Of a DNA stretch of 64,000 nucleotides, positions 1-64,000 are shown piece after piece (within the stretch, counting starts at the first letter, position 1; each line of letters starts with the position of its first letter). Source of the DNA: a virus (taxonomy: Duplodnaviria > Caudoviricetes); the IMG/VR virus record IMGVR_UViG_3300015050_001523, positions 128,001 through 192,000 of that record, one strand, 5' to 3'. Under the pieces are notes generated by a model. The model was not told the DNA's origin, did not search any database, and saw only the letters and a list, made by a program, of their open reading frames with translations. The translations under genes were made by a program, and so were the position numbers.

Positions 1-1
1 C

Positions 2-175
2 GAGGATAACTTTGATGGGGAAATGGCTCTCGTTATCCGACAGATCGCTAACAAGATCCCACGGCTTCAAGCCCGGCGACCAGGGTGCGTATGTTCCTGG
101 CCCGAGGGCGATGATACCCTATTTGACAGCAATGGCAACACGATCGGCAGCATCGCCTATAAGGAAGCCAAGTAA
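2..175 (+). CDS. Partial small phage hypothetical protein (runs off 5' edge)
   Basis: Open frame from 2 (EDNFDGEMALVIRQIANKI...LFDSNGNTIGSIAYKEAK*); stop TAA overlaps next ATG (TAATG). Confidence 0.6.
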   Translation, partial: EDNFDGEMALVIRQIANKIPRLQARRPGCVCSWPEGDDTLFDSNGNTIGSIAYKEAK

Positions 176-531
176 TGAAAGTTCGCAAACCTAAAACCGA
201 AGCTGAAGATATGGCAATGTCTGCGCGGGCTCTGGATTTTCTTATTGAAAAAGAAAACAATTGGATTCCTATCGACGCTCCCAAGACACGAATGGATAAA
301 GTCCATTGTCAGCATATCCATATTGACAATGGCGGAATCTCAATGTCGGTTGAGGATACTGGGAAGAGCATCAATTTTGAAATATCTGCCCAATATTTTG
401 GATATCCGGCAATTTCGGCTTCTATGAACATTCAGGACCACGCAATCGAATTTGTTTCTGCGCTGAGGAAGCTAGCAGATTCCGTTGAAAAAGACATCGA
501 AAATATCAATTGGCAGGAACGATACGAATAA
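175..531 (+). CDS. Hypothetical protein (118 aa)
   Basis: ORF track; coupled to upstream stop. Confidence 0.75.
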   Translation: MKVRKPKTEAEDMAMSARALDFLIEKENNWIPIDAPKTRMDKVHCQHIHIDNGGISMSVEDTGKSINFEISAQYFGYPAISASMNIQDHAIEFVSALRKLADSVEKDIENINWQERYE

Positions 532-546
532 AGAAAAGGATGCCAT

Positions 547-614
547 TTGGCATCCTTTTTGCATGGCCAATTTTTATTAATTAATAATTTAACGATATGC
601 AAAAAAGATGCCAA
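547..614. promoter_or_regulatory. Convergent pair of sigma54-like -24/-12 boxes symmetric about TTATTAATTAATAA
   Basis: TTGGCATCCTTTTTGCA at 547-563 (+) and TTGGCATCTTTTTTGCA at 598-614 (-); each GC is 19 bp from the palindrome centre (580.5). Confidence 0.7.
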
Positions 615-641
615 GCTTGGCATCTTTCAATGTTACCAGAG

Positions 642-770
642 TCAGTCTCGCCTGGATGGCACGGCCGGCCATTGGCAGGCACACTTGGCAGTTCCACAGC
701 TCGAAGGGATCCAAATGTTCCCGCACCACGGACAGCGCGGGAAGGTCTTGGTCTTGGTCTTGGTTTCCAT
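642..770 (-). CDS. 42-aa Cys-rich microprotein (METKTKTKTFPRCPWCGNIWIPSSCGTAKCACQWPAVPSRRD), absent from ORF track
   Basis: ATG lies 6 nt downstream of TTGCGT-N16-TATGCT (804-777), the same geometry as neighbouring genes; CxxC plus CxxxxCxC. Confidence 0.7.
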   Translation of the reverse strand: METKTKTKTFPRCPWCGNIWIPSSCGTAKCACQWPAVPSRRD

Positions 771-882
771 AAACTAAGCATAACGTATTCTGGCGAGAAC
801 GCAACCCAGTTCAGTGATTTATTTTTGGCATTCTTTATGCATGCTTAAAATTTATTAATTAATTAAAAAAGAACATTAAAAG

Positions 883-905
883 AAAAGGCGCATTATGCGC
901 CTTTT
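883..905. terminator. Bidirectional intrinsic terminator (representative of about 18 similar ones in 0.9-12.6 kb)
   Basis: AAAAGGCGC-ATTAT-GCGCCTTTT; near-identical hairpins near 1957, 2360, 3541, 4457, 5779, 6303, 8731, 9063, 9555, 10074, 10696, 11064, 11605, 11978, 12545. Confidence 0.85.
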
Positions 906-907
906 GG

Positions 908-1453
908 TTATCGGGCCGTCATTTCTCCGAGCCAAAGCTTGGCATCCTTACTGTCTCGAAAGATAACAAAGCTGGCATCAATAACAAACCATCCAATATA
1001 ATTTAGATCTTTCATTCGTGGTTCTTCCTTATGGCGCAAGGCTGGCCGATCGTTATGTTGGTCTTCAACCAGCATGACTGCCATATCAAACTTTTCTTCG
1101 GGGCCAACAAACCAACCAAAGCTGCTATCTCCAACTTTGATTTCCTTAAAGGACAGAGCCTTGACAGCATGCAAAGCTCGCATTTCTCGCAAGGCGCTCG
1201 GCAAAGCTCCAAATTCAAACTCGGCCGAGCCCATATAATCGAAAGAGAAGTATTGGTCAACACCTTTACTTTGGCCTACAGAATGCTTCTTCGCACAAAT
1301 CCGCTGTACCAAATAAGTCGCCCGAGAAGGATAATTAATCTTCTCCCAATCAAGGCGCTGCTGACGCTGTGACTTTGTGGACTTTGTTTGCGAATCAGGT
1401 TGCGGCTTGGTCCAAGTGTTCGCAGAATTCATCAGTGACTTTAGGCTGGCCAT
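908..1453 (-). CDS. Hypothetical protein (181 aa), leaderless
   Basis: ORF track; TTGCAT-N16-TATCCT-N6-ATG upstream. Confidence 0.8.
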   Translation of the reverse strand: MASLKSLMNSANTWTKPQPDSQTKSTKSQRQQRLDWEKINYPSRATYLVQRICAKKHSVGQSKGVDQYFSFDYMGSAEFEFGALPSALREMRALHAVKALSFKEIKVGDSSFGWFVGPEEKFDMAVMLVEDQHNDRPALRHKEEPRMKDLNYIGWFVIDASFVIFRDSKDAKLWLGEMTAR

Positions 1454-1548
1454 GATTAAAAGGATAGCCTATCCGAATCAGGATGCAAGGCCAAAAATAA
1501 ATTTATTTTGATGTTGCGCGAGCGACCTTTATGGACCATCCTATAATC

Positions 1549-1953
1549 ATGGAAACCGAAGCCGCCGCTATCACTCTCAAGCCCGAGCCCACCAATAGCA
1601 AAGAAGAGCTTTTGCTGGCAAAGATTCCGATGCCTGACAGCGCCAATCAAAAGGAAGGCACGCGAAATGAATTGGAGATAAAGGTTCGGTATATCAAGGA
1701 TGGAATGGGAAGGCTCGGCGGCCGAGGCTTTTTCCTAACCATTCATGGATATGCGGTTGAAGGTCTATTTAAAACCTTTATGCTTTGTCAGGACCCTTCG
1801 GAGTATATCTTTGTCGAGCCCTGTCAGCGATTTGGCGCAAAGGCCATGAATCAGGCCGCTTCCCGCGCTTGCGGAGAAGAATTTCGCGCTAAGATCGAAA
1901 AAGAGGTTGTCAAGGCACAAAAGTATTATCTTGGAAAGACTTTTCCAATGTAA
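1549..1953 (+). CDS. Hypothetical protein, leaderless (start revised from 1531)
   Basis: TTGCGC-N17-CATCCT-N6-ATG. Confidence 0.75.
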   Translation: METEAAAITLKPEPTNSKEELLLAKIPMPDSANQKEGTRNELEIKVRYIKDGMGRLGGRGFFLTIHGYAVEGLFKTFMLCQDPSEYIFVEPCQRFGAKAMNQAASRACGEEFRAKIEKEVVKAQKYYLGKTFPM

Positions 1954-2111
1954 ATCAAAAGGCGCATAAAGCGCCTTTCTTTTTAAATGTTCTTTTTTAT
2001 TAATTAATAACAAGCCTTATGCATTAGCCATGCCAAGCGCCTTTGGCGCGGCATGAAATTAAAGATCGGTTTGAGGTTGCATCTTCGGAAAAATGCTTCA
2101 TGCTAAAAGAG

Positions 2112-2348
2112 ATGAAAGACAAGCCTCTTTATCCAGGAAATGTTTATGACAACCCGATTAAGGGGTATAACACCCTTTATGATGAGGTAAATATTGTGAT
2201 TAGGGAACTTGAGCGCCTTCGCAAGTTTGCTCATGATGATTCTCTCAAAAATGAACATGCACTTCACCGAGAAAATGCTTTAGGCCGAACTTGTGCCTAC
2301 GAAACTGCCAAATCATTGCTTAGTGATATCTTTGTTCGTCTTGAATGA
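2112..2348 (+). CDS. Hypothetical protein (start revised from 2043)
   Basis: TTGCAT(2077)-N16-CATGCT-N7-ATG. Confidence 0.7.
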   Translation: MKDKPLYPGNVYDNPIKGYNTLYDEVNIVIRELERLRKFAHDDSLKNEHALHRENALGRTCAYETAKSLLSDIFVRLE

Positions 2349-2529
2349 AACGATCCACTAAAAAGGCGCATAAAGCGCCTTTCTTTTAAATGTTCTTTTT
2401 TATTAATTAATAAATTAAGCCCATGCAAAAAGGATGCCAATGCGCCAAAGGCGCGGCATGAAATTAAAATCGATTTGGCCTTGCATCTTAGCTGGAATGC
2501 ATTATCATCAGAAGAGGAGCTAAAGAAAA

Positions 2530-2781
2530 ATGTCACGCACTACTCGAACGGTTCCAGGACATATGATTGATCGCGGCAGTTTGACAATTACTCCTGCCAT
2601 GCAAGATTATTTGGTGAAGGTTCAGCGAGGCCAGGCTCGGGCTGTAAGCACCGTTGTTTGCGAGCATGGCTGGCCCGAGCATATTTCCGGTTCAGACCGC
2701 AAGCGAATCAAGCGCTTTGTGGCGAAGGTTCGCCGCCGTCAGGCTCGGCAAGATATCCGAGATTCTTTTATGCTTGGCTGA
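2530..2781 (+). CDS. Small basic hypothetical protein (83 aa)
   Basis: TTGCAT(2481)-N16-TATCAT promoter; AGAGGAG SD. Confidence 0.75.
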   Translation: MSRTTRTVPGHMIDRGSLTITPAMQDYLVKVQRGQARAVSTVVCEHGWPEHISGSDRKRIKRFVAKVRRRQARQDIRDSFMLG

Positions 2782-2792
2782 GTCACCGCTAT

Positions 2793-3107
2793 ATGAATAA
2801 TCTCTCCGACCAAACCGCTTGCATCCATCCCAATCTCGCATCGCTTATTGCTGAGGAATTTACCCAATTTGGCTTTGTGCGAGTTAACCTCACAAACGGC
2901 TACGTGATCGAAATCGAACTTTACGATAGCGGTAACACCGCCGTGGTGGTCCGCGCGCCCGTAACGGAGCGATCCCCCTATGGAGGTTGCGATCTTATTT
3001 ACCAAACCAAGACTAAGCCCGCATCGGTTGCGATTGATGCGATGATGGCGCGGATCGTTGAATGGATGCGTCCGAAGACCGAGCCTGCTGACCTTGCACC
3101 ATTCTGA
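2793..3107 (+). CDS. Hypothetical protein (104 aa; start revised from 2658)
   Basis: In-frame ATG just after the upstream stop. Confidence 0.7.
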   Translation: MNNLSDQTACIHPNLASLIAEEFTQFGFVRVNLTNGYVIEIELYDSGNTAVVVRAPVTERSPYGGCDLIYQTKTKPASVAIDAMMARIVEWMRPKTEPADLAPF

Positions 3108-3220
3108 GAATCGAGGATGCCAGATTAAATCTGGCATCCTTTTTGCATTCTGGTTTAATTATTAATTAATAACTTTCTTTAAAATAAAAAGAGCGCAATA
3201 AATGCTGCGCTCTTTTTCCA

Positions 3221-3490
3221 TTAATAAAGTGTAAAGTTTTGGGCTGGACTTGGGCTTAGTCCGTTTAAAACGCATGCTCCAATTGCAGCAACCAAAGTAG
3301 AGGCATTATTCGTATTAAATTCGTATCCAACATATCGCTTTCCTTTGTGCATCCTGGTTTTATCCGAGCCTCCCCAAATGCAAAGTTTGTTCAAGTCTGT
3401 GCGAAGCTCGGGAGCCGAATCTTCACAAACAAAGATCCGATGTCCATAATAGGTTCCGCCAAGAACGACCACAAACTTTGGATTCTCCAT
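3221..3490 (-). CDS. Hypothetical protein (89 aa), leaderless
   Basis: TTGCTT-N16-TAGACT-N6-ATG. Confidence 0.75.
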   Translation of the reverse strand: MENPKFVVVLGGTYYGHRIFVCEDSAPELRTDLNKLCIWGGSDKTRMHKGKRYVGYEFNTNNASTLVAAIGACVLNGLSPSPAQNFTLY

Positions 3491-3568
3491 ATATAGAGTC
3501 TAATTCATGCTGAGCCAAAAGCAAGAAAGAAATCCTAAAAAAAAAGGCGCCTAAAGCGCCTTTCCTCG

Positions 3569-3766
3569 TTATTGAAGGTTAGCTAGAAATTTAGAGATCC
3601 TTTCACGAACCCATGGGTTTTCTGGGTCGTGCTCAATCGAGCCGCTTGCGGAGCTTTGGAAGGTGCTCGTGATTGCAAGAGGCGAGCCATAATGGCCCGT
3701 GCATCCGCGAAACATGCGAGCATCAATAACATCTGCCATGGTCATTTGAATAGAATTATTATTCAT
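3569..3766 (-). CDS. Hypothetical protein (65 aa)
   Basis: ORF track; follows 3773-4003 and precedes a terminator. Confidence 0.6.
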   Translation of the reverse strand: MNNNSIQMTMADVIDARMFRGCTGHYGSPLAITSTFQSSASGSIEHDPENPWVRERISKFLANLQ

Positions 3767-3772
3767 GATCTA

Positions 3773-4003
3773 TCATCCTTGCCAATTGCGCGGACGTGGA
3801 ACCGGCGGATCGTGCGGGTGTGGCTGGGCTTGAATAACAACCACTTCTGGCAAGAACCAGGACAAGTGTCCCGATGCCATGTTATAGCCAGCCAACCTTC
3901 CGCGCTCGTCGTAACGTGTTAGTCGCTTGTGTTTGGCACCGCTCCAAAACATATCTCCGTCTACAAGCTCGGACAGTGGAACTTTGATTGGGTCAGTCAC
4001 CAT
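3773..4003 (-). CDS. Hypothetical protein (76 aa; GTG at 4000 is an alternative start)
   Basis: TTGCAT-N16-CATTAT promoter, duplicated upstream of 4323. Confidence 0.65.
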   Translation of the reverse strand: MVTDPIKVPLSELVDGDMFWSGAKHKRLTRYDERGRLAGYNMASGHLSWFLPEVVVIQAQPHPHDPPVPRPRNWQG

Positions 4004-4137
4004 CTAATAATGCCAGAAGAAAGACAGGATGCAAGCAGACTTAATGATTTATTTTTTGCCGTGCCAAGGCACGGCTCATGCATGATGCTTGTTATTAATT
4101 AAGATTTTAATGCTAAATGCGCCAAAGGCGCTTCTTT

Positions 4138-4323
4138 TCAGTCGGACTTGCGCTTTGTGTCGGCCGCAATTTGAATCGCTCGTGCCGCAGCCGTAATTGC
4201 TGACAAGACGGCCGGCAACTGAGTAACTGCGAGAAAGCTCAGATCGCTGGCGAGCTTGCCGTATTTGCGAGCAGCATCCGCGATCTCCTTTTGAGTTTCG
4301 TTGTTGAGTATTGGATCAGCCAT
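4138..4323 (-). CDS. Small helical hypothetical protein (61 aa), leaderless
   Basis: TTGCAT-N16-CATTAT-N6-ATG. Confidence 0.7.
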   Translation of the reverse strand: MADPILNNETQKEIADAARKYGKLASDLSFLAVTQLPAVLSAITAAARAIQIAADTKRKSD

Positions 4324-4484
4324 AAGCTAATAATGCCAGAAGAAAGACAAGATGCAAGTACCTTCTGTCTATATTTATTTATTCCGCGCCTTTGGCGCTT
4401 GGCATCCTTTATGCATGAAAGTTTTTATTAATTAATTAATAACGGAACCTTAAATGAAAAAGGCGCTTTATGCGCCTTTTCAAA

Positions 4485-4937
4485 TTATTCGCACTTATTA
4501 TTGGAATCGATTGACGTCCAACAGCCAGAGTGTGGACCGACTTCGCCGATTTCCTCGTCAAGCATCAAAGCATAAACGGGAAAAAAGATAGAACCTCCAC
4601 CATGACTGTTAAAGTAAGGGAACCTCGCATCAATCGCTGTGCAGAGCGGCATGGTAATTGCACGATACAGAATCTCGGAATCAGAAGGTGCAATTTCCTT
4701 TCCATCATAATCGATAATGGAGGCAACAACCATCTTTCCAAGAGAGTCAACAATCGACTTGTAAGAATTGTCGACAATTTCGACCTTGATTCCTTCGGCG
4801 CTCAATTCCGCATGGATCTTCAAAGCCTTTTCGAAGGTATGATATTCTCCCTCAAAAACTCGCCTTCCGCTTCCATTACCAGGAACGCTAGGAACGAAAG
4901 AGAGGACAGCAAACGGAGCATTGATTGGCTGGCTCAT
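4485..4937 (-). CDS. Hypothetical protein (150 aa; start revised from 5105)
   Basis: TTGCTC-N16-TATCTT-N7-ATG. Confidence 0.7.
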   Translation of the reverse strand: MSQPINAPFAVLSFVPSVPGNGSGRRVFEGEYHTFEKALKIHAELSAEGIKVEIVDNSYKSIVDSLGKMVVASIIDYDGKEIAPSDSEILYRAITMPLCTAIDARFPYFNSHGGGSIFFPVYALMLDEEIGEVGPHSGCWTSIDSNNKCE

Positions 4938-5033
4938 CCCTAACAAGATAGCATCCTCCAATGAGCGAGCAACGATTAAAATAAATTTATTTTCGTTCTT
5001 GACTCTCTCGGATTCTCGGCCAGACTTATAATC

Positions 5034-5321
5034 ATGACCCGCCAGATCGCCATCGCTGAAGCTGCTCGGCCTTTCTATGTTGTGGAGGTTGCGCCGACCT
5101 ACCATCCTGTTACAGATGGAATTACTGGTTACCGCGAATACCGCGAAAGCGAAGCAAGCTACGAAACCTTTGGTGGCGCTAGCTGGCGCGTTGGAATGCT
5201 GGATCGGCGATATGGCGGGGATGTCTGGTATGCGATTCGTGATGCGCTTGGGCGTAGTGTTTACTTCCCGCGAGTCGAGCCCGAGCAGGCACCTTGCGAG
5301 GATGGCGATATTCCGTTCTAA
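5034..5321 (+). CDS. Hypothetical protein (95 aa)
   Basis: TTGACT(4999)-N16-CAGACT-N7-ATG. Confidence 0.75.
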   Translation: MTRQIAIAEAARPFYVVEVAPTYHPVTDGITGYREYRESEASYETFGGASWRVGMLDRRYGGDVWYAIRDALGRSVYFPRVEPEQAPCEDGDIPF

Positions 5322-5357
5322 GCTTGCATCCCATCATTTTCGAGGTATAACTCTCTC

Positions 5358-5792
5358 ATGGAAACCGCCGAGTCTTTTATTTCCAAGTTGAATCTTTCTT
5401 TTACTGAAAGCTTCCCTAACGGATTCATTTCGACTCAGATTCACCGGTCACTTTGCAAGGCTGATGCCTTTAAAATTTATGTTGTTTTTACGATTCTTCC
5501 GCTTGGAGCGCAAACAAACGGAATCGTTGAAAACGATCCGAGCCTGAACAAATTTTTCATTTACATCGGCGAAAATCTTGAATCTTTGCCGGAATCGATC
5601 CAAACTGATCTATTCCAAGGAAATAGGCTTTACAGCCCAAAGGGACCGCAAGCGGGCAGCGAAAAGCTGGGCTGGCGCAATGGCAAGGCATCGGCCGAAA
5701 AGATCCTAAAAAAGTTTGATCTTTTCTTTAAGAAGGTTCGGGCGATGGTCGATGCCAATGGTGGAATTGAGGCTTATCAAAAGAGCGCATAA
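5358..5792 (+). CDS. Hypothetical protein (144 aa)
   Basis: TTGCAT(5324)-N16-TATAAC-N6-ATG. Confidence 0.8.
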   Translation: METAESFISKLNLSFTESFPNGFISTQIHRSLCKADAFKIYVVFTILPLGAQTNGIVENDPSLNKFFIYIGENLESLPESIQTDLFQGNRLYSPKGPQAGSEKLGWRNGKASAEKILKKFDLFFKKVRAMVDANGGIEAYQKSA

Positions 5793-5935
5793 CGCGCTCT
5801 TTTTCTTTTTAAGATCATGGCTTATTAATTAACAAGAAAAGCCATGCAGGAAGCATGCCAAGCGCCAAAGGCGCTGCATAAAATAAACCGTCAAAGTCCG
5901 CTTGCATCTTGGCTTCTATGAGGTATCATTACATC

Positions 5936-6199
5936 ATGCGAAATCGAAACTTTCTTCTTCCTTTGGTGCTTTGCTTTGGCTTTCTTATTGGCTGCACCGT
6001 GCCCAGCGATCGGGCTATGCACGTGCTAAAGGGAGCCGGTTATACTGAGGTCAACCTCGGTGATCATGCGTGGTATAGCTGCGGAAAGGATGATACCCTC
6101 GCAACTGAGTTTGTGGCCAAAGGTCCAAATGGCCAGCGTGTTCAGGGTGCGGTTTGTTGCGGTGTTTGGGGCAAGAGCTGCACCGTTCGGCTTGACTAG
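5936..6199 (+). CDS. Small lipoprotein (87 aa)
   Basis: TTGCAT(5902)-N16-TATCAT-N6-ATG; basic N-terminus, hydrophobic stretch, lipobox LIGC. Confidence 0.8.
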   Translation: MRNRNFLLPLVLCFGFLIGCTVPSDRAMHVLKGAGYTEVNLGDHAWYSCGKDDTLATEFVAKGPNGQRVQGAVCCGVWGKSCTVRLD

Positions 6200-6203
6200 A
6201 TTT

Positions 6204-6299
6204 ATGACGACCGCGATCGGTATGCCTCTAACAATTCTAGTATGCTTATTCTCTGGAATAGCCGTTTCGCTGCTCCTAAACAAGAAACGAAGGAGCTAA
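6204..6299 (+). CDS. Possible 31-aa single-TM peptide
   Basis: MTTAIGMPLTILVCLFSGIAVSLLLNKKRRS; hydrophobic core and basic tail; lies between a gene and a terminator. Confidence 0.4.
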   Translation: MTTAIGMPLTILVCLFSGIAVSLLLNKKRRS

Positions 6300-6459
6300 A
6301 CCTAAAGGCGCATTACGCGCCTTTTCTTCTTTGCCAAAAACATTTATTAATTAATAAAAATTCTTCATGCACAAGGCATGCCAAGGCGCCAAAGGCGCGG
6401 CATGAAATTAAAGATCGATTTGAGGTTGCATCTTGATTTGGATAGGTTATCCTTGGAGT

Positions 6460-6705
6460 ATGGGAAAGACGCAACGAAACCGGAAGCAGCAGTCCAAGGG
6501 CCAAGAAATGACCCGAGCCGCCGCCCGAGCATACATGGTTCGAAACCTCAAGGATTACACCGATCGAATCAGCGGCGATGTCAATCTGACCCGCCTCGCC
6601 GAGTCATGTTGTCAAGCTTTCAATTGTAACCATGATGGTGGTCCCCTCGATCAAGAGGATCATTGGATTTGGGATGTTACCGCGGATTTCTCAAATATCC
6701 GGTAA
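6460..6705 (+). CDS. Hypothetical protein (start revised from 6433)
   Basis: TTGCAT(6426)-N16-TATCCT-N6-ATG. Confidence 0.75.
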   Translation: MGKTQRNRKQQSKGQEMTRAAARAYMVRNLKDYTDRISGDVNLTRLAESCCQAFNCNHDGGPLDQEDHWIWDVTADFSNIR

Positions 6706-6712
6706 AACCCAT

Positions 6713-6943
6713 ATGACCACAATCCTAATGTTTTTCGTGGGAATCGTTGTTGGCACAATGATTGGCTGGATTCTTGGCTGGAGCCTCATTGTTATTTGTA
6801 GCTATCCTTTGGAATGGCTCCGAAGGCGCAAGCGACTCAAGGAATTTGAGCGCGAGGAGCGCGAAAAAGAAAATGATTTGATCCTCAACTTGGATCCTCA
6901 ACTTCTAACCGAGCTAATTCAAGCATTCCGAAACCAAAAGTAA
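6713..6943 (+). CDS. Small membrane protein
   Basis: N-terminal TM helix (MTTILMFFVGIVVGTMIGWILGWSLIVI) then charged tail. Confidence 0.7.
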   Translation: MTTILMFFVGIVVGTMIGWILGWSLIVICSYPLEWLRRRKRLKEFEREEREKENDLILNLDPQLLTELIQAFRNQK

Positions 6944-7058
6944 AAAAATCAAACGAAAAAATGGCGAATTTTCGCCATTTTTTGCTTAAGGTATCAGGTT
7001 ATTAATTAATTAATCTTAAGAATGCAAAAAATGTTCCAAAGGATTTCCTTTGGAACAT

Positions 7059-7160
7059 TGCACCAAATAGGATTTGAACCTATATCCCTCCAGACAACGC
7101 TGGTAGCACTTAATTCTTGCAAAAATCAGTGCAGTGCTTTACCCATTAAGCTATTGGTGC
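7059..7160 (-). ncRNA. Atypical 102-nt tRNA-like RNA (anticodon not assignable)
   Basis: Acceptor GCACCAA/TTGGTGC, D-arm GCTT-AATGGGTA-AAGC, T-arm ATAGG-TTCAAAT-CCTAT; about 52-nt central region with two hairpins; terminator hairpin at 7031-7058. Confidence 0.75.
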
Positions 7161-7405
7161 GATTTAAATTGCCCAGTCCCAAAAAGAACTTGACAAAAGA
7201 TAAAGCGCGAAAAGGCACATTCCAAAAACAGCGCAGGTTGCAACAACCATTGTCCAAGTAATAATGTCTGAAATGAGCATTTGGGTGGAGACCTTCATAT
7301 GCTTAATGATGGCAGAAAAAATCAGAAGCGCAAGCCATTTTTTCGTTTGATTTTTTGGCAAAAATTTAAATAAAAAAGGGAGCCCGACCGGCTCCCTTTC
7401 TCGCA

Positions 7406-7661
7406 TGTCTTTCCAGGCTGTCAAGCATGCCAAGATTTGATCAAAACTAGATTGTTCATGCTGAAACTTTCTAGCCTTTAGCTTGTCTTTCCAAGCTGTC
7501 AAGCATGCCAAGATTTGATCAAAACTAGATTGTTCATGCTGAAACTTTCTAGCCTTTAGCTTGTCTTTCCAAGCTGTCAAGCATACCAAGATTTGATCAA
7601 AACTAGATTGTTAATGCTGAAACTTTCTAGCCTTTAGCTTGTCTTTCCAAGCTGTCAAGCA
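7406..7661. repeat. 78-bp tandem repeat (about 3.3 copies), plus a solo core copy at 7770-7791
   Basis: TGTCTTTCCA recurs at 7406, 7484, 7562, 7640; core GCTTGTCTTTCCAAGCTGTCAA. Confidence 0.95.
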
Positions 7662-8315
7662 TATCTTTTTAAGATCCAGGTGCTATTATGCCGGATAGCC
7701 GCCTTTAAGACTGTTATTCCAAGTTAATCCCGACCAAGTGTGCAAAACAGCCAAAAAGTTTGGTCGAATGCTTGTCTTTCCAAGCTGTCAACCCTTAGAC
7801 TTGCGTCACAGGCTTTAAGAAGCTGTCCGCCGACTTTTCGGCGGAGCTAAGAGTTAGTTTTATCTGGACCATTCCAGTCGAGCCATTGGCTCTAATACAC
7901 TTTTTTTCAGAAATTTTTGTTAGGGGTTGAAAGCGACTTATCGCTTCGGAGGAGCCCGCGCAGTGTTATTAGATTTGTTCATTTTTGTCCTTTCAGACAG
8001 AAGATGGCTGAATCAGACAGAAGAGAAGATGGCCGAAGGAACCGTAATCAAGAAAACAAAGGTAAAAACGATGAAAGCGGTCGTCATTTTGGTTTCTTTC
8101 TGGCGGGAGAAGTTCTCCGCTGCCGACCCTCAAAGTATGAGGCATTCTGCCGAGGATGCAAGCCGCCTTTGACGATTTAATTTGCGGCGACAAAGGCGCC
8201 TTGGCATGGTTCATGCATGGCTTAATTTATTAATTAAGAACATTGCGTCAAAGGCGCAAAAAATTTAAGATCGATTTGGGCTTGCATCTTACCTTGGCCA
8301 TGGTATCCTGAAGTC

Positions 8316-8711
8316 ATGGCACTAACCAAAGCTGTCGCTGGTCTTGCTCGCGTGATGGGTCTCCAATCCTCGCGCTTGGCGCTCCCAAACGAAAAGGGAG
8401 ACGCAGAAGTTGCGCGATGCAAGAAATGCGCGAGCTACATTCTGAGCGAGAATCGCCATGACTTTGTGACTTGTTTTTGTGGCGCAGTTTCGATTGATGG
8501 TGGCCGAGACTACACGCGAATTACTGGAAATGACGAGGATTATGAACTTTTGTCGGTTGTGTTCGGATACGATACGGAGGAACAACTAAAACAAAAAATC
8601 CTAATTCTTTCCGCGCGATTAATGCCAAAAATTAATACAGAATTATATGGGCTCTTGCTCGAATTGATGCAAGCCGAAATTGAGCTAGATCGGGTTCGCG
8701 CTAGGCACTAA
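8316..8711 (+). CDS. Cys-rich putative Zn-binding phage protein (131 aa)
   Basis: CKKC...HDFVTCFCGAVSIDGGRDY motif; TTGCAT(8282)-N16-TATCCT-N6-ATG. Confidence 0.8.
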   Translation: MALTKAVAGLARVMGLQSSRLALPNEKGDAEVARCKKCASYILSENRHDFVTCFCGAVSIDGGRDYTRITGNDEDYELLSVVFGYDTEEQLKQKILILSARLMPKINTELYGLLLELMQAEIELDRVRARH

Positions 8712-8896
8712 ACAAACCAAACATTCCTTAAGAGCGCCTTGTGCGCCCTTTTCTTCTTGAGTTATTAATTAATAACAATTATCATGCATTAAGGATGCCA
8801 AGGCGCCTTTGGCGCGGCATAAAATAAATCGACCGAAGGCTTGCATCTTCTCTAGACTCTGATAAGATAAACCTGACTCCAAAAAGGAACCCAACC

Positions 8897-9043
8897 ATGC
8901 AAAAGTTCATCATCGCCTCCATCATCGCTTTTTCTCTCTTTCTTTCTGGTTGCGATCTCGCCGAGCAGGGTTACACTTGCGACGACGCTGGTCAGCTTAT
9001 CGAGCCGACCGGAAAGCCGACCGGCCTGCCCTGTCCTTTCTGA
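8897..9043 (+). CDS. 48-aa lipoprotein, absent from ORF track
   Basis: MQKFIIASIIAFSLFLSGCDLAEQ...; lipobox LSGC; AAGGA SD; TTGCAT(8841)-N16-TAAGAT. Confidence 0.75.
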   Translation: MQKFIIASIIAFSLFLSGCDLAEQGYTCDDAGQLIEPTGKPTGLPCPF

Positions 9044-9221
9044 GAGGAAAGACACAACTTTGGAAAAGGGCGCTTTATGCGCCCTTTGTTTTTTAAAGTT
9101 TTCGACTTATTAATTAATAAAACTTATTATGCATGAAGGATGCCAAGCGCCAAAGGCGCGGCATAAAATAAATCGTCAAAGATGGGTTGCGTCTTATGTA
9201 AATCCACACTAATATGAAGTC

Positions 9222-9536
9222 ATGTCCAGTCCATTTCTTGTCGATGTCAAGCGGTATCTCCTCCATTTGATTGCAACTGACATTGTTACTGGATTACCAT
9301 TTGGAGGTGGTTTTCCGAAATCGCTAATGATGCAACTGCTTCCGTGGTCAAACTTGCAAGCTGATTTCATTGAAGCAATGCGCGGCAAAACTTGCGGCGT
9401 GGGAGAGGCTACTGATACAGACCCCGATGGTGAATGTGTGTACTACATGGATAATGTCGTCGACTGGCTCCAAAGCGACGAAACCGAACAAGTCTCTCCC
9501 TATGTTAAAAGCCTCTCAAAACTCAAGGACATGTAA
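9222..9536 (+). CDS. Hypothetical protein (104 aa), leaderless
   Basis: TTGCGT-N17-TAATAT-N6-ATG. Confidence 0.75.
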   Translation: MSSPFLVDVKRYLLHLIATDIVTGLPFGGGFPKSLMMQLLPWSNLQADFIEAMRGKTCGVGEATDTDPDGECVYYMDNVVDWLQSDETEQVSPYVKSLSKLKDM

Positions 9537-9712
9537 AAAATCCAGCCGCATCTAAAGGGGCATAAAGCCCCTTTTTTCTTTAAGTTTCCTAAATTATTAA
9601 TTAATAAAAATCCTTCATGCATAGTCCATGCCAAAGCGCCAAAGGCGCTTCATAAAATAAATCGTCAATGCGGCTTGCATAACTCTTTGATTGGTTTATG
9701 CTTCGGATTGCA

Positions 9713-10057
9713 ATGCTTCTCACTTTCGAAGAAAAGCTCATCGGGATTTCTCTCATGCAAGCGGGATGCTCGGCTTCCTCGGCTTCCGTTCAAATGAATG
9801 CATATTCAGGAGGCCAGTACACACTGGAAAAGATGCGCGATCTTTTCAAGTCCTTGGAAGAGGCCAAGAAAACTCACAAGGCGATTGGCGGCGTATTGAT
9901 CGAACTTCAAAACCCAGAAGCCACGGTAGAAGATCGCGTGTTTTTTCTGTATTCCATGGACAATCGAAGCGTGCAAGTAACAAAAGCGTTTCTGAACACC
10001 TGCTTGCCAGAATGGGCGATCCAGCTCGAAAAGATCATGGATTCGTGGGATTTCTAA
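9713..10057 (+). CDS. Hypothetical protein (start revised from 9698)
   Basis: TTGCAT(9675)-N16-TATGCT overlaps the track start codon. Confidence 0.7.
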   Translation: MLLTFEEKLIGISLMQAGCSASSASVQMNAYSGGQYTLEKMRDLFKSLEEAKKTHKAIGGVLIELQNPEATVEDRVFFLYSMDNRSVQVTKAFLNTCLPEWAIQLEKIMDSWDF

Positions 10058-10234
10058 CAAGTCACACGTTCAAAAAGGGCGCACAAAGCGCCCTTTTTCT
10101 TTTTTAAGTTCCTGAGTTTATTAATTAATAAAGCTTATTATTCATGAATCGTGCCAAAGCGCCAAAGGCGCATGATAAAATAAATCGTCAAAGATGGCTT
10201 GCGCCCCTCGCCAATCCAAGCTAAGGTTAATCCG

Positions 10235-10678
10235 ATGGCAAATTTCAAAACCCTCCTCGCTGCTTCCCTCGTTCGCAATTCGCGCAAGGAACAGGCCCAG
10301 GAATGGCAGCAATCCATCGCGCTTGCCGCGCAAAGCGAAGATAACTTCGAGCGCGAGGTTGAAGTCCGAACCCGTGCGATTTGTGAGCATGATTTCTGCG
10401 CGAGTTTCACCAGCCTCGTGGAAAGCGAGGTTCACAGCGCGCTTCTCGCGCAGGTCAAGGAACTTTCGATTTGCGCGGCATGCGCAGAGTATGAAAGTCG
10501 GCATTGTTCGGATTGTCGCGGATATGGCTTCACTTCATGGGAGAATCGTTCGACTCGGGCCATGCTTGCCGATCCGCATACTGTGAACAAAATCGATGAA
10601 TCCATCCGAGCCGAGCTTGAAAGCCGCTTGGGAAAAGGAGCTTGGGAGGATATGATGGAATGCATGAATGATGCATAA
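10235..10678 (+). CDS. Hypothetical protein with CxxC pairs (start revised from 10199)
   Basis: TTGCGC-N17-TAAGGT-N7-ATG; CAAC and CSDC motifs. Confidence 0.75.
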   Translation: MANFKTLLAASLVRNSRKEQAQEWQQSIALAAQSEDNFEREVEVRTRAICEHDFCASFTSLVESEVHSALLAQVKELSICAACAEYESRHCSDCRGYGFTSWENRSTRAMLADPHTVNKIDESIRAELESRLGKGAWEDMMECMNDA

Positions 10679-10851
10679 CAAATCAAACATTCCCAAGGGC
10701 GCATAAGGCGCCCTTTTTCTTTTTAGACTTCCAATTTATTAATTAATAAATTTGAATATGCATGAAGGATGCCAAGGCGCCAAAGGCGCGGCATAAATAA
10801 AAAATAAATCGTTGCTTGACTTCGGCCGAGACTCGATTAGAATGATCTTCG

Positions 10852-11043
10852 ATGGAAACCGTCCGCTTCACCTTCACCGCTACCGCCATCGGCTCGACTC
10901 ACGAGATCACGATTGTCGTTCCGATTGAAGATGATCCAGAGCTTGCTTACTCGGAACTTGCGGACAACGCGCAAGAGCAAGCTGAGCAGATCGCGCGCGA
11001 GCGACTCGGAGTCGAGGATGTCGAGGTTCTGCTGCGCAGCTAG
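10852..11043 (+). CDS. Small acidic hypothetical protein (63 aa)
   Basis: TTGACT(10816)-N16-TAGAAT-N8-ATG. Confidence 0.75.
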   Translation: METVRFTFTATAIGSTHEITIVVPIEDDPELAYSELADNAQEQAEQIARERLGVEDVEVLLRS

Positions 11044-11222
11044 CGCCGCTCTCTTCGGATCCTTAAGGGCGCTTGAAGCGCCCTTTTCTTTTTAAGTTTC
11101 CTGAGCTATTAATTAATAAAGTTTACTATGCATAAAGGATGCCAAAGCGCCAAAGGCGCGGCATAAAATAAATCGACCGAGGTTGCTTGCATCTTCTCAA
11201 TCATGATTTATAGTTCCTTTGC

Positions 11223-11579
11223 ATGGCGACCCAAATGGTTCCGACCCTCTCGATCTTCTCTATGCCTGAGAACGTCTATTGGCAGGCGAACGAATTGCGC
11301 AATTCGGACAATCCGCATCGATACTCTGCGTGCAATTATTTCACGCATGGTAGCGTATACTTCCAAAAAGGCCATTGGCTGAGCGAAGACATGTGGATCG
11401 TCGAAATCGATGGCGAGGAGATCGCTACCTTTAAGCTTCGATTCTTGACCGAGGCGGTTGCTTTTATGTCGGTCCAAGTCGACAAGGATGGTGATCGTGA
11501 TGCGATGGTGAATGCTATGCAAAGCACGCAAAGTGACTATGAGGAGGATTGGGATTATGAAGAGGAGTTTCGTGAATAA
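11223..11579 (+). CDS. Hypothetical protein with acidic tail (118 aa)
   Basis: TTGCAT(11187)-N16-TATAGT-N8-ATG. Confidence 0.75.
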   Translation: MATQMVPTLSIFSMPENVYWQANELRNSDNPHRYSACNYFTHGSVYFQKGHWLSEDMWIVEIDGEEIATFKLRFLTEAVAFMSVQVDKDGDRDAMVNAMQSTQSDYEEDWDYEEEFRE

Positions 11580-12024
11580 ACAGGATAAAATCAAACATTC
11601 CTTAAGGGCGCTTTGTGCGCCCTTTTTGCTTTAAGTTTCCTAAATTATTAATTAATAACCCCTAGCCATACACCTTCTATGCCAACGTCTTTATTTTGTT
11701 GCACATTATTCGCAGCATAAGCTGGCTTCCTAGAAGCTTCCAGAAGGCGGCGAGGACTCGGCCGGTACCCTCGCCGCCCGACAGGCCGAAAACGGCTCAG
11801 CAAGGCGCATAACAATGTTTCCTTTGATGCTAGCATCTGGCCGGCGCTGCCCAAAAACGGAGGAGAAGATCGAACCCTAGCCTCCACCCCCCTCCAAAAA
11901 ATGGCCCAAATCTTGCTTAAATTCTGGGCGTTAATTAATTAAAATTCTCTATGCAAAAAATGGACCAAAGTTAAATAAAAAAGGGCGCTTTATGCGCCCT
12001 AACAAAATGAAAGCTTTGGGAGGA

Positions 12025-12408
12025 TTAAATGAAATAATCGCTTTCGTACCAAAGATCATGGTCAAAGGTATCAAAACCCATAACCTCGTTGAAGGCGTGA
12101 GCGCCTCCTATCATTCCTGCATGAACTGCCATTTCATCCAAGCATGCACGCTCGAATTGCGCAGCTTCATGCGCCTTTTGCGCATTCATTTGCGCAATTT
12201 CTGCGTCAGTTTTGACGCGGCGAGAAACTCCCAAATCTGGGATCTCAAGCCAAGCTGTCCAAACCAACATTTTATTTAGAGGTTTTGAATCGTGAGGATT
12301 GTGAAAAAACTCCAAAGCCTCAGCTTCCGTTTCGAACGAAACGCTAGAATGACAATCATCGTTACCATTGGCAGGATTGGAACCCCAGAAAAAAACTTCG
12401 ATAGCCAT
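12025..12408 (-). CDS. Hypothetical protein (127 aa)
   Basis: ORF track; TTGCCT...TATAAA upstream. Confidence 0.75.
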   Translation of the reverse strand: MAIEVFFWGSNPANGNDDCHSSVSFETEAEALEFFHNPHDSKPLNKMLVWTAWLEIPDLGVSRRVKTDAEIAQMNAQKAHEAAQFERACLDEMAVHAGMIGGAHAFNEVMGFDTFDHDLWYESDYFI

Positions 12409-12620
12409 CGCACAAATTTATAGCAAAGGACATGCTCCAAGGCAAGCCAACTTAAAGATTTATTTTTTGGCATCATTTATGCATGAGCCAAATTTATTAA
12501 TTAATGAATTTCTCGATGCAAAAAATAGGCCGAAACATTAAAATAAAAAGGGCGCATAAAGCGCCCTTCAAAAGCTATTAATAAAAAATGGCGCGGATCT
12601 TGCAACCCGCGCCATTGGCG

Positions 12621-13586
12621 CTAACCGAGCACCGCTTCGATTTTCTCGACCGCGAACTTCACGCGATCGTTACCCTTCGCGTCGAAATGATTGCGCTCGT
12701 CGGACAAAACCCACAAAACATAATCAACCATCGATTTGTTAGCATGGATCTTCGAGGGATGCGGGATTCGCGCGATGTCGGCGCGAAGGTCGCGCATCAA
12801 CCGATTGAGCCGATCAAACGCGGTCTCGGCGCGCTCGGGATCCGGCGCAGCCTGGCCATCATGCGCACGGAGCGCTTCATCGGTCACGTTGAGGATCTCG
12901 CGGTAAATGCGCCCAAGCATGCCGGGGTTGTTGCAGTGGCGGTGATCGCGCCCTTCGGTCCAAGTGCCAAGGCGCCCAACGCGCTTCACAGTGTGACCCT
13001 TGCGCTGGTCGCGCGTCTTCGAGCTGACGCCGGGAGCGCAGATCCGAATCTGATCCGAGCCGAGCGGCCGAACGGCGCCGCCAACGCGCTTGCCGTTGGC
13101 GCTCTTGCCGCCAACAATCGAAGTGAAGACCGAGACCACGATCGGCATGCCGCGCGAGTCGCGCCCAACCTCACGAACCCAGATCTCCTCACCGGGAGTC
13201 AGCGGAGATCCCGCGGTCTCGCTGGCGAACGCGAACCCCGCAATGAGCAGAACATCGCGGATCGCGCCAGCGAGCATTTCGCGCGATTGCGTGCTATGCG
13301 GATCGTACTTGGTTTCCGCGGTGTACGCGGTATGCGGGGTTTGCGCCCACGTCTGCGACTCTCGCGCAGCATCGGCCGCGGCTTGCGCAGCCGCACGCAA
13401 ATCTTGCTCCGGGTTCTCAGCGCGCAGTTCCCGCGAAGCTTGCGCGAGGAGCGCATCGTAATCCAGACCATGCTCGGCGCAGATCTTGCACGCGTTAAGT
13501 CGCGCGTTAAGCGCTTCGGTCGAGCTAGTCGCGGGATGCGCAACGATCTTAAGGAGCTTTACCACTTTGGAGGAGAAGTTCGACAT
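12621..13586 (-). CDS. Hypothetical protein with DUF2786-like N-terminus (321 aa)
   Basis: KVVKLLKIVAHPATSSTEALNARLNACKICAEHGLD resembles the DUF2786 helical motif; TTGCTT-N16-CATAAT promoter; most GC-rich gene in the window. Confidence 0.65.
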   Translation of the reverse strand: MSNFSSKVVKLLKIVAHPATSSTEALNARLNACKICAEHGLDYDALLAQASRELRAENPEQDLRAAAQAAADAARESQTWAQTPHTAYTAETKYDPHSTQSREMLAGAIRDVLLIAGFAFASETAGSPLTPGEEIWVREVGRDSRGMPIVVSVFTSIVGGKSANGKRVGGAVRPLGSDQIRICAPGVSSKTRDQRKGHTVKRVGRLGTWTEGRDHRHCNNPGMLGRIYREILNVTDEALRAHDGQAAPDPERAETAFDRLNRLMRDLRADIARIPHPSKIHANKSMVDYVLWVLSDERNHFDAKGNDRVKFAVEKIEAVLG

Positions 13587-13899
13587 GGTAGCTTTGTCGC
13601 TTTCGGCACCGGTCAGCGGCGCATCGGGAAAAAATCAGGATCGATTTGATTATGGTCCGAGATCAAGATTAAGCAAGCGATACGCAAAGAAAAAAATCCA
13701 CCTAATTAAATCAATCACTTACACTTGGCACCAATCTTGCCGATCAGAATTCCTAACATAAGCGATTTTTTAACTTTCTTTTAACTAATATTCCTATGGA
13801 TCGAATCTTGCAAAGGATCTTCCTTGGATCAGATCTTGCATAAAAAGCACGTTATTAATTAATAGCTCAGGCATATGCATAAAAGATGCCAGCGCAAGG

Positions 13900-16610
13900 T
13901 TTGCGCTCCAAAGCAAGCCAAAATCATTGAACATTTAAGGCATAGGGCTGGGACGTCGTATAAGGCTCATGGCGAGGCGATCGCCAAAACAAGGGAGAGG
14001 TTAGGGGTCACCCTTAAAAACCCGTCTCCGTCAATCCTCGCGCGTCGAGCCTAGAACCGCTGCTAGTCGCCGATCCAAGCCCGAAACCGCCAAAATCCCT
14101 TAAATCCGCAAGCCGCGCACAAGAAAAGATAAGGAAAGGTGAGCAAACCTCATGAAATGTAATTAAAGGTAAAGAGATGGAATCAATCATAAACAAACCT
14201 CCCACCATGTAAGTAAAGGTCATGACGTCTGGGATAATGTCATGACATATAAGTGAATTGGATCAAAGATAATAAAATATAACCAAACATAATGAAAGGT
14301 AGGCAAACATCGGGAAAGGTAATAAGAGGTAGCCTAAGATAATCCAAGGAAATGAAAGGTAGGCAAATGTCATGAGACTTGGGGAAACCTAAGAGAAGTA
14401 AACACGCGCCGCATAACCTATACAAAAAACTTATATTGAAGGGAAATAAAATCAAATATCCCTCATGTATGACACCATCCCAGCTTGTAAACCGTTGCAG
14501 CATTTACTGTAACAGCATTCATTGATTCAATAAACACTGAAACATCTTAACCGTCTCACTCGCAACCGTTACAGTAAACGCTGTCACAGTGTTCGCTGAA
14601 ACACTAATCAATGTCTCAATAAAAATGTTTCAGTAAACAATGACATAATAACATAACTAACCCTTATCCCATCCTTGCCTACATATAAGCTTTCCTCATG
14701 ACATTTCCTTACCCCTTTTTGTGAACTAGCTTACATATCGTTTCATGCGTTGCAACATCACTTGAAACACTCCGCGCATGATTCGCAAACATCGTTCCAG
14801 CATGGCTAAACATCATGCTAGACCCCCATATCCCTCAGGTTTGGCGTGAAACATGGGGGCAATGGTCCTATCGCCCCCCATCCTATCGCCTCGCAGAATC
14901 CATCCTGGCGCGCGACAGCCTATGAAGGTTTCTTGCCTACATATAAACTTTCCATAAACTAACTCTCCCATAATAAATCTAACCTTCCTATAACCAACTA
15001 TTTCCTAACTCTATACAAATTATATGCCATCAAATTCCTAACTTTCCTTAACCCTTTCATAATTCCTTCTATATCTTCCGTTCCTTCCTCTCCTATTACC
15101 ATTTAAAGCTAATAATAATCAGATAACCCATTTCCCTTATGGATCAATGGCCCAATTACCATTTCAAACATTCCTGCCATATCTAATATGTTTGTTTTGC
15201 TATATTTGGCCAAATAACTGCTTAAACTATTATAAATAGTAAAGCTTACTTTACTATCTCCTTAGTTTTTCAAAATATTGAATATTAATTATATCATTAT
15301 TTTTTGAATTGTTGGGATTGTCTAAAACGATAGCTATGTTCGATTAGGGAGCTTTTTGACATATTAGCCGCTATAAATAACGATCAGTTTCTTGCATATT
15401 TCATGCCAGTTAAAAGGCTACCATTCCTCAAAAACCTATTATGCCGAATCATTCATATTTAATGATCCTAACTCCACGAATTCAAACATTTCGCATTAAT
15501 TAATAACCCCTTATTTCATTATTTCCAGAATATCAAAGAAAGCTAGCAAAACAAAAGGATGGAAAAAGCTAACAAAAGCGATATTTCCAAGAAAGCTAAA
15601 ATGCCGAATCATTCATATTTAATGATCCTAGCTATTCGAATTCGAAGTTTTGATAGTTATGTTTGGATTGGTAGAAATATAAGGAAAGTTAGAAATGGGA
15701 GTTATTAATTAAGAAGGTAAAGGCATGCACAAGGCATGCCAACCACAAAAGTTAGGAATGATAGATTAGGAAGGAAAGTTAGGAAGGAAAGTTAGGAATG
15801 AGAGAAAGAGGAGGAGAACCCAGCCAAATCAAACCTCCTATTCCTACCTAACCTTATATCTCTTATGCTAGATATATGGGATATGTCTGGGTTGATAGGT
15901 TATGCTCGCCCATCCTTAATTAACAATCCTTCTCTATGCAATCCCTATGCCATGTCTCCATGTTCGATATGTTAGCTTTGTTCCAAAAGCTCTTAATTAA
16001 CAAATCCGATTCATGCAACCCTTATGCCAATAGCTTTGATACTAATGTTAGGAATGGGAGCCTTATATCCCTTCAGCTTTGTTAGGTTATGCTTTGGCAT
16101 GAAGTATGCAAGATGTTAGGTTTGGTAGGCTAACATTGTTCTAAATTTAGTTATAGGAATGGATGCTATGTTGGGATTGTTAGGATTGATAGGTAAATTT
16201 TAAATAGCTTTGGCAGCTTTGATGCTTTCGCGCCAAGGCCGCCATGTTCGGTTTGTTATTAATGTTTGATATGGGAGGATTGGGTATATTAGTTTTCTTC
16301 GATATGTTAGCTTCGCCGGGTTTGCGCTCGGGCCGCATAGCTCCTATTCCTCCCGGTAGGATACCCGCCTACATCACCCCCCTTTAGACCCCCCCTGTTT
16401 ACCCCCCCTTACACCCCCCTACCATGCGTCACTAATCGCCCCCTTATGGACCTGCTCTAAGAGCCCTCGCAAAAATTTTCTAAATTTTTAACATTTTTAA
16501 ATGATTACATTTTTCCGAAAATGTAATCAAAAAATATTTGATATATGGGTCGAAAAAATTTTTGGGGAAAATTTTTGAAAATTAGGAATTTATAGATGTT
16601 TATGTTTATG
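13900..16610. other. About 2.7-kb non-coding, repeat-rich region (candidate genome terminus or origin)
   Basis: No credible ORF; CCTAAC and GTTAGG repeats in opposite arms; 30-bp direct repeat at 15441 and 15601; sigma54-like boxes at about 15392, 15725, 15937, 16014, 16094. Confidence 0.55.
16377..16419 (-). other. G-quadruplex-forming motif
   Basis: Minus strand G6-TGTAA-G7-TAAACA-G7-TCTAAA-G6. Confidence 0.7.
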
Positions 16611-16629
16611 TTTTATATTTATAGTTTAT

Positions 16630-17316
16630 ATGAGACTGTTAGAGAATGTTTACAGGGCAATATTGAGGGAGGCGCGCGCACAATCGCAAGAATTTGAAAA
16701 CGGAGCGATTGAGTGGACTCTTCCGAGCGGAGTGCTGCACAATGAAAACGGCCCAGCCATTGAACAGGGAGATGGTAGCAAATATTGGTACATTGATGGA
16801 GATCGTCACCGAGATGGAAATCTTCCTGCCATTGAAATGGCAAATGGAGACAAGGAATGGTGGGTTGAAGGGAAGCGTCACAGAGACGGAGGTCTTCCTG
16901 CTGTTGAAAAGGCAAACGGAGATAGAGAATATTGGTTCAATGGAAAGCGTCACAATGAAGACGGACCAGCCATTGTTTCAGGAAAGAATTCTAGTTTTTG
17001 GATAAACGGGAAACGCATTGAAACGATTGATGAATTTTTAAAACAAGCATATTTTTTTGGAATTTATATACCTATTGAGGGGCCATTTCGAGGCAATCGA
17101 GATTTAAATCGGGAAGTATTTTCAAAATACGACGAGTCTTTTGAAGTTATTTCAGATTTATTGATGGCTCGTGGATTTTCGGAAGAGAAGGTAGATAACA
17201 TGATGTCAGGAACCTTGCTTCCTGACGGAGAATATTATATTCTTATTCCGCAAGAGGTAAGTGACATTGTATCAAGAATTTTGGAACGCGATAATATTTC
17301 TTATTATCATTCTTAG
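16630..17316 (+). CDS. HRxDGPA (YwqK/MORN-variant-like) repeat protein
   Basis: Repeats HNENGPA, HRDGNLPA, HRDGGLPA, HNEDGPA; TATTTATA 6 nt upstream. Confidence 0.8.
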   Translation: MRLLENVYRAILREARAQSQEFENGAIEWTLPSGVLHNENGPAIEQGDGSKYWYIDGDRHRDGNLPAIEMANGDKEWWVEGKRHRDGGLPAVEKANGDREYWFNGKRHNEDGPAIVSGKNSSFWINGKRIETIDEFLKQAYFFGIYIPIEGPFRGNRDLNREVFSKYDESFEVISDLLMARGFSEEKVDNMMSGTLLPDGEYYILIPQEVSDIVSRILERDNISYYHS

Positions 17317-17825
17317 GTCAAATGCCAATGGAGTCTTCGTGCTTCATCTTCGATATCCTTGGCGCCCCAGCCGGCCTTAATTGGGTCGAGAACAGGTTGC
17401 CCGAATATGGCTCGTTTAGAATTGATGTATTCTAGCTGCTGCCGAACAAGTTCGGGACAACTTGTTTCATCTTTCTTCTCAAAAGATTTGATAGAGACCC
17501 AGGTATCCAGCCACTCATGACCGATTGCCAGAATCTCGGGTTCAAACCCTGTTTCCGATCCTCTTGAAAGGATGAGTCGGCATTTGGAAAGTCCGCCCAA
17601 GGCAAGAACCAAGGCGGCTGAAATATCGCCCAGCATGGATGGGATTGTAGATATAATATATGGAGGTTTAAGATTGCCTTCTACACAAAGGAGCAGGAGC
17701 AGATTTTGCGACCCGAGCTTTAAAACGAGTTTTCGAAGCTCTGCTGAAACTACGCTACCTTCTGGCATATTTTTAATGGATTGGGTTACGATCTTCATTT
17801 GGATTTCCTGGGAGAAGGATGACAC
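17313..17825 (-). CDS. Hypothetical protein (170 aa)
   Basis: ORF track. Confidence 0.65.
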   Translation of the reverse strand: MSSFSQEIQMKIVTQSIKNMPEGSVVSAELRKLVLKLGSQNLLLLLCVEGNLKPPYIISTIPSMLGDISAALVLALGGLSKCRLILSRGSETGFEPEILAIGHEWLDTWVSIKSFEKKDETSCPELVRQQLEYINSKRAIFGQPVLDPIKAGWGAKDIEDEARRLHWHLT

Positions 17826-17872
17826 AAGGAAGAAGAAAAGTCAAGGGACCGATTTAAGCTTTAAACCCCCGT

Positions 17873-18139
17873 TTATTTCTGGATTGTTATTTCCCAATCA
17901 CCCAACGAGCCAATGATCGCGGGTAGGTCCGAAGGAGACATAGCTCCAGCTGTCAGCATATGATCTAGCATATGGCCGACGATCTCGCATAGGCGATTGT
18001 GTTTAGCGGCCAATAAATTTGCGGGGTTGCATACCTCGTTTTCACAGGCTCGCTCGACTAAATCGACAGCGGAGGTTTCTCGTGGAGCTGCTAATCGCGG
18101 GTTGAACTTATGACGGATCCATATCGTGTTATCGGTCAT
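17873..18139 (-). CDS. Hypothetical protein (88 aa)
   Basis: ORF track; overlaps upstream stop. Confidence 0.7.
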   Translation of the reverse strand: MTDNTIWIRHKFNPRLAAPRETSAVDLVERACENEVCNPANLLAAKHNRLCEIVGHMLDHMLTAGAMSPSDLPAIIGSLGDWEITIQK

Positions 18140-18693
18140 TGGCCATTCTCCTGAGAAAAGTTTTCCTTTGTTCTTAATTTATACATAACATCAGTTCTTA
18201 AGACATATTTTACACCAGAAATAACAGGAAGCCCTTCATGCATTAGGTGATGAAGAAACAGAGTAGCTTGGCCGATTTTTGGAGAGATTGTTTCCATTCC
18301 AAGGAATTCGGTTTCGCCGCCTTCATAATCTTCATTTAGATATATTAGAAAAGTTTGGAAGCTTTTTTCTTTTTCATTTCTTATAAAGGAAGCATCTGTA
18401 TGCAATGCAAAGCTTTGCTCTGGTTTATAGCGATAAACTTTAAATCTTTCATTTAGGCCGGCTGGTTGCCATTCTAGATCGCTGTATATTAATTGTGATT
18501 TTATTTTATCAAATAAACTTTGAGCTAGATCAGGATCATCAAAAATATAACGATCATTATTTCTATAGCTTGTATCTATTTTGTTTCCGTTTGGTGTTGT
18601 AATTGAAGCTTGTTCCATGCCAGACTTTTCTGCCAAGTCAATAAAGTGCTGACATTCTTCGGGGGTTAATAAGTTTTCTATAATTGTTCTCAT
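18136..18693 (-). CDS. 2OG-Fe(II) oxygenase (prolyl 4-hydroxylase-like)
   Basis: HxD motif (ALHTDAS), FLIYLN...GGET, distal H (LMHEG), K-Y-V-L-R. Confidence 0.9.
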   Translation of the reverse strand: MRTIIENLLTPEECQHFIDLAEKSGMEQASITTPNGNKIDTSYRNNDRYIFDDPDLAQSLFDKIKSQLIYSDLEWQPAGLNERFKVYRYKPEQSFALHTDASFIRNEKEKSFQTFLIYLNEDYEGGETEFLGMETISPKIGQATLFLHHLMHEGLPVISGVKYVLRTDVMYKLRTKENFSQENGQ

Positions 18694-18705
18694 ATATTTC
18701 TCATT

Positions 18706-19425
18706 TTAGCAGCCCCATGGATGTGTAAATATAACGCTAAATTTGCCCATAAGATTTGGTTTTCCTGTTTTTGGATCGGTTCCGGTAAACCCTTTTCCTT
18801 CAGGAATTTCGCAACCATAAACTCCTGGCTCGCAGCTATTTCTTTCAATTTGGTTGGCGGCTGCTCGTAAAAGATCTGCCAAACGTTTATTTGCTACTTC
18901 GAATGAGCCTGCGGCTCGAACCATTGTCATATAGATTTCGTGAGGATCTGTTTTATTGATATGTTCTTCGGTTTTGTTTTCTTTGTTTTCTTCCATATTG
19001 GTGTTTTCCGTCTCTTCTTGAATTTTCTCATTTAAAATTGCTTCATGAATTGCTGCGACCCATTTCTTATAGAAATTCATAATCTCTTCAAATTTAGAAT
19101 GATTTGGATTGAGGATATCTTTCCCATAAAAATGCCCATAAAAATGAGTAATTTCGTGAGAGACAGATCTATTCCTTATATTATATTCTTTAGCCGCCAT
19201 TTCTCGTAGCGGCATGTTTGCATCGATATTTGCTTGCGCCAAACGAATCCTCATAACAAGCAAGACATATAACATGCTCTCCATCGCCTCCAAAGAAAGG
19301 GCATGCATTGATGGCCTCTTTAGAATGTCCTGAATATAATTATCAATAAATTCTTCGTTCGAATATATCTTATTGAATTTTTCTATTGTTAGATTTGTTT
19401 CATTATCAATAAATGTGTTTTTCAT
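18706..19425 (-). CDS. Hypothetical protein (239 aa)
   Basis: ORF track; N-terminus resembles 42087-42380 (S.EA.E..L..LL). Confidence 0.7.
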   Translation of the reverse strand: MKNTFIDNETNLTIEKFNKIYSNEEFIDNYIQDILKRPSMHALSLEAMESMLYVLLVMRIRLAQANIDANMPLREMAAKEYNIRNRSVSHEITHFYGHFYGKDILNPNHSKFEEIMNFYKKWVAAIHEAILNEKIQEETENTNMEENKENKTEEHINKTDPHEIYMTMVRAAGSFEVANKRLADLLRAAANQIERNSCEPGVYGCEIPEGKGFTGTDPKTGKPNLMGKFSVIFTHPWGC

Positions 19426-19437
19426 AAAATAATTCCT

Positions 19438-19908
19438 CTAAGAAGATTTTTTTTGAGCGGCTTCGAGGGCAGCTACAAGAGCTTCAGATTTGGTTGATCC
19501 TTTTGCTAATAGAGGGAGATCCATGCCCCATACCAACCACTCTATTGGTTCGCCATAGTTTGGACAAACCGTTTCGCAGCGACGGCCCCATTCGACCTTG
19601 ATATGGCGCCCTAACGCCTTTTGAATAAGCTCAAGAAAGCATCCAATTGTGGCGGGGTCCTCTAGATCAGGTACCAAATTTTCTTTTAGCCACCACATAA
19701 TCGACCTTGAAAAGTCCATCATTCTTGGTTGCAAATCACAAACAATTACAGAATTGCTGGCTGGGTTTGGAGTTTCAACAATCGTTACATACACTTCGCG
19801 CTGAGTATCAAAAGCTCTCATTCCTTGGATTAGTGAAAAGTCTGCACATGCAACAGCGCGCTTGGCCAAATCAAGATTTATTATATTTGTTTGTTTTATA
19901 TCTTTCAT
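19438..19908 (-). CDS. Hypothetical protein
   Basis: ORF track (start possibly 19908 rather than 19938). Confidence 0.65.
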   Translation of the reverse strand: MKDIKQTNIINLDLAKRAVACADFSLIQGMRAFDTQREVYVTIVETPNPASNSVIVCDLQPRMMDFSRSIMWWLKENLVPDLEDPATIGCFLELIQKALGRHIKVEWGRRCETVCPNYGEPIEWLVWGMDLPLLAKGSTKSEALVAALEAAQKKSS

Positions 19909-19947
19909 AAAGATTTCTTTATTTTGATCGATTACCATATTACAATA

Positions 19948-20412
19948 ATGGAATCAACCATGGAAAAGGATAGGATATTTAATGAAGCGCGCGAGAAGGC
20001 CAAGGAGCACGGAATAGAATTTAAAATTAAGATTGAAGAGATGCCGGAATTGCCTGAGTATTGTCCGGTTCTTGGAATAAAGATAAACGAGAGCGAAGTT
20101 GATCGTCGCGCAACATTGGATAGGATTGATCAAGAATTGGAATATGTTCTTGGAAATGTTAAAGTTATTTCCGCGCGCGCTTCGCGCTTGCGTTCTGATG
20201 GAACGGCTGAAGAGTTTCAGCGGATAATAAATTATATGAGGGGAATATCGAATAAGAAGAACAAATTATTGGATGAAGAGGTTCTTGAGATTCGGAGATT
20301 ATTGAAAAAGGGAATGAGTCAAAGAAAGTTGGCTCATAAATACAACGTTTCCCAGGCAGTAATTGGAAAGATAAATCGAGAAGAGATTTGGAAGAACATC
20401 ATTTCAGAATAG
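19948..20412 (+). CDS. Degenerate His-Me finger (Endo VII/HNH-like) domain plus C-terminal HTH
   Basis: CPVLG...TLDRID...YVLGNVKVISARAS; C-terminal MSQRKLAHKYNVSQAVIGKI. Confidence 0.6.
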   Translation: MESTMEKDRIFNEAREKAKEHGIEFKIKIEEMPELPEYCPVLGIKINESEVDRRATLDRIDQELEYVLGNVKVISARASRLRSDGTAEEFQRIINYMRGISNKKNKLLDEEVLEIRRLLKKGMSQRKLAHKYNVSQAVIGKINREEIWKNIISE

Positions 20413-20469
20413 CCTGGAAGGTCGTATAAAGAAATGATTGATTTGCTATAACGCGAGAAATAATTCATA

Positions 20470-20762
20470 TTATTGATCATGAACATTTTGATAATCTTTC
20501 GTTATTTTAATAAATTCTTTTTCAGAAAGCTGTTTTCCATCGATCCACCATTGAGGAAAGGCACTATGTTCTAAAGCTGGTCCATCAATTCTATGTTTCT
20601 TATTATTTACAGCCCATATTTTTATATCATATGTTTCATATGCTGGGCCGTTTTCTCGATGCCATTCTCCATTTAGACGACACGGCCGCCATATACAGGA
20701 CCACTATAAATAACTCCATTGTTAATAATTGAGTTATTAACTTGCCAATTTATATTCGTCAT
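20470..20762 (-). pseudogene. Frameshifted HRxDGPA-repeat paralogue
   Basis: ATG coupled to upstream stop reads MTNINW...GGRVV*; the shifted frame continues RLNGEWHRENGPA...HRIDGPA...WWIDGKQLSEKEF*; length 293 nt = 3n+2. Confidence 0.6.
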
Positions 20763-21115
20763 AGATTTGTTACAAACCAAACAACTAATCCGATTGCTGC
20801 AAGAATAAGTGACCATTTCATTACAAACATTCCGATGATTATTGAACGAACGACCCATGTTTTTGGAACAAAGTCTTCTAGAACGTTGATAAGCTTACAT
20901 GCTCGTTCAGAATTCCCTGCCTTACAGAGTTTGCTGACATGTTTTGCAAATCGCGGTGCGTCGGTTAGTCCTGGAATTAGATCGGCCAGGGCTTCAACTT
21001 TTGTTTCAATTTCGGAGAATTCAAGTTCTTTATCAAGGGCGATCTTAACCATCTCAGATTTTAGGTCTCGACAATCGAACATGAACCATGTTTTTTTTGA
21101 TTTTATATTTGTCAT
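20759..21115 (-). CDS. Membrane-anchored hypothetical protein
   Basis: C-terminal hydrophobic segments. Confidence 0.7.
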   Translation of the reverse strand: MTNIKSKKTWFMFDCRDLKSEMVKIALDKELEFSEIETKVEALADLIPGLTDAPRFAKHVSKLCKAGNSERACKLINVLEDFVPKTWVVRSIIIGMFVMKWSLILAAIGLVVWFVTNL

Positions 21116-21130
21116 TTGAATCTCATTTTA

Positions 21131-24100
21131 TTATTGTAAATGTCTAAATTTTTTGTCAATAGATTTATTTTCTGGTGTTTCATTTGATAAATTGAATTCC
21201 TTCAATTCTTTTTTAGAAAGGGCTTCTATTTTATATGAAGACTTTGCAGGGACTATAATCCATTTTCCATCAGAATCTTTTTTTCTGATTCCATTTTTAT
21301 CGCATTCATAGCTTTGCGAAAAGTTTTTTGATTTTAAATAATTTGGATGGCCATACATTCGAATATAAGTTTTTGAACTTTGAATATATTGCTTTATAAA
21401 ATCTTCTTCTTTTACATCGTCAGAATATGTTACTGAATGCCAAATTTTATTTTGGCCAATTTCAAACTTAATAAGAAACTTCTTTTTGCTAAGTTTTCTA
21501 ATTATATGATCAATGCTCAATTTGTTTTTGCAAATATCTTTTAATTGGCGAGAAATATTCATTTAAATATTTTGAGCCGCCAGCACTTCCCAGACCTTTC
21601 ATTGAAATGTTTTTGTCGGCATCTGATTCAATAAAATAACCTTCTTCATCTTCTACAGAAACAATTTTACATTTCTTTCTTTCATTCCTTGGAATGGCTC
21701 TCATTTTGTCTTTGGATCTTGAGCTTCCACCAAGTCTTGGCCTTAGACAAAGAAGCTTATGCATATCTTTTCTCATATAGTCTTATCTCAAGCGATATCA
21801 TAGCAAGAACTTATTCCATTGTCAAGCTTTTAGCCTTGATATCATATCTTTGAACATTCTTGCTTTTTGGCATTTTTCGCACATAAGAACGGTATATAAT
21901 TTTCCTGTTATTTTAGATTTAAGTTTCCACAAATCTGTAGAAAGTGCTGGTCCATTGCAATCCTCACAACGTGGTTTATTTTGCTTTATTTTATTAAAAC
22001 AATAATTTGAAATGATAGAATTTAGATTACTCATATTGATTTATAGGATTTCGATGAATAACAAGCTTAACAGCTATAGAAATTAAGGGTTTAAGCAAAT
22101 TATAAAGCTCTACTTCATTTATATCTCCATGATAGTCTAGGAATATTTCGCCCTTTCCTATATTTGTGCTGAAAGAGTCAACTCTAACAAAGCTATTGGC
22201 CAAACTCAAAATATCTCTTTCAGATGATCTAGCAGATTCTACAATCTGCATATGCAATTTGCTGCATATTTTTATATTATTTAATATTGTATTTAATTTC
22301 ATAATCTTTGGCTAATAATTTGTTTGTTAGATTAACATAATCCATAATACAATCAATATAATATTTGTTCCAAGCATGTATTTTATATTCTGTAAGAATT
22401 TTATTTAAATTATTCATATTCGCTTATTATTCTCCATCATTATTGAATTCAAACATTTTTCTTTCAAATATTTGTTCTTCCTCTTCAAACATTATCCTTT
22501 CTAATTCTCTATTAGTTTCTATGATCATTTTAAATAAAGCTTTATTTAAAATAAAATTATTAATTATATAATTTAAATTATTCATTTTTTGCTTTCTGTG
22601 TTTTGAGTGCATCAAGCATTGCATTGAATTGTTCCCCATTGATTGCTTGCTCCAATGTCAATTCTTCGGCGTAGAATCTCCATTCTTCAGAACTATCTTT
22701 TTTGGGGGTTCCCAAGCTCGCAGTTCCCAAGCTATCACTGTTTCCAGACCCTCTTCAGGATTGTCATCGCCTTGCCAAACTTCTAGAAGTCCATAGTTTG
22801 GAAAATTATCTAAAAAATAATAGGCAACCAATGTTGAATTGGCAGAATTATTTACCCTACTTGGAAGCTGTCCTGTATGAAGCTCGCAGAGAGAAATCAT
22901 AGCTCTAAATAAAGCAGCTTGTTTAGGAATGATTCGCGGAGTAAGCTCATCATAAGGTTTCTCAATCGCTTTTTGAATGCGGGCTTCAATTTCTGGCCAT
23001 GATAAAATTTTGTTTTTTTCCATAATTATTATTCTTTATAAATTGATAGAAAGTGTTCTATAAGAGAATTGCTTAGCCAAAAGGATCGATCTTTTATTTT
23101 TTTGCCTTCCCAATAAATGCAAACAACATTTATTCCTGGAGTTATGCTGCTTGGCTTAATCATCCAAATAATGTCAGAACTTCCTCTCCATGAGACTTCA
23201 ACAATCCCTGATTCAAAACTAATATCAGCTTCAAGTCTTGGATTCTCATATAAGGCCATCCTAATAAGTCTTGCTGTTTGGCGAACTAAATTTTTTGATG
23301 CACCTTTTGATTTCATATCTTCAAGAGCTGAAGTCAGGGTTGGCGGAGTTTCTCCCATTTTTGGTTCTGGAATGTCACGAACTTGAATTCTAATCTTTGC
23401 TTCAATATTATCTAGCCAGCGCTTTTGATATCGGGCAATAAATTCAAGGAGAAATAGGCTTAAATGCTTCATAAAATAAGATTTTTTATATTTTTTGGAT
23501 TTGAAAGAATTGTTTGGTATAGGACGCGAAACTGCATATGAATGACTTCCTTGTCGTTCGATAACCGTTACTTCCATTATCCGATCTGGAGAGTTTAAAT
23601 CTCTCATCGCCTTTTGAACCGTTTCAAGCGCTTGTTTTTTTGTTCTTCGATGCTTCATGACGACGCCCTCGCTGTTTTTCTTCAATCTCTATAAGACGTT
23701 CAATATTTGCTATTGTTCTTTTTATTTGCGATACAAAATATTTGTCTTCTGAGAAGATTTGAATTAATGGTTCAAATGACTTAATTTCGGCTTGTCGACT
23801 TTCTTTTGTTGGGCGCTTTGTCAGGCATACTAGACAAGATTCATTATTTCCAATATAACTTCCACATGCTCCGCAAGAACAATTTATGCAACAAACATCC
23901 TCATCTATTGGTTCATTACAAGTTTGGCAATAAAGTTGTTTTTGTTTTTTGGTCATTTTATTTCCATATTGTATGGAAGTGAAATAAAATCATCGGTTCC
24001 AGGCATCCATTCAGAGAAATTTTCAGGTTCGCAACTATCTACAATATCAAGCATACAAATAGAATTATTAGAAATTAATTCTTCAATTCCAAGAATTAAA

Positions 24101-24354
24101 CGATTCCATGTATCATTAAATGGATATGTATCATCATTTTTGGTTGATGCCCATGCAACTGGGGTTCTAGAGTGTGTAATAAATGTAGGATACCCTTGAT
24201 TATTTAAAATTCCATAAAGAGCTGGGCCAACCTTGAGTGGATTCTCTTCTTTTGGATGTATAATATATGTTGGAAAAGGTGCTCCGCCTCTAACAACCTT
24301 AGTAAATTGTAAATTTCTATCCATCATTTCTAAGTTCTCTCCATCTTTCTTCAA
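21131..24354 (-). CDS. Run of small hypothetical proteins (21131-21562, 21510-21776, 21822-22034, 22027-22302, 22427-22639, 22658-23023, 23029-23685, 23624-23956, 23953-24354)
   Basis: Tightly packed co-oriented ORFs in the track; CxxC pairs in 21822-22034 and 23624-23956. Confidence 0.6.
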
Positions 24355-25048
24355 TCATTCTTGCGTAAAGAATACTTCCTATTCCATAATTCCCTAATGA
24401 ATATGAATCATTTACTTCAACAAGAACAGTTTTTCCATCTTTAGTTACTCCAACATCAATTGATCCAGATACAGGTTTTTCTTTATATGATTTAAAAATT
24501 TCTTCAATAATTTTTCTATCAGGAAAAATTAAAGAATCTCCATGATAATGTTTGCATCCGACAATTTCATTTTTTAAAAAATAAACTCTGTACTCCGATT
24601 TAAATTCTAAGCATTCACTAATATAAATTTCAGTTCCCTTTTTCAAATGTGCAACCTGCAATAAATCTAAAAAAGATGAAAAAACAAATCCTTTAAATTC
24701 TTTTTCTTTGACTGGTTTTAGAAAAAAAGGTTTAATATTTTCATTATTTGCTTCTTGCCTTGCAAAATCAATTGTTGATTTTTCTATTTTTCTATGAAGA
24801 AATTTTTCCAATGATTCTGGGTAATTCATTTCTTTTGGTTGTGGAATTCCCATTTTTGTCATGGCATCTAAAACAATTGGAATTCCCCCAAATAAAATAT
24901 CATCTTTTTCATATTCAAAATTTGGAGCTTGAAGTTCTTTAATCTCAAAAGGAATTACCTCATAGCCTAAAATATCAAATCCTTTTGAGGCATGAAATGA
25001 ATTTATTGTCATATCATTTCCTTGCACATGTTGAATATATGCCTTCAT
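24317..25048 (-). CDS. ATP-grasp domain protein (DUF4343/R2K-like)
   Basis: PFFLKPVKEK, EFKSEYRVYF, IDVGV...LVEVND.YSLG.YG. Confidence 0.8.
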   Translation of the reverse strand: MKAYIQHVQGNDMTINSFHASKGFDILGYEVIPFEIKELQAPNFEYEKDDILFGGIPIVLDAMTKMGIPQPKEMNYPESLEKFLHRKIEKSTIDFARQEANNENIKPFFLKPVKEKEFKGFVFSSFLDLLQVAHLKKGTEIYISECLEFKSEYRVYFLKNEIVGCKHYHGDSLIFPDRKIIEEIFKSYKEKPVSGSIDVGVTKDGKTVLVEVNDSYSLGNYGIGSILYARMIEERWRELRNDG

Positions 25049-25081
25049 GATTTGATGTGCCTTTGTAATGATTTTGAATTT

Positions 25082-25567
25082 CTATCCATAACACCTATTA
25101 ACAGATGGGTTAGTTCGTTTTCCGATAGAGATTGCTTGATCTATAAGTGCAGCCACCCATTTTTCTTTTTCTTCGGGGTTGTCTACGTTGCCATATATTA
25201 CATATCCAGAAATATATGAGATCAGATCACTACGCTCTTCGTCCAGTCCTGCCTGATATTCAAATGGAAATTGCACATGTAAAGGAAGGTTTGTAATTTG
25301 GCTTTTTGGCACTGGCTGTGCATCATCCCGCTGTCGCTCAAGATCGAGACACCCCATTTCAAGAGGGCAAAAGTCTGGGAAGTCATGACCTTTACGTTTT
25401 TCTCTATCCCACTCTACATAACCTGCAACAATTTTTCGAGGGGTAACTGCATTGCAATAATAATCAATTGCATAACCTGCTCCTGGTGTTTTCTCCTCCG
25501 AAATATGTTGGCATTGATGACAATTGGTAATTTTATTAATTCTAATTTGTTTATTCATAGGAGTCAA
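25082..25567 (-). CDS. Hypothetical protein (Cys-rich N-terminus)
   Basis: ORF track; CHQC...C...CPL. Confidence 0.7.
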   Translation of the reverse strand: MTPMNKQIRINKITNCHQCQHISEEKTPGAGYAIDYYCNAVTPRKIVAGYVEWDREKRKGHDFPDFCPLEMGCLDLERQRDDAQPVPKSQITNLPLHVQFPFEYQAGLDEERSDLISYISGYVIYGNVDNPEEKEKWVAALIDQAISIGKRTNPSVNRCYG

Positions 25568-26421
25568 ATAATTTCAATAACATGAAATGCTTTTGGTTGT
25601 ATTATTTCAATCTTAGATCTTATAATAGAATGCAAGCTATCATTAGGATTTGAAGATTTACATAAATAAATTGAATAAATGTTCATAAGAATAGATGGAC
25701 TTAAAAATGATTTTCCTCTTTGCGCTAAAATAATTTTTTCTTTAGGCAAGAATGGAGAATGCTCTGCTTCTATTTTTATAAAATTAGTAATAATTTGAGT
25801 ATTGATTATTTTACAGATTTCTTTTGATTCCGAAAAAACAGTAACTTTATCTGAATTATGTGTCCGTGAATAAATTGCAGATGCAGCCCTAATAACTGTT
25901 TCTTTTATATTTTTTATATCAGAATTATATATAAAATTATTTTCTGCACAAATATGCAACATATTAAAAAATAATTCGTGGTCAATTTCTATAGCTATTT
26001 GCTCAAGGAATGAATCAAAAATATCAGATTCACATTCTCCATGAATGCTTATTATTTCATTTAGTGAATTCTCTGACAAAAAACGTGCTTTTAAATGTTT
26101 TGATTGAGCTATTATATTTTTTTGTTTTAAATCAAAATTTATTTCAGGAACTCCATTATTTAAAACTGGTTCAGATAATGAATTCCAAAATAAAGTTCCT
26201 GAAGGACTTTTCATAGCTCCAATATAGCATCCTTTAGAGCTAATCATTTTTGACCACATAGTTTCTAAATTTTTTTCATCTGATAATTTTAATTGCATCT
26301 TTAAAGCATAATCAGAGTAATAATCTTTTATTCTTTCAGAATAAATTCTATTATTTTCAGATACAATTTTCCATGGCTCATCATAAATTATTTTTTGTTC
26401 TTCTGTATTTATTACATTCAT
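25564..26421 (-). CDS. Divergent, truncated T4 gp23-like major capsid protein paralogue
   Basis: VPEINFDLKQKNIIAQSKHLKA...IHG...EQIAIEIDHEL parallels the gp23 core EMGFRIDKQVIEAKSRQLKA...VHG...TEIMLEINREV (recalled); MKSPSGTLF resembles MxxPTGxxF. Confidence 0.6.
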   Translation of the reverse strand: MNVINTEEQKIIYDEPWKIVSENNRIYSERIKDYYSDYALKMQLKLSDEKNLETMWSKMISSKGCYIGAMKSPSGTLFWNSLSEPVLNNGVPEINFDLKQKNIIAQSKHLKARFLSENSLNEIISIHGECESDIFDSFLEQIAIEIDHELFFNMLHICAENNFIYNSDIKNIKETVIRAASAIYSRTHNSDKVTVFSESKEICKIINTQIITNFIKIEAEHSPFLPKEKIILAQRGKSFLSPSILMNIYSIYLCKSSNPNDSLHSIIRSKIEIIQPKAFHVIEII

Positions 26422-26432
26422 AAATTACTCTT

Positions 26433-26699
26433 TTAGAAATTTTCGTCATAGAATTTGTCATATGCAAATCTTTTTAAGGATTCATATACAGGTTTGCGCA
26501 TCAAAGGATGTGGAATTGCTTTTCCATTTTTCCATCGATTTACTGTAGATCTAGAAACTGCCAAACTATTAGCAAAAACTATATCTTCCAAATTAAGATC
26601 TTGCATAGTTTGTGAAACACATTCTTTAAAAAGATCGTCATCTGTTAGATTAAATTGAGCATATTCAATTCTATTTTTAATTTCATTAAAATTATCCAT
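26433..26699 (-). CDS. XRE-type HTH protein
   Basis: FANSLAVSRSTVNRWKNGKAIP. Confidence 0.8.
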   Translation of the reverse strand: MDNFNEIKNRIEYAQFNLTDDDLFKECVSQTMQDLNLEDIVFANSLAVSRSTVNRWKNGKAIPHPLMRKPVYESLKRFAYDKFYDENF

Positions 26700-26720
26700 T
26701 TTTGCCTTGATGAAAATATA

Positions 26721-27140
26721 TTATTTGTCTTTTATCTGGGAAAGTAGCTCTCGCTCTGTTGGTTCATTTCGCATAAACCAAGCCATCCAACCACAAAGAA
26801 CAGTGGTAAACCCATATAATCCAACAACCCACAATTTATCGTTAGAATGATCAAATATACACATAATATTAGCGACGGCACATAGCAAGAACATGTAGAA
26901 TGGAGTTATTCTTTTCATCAAGAGCAGGATAGAGATCGCTATCAAGGCGCCGAATCCAATCCATCCCAATACTGTTAGAGGTCCTAAAATCCCCAACGAG
27001 ATGAGTAGTAGTTCGATTATTGTACTTACTAAAAAGACGAATTTATAAAATTGAAAGGAATCAAGGAGTGAATCCGCTACAGAATTACTTTTTGACGACA
27101 TTGTGGGTTCTTGTATAATATTCATTAATTCGATATCCAT
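26721..27140 (-). CDS. Multi-pass membrane protein
   Basis: About 4 hydrophobic segments. Confidence 0.75.
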   Translation of the reverse strand: MDIELMNIIQEPTMSSKSNSVADSLLDSFQFYKFVFLVSTIIELLLISLGILGPLTVLGWIGFGALIAISILLLMKRITPFYMFLLCAVANIMCIFDHSNDKLWVVGLYGFTTVLCGWMAWFMRNEPTERELLSQIKDK

Positions 27141-27142
27141 AC

Positions 27143-28039
27143 TTAATAATCTATTTCCCCATCATCATAATGGCTGTCGTCGTCGTCATCATAGTCACTA
27201 TAGTCATCATCATAATTGTCATCATTGTCATCATCATTGTCATATTCTTCAGAACTATCATCATATTCAGATGTATATGTGTCATCAAGTGCTCTTTCAA
27301 ATTCGGCAACCACTTTATATTTACAGGTTCTTAGTTTCTGATGTTCGCAATCAACTGGGATGCTAACAACATCAGCAGGATTGATTTCTACAATAACAAC
27401 TTTACCACCTCTTCCTGCAAACTCTTGTGCATAAGACAAACTCCCAGCATGCATTCCTGTAGAGCAGCCAATACTGCTATCATCACAAACCTGAGTCCTA
27501 ACACATTCAATCTCTTCTCCTATACCATTATAGATTTGGCCACCTTCATTAACTTTTCCAGAAAGAAGCGTAAGGTTTCCAGAGCGAATACTCCAATAAT
27601 CATCTGTTAGTCCTTTATAAGCCAAAAAGTTTCCATTTGGAATTATTGGCATATTTTTATGTTCAAGGAATTTGTATAATTCATCAATTGCCCTTCTTGA
27701 AGGATTACTTAATAGTTTTTCAAGGAATCTAACAATTGTTTCAAAGGGCAAGTTTTTAGCATAGAATTCAAGAATTCTATCAACAACAACACCGCCTATT
27801 GAAACTCCTTTATATAAAAGGTTTCCTCTTTCAATTGAAATATTTCCATTTGAATATTTCATAATCGAATTGGCAGTATCTAACAGTCTTGGAATTAATT
27901 CTTCATTTTTTTCATTAATTGCATCCAGGATCTCAGACCATTTTGGATGAGATGAATTGGCACTATATGTTTTTGATTCTCCATTTTCATCAATGATAAG
28001 AATGGTTAGATTGTTGTTTGTTAGTGATGTAGTTATCAT
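27143..28039 (-). CDS. rIIB: rIIB-like protein
   Basis: NPSRRAIDELYKFL, NFLAYKG, CSTGMHAGS, INPADVVSIP...KLRTCKY; directly downstream of rIIA-like. Confidence 0.85.
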   Translation of the reverse strand: MITTSLTNNNLTILIIDENGESKTYSANSSHPKWSEILDAINEKNEELIPRLLDTANSIMKYSNGNISIERGNLLYKGVSIGGVVVDRILEFYAKNLPFETIVRFLEKLLSNPSRRAIDELYKFLEHKNMPIIPNGNFLAYKGLTDDYWSIRSGNLTLLSGKVNEGGQIYNGIGEEIECVRTQVCDDSSIGCSTGMHAGSLSYAQEFAGRGGKVVIVEINPADVVSIPVDCEHQKLRTCKYKVVAEFERALDDTYTSEYDDSSEEYDNDDDNDDNYDDDYSDYDDDDDSHYDDGEIDY

Positions 28040-28057
28040 GGATTTTTCTCTTCCTAT

Positions 28058-30361
28058 TTAAGCGCTCTTCATAAGAGTTTGGTCTAAAGTATTATCTTTT
28101 TCCTTATAAGACTTTATAGAATTCATATCTTCAATATAGTCTATAATAATTTTATCAAAACCATCAAGGATACCATATGGTTTATTGAAGTAACCAATCA
28201 TTGGATAGGTTGTTTTTATATCTAAAAAGCATTTTTTAAGCCTTTTGTAATATTCATTGTTTTTTATTTCTTGATTTGTAATTTTCATTCTATGAAGTAT
28301 AGAATGAAAATTGTTTTCTTGCAATTTTTTTATTGCTCCATTTATTATACTACTTTTTATAGTGAAAAAATCATTAAATGGACCATCTTTACAATTAGGA
28401 TTTTTTAAGATCTCATTTAATATTTTTTCATTTTCCAAAATAAATGACAAACATTTTGCAGAATCGACCAATTTCATTGCTTCACGAAAAACCCCATAAT
28501 CTAAAAAGCTTTGAAGCTTCAGAAGATTGTCTAGTCCTTCATCAACATATTGAGAGACTTCAGTCCAATTTTTTTCATTGTCTTTAAAGTCTTTAGATTG
28601 CATTATCTTTTGTCCAAAAATATAAATTTTATTTAAAGCAACATCATTTGATAATATTTTATAACAATCAATATTTTTTCTAATAGAACCAATATCAGTT
28701 CCAAAAACACTATCAAATTGACCATTGGCCTTTTTAATATAAAATCCTTTTTCTGCCTTTAAATCCAATTTAGATTGGAAAAATGATTCTGTTGTTTCAT
28801 ATTTTTTTGAGAATTCAAAACCAGACACATCATTTATAACATTTGGAATTTTTATTACTTTTGCTTTTTTATTATTTTCTTGTTTATTTGATTTAAGTCC
28901 GCGACGCGATTTTAGAGTTTCATGCAAATCGCTATATTTTATCATTGGATAAGTTCCAATTTCGCCTTCCAAAACCTTCTTTTTGGTTTCTTCGCTTTGA
29001 AACTTTATAACATAAACAAACTTTATTTCATCATTTTCTTCAAAAATTAGCTCAGCAGCTTTCTTTTCTCCTATTTTTCTAGAGTCCATTAGGAGAAACT
29101 TTTTTTCTTCTGAACAAAGAATATTATCGACACCAGACTTAGCCGATTTTTGTTTTATTTTATCGCCGGTATTCTCATAAAGAAAACACCATCTTTCTCT
29201 TCTATTAGATGCAGAAATGTCAAGGTATTCTTGATTTATTAATTTATCTGCCCATATTATTTTTATATGCTTGCACAAGCGGCGCAAATTATAATTTCCA
29301 TTATTTGAAAATAATTTTCCATACAAACTTCTTGCTTCAAATAAGTTTTTGCAATTTTTAAATTGTTTAGAAATGTTTGTTTTAAATTCTGCAAACACTT
29401 CTAATATAAGATCTTTTATTACTTTTTTTGTATGATCTGTATATTGTAAACTTTCTCGACTTGGAGAAAATTGCACCGAACCTATTGGGACTTGTAAAAT
29501 AAAACTTTCTGATCTAAGATATAATATAAAATCACTTATTTCTTCATTCCAATCAATTGCACTTGAAAAGCAAGTATTCCAATCAATTGGATATGGGGTA
29601 TTTCCCATAACTGCATAACTTTTTTGATCTACTGAATAATAAGAATTATATGATTGTTTTGAAGCGGAAATTTCCCAATTGCTTCCTGAAAATAAGATTT
29701 CTTTTTTCTTAAGAAGTTGTTCTTCTTCTTCTTTATTAAAGTTTACATCTGGCATTACGCGCCAGAACTTAAAAAAGTTTAAAGCTGTTTTTCTTACAGT
29801 CTCAACGTCGGCTAATTTTATATTAATTACAATTTCAATGCCAGGCAAGTCATCTTTTCCCATTTGACTTGAATGCATTACAATAAGAGAACCTACACTA
29901 TCTTCGCCGATGGCACAATTATAAACCGTTTTAATCCCAGAATTGAAGCTGGTGACTATAAAATTATCTGTATAACAAAAGCCGGCCTTGCTTCCGATTC
30001 CCATTTGGCCAATTGCATCATTTGTATTTCTTTTTGTAGATTCCCCATAACTAATAAAAGTATCTACTATTTCTTGTCGATTTAGCCCATTTCCATAGTC
30101 TCTAATTTTTAGACTTTGGTCAAATTTATTTGGAAGAGAAACAGATATCGGCCAATCTTTTTTTCCCGCTTCTACATTTGCATCATGGGCATTACAAGAA
30201 TATTCTCTAATAATTGCCAAGATTTTGTCTGAATAAACATCATTTCTAAGCAATCCAATGAGAATCGGAAGATTTTTGGCCTTAATTCCAAAGCTATGAT
30301 TTTCAAGCTCGCTTGAATTTGTAATAGTTTGGATTTCTTCAGAAGATTTAATTATTTTCAT
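28058..30361 (-). CDS. rIIA: rIIA-like protein with N-terminal GHKL ATPase
   Basis: IIREYSCNAHDA, IRDYGNGL, GQMGIGSK, PSRESL. Confidence 0.85.
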   Translation of the reverse strand: MKIIKSSEEIQTITNSSELENHSFGIKAKNLPILIGLLRNDVYSDKILAIIREYSCNAHDANVEAGKKDWPISVSLPNKFDQSLKIRDYGNGLNRQEIVDTFISYGESTKRNTNDAIGQMGIGSKAGFCYTDNFIVTSFNSGIKTVYNCAIGEDSVGSLIVMHSSQMGKDDLPGIEIVINIKLADVETVRKTALNFFKFWRVMPDVNFNKEEEEQLLKKKEILFSGSNWEISASKQSYNSYYSVDQKSYAVMGNTPYPIDWNTCFSSAIDWNEEISDFILYLRSESFILQVPIGSVQFSPSRESLQYTDHTKKVIKDLILEVFAEFKTNISKQFKNCKNLFEARSLYGKLFSNNGNYNLRRLCKHIKIIWADKLINQEYLDISASNRRERWCFLYENTGDKIKQKSAKSGVDNILCSEEKKFLLMDSRKIGEKKAAELIFEENDEIKFVYVIKFQSEETKKKVLEGEIGTYPMIKYSDLHETLKSRRGLKSNKQENNKKAKVIKIPNVINDVSGFEFSKKYETTESFFQSKLDLKAEKGFYIKKANGQFDSVFGTDIGSIRKNIDCYKILSNDVALNKIYIFGQKIMQSKDFKDNEKNWTEVSQYVDEGLDNLLKLQSFLDYGVFREAMKLVDSAKCLSFILENEKILNEILKNPNCKDGPFNDFFTIKSSIINGAIKKLQENNFHSILHRMKITNQEIKNNEYYKRLKKCFLDIKTTYPMIGYFNKPYGILDGFDKIIIDYIEDMNSIKSYKEKDNTLDQTLMKSA

Positions 30362-30535
30362 TTATATTCCTTTCAAGAAATACGAACAATACATAACATA
30401 TAAAAGCAAAGAAGTTGATAGTCCATAAACTGTGAGAAGGTTGCGGCGGCCAGTTAAGACCCAGACAACCAGCACAAATTGCGCAAAGATGATCGGAGCT
30501 GTAATAATTTGATGAAGAGTTAGTGTTATGTTCAT
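30362..30535 (-). CDS. 57-aa two-TM membrane protein, absent from track
   Basis: MNITLTLHQIITAPIIFAQFVLVVWVLTGRRNLLTVYGLSTSLLLYVMYCSYFLKGI*; stop abuts rIIA ATG. Confidence 0.55.
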   Translation of the reverse strand: MNITLTLHQIITAPIIFAQFVLVVWVLTGRRNLLTVYGLSTSLLLYVMYCSYFLKGI

Positions 30536-30561
30536 AAAATATGTTTCTCTGCTTTTATATC

Positions 30562-30840
30562 TTATAGATCTGCATACTCACAATCTAGCACAGAGTTACC
30601 TAAAGTGCAAGTACAAACTGTCAGCATGCATCGTGGTGCAGAATAATTGACCAACTTGGCATTTGCTAGCCATCTATCATGTTTTCGGATAGTATCAACA
30701 AAAATGGATTCTGGGATTGTTTGGCCAAGCAAATTATCTAACATTATGGCAGCAGTTCGAGCCCGAAATTCTATTTCGAATTTAGGCATTGATTCTTTTC
30801 TATCTGACCACCTTTGTTCACGGTTAGATTTAGTCATCAT
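30562..30840 (-). CDS. Hypothetical protein
   Basis: ORF track. Confidence 0.55.
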   Translation of the reverse strand: MMTKSNREQRWSDRKESMPKFEIEFRARTAAIMLDNLLGQTIPESIFVDTIRKHDRWLANAKLVNYSAPRCMLTVCTCTLGNSVLDCEYADL

Positions 30841-31414
30841 TTGATATCATTTCCATATATTCTTCATCCATATAAGAATTTAATGCATCTTTTATATGGC
30901 CACGAGCTACCGAATATCCAACATCAAGACCTGAATTATATTCAGAATCAGGATCAGCACCAGGATCAAGACGTAATTCTTTGATTATATTATTGAGAAT
31001 TTTTTTAATATTTTCTAAATAAGAATTGGAATTTTGTGCTTCTTCTTTAACATTGGCTATTTCTTTTTTTAATTCTTCATTTTCTTTTTTTAATTCTTCA
31101 TTTTCTCTTTCAAGACCTTCAGGAAATATTTCTGTTTTGAAATTTGACAAAATATAATTTATAGATTTTCTCCTTTCAATTTCTTTCCAATAATTTTCTT
31201 TGGAAAAGTTTTTTCCATTTAGATAATAACTTTCAGGCTCTGATTTGTCCCCATATTCACAAGCAGGTCCGTCTTCTCTATGAAGAAGATCATTGATGTA
31301 CCAAAATTTATTTCCAACTGTATTTTCAACAGCAGGTCCATCTTCTCTATGAAATTTATCATTTAAATAGTAAATTTTTGTTTTCCATTCATTAATAATT
31401 AATCCATTTTTCAT
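30830..31414 (-). CDS. HRxDGPA repeat protein fused to a coiled-coil domain
   Basis: Two HREDGPA repeats, YWKEIERRKSINYILSN, then ENEELKK repeats. Confidence 0.8.
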   Translation of the reverse strand: MKNGLIINEWKTKIYYLNDKFHREDGPAVENTVGNKFWYINDLLHREDGPACEYGDKSEPESYYLNGKNFSKENYWKEIERRKSINYILSNFKTEIFPEGLERENEELKKENEELKKEIANVKEEAQNSNSYLENIKKILNNIIKELRLDPGADPDSEYNSGLDVGYSVARGHIKDALNSYMDEEYMEMISNDD

Positions 31415-31424
31415 ATTTATTTCC

Positions 31425-31700
31425 TTAAGCTCTAATATCATGCCATTCAACTTTTTGAAGAGGTTCGACTTTGAAGGTTTTAATCATCTCCATAACACAT
31501 TTTTCACAGAGTGAAAAGGTAAAAGAATTCATGTCTCCTATAAATTTAGAAAAATAACCTCCACGAACACAAACTTCTATTAATCCATCATATTCTCCAA
31601 ATTCAATATCTGTTTTACAGGATTCTCCGCATTTATTACAAATAATATCTTTAATGACTGTAATAGTTTCTGTTATTGTTTCTTCTTTTGTTATTTTCAT
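31425..31700 (-). CDS. Zn-ribbon-like protein (paralogue of 53776-54042)
   Basis: ICNKCG...FSLCEKC. Confidence 0.7.
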   Translation of the reverse strand: MKITKEETITETITVIKDIICNKCGESCKTDIEFGEYDGLIEVCVRGGYFSKFIGDMNSFTFSLCEKCVMEMIKTFKVEPLQKVEWHDIRA

Positions 31701-31703
31701 AAA

Positions 31704-32183
31704 TTAGTCTACGGCATTCCACGCATTTTCTTCCGCTTTGCGAGCAGCTTCATATTCAATAGCGGCTGCAACTCGTTCGGTGGTTGGTATGCTGGACATG
31801 GAAAGATCTTGTGCGCGACACTTGGCTTGTGCCCTGCGAGCGCGAAGAGTGGCCTCTTCGGCAACATTAAGAATCTCATTGTCATGACGAAATGATGAAA
31901 TATTTTCTAATATATTTACATTTGTTTTTGTATCATAACAAATTAGTTCAATTTTACATCTAAGAACCTTGCAATTATTTGCTTCTATTTGAGAAACAAT
32001 AGCATTCATTTCTTTTAAAAGTTCATTTGCATCTTCTTTGTATTGGGTTAAATAACAATATGCTTCTTTTCCCATAATTGGATCTCCTAAAATTTTAGAA
32101 AAAGTCCAATTGGAATTAAGTCCAATTTTTTTAATTTCCTCCTCAGAAGAAATTGAAATTGTTATATGCGCTTCATATTTCAT
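31704..32183 (-). CDS. Hypothetical protein
   Basis: ORF track. Confidence 0.7.
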   Translation of the reverse strand: MKYEAHITISISSEEEIKKIGLNSNWTFSKILGDPIMGKEAYCYLTQYKEDANELLKEMNAIVSQIEANNCKVLRCKIELICYDTKTNVNILENISSFRHDNEILNVAEEATLRARRAQAKCRAQDLSMSSIPTTERVAAAIEYEAARKAEENAWNAVD

Positions 32184-32403
32184 AATATAATTTTTTATTG
32201 ATAATACCGAATCATAGACTATTTTCTATATTTCTAGAATGAAATAAAAAATAATCAATTTAATATTTAATGATTTCTTAAGAATATATATTTCTGACAA
32301 CTGGATGACTGATGGACAGACATCGATAGCTCTTGCAGCTTAATTAAAGCAATAAACCTCAAACTTTAATCAATTTGAGGTTTATTGCTTTAATTTTCAT
32401 TAA

Positions 32404-32805
32404 TTATCCAAATGATTTTTTGGTAAATTTATAAACATTATCCATATTGTTAGATTTTGAATCTCTAATTTTTTCTAGAGCCACACTAAATGTTTTTTCA
32501 GAAACTTCATCAATTTCATTAATTCGATATAGTGGAACGCCATCTTTATGCCTATCTTTTGAAGATTTCGCCAAGGACAAAATTTGCGCTAATGAAGGAT
32601 TATCTGAATAATTTAAAACAATCGCATTTTTTTCTTCAGCTCTTCCAAAGGCAATATTTTGGCCCATCTGTTTTGACCAGGGATCTCCTGGGCGGCATAA
32701 AGATATTCCAATTTTTGTTAATGGCCCATCTTGAATAAGGGCCATAGTTCCAAATGGACGCTTTTTATTGTCTCTTAGATAAAAGAAAGTTTTGTTGGAT
32801 TGCAT
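32404..32805 (-). CDS. Hypothetical protein, leaderless
   Basis: TTGACA(32840)-N17-TACCTT-N6-ATG. Confidence 0.8.
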   Translation of the reverse strand: MQSNKTFFYLRDNKKRPFGTMALIQDGPLTKIGISLCRPGDPWSKQMGQNIAFGRAEEKNAIVLNYSDNPSLAQILSLAKSSKDRHKDGVPLYRINEIDEVSEKTFSVALEKIRDSKSNNMDNVYKFTKKSFG

Positions 32806-32881
32806 GGAAGGAAGGTAGCAGGAAATAGAACTGATGTCAACTAGCTTTATTATTTGCTCTTAAATCTGCTTTTGAAAGCTA

Positions 32882-33389
32882 TTAGACCTTATTTTTCTTT
32901 GGAAAATCATCGTCAAAATCATTATCGTCATCAAAATAATCATCGTCATCGTCTTCAAATTTGTCATCGTCTTCAAATTTGGCAACTCTTTCCTGTTCCG
33001 CAGGGTCCATAGCCATAAATTGGTCTTGTTCTTCTGGAGTCATTGAACTAAGCAACTCCTTCCAGCCATTGAGATAAAATACCCTTGGCCCAGCCATTGA
33101 GATAAAATACCCTTGGCAAAGCATGCCATCCTTCTGGAAAGTCTGGATGAACCTCTCTATGTGCTGCCATAAAGTCTGGCGTCCAATTCGAACTCTTATG
33201 AGGGGGCTTGTCCTGGTAGCTCTTCGGACCCAGTCCTTGTGCCTCCCGAGCCCAGCGATCTGACTTCTTACCAAACATTTTACTTAAAAAGCTGGCTTCA
33301 TTTATTTGCTTTGCTTTTTTATCAGAAAGGGCTTCTATATATACTTCTCTTATAAGTTGCTTAAGTTTAGACTTAGGGACCTTAATCAT
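32882..33389 (-). pseudogene. Gene split by a 28-bp tandem duplication (track ORFs 33048-33440 and 32882-33274)
   Basis: CCAGCCATTGAGATAAAATACCCTTGGC at 33062 and 33090; PRVFYLNGW appears in both frames. Confidence 0.7.
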
Positions 33390-33442
33390 GACAATAAATA
33401 TAGTAAATAAATGAAAATATTGACTTTTCCAATAAATCATCC

Positions 33443-34864
33443 TTATTTTAAGGAATTTTGAAAAATTATTAGATCTTCTTCTGAAAGATTTAGTAGCCGA
33501 GTTACGCTATCTCCATAATAAACAGGAGGAATTTTATTTGATTCCAAAACTGGTGGGAAATATGCTTCTATCGTTCGATTGTCAAAATCGATTTTGATGT
33601 TTGTAGCTATTCCTTTTTTTATCAATCTTAACAATTCAGTTTTTAACATTTTATTATTTCGGTCTAATTTTTATTTCTGAAACTTTTATTTTTTTAGATT
33701 TTCTTCCGCCAAAAAATTTAATTAATGTTGTAAAATTACTATCTTGATAGTATCCACATTGTCCTTTTGGATTCATTGAATTCTGATTTACTTCTCCGCC
33801 CGATGGAAGTCCTATGCAAACTTTACTATACGCAAGTTTTTTTTCCCATTTACACCAACAACACCTGCTAACAATTTCAATTTCTTCAGGAGCTATCGAG
33901 CTTTTATAAATATCAATATTTTTTTCTTCCATTTTCTTTATATGGCAACAGCAGTCTCAACTGCATCTAGTAATTCATAAAATTCCATTACTGATTCTTC
34001 TCTATCATTGGCAACTTTGCGCAATTCGACTGCAAGAATGCGAAGTTCATCAAGCTTAGAATTTAGTAAATCAATTTTAGCATAAGCTTCACTTGAATTT
34101 TGATTTTGTGCCGTAAGAACTTCAACGTATGCAACAGTCCTGGCGTATACTCTTCCCAATGCATCAAGTTGGTATTGTAAAGCATCACGTTCTGCGCCTC
34201 GACGTTTGCTTGTAACAAGTCCTTGATCTACAAGCATTTGTGCCCTTGGTAGAGTGTTAGAAAGTATTTCTAGAATAAAGATAGCATCTTCTTTATTTAT
34301 AGAAATCTCATTAAAGTCTTGGTTGGCTGTGGCGCTCCCAACATAATTTCTCAAATCATGTGCAATTCTTGCTCTTTCCATCTGTGATGAATTGTTCATC
34401 GTGGGATAATAGCATCTGACAAATTTAAAGTCAAGTAACAAGATTTATTTTATATTTTTAGCTAAACAACACGACTTTATTAATTTTAAAGCTTCTCTGA
34501 TTGAGCAATCTTGAGCATCTGAAATGCTTTGAGCAACAATAAATTGCGCTTTTGATCGAGTCTCTGCATAGATTTCATTGCTTTTCTCTCCATTTGAAAA
34601 TTTAATGATATAAGCACGACCCTTTCTTTGGCTTCGAGGATCTGCTTCAACTGCATTAATTCCATTATCATTTAAATGAAAAGTTCCTTCATTTCGAGAT
34701 GAGGGATATGCAAGTCCTCGCGCAACAAGCGAGAGCCACATTGGCTCATCACAAAATGCTGCTGCATAATAATTTCTTCCTCCATGAATGCTGCAACTTT
34801 TTGAACTATGATGACCTATACAATGAGCCATTGCATCGCGTTCTTTTTCTGATAATTTAATCAT
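33443..34864 (-). CDS. Run of hypothetical proteins (33443-33649, 33654-33932, 33938-34399, 34445-34864)
   Basis: ORF track; TTGACT-N17-TATTAT-N6-ATG places one start at 34399. Confidence 0.65.
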
Positions 34865-35144
34865 TCTTCTTTTCGCAATATTCTTTCAGAATGTAATTGA
34901 GAGATTTTCTTCTTTTAATTTCTTTCCAATAATCTTCTTCAGAAAAAGATATATCATTTAAACAATAAAACTTATATCCTTTTGGGCCTTCAATGGCAGG
35001 TCCGTCTTCTCTATGAAGCTTCCCATGAATATAATATCGTTTAGCTCCACTTAAATATTCAATTGCAGGAAGCCCTTCTCGATGAAGAATTCCATTATTG
35101 TTTAGATAATACTTTCTTATTCCCATACAAATCAATGCTTCCAA
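34857..35144 (-). CDS. HRxDGPA repeat protein
   Basis: HREGLPA, HREDGPA, EEDYWKEIKRRKSLNYIL. Confidence 0.8.
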   Translation of the reverse strand: MEALICMGIRKYYLNNNGILHREGLPAIEYLSGAKRYYIHGKLHREDGPAIEGPKGYKFYCLNDISFSEEDYWKEIKRRKSLNYILKEYCEKKND

Positions 35145-35485
35145 TTAGTTTCAAGAAATTCTATAAATTCAGTAATATCATTTTCTGATGTACAATAAAA
35201 AGGATCAATATTCGTTGCACGAATTTTTTCACTAAGATCTGGGCGTATTTCATATAATTTATTGAATAAAACTTGGCCAAGTCTTAAATGTTTATTTTCT
35301 TCAACTTCTTTAAGTGAATCCATATAAAATTTATATAAAGTTACTTTAGGCACTCGACTGGTCGAATCATTTTCGTGATCGTTCGACCGTCGCAGGAGCC
35401 CAGCTAGTCCTAGCTTTAAGGTATTATTTTTTATTTCTTCAGTAATTTCTTTTAGTTCCATAAATTCCTTTATACTGGAAGGCAA
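35132..35485 (-). CDS. Hypothetical protein
   Basis: ORF track; LRLGQ..FN.L...RP...DPFY motif. Confidence 0.7.
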   Translation of the reverse strand: MPSSIKEFMELKEITEEIKNNTLKLGLAGLLRRSNDHENDSTSRVPKVTLYKFYMDSLKEVEENKHLRLGQVLFNKLYEIRPDLSEKIRATNIDPFYCTSENDITEFIEFLETNWKH

Positions 35486-35712
35486 AAAGAATCACATTCA
35501 TTATATTCTTCTTCTGTGCAAACGACATGTTGATTTGTTTCGCAATCACAGATGCATTCTTGCAAAAAATCTCCTAATTCATCAGCTGACTCACTCATTT
35601 CTGATGATGTTTCTTCTGTTCCGTCATCAGTTTCGACAATGATATCTTCTTTTGGCTGTTGGCACCCAAGAACGCCAAGTAATGATAAAATGATTATTGT
35701 TTGTTTTTTCAT
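35470..35712 (-). CDS. Small acidic Cys-rich lipoprotein
   Basis: Lipobox VLGC; C-terminal CxCxC...C...CxxxC. Confidence 0.7.
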   Translation of the reverse strand: MKKQTIIILSLLGVLGCQQPKEDIIVETDDGTEETSSEMSESADELGDFLQECICDCETNQHVVCTEEEYNECDSFCLPV

Positions 35713-35733
35713 ATTTTCCTATTTTATTTATTT

Positions 35734-36294
35734 CTATTCTTCAATAACAATATAAGAAGGATTTAGATAATTTTGATGCCCTAGATATAGGGCCAAAAAT
35801 GGCCCGTGTATTCTAGAAATATTAGAATAATATTCTTCTTTTGAAGGATTTAAATTATTATTAGTTTTTATTTCTTTTTTTGGATTCTCAATTTTGAGAT
35901 TAGGCATTTTTCCTATATTAATTTTTGTACCTTGTTCAGTTGCTTCGAACCAATAACCTCCGCGTTCATTTATAAGAGAATTAGCCAATTCTCTTATAGT
36001 TTGATCATTGCTGTTTAATAATTTAATCAAATCTAAATCATTCATAATTTATTTTCTAAATCTAGTTCTAGAAAGGCCGCCAGAACAAAGTTGAAAAAGT
36101 TTACCTTCTGCAAATTCTTTTATTATTTGATTATAAATCTCTTTATAAAATGAAACTGAAAAGTTAAATTCATGTAAATAATCTAATAAATCTCTATAGC
36201 TATGTTGATCCCGATTCCGAATAAAATAACTATAGAGCAGTTGTTCTGGTGATAAGTTTTCAATTATATTTCTACATGCTTGATTAAGGTTCAT
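35734..36294 (-). CDS. Two hypothetical proteins (35734-36045, 36049-36294)
   Basis: ORF track. Confidence 0.6.
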
Positions 36295-36839
36295 TCTTCA
36301 ATTTCCTCAAGAATAAAATTGAACAAATCTGTTAATTCAAAAAATTGTTCTTTGAGTTCTTTTGTTGGAAGAAGATGCTCAAAAAAATTTGGCAATTCTT
36401 TTTTATACATCTTTGCCATTCTGTTTTTTGTATTTGTTGATTCCGCCATGTTGGCCATTCTGTCACACAATTTAACTAATATTGCAACAGGGCCAGCATC
36501 CACAATCCCAGCATAATATGCATCACTTGCCCTTTCGGCTCTCGTTTTTCCTTTTAGATTTGTTAGGGCATATGCAACTTCTGCAACTTCGACACCAACA
36601 TTTGCAACAACATCATTATATGTTTGTCTGGCGTCTTCAATGGCATCATGAACCCAGGCCGCAGCCATAGCAATTTCAACTTCTTTTTCGGTTTTTAGCA
36701 AATGAGCAAAATAACAAACATTCTCATAAACTTTTTCAAGATGATATTCATACGGATGAATTCCATACATATGATTCGTTTCTTTATGGACTTTAGTTCC
36801 ATAAATTTTTGCAGTAGATACTAAATCGAAATTATTCAT
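36291..36839 (-). CDS. HD-domain hydrolase (SpoT/Mesh1-like)
   Basis: PYEYHLEKV, AAWVHDAIED, VKLCDRMAN. Confidence 0.85.
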   Translation of the reverse strand: MNNFDLVSTAKIYGTKVHKETNHMYGIHPYEYHLEKVYENVCYFAHLLKTEKEVEIAMAAAWVHDAIEDARQTYNDVVANVGVEVAEVAYALTNLKGKTRAERASDAYYAGIVDAGPVAILVKLCDRMANMAESTNTKNRMAKMYKKELPNFFEHLLPTKELKEQFFELTDLFNFILEEIEE

Positions 36840-36914
36840 CTGATTTGACCTTTATGATCTGAAACAATTAGCAATGTTTTAATTATTGAAATTATGTTTT
36901 CTAATATATTCATT

Positions 36915-37169
36915 TTAATCATTTCCTGAATTCATAGTTGGGGAAGATAGAAATTTAAATCTTGATGGAAAGAAGCTTCCATAATTTACATAATTTCCAC
37001 TACCACAAACTTCTCTTACTCTAATTGTTTCTTCATCGTATACACATTTATCTATAACTTCATAAATAATCCCCTTTTTAAGGGAGCTTTTTGGATCTAT
37101 GCATTCAACCAAAGATTTGATTGGAATAATCTTTGCTGAAAACATATTGCATATAGAATCAAGATTCAT
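36915..37169 (-). CDS. Hypothetical protein
   Basis: ORF track. Confidence 0.6.
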   Translation of the reverse strand: MNLDSICNMFSAKIIPIKSLVECIDPKSSLKKGIIYEVIDKCVYDEETIRVREVCGSGNYVNYGSFFPSRFKFLSSPTMNSGND

Positions 37170-37453
37170 TTTGATAATTCCTTTTTAATATTTAAAAAGA
37201 TGTAATTAAGAGATTTTCTCCTTTTAATTTCATTCCAATAATCTTCTTCAGAATATCCTATTCCATTTAAATAATAAGCTTTAGAACCAATACGCCATAT
37301 AACCGCAGGACCATCTTCTCTGTGAAGCTTTCCATGAATTCTCCATTCTTTGCCAAGATCCGAATCAAATGCAGGACCGTCTTCTCGATGAAACTTATCA
37401 TTTAAATAATAGCATTTATCACCATATTTGTCAATAATTAATCCATTTTTCAT
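37166..37453 (-). CDS. HRxDGPA repeat protein
   Basis: Two HREDGPA repeats, EEDYWNEIKRRKSLNYI. Confidence 0.8.
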   Translation of the reverse strand: MKNGLIIDKYGDKCYYLNDKFHREDGPAFDSDLGKEWRIHGKLHREDGPAVIWRIGSKAYYLNGIGYSEEDYWNEIKRRKSLNYIFLNIKKELSK

Positions 37454-37485
37454 ATGTTTTTATCCTTTTTTATTTGGGCTATTTG

Positions 37486-38514
37486 TCATTTTAAATCTTG
37501 AACCATTTGATGAAAATATTTTCTTGCATTTTCATTTACGGCTTTGGAAACTTGGCTCCATTCTAATTTGTTGTCTTCTAACTCAAGACAACACTCTCTT
37601 GCAACATCATTGCCAATCCACTTCAAATAATGTCCAGTGCTACTAAGCTCAAGAGGATGGCCAGCTTCTTTGATTGCCTCAATTCCTTGGTTTAGCCTGT
37701 TTGGAGTTAGTGCGAACCTAACAAAATCTTCAATATTCTGAATAATTTCAGGATTTAATTGTTCTTTATGTTCTTTCGGAGATGTATTTTTATGCTTCTC
37801 TCCTTTTGTTTTAAAGAACAAGTCTGTATTTCCCCAAAATTTTCCAATTGGCTGCCAAACAATTCCTTCTCCCAAGCCAGAAATATTCCATTGTTTTGCC
37901 CAAGGACATTCCTTTTCTACTTCATCTGTCCATTTAGTAAATTGAGCTACAGCATTTTCTTTGCTTTCTGTATTATCAAAATCGACTGTGATATTCCATT
38001 GAGGAATATCAAACACAGAAAAGATATTATCTTTTTTAAACTTTTCTTCAAAAGAAGGTTTTATATCAATATAGTATTCTTTTCCACCATCTTCAATAAC
38101 CTTGAAAGCAAAAAGAACCCATTGTTTTTCTACAAGCTGGCTAATTGCCATTCCTTTTTGAATCCCGGGGCCGATCCACTCTCCATAAATAATCAAATCA
38201 TTGTTTGGATCTATTCCATAAGAGTCTCGAACTATTTTAGCTATTTCTAAAATAGAATCCTTCTTTTTTTCAACAAAAAAAGCAAATCCTGCATTGTCTG
38301 AAACTGGAGTTATTACTCTTGTTCGGCTTTGAGCAATTAGTTCTCCATCTTTTGTATGGTGGACGCTTGAATTTGTTCCATGTAATTTGATCGTCCCTCT
38401 AAAAGAAACAGGTTCTTTTATTTTGTGAATTTCAGGAACAGCTTCAGATTTATTTGTTTTGCTTATAAATCTAGAAACTTGATAAAATGCATCTATATGT
38501 GTAAATGAGTACAT
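37486..38514 (-). CDS. ATP-dependent RNA ligase (Rnl2-like)
   Basis: Motif I TIKLHGTN, YGEWIG, GEGIV, FKTK. Confidence 0.85.
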   Translation of the reverse strand: MYSFTHIDAFYQVSRFISKTNKSEAVPEIHKIKEPVSFRGTIKLHGTNSSVHHTKDGELIAQSRTRVITPVSDNAGFAFFVEKKKDSILEIAKIVRDSYGIDPNNDLIIYGEWIGPGIQKGMAISQLVEKQWVLFAFKVIEDGGKEYYIDIKPSFEEKFKKDNIFSVFDIPQWNITVDFDNTESKENAVAQFTKWTDEVEKECPWAKQWNISGLGEGIVWQPIGKFWGNTDLFFKTKGEKHKNTSPKEHKEQLNPEIIQNIEDFVRFALTPNRLNQGIEAIKEAGHPLELSSTGHYLKWIGNDVARECCLELEDNKLEWSQVSKAVNENARKYFHQMVQDLK

Positions 38515-38589
38515 AATTTCTTTCTTCTTTGTTGCTTGAGTTTTAGCATGTTCTCATGAAAGAGGCAAGCAAAAATTGCTTAACATAAA

Positions 38590-39282
38590 TTATAAATTAT
38601 AATAATTTAATATTTCATTTGAAGAATTATGATTTAATTTTCTATAGTCATAATTTTGAGCCTCAATAAAGTTGTTGCAAGAAATTAAATTTGCTATTTT
38701 TGTTGGCAAAGAAAGATCATTGGTCATAACTCCGACAACAAGATCATATTCTATTTCTTTTAATGAAGTTTCTGAAGAGTGCTCGTCTCCTTCTGTATCA
38801 ATATCAATTCTTACTATTTTTATAATAGTTCCATTATTTTTTAATATAAAACTTGCTTCATTTGGAAATCTTAAATCAGAAATTAAGATTTTCTTTTTAT
38901 CTTTAATTTTTGAAAATAAATCTTCTGCCCAAAAATTTGGATTTTTCTTTCTTACATATTCTGTTCCAAAAAATTGCATAACTTCACGAACACATGTTGC
39001 AATACAATTTGCTGGTTCTAAATCTAATCCTGTCATTTTTTTCATGGATGGCAAATAATCATCCATTACAATAAAATTTTCAAATTTTTCTTCTTTTTTT
39101 ATTGCATCAAACATTTGAATTTTTGATAAACCAAATATTTTTTGACACATGTCTTTCAACATATCTGCAAAATGAAACAATTCAAAATCATTATTTTGAG
39201 AAATTATAAGATTTGAAAATGTGTCTTTTCCATGGCCTTTAAGTCCGCAAATTCCATATAATTCTTTTTCATTTTGATTCAT
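38590..39282 (-). CDS. Deoxynucleoside monophosphate kinase
   Basis: GICGLKGHGKDT, REVMQFFGTE, ISDLRFPNE. Confidence 0.85.
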   Translation of the reverse strand: MNQNEKELYGICGLKGHGKDTFSNLIISQNNDFELFHFADMLKDMCQKIFGLSKIQMFDAIKKEEKFENFIVMDDYLPSMKKMTGLDLEPANCIATCVREVMQFFGTEYVRKKNPNFWAEDLFSKIKDKKKILISDLRFPNEASFILKNNGTIIKIVRIDIDTEGDEHSSETSLKEIEYDLVVGVMTNDLSLPTKIANLISCNNFIEAQNYDYRKLNHNSSNEILNYYNL

Positions 39283-39634
39283 TAAGATCCTTTTTGATAT
39301 TTGAAAGAATATAATTCAGAGATTTTCTTCTTTTAGCTTCATTCAAAAAATTTCGTTCTGATAATTCTTTTCCATTTAAAAAATAATACTTATCTCCATC
39401 TGAATATTCAACTGCTGGGCCGTCTTCTCTATGCAATTTTCCATGAACATAATACCATTTACTTCCATTTGAATTAATAACGGCAGGAAGATTTCCTTCT
39501 CGATGAAATTCTCCATAGAGATACCATGCTTTATATCCTTGTTTACATTCAATAGCAGGACCATCTTCTCGGTGAAGAAGATTATTTAATAAATATTGTT
39601 TATTTCCATATCGATCAACAGTTATTTTTTTCAT
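39269..39634 (-). CDS. HRxDGPA repeat protein
   Basis: Three repeats; KRRKSLNYILSNIKK; start revised from 39748. Confidence 0.8.
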   Translation of the reverse strand: MKKITVDRYGNKQYLLNNLLHREDGPAIECKQGYKAWYLYGEFHREGNLPAVINSNGSKWYYVHGKLHREDGPAVEYSDGDKYYFLNGKELSERNFLNEAKRRKSLNYILSNIKKDLNESK

Positions 39635-39638
39635 AAAT

Positions 39639-40754
39639 TTATTTCTTTTGGGCAAGCATTTGAACAAGTTCATGGCGCTTTTTATGTTCTTCAATACGCT
39701 CAAATGCTCGCTCTTTTCCAAGCATTTCAACATCATCACAGTATGCATCTATATACGCAATTGGCATAGAACGCAGAATTTTTGCCGCCTCTTCGTCAAC
39801 TCCTTTAATTTTTGCAGAGATGATTTCTTCATCAAGTTTATCAATATGGATATATTCATCAAAACGACCAGCACGCAAGATTGCGTAATCAAGAAGCTTT
39901 GGATCATTAACGCTGACCAAGAAAAGGACTTTTTTCTCTCGTAATAATTCAATTTCAGTTAAAATTTGCGAAGAATTACTTGCTCGATCCAGATCGTCAA
40001 CAAGTATGACCGAAGGCTGTAGAAGATTAAAAATCTTTACTAAACCCAAATTCGCCAAGTCACGAGCATCAACTCGAAAAGAAGTTCCGCCTGCAAGACT
40101 TGCAACATATTTCATCATTTGACTTTTGCCGGTGCCTGGTTCTCCATGCAACAATACTGTTCTCCCACGTCCACGCTCTAGATACTTTTGAAGATCTTTA
40201 AAAAGATCCTGACCTTTTTTAGAAGGTAGTACAGACGAAAGATCGTCAGGGACAATTTCACGCTGAAAAGAATTATTTGTTCTTGATTGGAGTTTGGCTT
40301 TAGTTCCAACAGACTCCCAGATTAGTCGACCTAATGCATTAGATATGTCTGCATTATCTTCATGCCATGGATTTTTGAGTGGATATTCACTTTGTTTTTG
40401 CCAAATAACTCTAACTCCGTGAATATCTCCTTCAAAAAGATTATCTCCATGCCATGAAGGAGTTACTCCTTTTAATGGACCAAGAAGCCCTTGAGCCAAT
40501 GCAAGTTCAAAACAATATTCATTAATAGGTCCTGCATCAAATTTTTTCCAACTCTTAATAAAATCATAAAAATTAATTTTTCGTGCATGCTCTACTACTG
40601 TTAAAAGCTTTGCACCAACAGCAACTAAGGCTGCTGGGGATGGTTTTTCAAGATGGACAAACAATGGACTCATTTCTGCACCTACTAATAATGCTTTCTT
40701 CCCATAAAAAAGTAGGTTTTTTATAAATTTTGGCTTGTCTCGATTTTTTGTCAT
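39639..40754 (-). CDS. AAA+ ATPase
   Basis: Walker A GEPGTGKS, Walker B ILVDDLD, LRAGRFD. Confidence 0.9.
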   Translation of the reverse strand: MTKNRDKPKFIKNLLFYGKKALLVGAEMSPLFVHLEKPSPAALVAVGAKLLTVVEHARKINFYDFIKSWKKFDAGPINEYCFELALAQGLLGPLKGVTPSWHGDNLFEGDIHGVRVIWQKQSEYPLKNPWHEDNADISNALGRLIWESVGTKAKLQSRTNNSFQREIVPDDLSSVLPSKKGQDLFKDLQKYLERGRGRTVLLHGEPGTGKSQMMKYVASLAGGTSFRVDARDLANLGLVKIFNLLQPSVILVDDLDRASNSSQILTEIELLREKKVLFLVSVNDPKLLDYAILRAGRFDEYIHIDKLDEEIISAKIKGVDEEAAKILRSMPIAYIDAYCDDVEMLGKERAFERIEEHKKRHELVQMLAQKK

Positions 40755-40783
40755 GAGATTTTTATTTTCAAACTTTCTTAATA

Positions 40784-41356
40784 TTATTTGTGATGATCTA
40801 CTGGTGTATAAGTTCTTTTGTCCATTATTTTTTTTAATTCTAAAAAAGAATAAGGAGCATACAATGTGTTTGGTGAGTATTTTACTGTAGTGTCAACCCC
40901 AACATCAAATCTTTTTGTTTTCATATCTAAAGAATCAATAGAATGATGGCAATGACCATGAAGATTCCAAGAACCATGATGGCTTGAATTCCATGTCAAA
41001 AATGGGTAATGGCACATTACAATTTTTGTACCATCTTCTGTCTTGCTTTCATAATAGGGTTTAATCCATTCAAACAAATGACGTGTTTCTTTACTGTCAA
41101 TATCTTTATCATGATTCCCAACAACAAGCCTTATTGTTCCATTTAATTTATGACGAATGCTTGATAATTCTTTTGGATTTAAAAATCCAAAATCTCCAAG
41201 ATGATAGACTATTGAACCTTTTGGAACTTTGTTATTCCAAGCCTCAATAAAATAAGAATTCATTTCATCTTTATTTTTAAATGGACGCTTTGCATATTTT
41301 ATTATATTTTCATGACCGAAATGATGGTCACTTGTTACAAATTCATTATTTTTCAT
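40784..41356 (-). CDS. Calcineurin-like metallophosphoesterase
   Basis: TSDHHFGH, HLGDF, VGNHD, CHYP, HGHCH. Confidence 0.9.
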   Translation of the reverse strand: MKNNEFVTSDHHFGHENIIKYAKRPFKNKDEMNSYFIEAWNNKVPKGSIVYHLGDFGFLNPKELSSIRHKLNGTIRLVVGNHDKDIDSKETRHLFEWIKPYYESKTEDGTKIVMCHYPFLTWNSSHHGSWNLHGHCHHSIDSLDMKTKRFDVGVDTTVKYSPNTLYAPYSFLELKKIMDKRTYTPVDHHK

Positions 41357-41657
41357 AATCGTATAAATAATATGCAAGAATAAAATCAAGAGATTTTCTC
41401 CTGATTTGAATTTTTTTCCTGATTTCAATTTTTTTCCAATAATTTTCTTCAGAATAATCAATTCCATTTAAAAAATAATATTTATCTCCATTACAATATT
41501 CGATAGCAGGTCCATCAATTCGATGAAGCTTATCGTTTATATAATACCATTTACTTCCATCATAGCCCTCAACAGCAGGGCCGTCAGCCCGGTGAAGAAG
41601 ATCATTAAAATAATAGCGCTTGGTTCCATATTCGTTAGTAATTAATCCATTTTTCAT
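41346..41657 (-). CDS. HRxDGPA repeat protein
   Basis: HRADGPA, HRIDGPA, SEENYWK. Confidence 0.8.
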   Translation of the reverse strand: MKNGLITNEYGTKRYYFNDLLHRADGPAVEGYDGSKWYYINDKLHRIDGPAIEYCNGDKYYFLNGIDYSEENYWKKIEIRKKIQIRRKSLDFILAYYLYDYEK

Positions 41658-42055
41658 TTTTGATTTTCTTCTGTTTTAGAATCTTTTTTGGGCCAAATTT
41701 TTTGTTTTATATTCGCCGCTGCTGCCGCCACAGCATTTCCTGTAGCACTTCCTGTAGCCATCGCAGCATTTCCAACAGCAACAGCTGCATTACCAACGGC
41801 GCTTCCTGTAATCAATGCAGCGTTTCCAACAGCAACAGCTGCATTACTAGCCTTGTCTTTTGTCTTTTGAATATTATAACTTCTAATTTTTGATCTATAT
41901 TCTGCATTTTCATGCTTTAGCTTATTTATGGCGACTTGCTGTTCTTGAAGTCTTACAAGGCGCATATTGAATGTTAGTTTCCATCCAATAAAACCACCAA
42001 CAATAACTCCAATAGCAAATGCGATTAAAATTGCTTGAATTGCTGTAATTATCAT
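41654..42055 (-). CDS. Membrane protein with Ala-rich internal repeats, leaderless
   Basis: N-terminal TM; GNAAVAVGNAA repeats; TTGACA(42090)-N17-TATCAT-N6-ATG. Confidence 0.75.
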   Translation of the reverse strand: MIITAIQAILIAFAIGVIVGGFIGWKLTFNMRLVRLQEQQVAINKLKHENAEYRSKIRSYNIQKTKDKASNAAVAVGNAALITGSAVGNAAVAVGNAAMATGSATGNAVAAAAANIKQKIWPKKDSKTEENQK

Positions 42056-42086
42056 TCTTTGATGATATCACTAAAATTTTTTTGTG

Positions 42087-42380
42087 TCAAGCTAATCCAC
42101 GAGCGAATTGGCTAAGAATTTTAATGAATTCTTGTTGCTTTAATTGATTTTTATATAATGGAGGATAGATATTTAATTTTTTTAAATAAAAATTATATGA
42201 CTCTAAAATCCAAGACGAATAATCGTTTGGTTCGTCTATAAATCCAATCAATTCAAGAAGAATGAGAACTTGCATTTCTACAGCTTCTTGGGAACCAAAT
42301 GCATAAGGCATATCAAAAATCTGATCTAAATAATTTGTCGCCCATTCTCTAACAAGTGTTAGTGAATTATTTAAGACCAT
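42087..42380 (-). CDS. Hypothetical protein
   Basis: ORF track. Confidence 0.65.
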   Translation of the reverse strand: MVLNNSLTLVREWATNYLDQIFDMPYAFGSQEAVEMQVLILLELIGFIDEPNDYSSWILESYNFYLKKLNIYPPLYKNQLKQQEFIKILSQFARGLA

Positions 42381-42409
42381 GCCTTAAATATCTTTGTATT
42401 TAAATTAAA

Positions 42410-42480
42410 CGGCTCTAGGGAGAATCGAACTCCCATCTTTTGCGCGACAAGCAAACGTCCTACCATTGAACGATAGAGCC
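42410..42480 (-). tRNA. tRNA-Asp(GTC)
   Basis: Cloverleaf; TTTGC-TTGTCGC-GCAAA. Confidence 0.9.
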
Positions 42481-42484
42481 ATTA

Positions 42485-42880
42485 TTATAATTTTAAACTA
42501 GCATTATAAGCTAAATCATATGAACTTTTTATTTTTGAATAAAAAACATCTGGGGTGTATTTTATTAGATCATGACTTGATAAAAAATCAAGTGGCGTGC
42601 TTTTTGATAAGTACAAAAGCACAAGCTCTGCATTCCAATGACATCCATGTTCTTTACTCATAGATAATTTTGGACTTTTACTTGGGTCACATAAGCTTAT
42701 TCCATTTTCTTTTACATACCCACCATTTGGTAAAATCTCTCTTGGAGTAATATGATGAGCATCTAATTCTTTTTCACAGTTTTCTAATGAAGATTGAAAT
42801 CCACAAACAATACATTTATATCCATCTCTTTTAAAGACAGAATCTCTAAATTTTTTGCGAATTTCTTTTTTTGAAAGCAT
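42485..42880 (-). CDS. HNH endonuclease-like protein
   Basis: CIVCG...LDAHHI...NGISLC...CH. Confidence 0.75.
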   Translation of the reverse strand: MLSKKEIRKKFRDSVFKRDGYKCIVCGFQSSLENCEKELDAHHITPREILPNGGYVKENGISLCDPSKSPKLSMSKEHGCHWNAELVLLYLSKSTPLDFLSSHDLIKYTPDVFYSKIKSSYDLAYNASLKL

Positions 42881-42903
42881 AAGAATTATTTTCTATTTTG
42901 TTT

Positions 42904-42976
42904 TGACTTCGGGGGGACTTGAACCCGCCATTATCTGATTGAAAGCCAGATATCCTAACCTTTGAACGACGAAGCC
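42904..42976 (-). tRNA. tRNA-Glu(TTC)
   Basis: Cloverleaf; TCTGG-CTTTCAA-TCAGA. Confidence 0.9.
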
Positions 42977-42987
42977 TTATTTTATTA

Positions 42988-43058
42988 TGGAGAATTGGGG
43001 AATCGAACCCCAGTTTTCGCCGTGCAAAGGCGATGTAATCCCGTTATACTAATTCCCC
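42988..43058 (-). tRNA. tRNA-Ala(TGC)
   Basis: Cloverleaf; G3:U70. Confidence 0.9.
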
Positions 43059-43069
43059 TTTATTGACAA

Positions 43070-43141
43070 TACGAGATAAAAGATTCGAACTTTTGACCTT
43101 CACCTTGTAAGAGTGACACTCTACCACTGAGTTAATCTCGC
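43070..43141 (-). tRNA. tRNA-Val(TAC)
   Basis: Cloverleaf; TCACT-CTTACAA-GGTGA. Confidence 0.9.
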
Positions 43142-43318
43142 AAAAAAAAACCGAAATGTGACTTTCGGTTTTTGAATGATACGTCACATCATCATTCAGA
43201 ATAACATATGCTCTCGCTCAATGGCCTTGACCATTACCTTAGCTAATACATCATTTTTGTTCATTTTCATAATAATATAACTATATCGGAAAAATATAAA
43301 AATGTAAATTATTTACAA

Positions 43319-44116
43319 TTATTTTTTAGAAGGAGAAGTAACCGAAACAGCATTTTGGTTCAAGTTTGGACTTCCCATAAAGATATCATACTCTACCTTG
43401 GTTGCATCTGTCAAGGAACTTCCATCATGAATTTTTATTTCAATTTTTGGTTTTGTAGCACTATCTTCTGCCACAACATCAGAATAAAAAGAATCAGACA
43501 TTACAATTCCTTTTTCTCTACCTATAAAATAATTAGATAAGCCTCTTGTAAGATTTACAGAAGAAGCCATAACAGAGTCGCCTGTCGCATTAAAGGCCAT
43601 AGTATTTCCAACAGGAAGATTATAAGTTTTTGCAACTTTATTTAGATCTTGATTTGCTCCAAGATAAGTAAATGTCCATCCTTCTGACTGAAGGGTTTTG
43701 ATCATATTTGAAACACTTACTTGCGAATATTCTTTGCTAGCATTTTCAGCGCCATCTGTAATAATAACAAATAAATGCGACAAGTCTTTTTTGCTTGGAT
43801 CAGAAGTTTGTTTAAACTTATCTATAATAAGGCCAGTTGCATCATTAAGCGCTGTCATTCCATTTGGCCTATATTCCTCATGTTTTAAATGATGAAATTC
43901 TTCTATTGGCTTATCAAAAATTCTAATATCAGTTAGGCTGTCAAAAAAAGCCAATGTAACTGTAATTTTTTGATTTTTGATTTTCTTTAAATGATCTATT
44001 TGTTCATTAAATGAATCAACAACAAATTTAGATAAAGGGCTCATTGAGGAGCTATTATCAATAATAATAGCGACTTTTGTTTCGGGTTGTTGCAAAATTT
44101 CATTTAGTTTCGGCAT
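43319..44116 (-). CDS. vWA domain protein, leaderless (start revised from 44173)
   Basis: MIDAS DNSSSM, TALNDA, IITDGAEN; TGcTATAAT-N6-ATG. Confidence 0.85.
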   Translation of the reverse strand: MPKLNEILQQPETKVAIIIDNSSSMSPLSKFVVDSFNEQIDHLKKIKNQKITVTLAFFDSLTDIRIFDKPIEEFHHLKHEEYRPNGMTALNDATGLIIDKFKQTSDPSKKDLSHLFVIITDGAENASKEYSQVSVSNMIKTLQSEGWTFTYLGANQDLNKVAKTYNLPVGNTMAFNATGDSVMASSVNLTRGLSNYFIGREKGIVMSDSFYSDVVAEDSATKPKIEIKIHDGSSLTDATKVEYDIFMGSPNLNQNAVSVTSPSKK

Positions 44117-44138
44117 AGTTTCATTATAGCATAGCCAC

Positions 44139-44840
44139 CTATGGATTTGAACATCTTTTTTTTGCAGATGCAAAAATTTTTAAATCTTTTAATGTTCCTG
44201 ACCAACGATTAATATCTGCAATCCCAACTCCAGGAACTTCTGGATGATATTGAAAAGAGCCTCCTCCAGAGTATTGCCATAATGCCCAATTAGGCCATGG
44301 AGTTTTTGCAGGGATTTCTGCATCTTTAGAATAAAAAACTTGCCATAATGGATAATTGATAAATTTATCAGAGTTTCCAACTTCATACTTCCAAATATTA
44401 GCGCCAGTATAAATCATTGGAGTTCTGCCTAATCGACGCTCAACAACTTCAATCCAACCTTCAATCCAAGGAATATTTTCTTTTATATCAGATTCTGAAT
44501 ATTTTTCAAAATCTAATGCAGGAGGCATAAAATCATGAAGAATATCCCCACAGACTCTTTCAACAATATTGCAAAAATTTTCTCCTTCTTTTTGTCCGTC
44601 CTCATAATTTCCTCCATCTGTATCAGGTCTTGCAAAATGATAAGCTCCTGGATAGTAGACTTTTCCTGAATTTAAAACTTTTCTAATTTCTTGTATATTT
44701 CTTTCAAATGTAGGGTCTTCATATGTTCGGCCTTCTGATGCTTTACATATGCAAAAACTCATCCCAGACTTATAGACAAGAGTATGTTTAATTTTTTTTC
44801 CTTGATGATGGCTAATATCAATTCCTTTTATGTTATTCAT
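44139..44840 (-). CDS. GH25 lysozyme (probable endolysin)
   Basis: GIDISHHQG, KASEG, GAYHFA, PALDFE, LWQYS. Confidence 0.9.
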   Translation of the reverse strand: MNNIKGIDISHHQGKKIKHTLVYKSGMSFCICKASEGRTYEDPTFERNIQEIRKVLNSGKVYYPGAYHFARPDTDGGNYEDGQKEGENFCNIVERVCGDILHDFMPPALDFEKYSESDIKENIPWIEGWIEVVERRLGRTPMIYTGANIWKYEVGNSDKFINYPLWQVFYSKDAEIPAKTPWPNWALWQYSGGGSFQYHPEVPGVGIADINRWSGTLKDLKIFASAKKRCSNP

Positions 44841-44914
44841 TACTCAATAAATAATCAATAAAATACATTATGTTTCTCTATATAATATTTTTTTAAAATA
44901 TATTTATATTTGTA

Positions 44915-45526
44915 ATGAAATCTTTGGCCAGCTTTCTTATGATAGTAATGGCAATGTTTTTACTAACATGCTGCATACGGCCAACTTCACTAAATTTTCA
45001 TGAAAATAAAAATATTGAAGAATTAGAAATTCCAATTGTATTTCATGTAAGAAATAATGATGATATTAAATATAGAATACCTGAGTATTGGGATAGTTTT
45101 TCTGCTCCAATGTTTATACAGGCAGGAATATCTCCAAAAATAAATATTTCATTTTCAGATTATGATTTAAATCCAGACTTAAGTAACAAATCTACAAAAG
45201 ATGAATTTTATAACTTATCAAATGATGGAAAAATTCATATATTTTTTGTTGATACAATTTATAAAAATAAAATTAAATCAAATTATAATGGGGTTCATGA
45301 ATCAAAAAGTTTATGCAAATCTTTTATTTTAATTCAAGACAAAACAGACTTAAAAACAATAGCACATGAAATCGGTCATTATCTTGGACTTGGGCATGTT
45401 AGCAATAATATGGGAAATGTAATGAATCGAACTTCCAGAAATAAGAATGCAAGTTTTTCATCTGCTCAAATTAGAATAATGAGAAGCAATATAAAAAAAC
45501 AAAAATTATTCTGTAATATGATTTAA
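44915..45526 (+). CDS. Metzincin-type Zn metalloprotease, probable lipoprotein
   Basis: HEIGHYLGLGH plus Met-turn NVM; signal peptide ending LLTCC. Confidence 0.8.
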   Translation: MKSLASFLMIVMAMFLLTCCIRPTSLNFHENKNIEELEIPIVFHVRNNDDIKYRIPEYWDSFSAPMFIQAGISPKINISFSDYDLNPDLSNKSTKDEFYNLSNDGKIHIFFVDTIYKNKIKSNYNGVHESKSLCKSFILIQDKTDLKTIAHEIGHYLGLGHVSNNMGNVMNRTSRNKNASFSSAQIRIMRSNIKKQKLFCNMI

Positions 45527-46272
45527 GACGGAAGGTTTTCATCAATAAAATTATTTATTTGTTCTAACGTTGGTCCAAATGCTATATCGTATGATGGAGT
45601 TATGACGCTAGTAATAATTCCAACAAGGTTTCCAGTTTCTGGGTCATATACTGGTGAGCCGCTTGATCCCTTTTGTGCAACTATTGAATAAAGAGCTACT
45701 TCTTCTTTATATTCGTTATGTGGTCCTTTGTAATTTCCTTGAAACTCTCCATAAAAATGAAGTGCAGTTTCTTTTGACCAAAGACCAGCCGGAGCTGCTA
45801 TATTTATTATCTTTATATGTGATTTGATTTTTTTATTTTCAATAATTGCAGGCATCATAGAAACTTTTTTTGATTCAAGTAAACAAAGATCATGTTTCTC
45901 GTCAATAGCAACAACTGTTGCAATGTTGTTTTGTCCACTAGAATCCATCAAATGAAATTCTGATTTTACTATTGTGCTAAAGTCTTTATGTTGATTTGGA
46001 TTTTCTAAAGATGGAGTGATGCAGACATGTCCAGCAGTCAAATAATAACTTTTATTTGTTTTTTTGCTATGAGATACCAAAACACCAGATGCCATTGTTT
46101 TTCCAGCATTAGAAACAATACAAGAATCTGAGCTTTTATGGCATAGTGAAATTTCTATATGATTTTCAATATAAATAAATTGTTTTTCAGGATTTTTAAA
46201 ATCATTTTTTATATTACATCCAGATAAAATAATTGTCAAAGATAAAAAAAGTCTGCCGAAAAATTTTTTCAT
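45523..46272 (-). CDS. Trypsin-like serine protease, probable lipoprotein
   Basis: LTAGHVC, DLCLL, GSSGSP; lipobox LSGC. Confidence 0.85.
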   Translation of the reverse strand: MKKFFGRLFLSLTIILSGCNIKNDFKNPEKQFIYIENHIEISLCHKSSDSCIVSNAGKTMASGVLVSHSKKTNKSYYLTAGHVCITPSLENPNQHKDFSTIVKSEFHLMDSSGQNNIATVVAIDEKHDLCLLESKKVSMMPAIIENKKIKSHIKIINIAAPAGLWSKETALHFYGEFQGNYKGPHNEYKEEVALYSIVAQKGSSGSPVYDPETGNLVGIITSVITPSYDIAFGPTLEQINNFIDENLPS

Positions 46273-46356
46273 ATCCCTCCATAAGAAACCCAATCCTTAA
46301 ATACATATGGATAGAAAACTCACAAAAAATATGAAAAAAATTTAATTTTAATAAAA

Positions 46357-46429
46357 AGACCGAGATCGGATTTGAACCGATTTCATTTTGATTTGCAGTC
46401 AAAAGCCTAAACCATTTAGGAACTCAGTC
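46357..46429 (-). tRNA. tRNA-Cys(GCA)
   Basis: Cloverleaf; TTTGA-CTGCAAA-TCAAA. Confidence 0.9.
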
Positions 46430-46469
46430 AAAGCAACTTATGTTATATATTTATACTAAAGCCAAATCT

Positions 46470-47192
46470 ATGAACATCATTAAAGAATATATTAGAGCAT
46501 TATTAAAAGAAGCAGCAATTCAAGATATTTCCAATCTTGGACTTTTGATTCATTCAACAGGTTCTGTTTTAGATATTGTACTATATGATGCCCCAAGATT
46601 TATTGAAGAAACAAAAAAAAATAAATCTTTTACATTTTCTAATGACATGATTCTTGGAATGATTAAGGCTAAAAAGAGTGGATTTGGAAAATGTCATGGA
46701 GCGTGGGAAGTTGCAATGGTCGCTGCGAATAAAGGATTCGGCCCAACAATGTATGATATTGCAATGATGTCGGTTCCAACAAAAACAATAATGCCAGATA
46801 GAGGAGAGGTTAGTGGTCAAGCAAGATCAATTTGGCAATATTATAAAAATAAAAGATCTGATGTAAAAATTCTTCCGTTTGGAAAAGAAGAAGAAGACGA
46901 TACAAGTTCAAAATCATTATATAATTTTGATGACGATAGCGCCAATATCAAAGAAGACAAAGGAGGAGAAGGAGAATGTTTTTCTGCTCACTTTGGCCCT
47001 GGAAAGGAATATTTAGATGCAGCATATCGATTAGTTGGACCTCCGCCAATCGATATAAGCCAAGCTGTAAATAAGCACAACCTATTGGTCAAGTCTTTAA
47101 ATAATAAAAAGCCAGGTCTAGGAGATTCTTTTTCTGCATCTCTTAGAAATGGCTCTACAAGTTTTTTTACAGCTAAAAATACTAGAAATTAG
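46470..47192 (+). CDS. Hypothetical protein (possible virion-packaged protein)
   Basis: N-terminal IKEYIRALLKE; TATTTATA at 46448. Confidence 0.7.
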   Translation: MNIIKEYIRALLKEAAIQDISNLGLLIHSTGSVLDIVLYDAPRFIEETKKNKSFTFSNDMILGMIKAKKSGFGKCHGAWEVAMVAANKGFGPTMYDIAMMSVPTKTIMPDRGEVSGQARSIWQYYKNKRSDVKILPFGKEEEDDTSSKSLYNFDDDSANIKEDKGGEGECFSAHFGPGKEYLDAAYRLVGPPPIDISQAVNKHNLLVKSLNNKKPGLGDSFSASLRNGSTSFFTAKNTRN

Positions 47193-48058
47193 CTCATGTA
47201 CTTCTTGATTTCTAGTAAAGCCTTTTCAGCTCCACTTGAAATTTCAATCCCATTATCATTTAATCCTAAAATTTGAAAGTCTCTTGGATTAATCCTAATT
47301 AATTTTCCATTATACTTTGAAGCTAATTTGGTACTTAATGAACGAATTGTTGGAATATCAATGCCAGCACCAGTTTCAATAATCACCAATCTTGAAAGAT
47401 CAGATTTTTCAGCCCATTTTTCAAAATTTAATTGTTGCTCATGCTCTCTTGATTGCAAAAAAGCATAATCCATAAACATTAAAATATTTGGACGAAGAAG
47501 TTTTCCTTCAGACATTGGAAGATCTCCAACTACCCGGAATGTCTCTTCATCAATTTCAATATTAAAAGAATCTGCCGAAATAACTTCAGAATTATGCCAT
47601 TTGTCATTCATAAAATACTCTGAATGATGACATTTTTGCAAGTGATGAATTGAGCCATGTACTTCCCAAATATTTGAATCAGAAAATCCTGATTTTTTAT
47701 AAAATCCATCAACGTTTGAAGTTATTGCAAAATGATTATATTTTTTTGAAAGTTCATGCAAAAAACTATATCCAAGATGCGGAACATGCTCCCTATACAT
47801 TTTTAAACGATGTCCATAAAAAGCCCAAATCATTCTTGGATCCTTAATGAACCAAGAAGGCTGAGCAATATCATGAAAAGAAATTCCAATACGAGAAAAT
47901 ACTGGGTATGCTTTCCAAAATCCATTTTCTCCACGAAAATCAGGAAGCCCAGAATCAACTCCCATTCCAGCCCCAGAAGAAAAAATAAGAGCTGATGCAT
48001 TAGTAATCACATCGGCGGCCCTTTTCAAGTTGTCTTCAAGATGGATTTGTTGGCTCAT
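47189..48058 (-). CDS. Sir2/CobB-family NAD-dependent deacylase, leaderless
   Basis: GAGMGVDSGLPDFRG, TSNVDG, HGS, RPNILMF; TTGACA-N16-TATAGT-N6-ATG. Confidence 0.9.
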   Translation of the reverse strand: MSQQIHLEDNLKRAADVITNASALIFSSGAGMGVDSGLPDFRGENGFWKAYPVFSRIGISFHDIAQPSWFIKDPRMIWAFYGHRLKMYREHVPHLGYSFLHELSKKYNHFAITSNVDGFYKKSGFSDSNIWEVHGSIHHLQKCHHSEYFMNDKWHNSEVISADSFNIEIDEETFRVVGDLPMSEGKLLRPNILMFMDYAFLQSREHEQQLNFEKWAEKSDLSRLVIIETGAGIDIPTIRSLSTKLASKYNGKLIRINPRDFQILGLNDNGIEISSGAEKALLEIKKYMS

Positions 48059-48189
48059 GCATAAACTATAGCATCCAAATGGCATCTGTCAACCAGAAAT
48101 GACTTTGAAATTTAATTGCGCCATAAATCTATTACTTCACTTCCATTTATTTATAAAATAAACGAATCCATATTTTGACTTTAACAACG

Positions 48190-48292
48190 TGGCGCCGCTG
48201 GAATCTTCCGATTCGAGGGGTTTTATTTGCGATAGTGATCGCTTCAATCACAGAGTACCACTCTGCTAGCTGGTTCACTACTTCAGCACGGC
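48190..48292 (-). ncRNA. Unclassified CCA-ended multi-branch RNA
   Basis: Closing GCCG(TG)CTG/CAGCGGC plus GCCA; hairpins AGAGT/ACTCT, GTGAT/ATCAC, GAATC-GGAA-GATTC. Confidence 0.5.
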
Positions 48293-48299
48293 TTTCTTA

Positions 48300-48370
48300 T
48301 AGCAGGAGCGGGATTTGAACCCACAACTCTGGGTTATGAGCCCAGTAAGTTACCATTACTCTATCCTGCG
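48300..48370 (-). tRNA. tRNA-fMet(CAT)
   Basis: Unpaired C1, GGG/CCC anticodon stem. Confidence 0.9.
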
Positions 48371-48996
48371 TTAATTATTTTTGAGAAACAAGGATTCGAA
48401 CCTTGATTGACGGAATCAGAACCCGCGATCTTGCCATTAGATGATTTCCCATTAATTAATTTCTTTTCTCTTTTTGCAACTGCTGCCGAAGATACTCCCA
48501 ACCTATCAGCAATTTTTGCTCTTGTTGAATGTTTTAATTCCTCAAGAAGATCAATTGAGTCCCAATCTGCTTTATAGGCCAACTTGGCAGAACAAACATA
48601 TGAACAGGTTTTATTATAAGAAGGTTTTAAACTATTACATACTTTACATGGTGTCATTTTTGATATTTTTTGAACTTCTTTATAATCTGCAAATTCTTCA
48701 TTGAATGAATTATAATTTTCTGGAAGAGCTATTACATTTGCATGAAGTTCTCTATGGCATCGACAACACAATAAAACACATTTTCTAAGTTCATTTACAA
48801 TTTTTTCCCAAGATTTTGCAGAGCTTCTTGTCGCACCAAGAGCAAAGTCTTTTTCTTTTGGATCTATATGATGAAGATCAAATGCATCATGGCATAAACT
48901 ATATTCACATATAGCACATTTTCCTCCAAACGATTCCACTATTCGAGCTTTTGTAGCCTTTCTCCACACCTTAACTCGTTCTGATTCTTTTGACAT
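48361..48996 (-). CDS. HNH endonuclease whose 3' end overlaps tRNA-Gln
   Basis: CAIC...DLHHIDP...CVLLCCRCHRELH. Confidence 0.8.
   Translation of the reverse strand: MSKESERVKVWRKATKARIVESFGGKCAICEYSLCHDAFDLHHIDPKEKDFALGATRSSAKSWEKIVNELRKCVLLCCRCHRELHANVIALPENYNSFNEEFADYKEVQKISKMTPCKVCNSLKPSYNKTCSYVCSAKLAYKADWDSIDLLEELKHSTRAKIADRLGVSSAAVAKREKKLINGKSSNGKIAGSDSVNQGSNPCFSKIINAG
48381..48451 (-). tRNA. tRNA-Gln(CTG)
   Basis: Cloverleaf; U1-A72. Confidence 0.85.
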
Positions 48997-49036
48997 GTAT
49001 AAGCATACCATGTCAAATTACGAAACTACAAAAAAA

Positions 49037-49114
49037 CGACCCCGGTAGGATTTGAACCTACGCTGACAGAGTTTAACAGACTCTCGCTCTAAAACCAAAC
49101 TGAGCTACGGAGTC
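49037..49114 (-). tRNA. tRNA-Asn(GTT)
   Basis: AGAGT-CTGTTAA-ACTCT. Confidence 0.9.
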
Positions 49115-49221
49115 AAGAACTTGGACCTCTCATCCAATTATTCTTTTTATACAGAGTACAAAAGAAGGAACTACGTTCCAAAGTTTTGATTATGGCTCAA
49201 ACTTATAAAAGCCAAAATACA

Positions 49222-49294
49222 AGCGGGAGACGAGACTTGAACTCGCAACATTCAGTTTGGAAAACTGACACTCTACCAATTGAGTTACTCCCGC
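49222..49294 (-). tRNA. tRNA-Gly(TCC)
   Basis: TCAGT-TTTCCAA-ACTGA. Confidence 0.92.
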
Positions 49295-49302
49295 AATTAA
49301 CA

Positions 49303-49376
49303 AGCCCCAGGTCGGAGTCGAACCAACTACCTGATGATTACAAATCAACCGCTCTAGCCAAATGAGCTACAAGGGC
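49303..49376 (-). tRNA. tRNA-Thr(TGT)
   Basis: Cloverleaf; loop TTTGTAA. Confidence 0.9.
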
Positions 49377-49451
49377 AAAATTGCTCGTCTTTCCGAGCTG
49401 TCATTTTCTTAGTATTCTGGAACATCTAAGAACAACAGAACAATTAAGAAA

Positions 49452-49522
49452 CAGGCGGCGAAGGAATCGAACCCTCGACCATTGGTTTGGAATCAATTAT
49501 TTTACCACTAAACTAGCCGCCT
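49452..49522 (-). tRNA. tRNA-Trp(CCA)
   Basis: Cloverleaf; loop TTCCAAA. Confidence 0.88.
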
Positions 49523-49560
49523 TCATTACAAAGTATTTTCTTCTATTTAATTTTCAAAGA

Positions 49561-49635
49561 TCCAACCAGAAAGATTTGAACTTTCGACCTTTTGCTTATC
49601 AGACAAATGCTCTAACCAGGCTGAGCTATGGTTGG
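49561..49635 (-). tRNA. tRNA-Ile(GAT)
   Basis: TTTGT-CTGATAA-GCAAA. Confidence 0.88.
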
Positions 49636-49640
49636 TTAAG

Positions 49641-49711
49641 TTCGGGATAATGGAATCGAACCACTGTTGAGGCGTTCAAAGCGCCTTTTCTTACCACTAG
49701 AAGAATCCCGA
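49641..49711 (-). tRNA. tRNA-Gln(TTG)
   Basis: AGGCG-CTTTGAA-CGCCT. Confidence 0.9.
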
Positions 49712-49848
49712 ATAAACAATTTTTTTTAGGTTAAGGCCAAGAACATTTAATGGACTTTGTTCTTGGCTAAATAATGCCTGTCCATCCTTGAATAATCAAG
49801 TTTGCATTGTTGCAAGTTTGATTTGTCTGAGTCAGCATCGTAGATATA

Positions 49849-49877
49849 AGTATAGGGCATCTCGGGAAACTTGTCAA
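49849..49877 (-). promoter_or_regulatory. Consensus sigma70 promoter inside tRNA cluster
   Basis: TTGACA-N17-TATACT. Confidence 0.8.
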
Positions 49878-49890
49878 GTTTTTTTTGGAG

Positions 49891-49977
49891 CGGAAAGTAA
49901 GAGATTCGAACTCTTATCGCTTTTTAGACGAACACGCTTTCCAGGCGTGCGCAACCAACCGTATTTGCCTACTTTCC
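49891..49977 (-). tRNA. tRNA-Ser(GGA)
   Basis: CACGC-CTGGAAA-GCGTG; long V-arm. Confidence 0.9.
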
Positions 49978-50030
49978 ATAAATTATCCTAATCATTATGT
50001 TTATTTGTTTCCATTTTTTATTTTCTTTCA

Positions 50031-50117
50031 CGGAACGTGTAGGGTTCGAACCTACTCAAGATTTTACACTTCACTCAGATTAGCAATCTGGGGCCTTACC
50101 AATTCAGCCAACGTTCC
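50031..50117 (-). tRNA. tRNA-Ser(GCT)
   Basis: Loop TTGCTAA; long V-arm. Confidence 0.9.
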
Positions 50118-50124
50118 AAATAAA

Positions 50125-50196
50125 TTCTGAAAGCGGGAATTGAACCCACGTAGCGGGCTTATGAGACCCGTGCCTAAACCTCTCGGCCATTTCAGA
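50125..50196 (-). tRNA. tRNA-CAT (elongator Met or Ile2)
   Basis: CGGGT-CTCATAA-GCCCG. Confidence 0.85.
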
Positions 50197-50203
50197 TTGT
50201 TTA

Positions 50204-50560
50204 TTATTTGATAAGATTTGAAAGAATATAATTAAGAGATTTTATCCTTTTAATTTCTTTCCAATAGTCTTCTTCATGGAGAAAATATGTTCCATGTATA
50301 TAATATTCTTCATATTGGATACGTCCTTCCCATATTCTTGCAGGTCCATCTTCTCTATGGCGCATTCCGCTAATGCACCATTCTTTATATCCATTTTTCC
50401 ATTCAATTGCAGGACCATCTTCTCGATGAAGTCTTCCATTTATATAATAAGCCTTGCCTCCATTTGAATCTTCAAAAGCATGGCCGTCTTCTCTATGAAG
50501 AAGACCATTTAAATAATAACTTTTATTACCAAATTCATCAATAATCAATCCATTTTTCAT
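50204..50560 (-). CDS. HRxDGPA repeat protein
   Basis: Three repeats; EEDYWKEIKRIKSLNYILSN. Confidence 0.8.
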   Translation of the reverse strand: MKNGLIIDEFGNKSYYLNGLLHREDGHAFEDSNGGKAYYINGRLHREDGPAIEWKNGYKEWCISGMRHREDGPARIWEGRIQYEEYYIHGTYFLHEEDYWKEIKRIKSLNYILSNLIK

Positions 50561-50572
50561 ATATAAAATCCT

Positions 50573-51079
50573 TTAATTTTTTTCAAATAGCCAATTAGAC
50601 CATTGCTCAGGGATATTTCCATCAACATAATCTGAATACATTGTTTTTACACTTGGTACAGTGGGCCTTTGAGCAATCCTCATATTCGCCTGTTGCGGTG
50701 TTCTGTTCGCTTTTTCAGTGTTGCATGTTTTGCAACATGCAACAATATTTGTCCAAGTTGTCTTGCCGCCAACAGATTTTGGAATAACATGATCAAGAGT
50801 TAGGTCTTGGCTTCGAAATTTCCCTTCACAATATTGACAAGTATTATTATCACGGCTTAAAATATTTGCACGAGAATAACGAATTCTCATTGGTTCAGCC
50901 TTTGTTGATTTTCTCAATCTAACAACAGCCGGAACATTAAATTCAACAGATGGAGAACTTATTGTTTTTTCGTAACCTTCAAGAATGTCAACTTTTCCAA
51001 GAAAATGCATGCAAATAGCACGCTGCCATGAAATTGCTTTTATCGGTTGATAACCTTGATTAAGAAGAAGAGTTTTCAT
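50573..51079 (-). CDS. HNH endonuclease (McrA-like)
   Basis: CQYC...TLDHVIPKS.GG.TTWTNIVACC..CN..K. Confidence 0.9.
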   Translation of the reverse strand: MKTLLLNQGYQPIKAISWQRAICMHFLGKVDILEGYEKTISSPSVEFNVPAVVRLRKSTKAEPMRIRYSRANILSRDNNTCQYCEGKFRSQDLTLDHVIPKSVGGKTTWTNIVACCKTCNTEKANRTPQQANMRIAQRPTVPSVKTMYSDYVDGNIPEQWSNWLFEKN

Positions 51080-51578
51080 ATATTTCTTTCATTCCATATT
51101 TCTCTGCCTCTAAAGGCAGAGTGTAAATTGTTGTGTCTACATTAATTGATTCTTTTATAATTTCTTCAATTTTGTCCCAGGATCCACCAGCCAAGCCGGC
51201 GCCCATTCTGGGCATATGCAGGGTTGGATTCTTCCCTTCGTAAGTTTGCATTAATTCTTGGATGTTGTCAAGTCCTTTTTTTATTGCTTCATAACGAATC
51301 GGAGGAACACCATCAACTGTCCATATTCCTTCTTGACCAATTAAATTTATAACTATAATATCTTTTTCAACAGGGACAACTTGAATAGTACCTAATTCAT
51401 ATTCATTTCCATTACCCCATTTTCTATAAATTAGCTCAGGCATTCCCCATCGTTTTGATAATGCAATTACAAATCCACTTCCCCAAGCTCCTACGTTGTT
51501 GCAGCAATGAGTAATGAATTTAATTCCTTTAGCACCAACAGGATTGGTGGCATCGCCGATTACATGTTTTATAGCCAT
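51060..51578 (-). CDS. Macrodomain ADP-ribose hydrolase-like protein
   Basis: GDAT, HCCNNVGAWGSGF, PRMGAGLAGG. Confidence 0.88.
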   Translation of the reverse strand: MAIKHVIGDATNPVGAKGIKFITHCCNNVGAWGSGFVIALSKRWGMPELIYRKWGNGNEYELGTIQVVPVEKDIIVINLIGQEGIWTVDGVPPIRYEAIKKGLDNIQELMQTYEGKNPTLHMPRMGAGLAGGSWDKIEEIIKESINVDTTIYTLPLEAEKYGMKEIYENSSS

Positions 51579-51587
51579 ATGGCTATA

Positions 51588-51986
51588 CTATACCACTAAA
51601 TCTTGCTCTTGCAAACCAGGAAGGACAAGATTTTTTATTTCCTGATATCCTTCTCCACCCAATCCTAAATAACTTTTGATAAAGTATTCTGCTTGACTAT
51701 CCATTTCAAGAACTTTTTTCAAAATTGATCTTTCTCTAATTTTATCAATTTCCATGTAATTTTTCATATATTTTACAATATCTTGAAAGAGTTTTGCCTT
51801 TTCAGGACTAATCTTGTTTGAAGGTTGTTGTGGCCTTTTGGCCATTTTTTGTCTTTCTTCTTCTTTTTGTTTTTTATATAATGCAGAATTTTCTCTGTTT
51901 TGAGTATAGTCTATAAATTCTTTTTCATCAAATTCATATTCAAATAAAATTCTTCTTATTGTTTCTCTTAATAAAGATGGCCGCAT
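51588..51986 (-). CDS. Hypothetical protein (possible virion-packaged protein)
   Basis: N-terminal LLRETIRRILFE; TATTTAC upstream within a 14-bp inverted repeat. Confidence 0.65.
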   Translation of the reverse strand: MRPSLLRETIRRILFEYEFDEKEFIDYTQNRENSALYKKQKEEERQKMAKRPQQPSNKISPEKAKLFQDIVKYMKNYMEIDKIRERSILKKVLEMDSQAEYFIKSYLGLGGEGYQEIKNLVLPGLQEQDLVV

Positions 51987-52019
51987 ATTAGTAAATATGC
52001 GGCCATCAACAAAGAATCA

Positions 52020-52142
52020 TAGGCAAAATATATAGAGATTATTTTTAACGTGCAGCCCTTACACTTCAGACACAAAGTGTCCGTTAGGAATCGAACCTAA
52101 TCTTTTCTATTAACAGTAGATGTAATCCCTAAAAGCATCCTA
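52020..52142 (-). ncRNA. Y RNA-like 1 (YrlA-type, T-arm-containing)
   Basis: 5' UAGGAUG...GGAUUACAU and 3' ...UUUUGCCUA; internal UUAGG-UUCGAUU-CCUAA; starts 3 nt after Ro60 stop. Confidence 0.75.
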
Positions 52143-52145
52143 TAT

Positions 52146-53747
52146 TTATATTTTATTATAAATGTCTATATTGTTTATAACGTCAAGCCAATAAAATCCA
52201 TTTTTTCCATGTTTTGCAAATTGTGCAATTGTGTCCCAAACAGTATCAGAGAATCCTCCAATATTTAGAATATCATCACGATTTGGAGCCTGTGATGAAG
52301 TATAAGGTTGAATATCGATGCAAACCATTTTTGCATTTGGATTATTCTTTTTGACCATATCCCAATATTTAAGTGTTTCTGTTTGATAATGGCCTCTTGC
52401 TCGATCTCCAATCCAAGACTCATTATCTGAAACATAAATAACCAAATCAACATTTTGTTTTGTTTCTGCAAGATGTTTGACTCCAAGATAAGAGTATGTT
52501 CCTCCTCCTGGATATGCAGACAATTTTTTAGCATTTGTCATCACAGAATCTCTTGGATTCAATTGTAAATTCATTTTTAATGCTGTATCAAATGGAATAA
52601 CATTTGATTGTCTATTTTTTCTTAGAATTGCTGAAGCTACAAGAGCTGCAACATCAATGCATCTAATTGAAGATGGTTTTTTATTTCGTCCAGTAATTGA
52701 CGAACCCATTGAACCTGATACATCAGGAAACACCCAGATATTTCCTGGGATGTTTGGAATATTTTCAAGCGAAATATCAAGAGCATCTTGAAGAGCTTCT
52801 GTAATTTCAAAAGGCATACCTTTTGTTGATACAGTGTTCATATATGCAGCCATTAGCTGATATGGGAACACTTTTGCATTTTTGATATCCTCTGGATCTC
52901 TTAGTCTTTGAGCAATAAGATTTACCATTTCTTTTTTCTCAAAGACATTATGACGCATAAATGTATTTAGATTCATGCGAGTCATTGTCCATTTTGCATT
53001 TCTTGCAATTTCTTTCCAATGACTATCATTTAGTCCCAAGCTATCTAACATTTGAAATGGAAGATCTGGAATTGTTACTTCGTCCGAATTTGATGCAATT
53101 GCACTTTTGCAATTTTCATAATTTTTAATTATTTCAGGAAGATCCTTTTCTGAGGAATTAAACAGTTTTCCACTCACTTCTTTGTTCCCAATTAAATAGG
53201 AATAAAGAGCTTCCTGTTGCGCATCTTGTGGTTTTGGATGCACCATTTTAATAATGTCTGCAACTGATGGAGTATTTCCAACACTATCTTTAAAAAGACG
53301 ACTATTATTCATTCGCACAAACCACATTTTTAATTGTCGGCGCATTGCTCTTGGAAAGCTTTTTTTCCCATCAACAAGTCCAGAACGAACAAACTGAACA
53401 TGGTTTCGAACCATTTTTGTGTTGTCCATTACAGTTGGAAAAACTTCCTCATATAATGTTGGATTTCTGAATGCCAAATAAGAAAGTAAAAGAGCTGGCA
53501 TGTCTTTCATAAACGCATTTTTGCGTGAATAAATCGCAAGTTTTGCTATAAAAACTGTTCCGTCAGGTGTTTCTGAAATCTTATTTACAAGATTTTTAAC
53601 AGTTTCTAGCTGAGCATCTTCTGATGCATAATAAGTGTCTGAAATACACCCAGTTGCCGCAATTTGCGCCAACGAAGCACGATCTCCAAGATCGTATGCA
53701 AGACCACCAGCTTCATTTACAGTTAGTTTATTTGATTTATTTTTCAT
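52146..53747 (-). CDS. rsr: Ro60/TROVE-domain RNA-binding protein (Rsr)
   Basis: MKDMPALLL, AKVFPYQL, vWA MIDAS DVSGSM, SDNESW, CIDIQPY, NIGGFSD. Confidence 0.92.
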   Translation of the reverse strand: MKNKSNKLTVNEAGGLAYDLGDRASLAQIAATGCISDTYYASEDAQLETVKNLVNKISETPDGTVFIAKLAIYSRKNAFMKDMPALLLSYLAFRNPTLYEEVFPTVMDNTKMVRNHVQFVRSGLVDGKKSFPRAMRRQLKMWFVRMNNSRLFKDSVGNTPSVADIIKMVHPKPQDAQQEALYSYLIGNKEVSGKLFNSSEKDLPEIIKNYENCKSAIASNSDEVTIPDLPFQMLDSLGLNDSHWKEIARNAKWTMTRMNLNTFMRHNVFEKKEMVNLIAQRLRDPEDIKNAKVFPYQLMAAYMNTVSTKGMPFEITEALQDALDISLENIPNIPGNIWVFPDVSGSMGSSITGRNKKPSSIRCIDVAALVASAILRKNRQSNVIPFDTALKMNLQLNPRDSVMTNAKKLSAYPGGGTYSYLGVKHLAETKQNVDLVIYVSDNESWIGDRARGHYQTETLKYWDMVKKNNPNAKMVCIDIQPYTSSQAPNRDDILNIGGFSDTVWDTIAQFAKHGKNGFYWLDVINNIDIYNKI

Positions 53748-53775
53748 ATTTTTATCCTTTTAATCTTAAGGCAAC

Positions 53776-54042
53776 TCAGTAATATTTTGTTTCTGGTTGA
53801 AACTTAAATGTTTTAAATATTTCTTCTAAACATTCATCACAAATAGAAAATGAGTAACAAACACTATCACAGAGACCTTTCTGGTCTCCATTGATCTCAA
53901 TTTCTGCTAACCCATAATGGGAATTATTTTTATTTTCACAATTGACCTCATAGTGGTCGCAGCCGAATCTGATTCCGCATTTATTACAAATAATATCTGT
54001 TTCTTTTTTTGTTTCTTTAATTGGCATTTTAAGCCCTTTCAA
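53776..54042 (-). CDS. Zn-ribbon-like protein (paralogue of 31425-31700)
   Basis: ICNKCG...FSICDEC. Confidence 0.7.
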   Translation of the reverse strand: MKGLKMPIKETKKETDIICNKCGIRFGCDHYEVNCENKNNSHYGLAEIEINGDQKGLCDSVCYSFSICDECLEEIFKTFKFQPETKYY

Positions 54043-54074
54043 AATGAATTTGGGAGATTATAAAAAATTTAAAT

Positions 54075-54200
54075 TAGGCAAAAGTGATAAAGATATTTTT
54101 TCGCGCTTTAACCAATTAAGCTATCCCTTTATATAAAGGGAACAGGACTCGAACCTGTAACTCGTCTTCCGTATAGATGTAATCCCTATCTGACATCCTA
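54075..54200 (-). ncRNA. Y RNA-like 2 (YrlA-type with circularly permuted tRNA domain)
   Basis: Conserved terminal helix; order T-arm (ACAGG-UUCGAGU-CCUGU), closed acceptor-like hairpin (UCCCUUU/AAAGGGA), D-arm (AGCUUAAUUGGUUAAAGC). Confidence 0.8.
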
Positions 54201-54205
54201 ACTTA

Positions 54206-54278
54206 TGCTGTGAGCGAGGGTCGAACTCGCGCTGGATAGGTTCTTAGCCTATTGTCTCTGCCATTGGACTACCACAGC
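54206..54278 (-). tRNA. tRNA-Leu(AAG), short variable loop
   Basis: ATAGG-CTAAGAA-CCTAT. Confidence 0.8.
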
Positions 54279-54352
54279 AAATGAAACGGGTCAAGAGAAA
54301 TATAGCCATTTCTTGTTGGGATTTGAACCCAATATATTTCTTACTTACCCTA

Positions 54353-54435
54353 TACCTGAGATGGGATTCGAACCCACATGGGCTTTCGCCAAAAGATTTT
54401 GAGTCTTCCTCCTGCTACCGTTCGGATACTCAGGC
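54353..54435 (-). tRNA. tRNA-Leu(CAA)
   Basis: Loop CTCAAAA; long V-arm. Confidence 0.9.
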
Positions 54436-54613
54436 AAAAATAAAAGAGAGGGCTCAAAAATTATATATAATTTTTTTGAGTTTCAAGTCATTGTGTATAT
54501 ACAACTCCCTCGCACAAAATAACTGAAAAAGGGACCTCGTAAAATCCCCTTTTCGCCTCTGACTTACCTTTTACGAGACTTATAAGTTAAATAAAGATGT
54601 TATTTTGTCTTGA

Positions 54614-54695
54614 TGCGCAAAGTGGGAATCGAACCCACACGAATAAATCACCCGGTTCTAAGCCGAGCCTGTCTACCAAATTTCAGCATATGCGC
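54614..54695 (-). tRNA. tRNA-Leu(TAG)
   Basis: CTCGG-CTTAGAA-CCGGG. Confidence 0.9.
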
Positions 54696-54701
54696 AAAAT
54701 A

Positions 54702-54821
54702 AATTGGAGAACGAATAAGTTCGTTTTTTCAAGGTATGCCTGATCGATCAAGGCACTCTCCACCCAGCAGTATTTTCCATGTCTGCTCAATCCTTCAAGG
54801 GATTTTTCCCACTTCCCAATT
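54702..54821 (-). ncRNA. Unclassified structured RNA (about 120 nt)
   Basis: Closing AAUUGGGAA/UUCUCCAAUU; hairpins AGCAG/CUGCU, UGCCU/AGGCA, ACGAA/UUCGU. Confidence 0.5.
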
Positions 54822-54864
54822 AATTAGATCGGGCTTTATGTAAGGGACTTATAGGTCTTGAAAG

Positions 54865-54937
54865 TCCTCAAAATGGGATTCGAACCCATACTTTACAGAT
54901 TTTAAGTCTGGTGTCTCTGCCGTTGGACTACTTGAGG
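54865..54937 (-). tRNA. tRNA-Leu(TAA), short variable loop
   Basis: Loop CTTAAAA. Confidence 0.85.
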
Positions 54938-54944
54938 TTAAAAA

Positions 54945-55106
54945 TGGGGCGGCTATCCAGTCAAACTCCATGTGCCGCCCCCGACACCGAGTTTCATAAA
55001 CCAAGCCAATAGGGCCTTGAGCCGAAGAGCTTGGAGGATTTGGTAAACGACCGACTACGCCGATCCTCTACCAAAAATCGGATTTGCATTGCATCTCCGA
55101 GGGATT
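54945..55106 (-). ncRNA. Unclassified GC-rich structured RNA (about 160 nt)
   Basis: Stems GAGGAU/AUCCUC, CCAAGC/GCUUGG, GGGGCGGC/GCCGCCCC within AT-rich context. Confidence 0.5.
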
Positions 55107-55112
55107 AAAATA

Positions 55113-55198
55113 TAGGCAAAAATTTGAAAAGATTGGGTATCGGCGCTTTATAGGATATCTCCTACCGATTTTTGCATGTAATCCTTTTTAGCATCCTA
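55113..55198 (-). ncRNA. Y RNA-like 3
   Basis: UAGGAUGCUAAAAAGGAUUACAU...AAUCUUUUCAAAUUUUUGCCUA. Confidence 0.7.
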
Positions 55199-55205
55199 CA
55201 TAAAG

Positions 55206-55280
55206 GTTGATTGACGGGACTTGCACCCGCTAAATTCTGATTCACAGTCAGAAGCCAATCTTCTTTGGTCGTCAATCAAC
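55206..55280 (-). tRNA. tRNA-His(GTG) with encoded G-1
   Basis: TCTGA-CTGTGAA-TCAGA; atypical D-loop and T-loop TGCAAGT. Confidence 0.8.
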
Positions 55281-55289
55281 ATAAATTAT

Positions 55290-55396
55290 TAGGCAATATA
55301 ATACAAAATGTTATTGATGAATTGGCGTCCCAATTAGCGAGTCCCCCCGTTAATCGAACCCCAAACCGATTGCGATGTAATTCTGTATCCATCCTA
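55290..55396 (-). ncRNA. Y RNA-like 4
   Basis: UAGGAUGGAUACAGAAUUACAUC...AUUUUGUAUUAUAUUGCCUA; internal GGUUCGAUU. Confidence 0.65.
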
Positions 55397-55399
55397 ATA

Positions 55400-55472
55400 T
55401 GGGAAGTCCTGGTTTCGAACCAGGCCATCAGAGGCTTCAACTCTGCGTAACTACCATGCTCACTCACTTCCC
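55400..55472 (-). tRNA. tRNA-Phe(GAA)
   Basis: CAGAG-TTGAAGC-CTCTG. Confidence 0.85.
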
Positions 55473-55487
55473 GAAATCATAAAAAAT

Positions 55488-55560
55488 TAGGCAAAACAAT
55501 ATAAAACTTTTGTGTAATCGCCGGTTAACAGCGAGCAGGTGTATTTCTATATTCATCCTA
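55488..55560 (-). ncRNA. Y RNA-like 5
   Basis: UAGGAUGAAUAUAGAAAUACAC...UUUUAUAUUGUUUUGCCUA. Confidence 0.65.
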
Positions 55561-55573
55561 ATAAAATTTAAAA

Positions 55574-55725
55574 GCCGGTCTTTTCCCGGCTGTCAAGCAG
55601 GCTTCACTAAAAGATTCGTATCTATCTTTCACAACTCCCGGAGGTAATGGGGTTGGGCCTATTTGTGACGTTATTTGTTTTGTTTCCGCAACGCACCAAC
55701 GGAATCCTCTTTTGCGCAGGAACTA
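55574..55725 (-). ncRNA. Unclassified RNA ending in GACAGCCGG-GAAAAGA-CCGGC hairpin
   Basis: 3' motif matches the 7.4-7.8 kb repeat core with compensatory changes; internal UUCCG/CGGAA and AAAGAU/AUCUUU stems. Confidence 0.55.
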
Positions 55726-55732
55726 AAAATTT

Positions 55733-55793
55733 TAGGCAAAAACTATAAGATGTTTTTATCAATAAATGCGATGTAATCCTATAAAGCATCCTA
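55733..55793 (-). ncRNA. Y RNA-like 6 (minimal)
   Basis: UAGGAUGCUUUAUAGGAUUACAU...AUCUUAUAGUUUUUGCCUA. Confidence 0.7.
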
Positions 55794-55813
55794 AAATAAA
55801 ATTATAAATAAAA

Positions 55814-55875
55814 TAGGCAAAAATTTGAAAAGATTTTTTGTATTTGGTAAAAATGTAATCCTTTCTAGCATCCTA
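55814..55875 (-). ncRNA. Y RNA-like 7 (minimal)
   Basis: UAGGAUGCUAGAAAGGAUUACAU...AAUCUUUUCAAAUUUUUGCCUA. Confidence 0.7.
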
Positions 55876-55883
55876 TTAAATTA

Positions 55884-55972
55884 TGGGCAGGGAGGGATTC
55901 GAACCCCCATCGCTTACTTTATTCGGGCTAGATTTACAGTCTAGTGCAGCCATCCGTATCTGCGTCCTACCC
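55884..55972 (-). tRNA. tRNA-Tyr(GTA)
   Basis: CTAGA-CTGTAAA-TCTAG; long V-arm. Confidence 0.9.
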
Positions 55973-55984
55973 TAAAATTACTAA

Positions 55985-56059
55985 TCGAGGTAGCAGGATT
56001 CGAACCTGCGGTCTCTTGTTTCCAAAACAAGCGCGATAACCAGACTTCGCTATACCTCG
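55985..56059 (-). tRNA. tRNA-Pro(TGG)
   Basis: CTTGT-TTTGGAA-ACAAG. Confidence 0.92.
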
Positions 56060-56108
56060 ATAATAATCTCCCATGTTCATTTCTATTTAATTTTCAAAAA
56101 AACAAAAG

Positions 56109-56184
56109 TACCTGATGGGGGAATTGAACCCAAAACCATCTTATCGTTCGAAGCGATAAATTCTATCCGTTAAAATAATCAGGC
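56109..56184 (-). tRNA. tRNA-Arg(TCG)
   Basis: TATCG-CTTCGAA-CGATA; weak T-stem. Confidence 0.8.
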
Positions 56185-56197
56185 ATATTAGAAGAAG

Positions 56198-56269
56198 CGC
56201 CCGATCAAGGACTTGAACCTTGAATTTAACCTTCGCAAGATTATGTGATATCCGTTTCACTAACCGGGC
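56198..56269 (-). tRNA. tRNA-Arg(GCG)
   Basis: TAATC-TTGCGAA-GGTTA. Confidence 0.85.
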
Positions 56270-56401
56270 AGAAATTTAGAAGCTTTGTAACAAGCTATAA
56301 AACCGATGCTTATAGGTTTGACGGAGACATGGATATAAGGGCTTCGGCTTTGTTCCGAAATCTTCAACCTTTGCTTTGTTTTGAGCGTCCATGATGTTTA
56401 C

Positions 56402-56430
56402 ACTATATCAGATCTAAGTAGGGGTGTCAA
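56402..56430 (-). promoter_or_regulatory. Consensus sigma70 promoter heading the tRNA/Y-RNA cluster
   Basis: TTGACA-N17-TATAGT. Confidence 0.85.
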
Positions 56431-56528
56431 CAGGTTTTTTCTTTGACCATGCAAGAAAATTTTTAAGTCCATTTAATTAAATAATTAAGCCGAGCATTGC
56501 TCGGCTTAGGATTCGATAAATTATTACT

Positions 56529-57410
56529 TTATAAGTTCCAAAGAGAAGGTTTATTATTTGCAATATCTTGCATTTCTGAATCGTCTTCAAATCCAAGATG
56601 CTTTAAGTAATCAGATGGAGACATTCCATTTTTTTGTGCAAGAGAAATAATTTGATTTCTTGTATCTTTTGGATACATCTTTAGCATTTGAATATCTTCT
56701 CGACGGTCTCGATTTCCCGTCGACACAATATCTCCAAGAGTTTTTGGACTTAGATGTTCCTCCCAGTCTGAGGCCATTTCGTCCTCCCATGTAAGGTCGT
56801 TCGGAGCATCCTTCCATTCATAATCATCATCATAAGGAGATGATTTGTCATCAAAATTTCTTCCTGTCCATGGGCCAGCTTCTGCCAAAGATAAAACAAC
56901 TCCATCAATATCCTCATCCTCATCGCCCATGTCATCCATATCCATGTCGTCATCCATATCCATATCATGTTGTTGATATTGAGGAGTTGCTGCGCCAAGT
57001 CGGCTTGGAGGAGTCATTGCAGGATTTTGTGACATAATTGGCATTCTTTCAGATTGGGCTTGTTTTTCTCCGCAACCACCGCCAGAATACACAGGAGCAG
57101 AAGAAGCTGCTGCAAAATTTGTTCCTCCTCCCATTTGAACATTTGCAGCATAAGCGCTATTACTATATTCAATATAATGTTTTACATCGCTTATGCTTTG
57201 TGATGCTTTAGAAATTTTATCTTCAACCCAATCAGGTGCTTCTGAATCTTTTGAAAGCATTGACATCAACTCTCCAGAATATTCATGAATTTTTGCCAAA
57301 TTTGCCATAAGCATATTTTCGCCACTTTCTGCACTACAAGCTGAGCACATTTCAAGTAGCGCGGTAAACTCATCATTTCCCATAAATTTGTTATTGTACG
57401 GTAATTCCAT
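56529..57410 (-). CDS. Acidic hypothetical protein (possible virion protein)
   Basis: APDWVEDKISKA...VKHYIEY motif; TATTTATA 3 nt upstream; terminator hairpin near 56487. Confidence 0.7.
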   Translation of the reverse strand: MELPYNNKFMGNDEFTALLEMCSACSAESGENMLMANLAKIHEYSGELMSMLSKDSEAPDWVEDKISKASQSISDVKHYIEYSNSAYAANVQMGGGTNFAAASSAPVYSGGGCGEKQAQSERMPIMSQNPAMTPPSRLGAATPQYQQHDMDMDDDMDMDDMGDEDEDIDGVVLSLAEAGPWTGRNFDDKSSPYDDDYEWKDAPNDLTWEDEMASDWEEHLSPKTLGDIVSTGNRDRREDIQMLKMYPKDTRNQIISLAQKNGMSPSDYLKHLGFEDDSEMQDIANNKPSLWNL

Positions 57411-57469
57411 AACTATAAATAGTTATATATCAAACAAAAAAACCTCTTGATATCAAGAGGTTTTAAAGA

Positions 57470-57610
57470 TTACTTTCCAAGAAGTATGTTTTGAATAAGC
57501 TTTAATTCATAAACTATAATATGGTCTCCACGTTCATGGAGCTTTTCAAGAGATTTAATCTTTTTGTCAATGTGAATAATTGTTTTAGCAATTTTATCTT
57601 TATCAGCCAT
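57470..57610 (-). CDS. 46-aa hypothetical protein, absent from track
   Basis: MADKDKIAKTIIHIDKKIKSLEKLHERGDHIIVYELKLIQNILLGK*; followed by a terminator hairpin near 57438. Confidence 0.45.
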   Translation of the reverse strand: MADKDKIAKTIIHIDKKIKSLEKLHERGDHIIVYELKLIQNILLGK

Positions 57611-57749
57611 TACCATATTTTTTTCGCTTTCCATTAAATCTAATCATAAGTATGGTTATTCGTTCCATTTATAATAAATATAAACTTTATTTAGTCCATA
57701 CATTGTAATCATTCCAATAATAAAAAATATTATTTTACTTAACATAAAT

Positions 57750-58238
57750 TTATACTTTAACAATTATATTATCTTTTTTAGCAAAAGGAGAATCTCCTTT
57801 TATAGAAAATCTTTGTTCTAGACTTGAATAGATATCAAGATATTCAAACAATCTATAGTTGTAGAACCCAAAATTTGCAAAAACGCCAGAATGTTTTTTG
57901 CACATAATGTGAGGAGAGACCCATGCAACAATACCTTCTCCTTCAATTTGTTTTGGTCCATTTAAACATTTATTCCAAATAAATGTTGTTGTCAAATATC
58001 CTTTATTGTCATGGCCATAACAAACAGAAGTAAATATTGGAATTCCTCCTTCTGCCACAACTCCTGTCTCTTCTTCTAGTTCTCTTTTTGCTGCTGATTC
58101 AAGAGTTTTGTCGGCAGCATCTACTTTTCCACCAGGAAGTCCAAAAATAGAATGATCATTTTTTCTTGAGGTTGCAAGAATTAATCCATCTGAGTTTATA
58201 ATAAGAGAACATACTGCTTTTGAATACTGTTGAATCAT
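57750..58238 (-). CDS. NUDIX hydrolase
   Basis: GLPGGKVD...AAKRELEEETG. Confidence 0.92.
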   Translation of the reverse strand: MIQQYSKAVCSLIINSDGLILATSRKNDHSIFGLPGGKVDAADKTLESAAKRELEEETGVVAEGGIPIFTSVCYGHDNKGYLTTTFIWNKCLNGPKQIEGEGIVAWVSPHIMCKKHSGVFANFGFYNYRLFEYLDIYSSLEQRFSIKGDSPFAKKDNIIVKV

Positions 58239-58304
58239 ATATTATTTCCGATAATAAAAATGGGACGATTTCTCGTCCCATCATCCCACAATCAAGATGG
58301 AATG

Positions 58305-59066
58305 TCAAGCCACACAAGATAGATCAATTTCAAGTCCATCATTTGTTATACTAACTTGAAATTTATCTCCAGAAACCCAATCTATACTATTCTCTGGTTT
58401 ATATTTAACACGTCCTCGGTCTCGGGTTAAATCATAAGCTTTTGTATTTTGACTTTCATTTAGAGTTACAGATACTTTATTTTTAGTTTCGTCAAATGCA
58501 ATATAAATTTTGTCTCCAAAAGCTATTGATTTTCCTGTTTTTTGCATAAAAGAATCAAAGGCTGCTCTTGGAATTGCAAGTCTATTATCTCCCTGAACAG
58601 TTGCCACAAGTTTTTCATTTCCATTATTTACAAATGAACGTTTTGGACCTTCGTTTTGCTGGCTTCCATATTCATCATATGGAAGAGATAAATCTCCTTG
58701 CGCTCTTGGAATTTCTACTTCAAATCTATGAGAGTTTGCAACATTGTAATTTTCTCCATAAACAAATACTTCCATATTCGCTGGGGTTCTTGTATTTCCC
58801 GATGTTCTTCGTGGAACATGGACAGCGACTGTGCAATCGTCATAACGACCATAGGTCATTGAACCATTATAATAGAGATCTCTCATAAACTGTCCTACAT
58901 CCCAGTGGCTAAATCTAAGATCTGGTCTGGCAATTCGAATTTCTCTAGTTATTTCCCCGGATGAAAAACATTCATAATTTTTTAATTTTTCATCTATAAC
59001 AATACAAACAGCATCTCTCCAAGTTTTTGTTTCTTCTAATGTTTCATTATAATTTAATTTACTCAT
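58305..59066 (-). CDS. Hypothetical protein coupled to the PARP-like gene
   Basis: ORF track; ATGA overlap with upstream gene. Confidence 0.75.
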   Translation of the reverse strand: MSKLNYNETLEETKTWRDAVCIVIDEKLKNYECFSSGEITREIRIARPDLRFSHWDVGQFMRDLYYNGSMTYGRYDDCTVAVHVPRRTSGNTRTPANMEVFVYGENYNVANSHRFEVEIPRAQGDLSLPYDEYGSQQNEGPKRSFVNNGNEKLVATVQGDNRLAIPRAAFDSFMQKTGKSIAFGDKIYIAFDETKNKVSVTLNESQNTKAYDLTRDRGRVKYKPENSIDWVSGDKFQVSITNDGLEIDLSCVA

Positions 59067-60733
59067 TTTAGTTCTCCTTCTACGATATATCTTATTCTTT
59101 GATAATTTTGATTGAAAATAATATGTTCATCATTTTCAAGATGTCCGCCAAATTTTCTAGTCTTTCCACCAACAGCAACAATGCTGTCTTTATTGTCAGG
59201 TGGTTCATTCCAACAATAGCTTTCTTTTGCCAAATGAGCATCTCCCATGATTACATCATTTAAGAACATGAAAAATCCACGATTTGCAACAGAACCTCCG
59301 CCACCATAAATTGCGGAGCCATGACCAGTATATCCATATGCTTTCCTCCAATCAGTTGCAAAATAAATTCCTGGTCCAAAAGCAGCTCCAGTAATAACAA
59401 CTCCTTTTCCTGCTAACTGTTTTGGCAATCTAAGATTTGTTGATAAAATCGGCTGCACATTTACAGCTCTTGTTCCATGAATTCCAAAAAAAACATTTGC
59501 ATTTTTTGCATAATCTGAAATATCTAAAATATCATTTCTATTATTTGGTTGCAAAATTGCTAAATTGGAATATCTTTTTTTATCATTCTTTTTTGCAACT
59601 TCTTTCACCTCTTTTATAAAAAGGTTATCAAATTTAGGTCTACTTACTTCAAATATATTTTTGATTTGAAGCTTTTGGCTTGACATATAGCCATGTCGAT
59701 TATTTGACATTGATTCAAAAGTCGATTTTAGCCATTTTCCTTTTACTGTTGACGGATCAATCCAAAGGATGTCAGCGCCAAGAACTTCATTCGGGTTTAT
59801 TCCAAATGCATCTTGTTCAACTTCTTCAAATAAATCTTCATTTTTTAGAGAAGATTCAAATGTATCTAAATCTTGTTGAATTTGGAGGATATTCTCAGAA
59901 GATAAAATAACAGCATTTTCTCGAACTTCTTTTGAGGCATATCTTGGGATTGGCCTTGGAACCAAAGCTGCAACAAGATTTGAAATATCAATTAAGTCTT
60001 TGTCTTTAACTTGTTTTTTAGGATCGTCTCCAATTTTAGAAAGTCTAGACATCGCAGCGCCAAGAAGATCGTCACGAACCTTTATGATACTTTCGATAGT
60101 TGGAACAACTCCAGTTGCAGCAGATGCATCTCTTGCATATTTCATTGTTCCTCCAGCCAATGACTTGGCCAGCTCAACAACTTGTAATTGGAAATTTTTT
60201 GTTGAGCTTTTTGATATCTTTTTCTTTGGCTTAGAGACAACTTCTTCAAGACCTGAAGAGTCCTTTATCAAATAAGCATCAGGAAGACCTCGTTCACGTG
60301 TCGCAAGAGACTGGACGATGTATCCATCTTTTCCATTCTTCCCAACCCAAATTTCCTTGCCGGCAATTGTTTTTTTCTCAAGGCGTTTTATATTTTTTTC
60401 ACGACATTTTTTTTGAAATTCATGTCGAGCCATTTCTTCAGAATCACATGGAATAAATTGAAAATCTTGGCCAGCAAACGCTGGACTCCATGACTTCCCA
60501 GAAAATACACGGCCCCATTCAAGATAAACAAACCATTTTGTTTTTGCCTGGACAACTCCTACATGATAATACTTAGCTTTGTTGGAGTCGCCAAACTGAT
60601 CAACGCAAGCCATATCAGAAATGCCGACATCTGAACCAAAATCATCTTGGTTTTTAGCCGGCCTTCCTTGATACTGAAAGTCGTTTACATTAAATCCAAT
60701 TGGAAATTCTTTTCGTCCTAATTTGTTTGCCAT
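59063..60733 (-). CDS. WGR-domain plus PARP-like ADP-ribosyltransferase, leaderless
   Basis: EWGRV; catalytic H-Y-E: IHGT, FGPGIYFA, ENDEHII; TGgTATAAT-N7-ATG. Confidence 0.85.
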   Translation of the reverse strand: MANKLGRKEFPIGFNVNDFQYQGRPAKNQDDFGSDVGISDMACVDQFGDSNKAKYYHVGVVQAKTKWFVYLEWGRVFSGKSWSPAFAGQDFQFIPCDSEEMARHEFQKKCREKNIKRLEKKTIAGKEIWVGKNGKDGYIVQSLATRERGLPDAYLIKDSSGLEEVVSKPKKKISKSSTKNFQLQVVELAKSLAGGTMKYARDASAATGVVPTIESIIKVRDDLLGAAMSRLSKIGDDPKKQVKDKDLIDISNLVAALVPRPIPRYASKEVRENAVILSSENILQIQQDLDTFESSLKNEDLFEEVEQDAFGINPNEVLGADILWIDPSTVKGKWLKSTFESMSNNRHGYMSSQKLQIKNIFEVSRPKFDNLFIKEVKEVAKKNDKKRYSNLAILQPNNRNDILDISDYAKNANVFFGIHGTRAVNVQPILSTNLRLPKQLAGKGVVITGAAFGPGIYFATDWRKAYGYTGHGSAIYGGGGSVANRGFFMFLNDVIMGDAHLAKESYCWNEPPDNKDSIVAVGGKTRKFGGHLENDEHIIFNQNYQRIRYIVEGELK

Positions 60734-60841
60734 ATTTAATATTATACCATATCGATGTTTTATTTTTGATTGTAACTAGTTGTAATTATTGATGAATTTG
60801 ACTAAATTTTACACACTTTTAACGCAGTAAATCATTATAAT

Positions 60842-61096
60842 TTATGTTGAAATTAAGATATGAGGAACTTTAGATTCATTGGTTGGAGAGGTTGGAGAAC
60901 CAAAAAGTTCATCAGGTTTATCAGATTTGACAGCCGGTACTACATTTACAAACTTGACTGGAAGGTGTTGTGGACCTTCCCAGCCTGTGTACAATAAAAC
61001 AGAAAAATTTAATTGTTCTTCTGAAAGCTGTAAAAGTCGCTCTAAAAGATCTTTTCCTGTTTTTATTCCCTTAATTTTTGTAGATTTTTTAGGCAT
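60842..61096 (-). CDS. Hypothetical protein
   Basis: TTGAAC-N17-TATGAC-N5-ATG. Confidence 0.7.
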   Translation of the reverse strand: MPKKSTKIKGIKTGKDLLERLLQLSEEQLNFSVLLYTGWEGPQHLPVKFVNVVPAVKSDKPDELFGSPTSPTNESKVPHILIST

Positions 61097-61143
61097 GACA
61101 AGTCATACCATACAAAGTCTGCATGTTCAAGAGCTTAAAATAA

Positions 61144-61554
61144 TCAAACTTTATTCAGTTTTTTTGCATCAATTTTAATAGATTTATTATTTTTTTGAGT
61201 TGAAGATTTTAAAATAACCTTTACTTCAATTTCTTTTTTATTAATATTGACTTCAATATCTTCAATCTTAATATTAATAGCAGAAGAATTTTCTATTCTT
61301 TTTTTAATTTCATTTGATATCGGAATAGATAATTGTTGATCATTAGAAGAAATAAGAGATGCGAATATTGTATATTCTTCATACTTCTCTTCATCTTTTA
61401 TGTAATCTTTTCTTTTTGAACTTGATTTACCAACAACTTTTCTTCTTGTAACACTTTCAATCGCTTCAATAATAATTTCTTCGATATTGATTCCATATCC
61501 TTGAGTTATTATTGCCTCATTTATAACTCCAAATCCGCGAGTAATTAAGGACAT
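61144..61554 (-). CDS. Hypothetical protein (virion-module associated)
   Basis: ORF track; LITRGFG/IITQGYG repeats. Confidence 0.7.
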   Translation of the reverse strand: MSLITRGFGVINEAIITQGYGINIEEIIIEAIESVTRRKVVGKSSSKRKDYIKDEEKYEEYTIFASLISSNDQQLSIPISNEIKKRIENSSAINIKIEDIEVNINKKEIEVKVILKSSTQKNNKSIKIDAKKLNKV

Positions 61555-61563
61555 AATTAATAA

Positions 61564-62949
61564 CTATGGAACAACTACTCTCTCTGCCGGGGCGTTTGGT
61601 TCGCTGAAGAATGGATCTCCTTCGGTATCAAATAAATTATATCTGATTACTTCTGTTGTATTATCTTCATCATAAAAAATCATTTGAGAACCATCAATAA
61701 TCCAGCGACCACATGTGACTCCTCTAATTTTATCAATTGATTGAGAGGTTATTAGCATTTTATTTTGAAGCCATCCCATTGTTCCTGATGTATTATTTGA
61801 GGAGGCTACGCGATCCCATACAGCTGTGGCTATAGCTTCATTATCCGCTTCAAATGAGCCACTAACTGTTCCATTGAATGAACCATCAACATTCAATGGA
61901 ACAACATTACAGTTTGCTCCGCTATTATCAACTAATTGACAAAGTCCTGCAACAGTTATAGTTCCAGATACACATGTAGGATCAATTGTGACAAGTCCAG
62001 AATTGCATTCAATATTGGCAATTCCAATATTGTTTGAAAAGTTTTTAAACAATAAATTTCCTGCAAAATTCTTAATATTGATTCGTGGATTTGTACAATT
62101 GTTGGCGTCAATTATTGGAAATAATGAACCAGATGTTGCATTTGAATGGCAATCAATAAAACTATAAGACTCTTCTTGGGTATTTAAAAGTGTAATTGTT
62201 CCACTAATTTCAGAGCCAATAACTGTTCCAACAAAATTAGACAAATTATATAATTTGGCCAATTCTATTTGAACAGTTCCACTTAAAATTCCTGTAGCAC
62301 TAATCGCCTTCGCAAACATTCCTTGTGTTGGACTTCCATCAAAATCAATTAATGAAAATTTTCTTCCTGCTCCCAAAATGTCATAATAAGAAAGAGAATT
62401 CCCAGAAATATCTATATTTCCTCTAAGACTAATTCTGTTTGGCATCGATCGATTTAATATAATTGATTGAGCATTTGTTAGATTATTTACAGGAGCACCA
62501 GGAGTACCTAAAGGAAATAATGTTCCTGCCTCTCCTGTGTCCGTATCAATCCAAACACGAGAATTAAGAAATGCTTGATTTTCTATTAATTTTGAATAAG
62601 TTAAGCCAGCAGTATTTGCTGATCGGATTGATACACTATTTACATTTGTTACGTCTGCTATATTTGAATTCGCGCCAACAAGATTTACAGCATAAGTACC
62701 GTTTTCAAACGTTATAGTATATCCATTAATAATTTCAACAACGCGGGCCAAGGTAACACCTGCAACTGTTACAGGCGCTGTATGATTGTGAGTTGTTAAT
62801 TCTGTGATTCCTTCTTCGCCTGCTTGTAATGAATTAAGTGCCAATCGAAACACATCAATATCTAATTCATAAATTCCTCCACCAAGATCTGTTAGATCTG
62901 CTTGGGGAATATTTATAACTTTGGTTGCCCATGTAATTGAAATAGCCAT
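61564..62949 (-). CDS. Probable virion (tail-associated, beta-rich) protein
   Basis: G/S/T/N-rich, beta-strand-like composition; C-terminal IA.AVWD motif. Confidence 0.6.
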   Translation of the reverse strand: MAISITWATKVINIPQADLTDLGGGIYELDIDVFRLALNSLQAGEEGITELTTHNHTAPVTVAGVTLARVVEIINGYTITFENGTYAVNLVGANSNIADVTNVNSVSIRSANTAGLTYSKLIENQAFLNSRVWIDTDTGEAGTLFPLGTPGAPVNNLTNAQSIILNRSMPNRISLRGNIDISGNSLSYYDILGAGRKFSLIDFDGSPTQGMFAKAISATGILSGTVQIELAKLYNLSNFVGTVIGSEISGTITLLNTQEESYSFIDCHSNATSGSLFPIIDANNCTNPRINIKNFAGNLLFKNFSNNIGIANIECNSGLVTIDPTCVSGTITVAGLCQLVDNSGANCNVVPLNVDGSFNGTVSGSFEADNEAIATAVWDRVASSNNTSGTMGWLQNKMLITSQSIDKIRGVTCGRWIIDGSQMIFYDEDNTTEVIRYNLFDTEGDPFFSEPNAPAERVVVP

Positions 62950-62954
62950 TTATT

Positions 62955-63281
62955 TTAATTCGCTTTCATTTTTTCAATAATTTGATTTGCGGCTTTTAGT
63001 TGAGTTTGCAAATTTAAAATTTGATTACTTAAATCTTGAATTTGTAAATTCCCTGAATTAAGTTGATTCGATACAATTGTTTTTTGAATCATTAATGCTT
63101 TTTCTGCATTTTCAAGAAGAGCTGTTTTCTTTTTTATTTCCACAGCCAAAGCATTTCTTTCTTTTTGCATAATATCTGCTGCATTGTTCATGGAACTAGC
63201 CAAATCTTTGAGATATGAAATCTTTTCTGAATCCTTTCTACTTTCAAATTCTTCACCAAATTTTATTCTTGGAATTTTCAT
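62955..63281 (-). CDS. Coiled-coil hypothetical protein
   Basis: ORF track; heptad-like pattern. Confidence 0.7.
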   Translation of the reverse strand: MKIPRIKFGEEFESRKDSEKISYLKDLASSMNNAADIMQKERNALAVEIKKKTALLENAEKALMIQKTIVSNQLNSGNLQIQDLSNQILNLQTQLKAANQIIEKMKAN

Positions 63282-63484
63282 AATATAATTCTCTTTCTAA
63301 AGATATTTATCTGCATCATATGTTTTTATGTTCTTTTGGCAATAATATCACATATCTATAGGTAAGATGCAAATTTATTCAAAGGATTTAGTTCAAAAAT
63401 GCTTTGGAATGATCTCAATTTTTAATATACAAAAATACAATATTGAGATAAACTAGTTTTAAGTTTTTAATAAAGGATTAATAA

Positions 63485-64000
63485 ATGGCGATAGCAGACG
63501 ACTTCTCGGTGGCAATTAATGGTGATATTCGGCACACATCTGGCACTACAAATTATACAGTATTGCAATTACACAGATTCTTACAAGGATTGGCGGATGA
63601 TACATCCGCCTCCGGTGATGATTTAGTCGATATTACAAGTGATACGCCATCAGAACGTTCAACTGACGCTATTATTACCCTACTCGGCGATTATAATATT
63701 GATGATGATGCTGCCGAGTATCTTTATGGTGGTTCGATTACACAAGACGGCGGCGCAACAGTATATTCTGGATTGCAGGTACTTGGTGCCGTTAATAATG
63801 CATCAACTCAATTGATGGTAATTCAGGACAACAAATTATATCAATTTACAACAACTCCAGCAACTCCATTTTGGGGAACTCAATCAGGCGGAGGATATAA
63901 TGGAGATGAAGCTGCCGGTATTTTAATGAGATGTTTAATTAAATCTCGTGTAAATGGAGTTGATATTAATAGAAAACGAATTAGAGTACAGGCTCGTCAT
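63485..64000 (+). CDS. Partial probable virion protein (MAIADDFSVAINGDIRHTSGTTNYTVLQLHRFLQ...), runs off 3' edge
   Basis: AAGGA SD; open frame to window end; not in the track because there is no stop. Confidence 0.75.
   Translation, partial: MAIADDFSVAINGDIRHTSGTTNYTVLQLHRFLQGLADDTSASGDDLVDITSDTPSERSTDAIITLLGDYNIDDDAAEYLYGGSITQDGGATVYSGLQVLGAVNNASTQLMVIQDNKLYQFTTTPATPFWGTQSGGGYNGDEAAGILMRCLIKSRVNGVDINRKRIRVQARH

What the first reader, a model, noticed from the sequence alone, without database searches (positions are those of the whole stretch)
52020..55875. Phage Ro60 with an array of seven Y-RNA-like genes that share one terminal helix but carry different payload domains
Seen in sequence: seven minus-strand units (52020-52142, 54075-54200, 55113-55198, 55290-55396, 55488-55560, 55733-55793, 55814-55875) all begin UAGGAUG..., end ...UUGCCUA and mostly carry GGAUUACAU. 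The second helix covaries: GAAAGGAUU/AAUCUUUUC, UAUAGGAU/AUCUUAUA, GAUAGGGAU/AUCUUUAUC, GAUACAGAAU/AUUUUGUAUU, AAUAUAGAA/UUUUAUAUU. Unit 2 holds a permuted tRNA domain (T-arm, closed acceptor hairpin, D-arm), units 1 and 4 hold T-loops, and units 6-7 are bare 61-62-nt stems. Established: bacterial Ro60 (Rsr) binds a bulged terminal helix of Y RNAs, YrlA RNAs are tRNA mimics encoded next to rsr, and a few phages carry rsr/yrl. Inference: seven diversified copies among the tRNAs suggest a modular Ro60 RNP toolkit, for example tethering different enzymes such as PNPase, acting as decoys for host anticodon nucleases, or sponging host Rsr.
Basis: partly seen in the sequence, partly recalled or inferred. 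Interest (0 to 1): 0.92.

Follow-up and report, generated by a model that had tools for sequence, protein, structure and literature searches.

The report
Seven Y-RNA genes beside phage Ro60
A 322-kb uncultured jumbo phage carries a Ro60 gene inside a tRNA operon together with seven small RNA genes that share the Ro60-binding stem of bacterial Y RNAs but have different tips, which makes it an unusually large version of a known system.

Summary
Exactly seven minus-strand units lie at the stated coordinates and nowhere else in the 322.5-kb genome. A covariance model built from the shared scaffold finds these seven and 40 more units beside Ro60 genes on 11 related phage contigs. Across the 47 units, 95.5% of cells form a standard pair and 11 of 15 pairs show compensatory changes (0 of 500 shuffles reach this).

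The scaffold is homologous to the Rsr-binding stem of bacterial YrlA/YrlB Y RNAs. Bacterial rsr loci carry the same two-helix design with GCGAAUGC ... ACUACAU ... UUGUCGC. The phage clade has changed the helix letters by compensatory changes (UAGG-A-UGC / UUG-CCUA).

- U2 is a YrlA-type permuted tRNA mimic.
- U1, which starts 1 nt after the Ro60 stop codon, is a second, conserved tRNA mimic.
- U6 and U7 are minimal, YrlB-like hairpins.
- U3, U4 and U5 carry lineage-specific tips.
- U3 and U7 have near-identical scaffolds with unrelated tips.

Ro60 binding, transcript ends and the proposed roles (toolkit, decoy, sponge) are inferred; no RNA data were available. Phage Ro60 with Y RNAs is already known, so this is an expanded variant, not a new kind. 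The scan's other notes on this stretch are first-reader readings of the same DNA.

The parts
52018..52144 (-). U1: class-B Y RNA. Scaffold plus a permuted tRNA-like domain (T-arm, 7-bp closed acceptor-like hairpin, D-arm of the GUGUAAGGG type). Starts 1 nt after the Ro60 stop codon.
   Evidence: R1 42 bits. The RNAalifold consensus with 6 orthologues has 15 of 31 pairs with compensatory changes. The orthologue in the 87%-identical relative L098 keeps the hairpin through compensatory changes. Two flanking pairs added.
52146..53747 (-). Ro60 (Rsr) gene, 533 aa, with an intact MIDAS-type DVSGS motif
   Evidence: Pfam vWA_Ro60 1e-14 and TROVE 1e-8. About 50% identical to bacterial Rsr and up to 90% to metagenomic phage copies. 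Matches solved Rsr 2NVO, phage phiLo Ro60 9KOP and Xenopus Ro60 1YVP over its full length.
54073..54202 (-). U2: class-A Y RNA, YrlA proper. Scaffold plus T-arm, 7-bp closed acceptor-like hairpin, UA dinucleotide and D-arm.
   Evidence: Rfam YrlA RF02553 35.7 bits, E 9e-7 in a local search, full model span, below the gathering score of 69. R1 30.7 bits. The consensus with 6 orthologues has 17 of 29 pairs with compensatory changes.
55111..55200 (-). U3: scaffold nearly identical to U7, with a 45-nt nested-hairpin tip
   Evidence: R1 68 bits. The 5' 23 nt match U7 at 22 of 23 positions and the 3' 22 nt at 22 of 22, while the tips are unrelated. The tip has no homologue in the fetched loci.
55288..55398 (-). 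U4: scaffold with a 68-nt irregular long-hairpin tip. It has a T-loop-like string but no T-stem.
   Evidence: R1 22.6 bits, E 6e-4. Single-sequence fold z = -2.47. The tip has no homologue.
55486..55562 (-). U5: scaffold with a 34-nt tip holding a 6-bp hairpin
   Evidence: R1 20.5 bits, E 2e-3; fold; the tip has no homologue.
55731..55795 (-). U6: minimal scaffold-only hairpin (YrlB-like)
   Evidence: R1 41 bits; fold.
55812..55877 (-). U7: minimal scaffold-only hairpin (YrlB-like)
   Evidence: R1 84.6 bits, but it was used to build the model. Weak Rfam YrlB match: 23.4 bits, E 0.26, against a gathering score of 97.
56402..56430 (-). Sigma-70-like promoter candidate upstream of the tRNA, Y RNA and Ro60 block
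   Evidence: TTGACA, 17-nt spacer, TATAGT: 11 of 12 positions, with TG before the second hexamer. This is a consensus match only.
51976..52007 (-). Intrinsic-terminator-like hairpin just after U1
   Evidence: 14-bp stem with 7 G-C pairs, followed by a U-rich tail.
54206..56269 (-). Nine called tRNA genes plus a tRNA-His-like gene interleaved with U2-U7. Four units start 1-6 nt after a tRNA discriminator base.
   Evidence: ARAGORN and Rfam; spacers read from the sequence; tRNA-His-like gene.

Best explanation
The seven units are paralogous Y-RNA genes of the bacterial YrlA/YrlB type, encoded in one tRNA, Y RNA and Ro60 transcription unit of a jumbo phage.

Each RNA closes its 5' and 3' ends into a conserved two-helix stem:
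- a 6-bp terminal helix;
- an unpaired A followed by invariant U.G and G.U pairs (AUG opposite UUG);
- an asymmetric internal loop (5' C(N)n, 3' U-rich);
- a 9-bp second helix with an invariant G.U pair;
- then UACAU.

This stem corresponds to the Rsr-binding module of YrlA and is the inferred docking site for the phage Ro60 ring. The tip beyond the stem varies and is the inferred effector module. There are two different permuted tRNA mimics (U2, U1), two bare hairpins (U6, U7) and three lineage-specific hairpins (U3-U5).

The RNAs are probably released from the polycistronic precursor by the tRNA-processing enzymes that cut the flanking tRNAs. The resulting Ro60 RNPs most likely act in surveillance, degradation or repair of structured RNA, especially tRNA, during infection.

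Shown here: the gene set, the RNA structure, the homology to Yrl scaffolds and the linkage to Ro60. Inferred: Ro60 binding, processing and function.
For: 1. Seven and only seven copies, all within 3.9 kb around Ro60 and on its strand. There are none in the other 16-tRNA cluster at 42.4-50.2 kb.

2. Model R1 finds 47 units beside Ro60 homologues on 12 phage contigs. Of their cells, 95.5% are paired and 11 of 15 pairs show double changes, for example UAGG/CCUA, CAGG/CCUG, UGGG/CCCA and AAAG/CUUU. U6.G, G7.U and the helix-2 G.U are invariant. The slid controls pair in 39-53% of cells.

3. The conserved G.U pairs and the single strand orientation show that the structure is selected at the RNA level.

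4. In 80 bacterial rsr loci, all 62 R1 hits lie on the rsr strand. Their sequence, GCGAAUGC...GA(C/U)UACAU...UUGUCGC, carries the published GNCGAAN0-1G Rsr-binding motif (PMC4201824). Rfam YrlA passes its gathering score in the same loci.

5. U2 aligns to Rfam YrlA across the T-arm, acceptor-like hairpin and D-arm. Classes A and B each give covarying consensus folds.

6. The Ro60 protein is full length.

7. As a control, 681 kb of viral DNA holding the 5' motif by chance gave 0 R1 hits.

8. Promoter-like and terminator-like sites bracket the block, and four units start 1-6 nt after a tRNA 3' end.

9. Related phages place RtcB next to Ro60, as in bacterial rsr-yrl-rtcBA operons.
Against: - There is no expression or binding evidence. 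No RNA run holds this sequence.
- No unit reaches an Rfam gathering score. U2 scores 35.7 against 69 for YrlA, and U7 scores 23.4 against 97 for YrlB.
- The literal motif GNCGAAN0-1G is not met: the window has UAGGAUG. Ro60 is reported to read mainly the 5'-strand bases, so binding cannot simply be assumed.
- Single-sequence folding energies are not better than shuffles for most units.
- The phage loci were fetched through Ro60, so their Ro60 linkage is partly by construction.
- This phage has no RtcB.
- The tips of U3-U5 have no homologues, so their function is unsupported.
Confidence: 0.8

Rival explanations
1. The units are punctuation or processing hairpins of the tRNA operon, that is, RNase recognition or stabiliser elements that work without Ro60.
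For: They are interleaved with tRNAs and start 1-6 nt after tRNA 3' ends. Bacterial loci that carry them also hold large tRNA arrays.
Against: - None lies in the neighbouring 16-tRNA cluster of the same genome.
- In L072 the units lie after rsr.
- The scaffold carries the published Rsr-binding motif in bacteria (PMC4201824).
- U1 sits after the Ro60 stop codon, not between tRNAs.
Confidence: 0.07
2. The RNAs mainly act on host factors and are not cofactors of the phage Ro60. They would be decoys for host tRNA-targeting nucleases or tRNA-binding enzymes (U1, U2), or sponges for a host Rsr.
For: Two of the tips are close tRNA mimics. The phage carries its own tRNA set and Rnl1/Rnl2 RNA ligases, typical of the conflict over tRNA cleavage.
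Against: - The strictly conserved part is the Ro60-type stem, not the tip.
- The bare units U6 and U7 have no tRNA-like decoy surface.
- The helix letters differ from the bacterial consensus, which argues against mimicry of a host Y RNA.
- The host is unknown.
Confidence: 0.08
3. They are DNA-level repeats, such as MITE- or REP-like elements with terminal inverted repeats, and have no RNA function.
For: They are short, repeated and have inverted termini. The array composition differs between 87%-identical relatives.
Against: - The invariant G.U pairs would be A.C on the other strand.
- All copies share one orientation.
- Compensatory changes keep the pairing across 47 copies.
- The embedded T-arm and D-arm structures covary.
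Confidence: 0.02

Closest known systems
Bacterial YrlA (Rfam RF02553; Salmonella and Mycobacterium smegmatis YrlA; Chen et al. 2014, PMC4201824; Wang et al. 2018, bioRxiv 10.1101/312249)
   Same: - Encoded within 4 kb of rsr on the same strand.
- The 5'/3' stem has a terminal helix, AUGC opposite UUG, a second helix and then (C/U)UACAU.
- The tip is a permuted tRNA: T-arm, loop-closed acceptor-like stem, UA, D-arm (U2; U1 in a second version).
- The acceptor-like stem is 7 bp, as in M. smegmatis YrlA, which is cut by RNase P.
   Different: - The helix letters of the Rsr-binding motif are changed (UAGG-A-UG against GNCGA-A-UG), with compensatory 3' changes.
- The Rfam score is below the gathering threshold.
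- Two distinct tRNA-mimic paralogues occur in one genome.
- The genes are embedded in a phage tRNA operon.
YrlB / Yrn2-type short Y RNAs (Rfam RF02565; PMC4201824)
   Same: U6 and U7 are the binding stem closed by a small loop, without a tRNA-like domain. They are encoded next to rsr alongside a YrlA.
   Different: The Rfam YrlB match is only weak (23.4 bits). Here there are two such copies plus three more with other tips.
Phage Ro60 systems: mycobacteriophage YrlA (22 phages, PMC4201824) and Thermus phage phiLo Ro60 with Yrl1/Yrl2 (PMC12135203)
   Same: A phage-encoded Ro60 with Y-like RNAs encoded beside it. phiLo Ro60 binds its two Yrls and forms a complex with host PNPase.
   Different: - The window's Ro60 is only about 22-24% identical to those proteins.
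- It has seven RNAs, not one or two.
- It belongs to a clade of uncultured huge phages with 2-7 units per locus.
- The closest cultured phage Ro60, Myxococcus phage Mx1 at 45% identity, gave no R1 hit.
Metazoan Y RNAs and nematode stem-bulge RNAs
   Same: They are multi-gene families that share a Ro60-binding bulged stem and differ in loop modules. The geometry of a helix, a single unpaired 5'-strand base and then wobble pairs resembles UGGUC[C]GA/UUGACUA.
   Different: No sequence homology was demonstrated. They are made by Pol III as single genes and have no tRNA-like permuted domain.

Membership tests
YrlA (RF02553) | Encoded within about 4 kb of a Ro60/rsr gene, on the same strand | tested here: met
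   All seven units lie within 2.2 kb of Ro60 (52146-53747) on the minus strand.
YrlA (RF02553) | Score at or above Rfam's gathering threshold (69 bits) | tested here: not met
   U2 scores 35.7 bits (E 3e-5 over 4.9 kb; 9e-7 in a local search). The other units show no YrlA match at E<=10. None of the 10 related phage loci reaches the gathering score. Bacterial loci of the same Ro60 clade do.
YrlA (RF02553) | GNCGAAN0-1G motif near the 5' end (proposed Rsr contact; PMC4201824) | tested here: not met
   The window has (N)UAGGAUG. The A-U-G part and the helix geometry are kept, but C-G-A has become A-G-G, with compensatory changes on the 3' strand. The more distant phage L004 and the bacterial loci keep GCGAAUG.
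YrlA (RF02553) | Effector module that is a permuted tRNA: T stem-loop, loop-closed acceptor-like stem, UA, D stem-loop, with the stem to the ends in place of the anticodon stem | tested here: met
   U2 aligns with high posterior probability over the T-arm, acceptor-like stem and D-arm, and the consensus fold covaries. U1 has a second version with AA in place of UA. U3-U7 lack this module.
Y RNA (general: Ro60-bound ncRNA) | 5' and 3' ends pair into a long stem with a conserved bulged helix, supported by covariation | tested here: met
   95.5% of cells are paired, 11 of 15 pairs show double changes and 0 of 500 shuffles reach this. Two further outer pairs were found.
Y RNA (general: Ro60-bound ncRNA) | Physically bound and stabilised by Ro60 | not testable with these tools
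   No protein-RNA test was available and no RNA-seq run was listed.
Ro60/Rsr protein | TROVE HEAT-repeat ring plus vWA domain with a MIDAS motif | tested here: met
   Pfam TROVE and vWA_Ro60 match above their cut-offs. The protein aligns over its full length to 2NVO, including DVSGS. It is 50% identical to annotated bacterial Ro60.

The most novel reading that the evidence does not exclude
A clade of huge phages has built a private Ro60 adaptor system in three steps:
- it re-coded the Ro60-binding helix (fourth pair A-U changed to G-C), so that phage Y RNAs pair with the phage Ro60 and not a host Rsr;
- it multiplied the scaffold to as many as seven genes;
- it swaps tips on it.

The tips include two different tRNA mimics with 7-bp acceptor-like stems that RNase P could open and the CCA enzyme extend, and, in relatives, a whole tRNA-Thr-like cloverleaf. 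Each RNP would then direct Ro60, with a host exonuclease or a phage ligase, to a different class of damaged or foreign RNA during the conflict over tRNA cleavage.
Probability: 0.2. Interest if true: 0.78.

Novelty: new variant of a known kind. Interest (0 to 1): 0.55.

Why it matters
What Y RNAs do in bacteria and phages is still largely open. The current model is a Ro60-binding module plus an exchangeable effector module, and it rests on one or two RNAs per species.

This locus and its relatives offer a natural series. There are 47 units on 12 phage contigs with the same covarying stem and at least five kinds of tip. One pair, U3 and U7, differs essentially only in the tip. That makes the modular-tether idea directly testable by pull-downs, using one protein and seven RNAs.

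The lineage-specific change in the proposed Ro60 contact helix gives a handle on recognition specificity. Finally, the tight packing with tRNAs, and the same tRNA-array, Y RNA and rsr architecture in Acidobacteria genomes, links Ro60 biology to tRNA supply and repair in phage-host conflict.

Tried and rejected
- **RNA evidence.** Two searches of public sequencing runs listed no RNA run, and the DNA holders had 18% of the words or fewer.
- **Nearby DNA relatives.** blastn of the 4-kb region against 50,697 phage records matched only tRNA pieces.
- **Bacterial loci.** A single-sequence scan of genome contigs found nothing. The alignment-based scan then gave 80 loci.
- **Pattern scan.** GGATGC-N3-10-GGATTACAT in viral contigs returned 117 stretches that were chance matches, with 0 R1 hits in the 80 fetched. 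I kept this only as a specificity control.
- **MAFFT alignments.** The alignments of all units (A1, A2, A3) put the 3' strand of helix 2 out of register. I rejected them for modelling and used a four-sequence in-register alignment (A4) with a hand-written structure.
- **Cys-rich ORF upstream of Ro60 (53779-54027).** I considered it as a conserved partner and rejected it: it is conserved only in the 87%-identical relative.
- **RtcB linkage.** RtcB is present in relatives L005, L009 and L014 but absent from this genome. No CCA-adding enzyme was found either.
- **Other non-tRNA spacers in the block (segments A-E).** I tested them as extra Y-like copies. They gave no R1 hits and have no homologues in related loci.
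- **Rfam placement.** The Rfam alignment of U2 put the phage helix 2 on YrlA's outer helix. Comparison with the bacterial loci shows that the better correspondence is helix 1 with the outer helix and helix 2 with the inner helix.

Full report
**What the window is**

The window is bases 128001-192000 of a 322,518-bp IMG/VR virus record. It is 33.6% G+C, and CheckV estimates it as 93% complete. ARAGORN and Rfam find 25 tRNA genes on the minus strand in two clusters, at 42.4-50.2 kb and at 54.2-56.3 kb.

**Checking the observation**

Seven of the 10 TAGGATG sites and seven of the 14 TTGCCTA sites in the window lie in this 3.9-kb stretch, in alternating order. A whole-genome regex that allowed one mismatch per end found exact pairs only here. 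GGAUUACAU is exact in five units. U4 and U5 have GAAUUACAU and GAAAUACAC, with matching C-to-U changes in the opposite strand.

Single-sequence folds give the two-helix stem for six of the seven units. Their energies are not better than shuffles, except for U4. For short AT-rich RNAs this says little either way.

**The protein**

The ORF at 52146-53747(-) encodes 533 aa. It matches Pfam vWA_Ro60 and TROVE. It is about 50% identical to thousands of bacterial Ro60/Rsr proteins and 52-90% identical to metagenomic copies on large phage-like contigs. It aligns end to end with solved Rsr (2NVO), phage phiLo Ro60 (9KOP) and Xenopus Ro60 (1YVP), and keeps the DVSGS MIDAS motif. It is a genuine Ro60.

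**Comparative test of the RNA**

I fetched the contigs that encode Ro60 relatives (L004-L014 and L098). The same scaffold appeared at once, with changed end letters that stay complementary: CAGG...CCUG, UGGG...CCCA, AAGG...CCUU.

MAFFT put the 3' strand of helix 2 out of register (A1-A3). I therefore built covariance model R1 from four units of equal geometry (A4), with a structure I wrote by hand.

R1 finds all seven window units and 40 more on the other 11 contigs, giving 2-7 per locus. On that alignment:
- 95.5% of cells form standard pairs, against 76.9% in shuffles and 39-53% when the partners are slid;
- 11 of 15 pairs have changes on both sides;
- no shuffle of 500 reaches any of the measures.

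The alignment was fitted to the model, which inflates the paired percentage. It does not create the many different pair types seen: UA, CG, AU and GC at pair 1, and GC, AU and UA in helix 2. RNAalifold run independently on MAFFT alignments of two subclasses recovered the same helices.

Three wobble pairs never vary: U6.G, G7.U, and the G.U in helix 2. These would be A.C on the other strand, so selection acts on the minus-strand RNA.

Flanking positions -1/+1 and -2/+2 pair in 96% and 83% of units, against about 40% expected.

**Specificity**

- R1 without filters over 41000-57500 gives the seven units at 20.5-84.6 bits. The next hit scores 11.3 bits (E 0.7), and there is nothing in the other tRNA cluster.
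- The genome-wide search gives hits only here.
- In the independent 392-kb record behind L004, the only hit lies beside Ro60, and it is weak (18.3 bits, E 0.23).
- 681 kb of viral DNA that carries the 5' half of the motif by chance gives no hit.

**What the scaffold is**

An alignment-based scan gave 80 bacterial rsr loci, from Pyrinomonadaceae and other Acidobacteriota, Planctomycetes and Verrucomicrobia. R1 hits them 62 times, always on the rsr strand, with up to three hits per locus.

Their sequence is (cg)GCGAAUGC, helix 2, GA(C/U)UACAU, tip, helix 2', UUGUCGC(cg). This contains the GNCGAAN0-1G motif that Chen et al. proposed as the Rsr contact in YrlA and YrlB (PMC4201824). Canonical YrlA passes Rfam's gathering score in the same loci, and it has the same layout.

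The window's stem is thus the YrlA/YrlB Rsr-binding module. Its geometry is unchanged: four helix pairs (six with the flanks), one unpaired A, then U.G and G.U. The helix letters have changed in a compensatory way, and the fourth pair is G-C in the phage clade where bacteria and the more distant phage L004 have A-U.

Rfam itself gives only sub-threshold matches: U2 to YrlA at 35.7 bits against 69, and U7 to YrlB at 23.4 bits against 97. I therefore read the units as homologues and functional analogues. By Rfam's own criterion they are not members.

**The tips**

- **U2** has a T-arm, a 7-bp loop-closed acceptor-like stem, the UA dinucleotide and a D-arm. This is the order defined for YrlA (bioRxiv 10.1101/312249). 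It has orthologues in five to six phage loci.
- **U1** begins one base after the Ro60 stop codon. It has the same order of elements with a different D-arm (GUGUAAKGG type). Orthologues sit in the same place in six loci. The 87%-identical relative L098 keeps its acceptor-like hairpin through several compensatory changes.
- **U6 and U7** are the stem closed by a 21-22-nt loop. This resembles the short hairpin Y RNAs (YrlB, Yrn2) described in each studied bacterium.
- **U3, U4 and U5** carry hairpins with no detectable homologue in any fetched locus. U4's GGUUCGAUU has no T-stem.
- **U3 and U7** share 22 of 23 and 22 of 22 scaffold positions but have unrelated tips. This is direct evidence for recent tip exchange on a duplicated scaffold.

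L098 has a tRNA where the window has U2, so the array turns over quickly.

**Operon and processing (inferred)**

A strong sigma-70-like site (56430-56402) and a terminator-like hairpin (52007-51976) bracket the following order of genes: tRNA-Arg, Arg, Pro, Tyr, U7, U6, U5, Phe, U4, a His-like tRNA, U3, four tRNA-Leu, U2, a small ORF, Ro60, U1.

The extended helices of U4, U2, U3 and U7 start 1, 3, 4 and 6 nt after a tRNA discriminator base. U5 and U4 end 13 and 7 nt before the next tRNA. The flanking tRNAs I read through (Leu-AAG, Phe, the His-like gene) do not encode CCA.

Release by the tRNA 3'- and 5'-processing enzymes is therefore the simplest route. M. smegmatis YrlA and YrlB are likewise processed from a single precursor.

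**Function (inferred)**

Known Y RNAs dock Ro60 by the stem and use the other module to tether or gate. Examples are PNPase in Deinococcus and Salmonella, and phiLo Ro60 with its Yrls and host PNPase.

Relatives of this phage place RtcB directly upstream of Ro60. This phage lacks RtcB and a CCA enzyme, but it has Rnl1- and Rnl2-type ligases elsewhere.

The most likely role is Ro60-based surveillance, decay or repair of structured RNA, above all tRNA, during infection, with several adaptor RNAs. Which partner each tip binds is unknown.

**Novelty**

Ro60 with YrlA in phages (22 phages, PMC4201824), a TROVE protein in some jumbo phages (PMC7824862), and two Yrls bound by a phage Ro60 (PMC12135203) are all published. 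I found no paper on multi-copy Y-RNA arrays in tRNA operons.

Seven genes with five or more kinds of tip, a re-coded binding helix, and conservation of the arrangement across a clade of uncultured huge phages make this an expanded variant of a known system. It is not a new kind.

Noticed in passing
window 54938-55110 (-): A 173-nt G+C-rich spacer between U3 and tRNA-Leu(UAA). It folds strongly (MFE -63 kcal/mol) and ends in a terminator-like GGGGCGGC...GCCGCCCC hairpin followed by Us. It has no Rfam match and no homologue in related loci.
   Followed up: partly
window 55562-55730, 54697-54863, 54437-54611 (-): Three more 165-175-nt non-coding, non-tRNA spacers lie inside the tRNA/Y RNA block. 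Two share a CUUAUAAGUC-like string near the 5' end, and two contain terminator-like hairpins (55591-55573, 54554-54525). No homologues were found and R1 gave no hit.
   Followed up: partly
window 55205-55280 (-): A tRNA-His-like gene (GUG anticodon loop, 8-bp acceptor stem, UGCAAGU T-loop) that ARAGORN and Rfam missed at the gathering threshold. It is homologous to weak tRNA hits in L006 and L005.
   Followed up: partly
window 54280-54351 (-): A 72-nt element between two tRNA-Leu genes, with a canonical T-arm enclosed by a long stem and an outer 7-bp acceptor-like stem. It is not called as a tRNA.
   Followed up: no
window 7059-7160 (-): Rfam calls a full-length tRNA (56 bits) spanning 102 nt that ARAGORN does not report. 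It may be a tRNA with an insert or an intron.
   Followed up: no
L005:1656-1773 and L009:2815-2917: These Y scaffolds have tips that score as a complete, non-permuted tRNA (44 and 43 bits). ARAGORN calls tRNA-Thr(UGU) in L005. In that fold the conserved GAUUACA of the scaffold serves as the 5' acceptor strand, so the stem and the cloverleaf are alternative folds.
   Followed up: partly
L024, L029, L031, L037, L053, L060, L062, L073 (bacterial rsr loci): Pyrinomonadaceae and other Acidobacteriota MAG contigs carry many tRNA genes (about 7 to 22 listed per locus) in the 4 kb upstream of rsr, together with YrlA and R1-type units. This is the same architecture as in the phage and may be a shared or transferred module.
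   Followed up: partly
L008 (305-kb contig), L009, L011: Relatives carry a tmRNA gene and an EF-Tu gene near Ro60 (L008), an RtcB interrupted by an intein (L009), and a group I intron in the tRNA region (L011).
   Followed up: no
window 14300-14939: A local cluster of four TTGCCTA sites and one TAGGATG site on both strands, outside the Ro60 region. R1 gave no hit there. It is probably a coding repeat.
   Followed up: no
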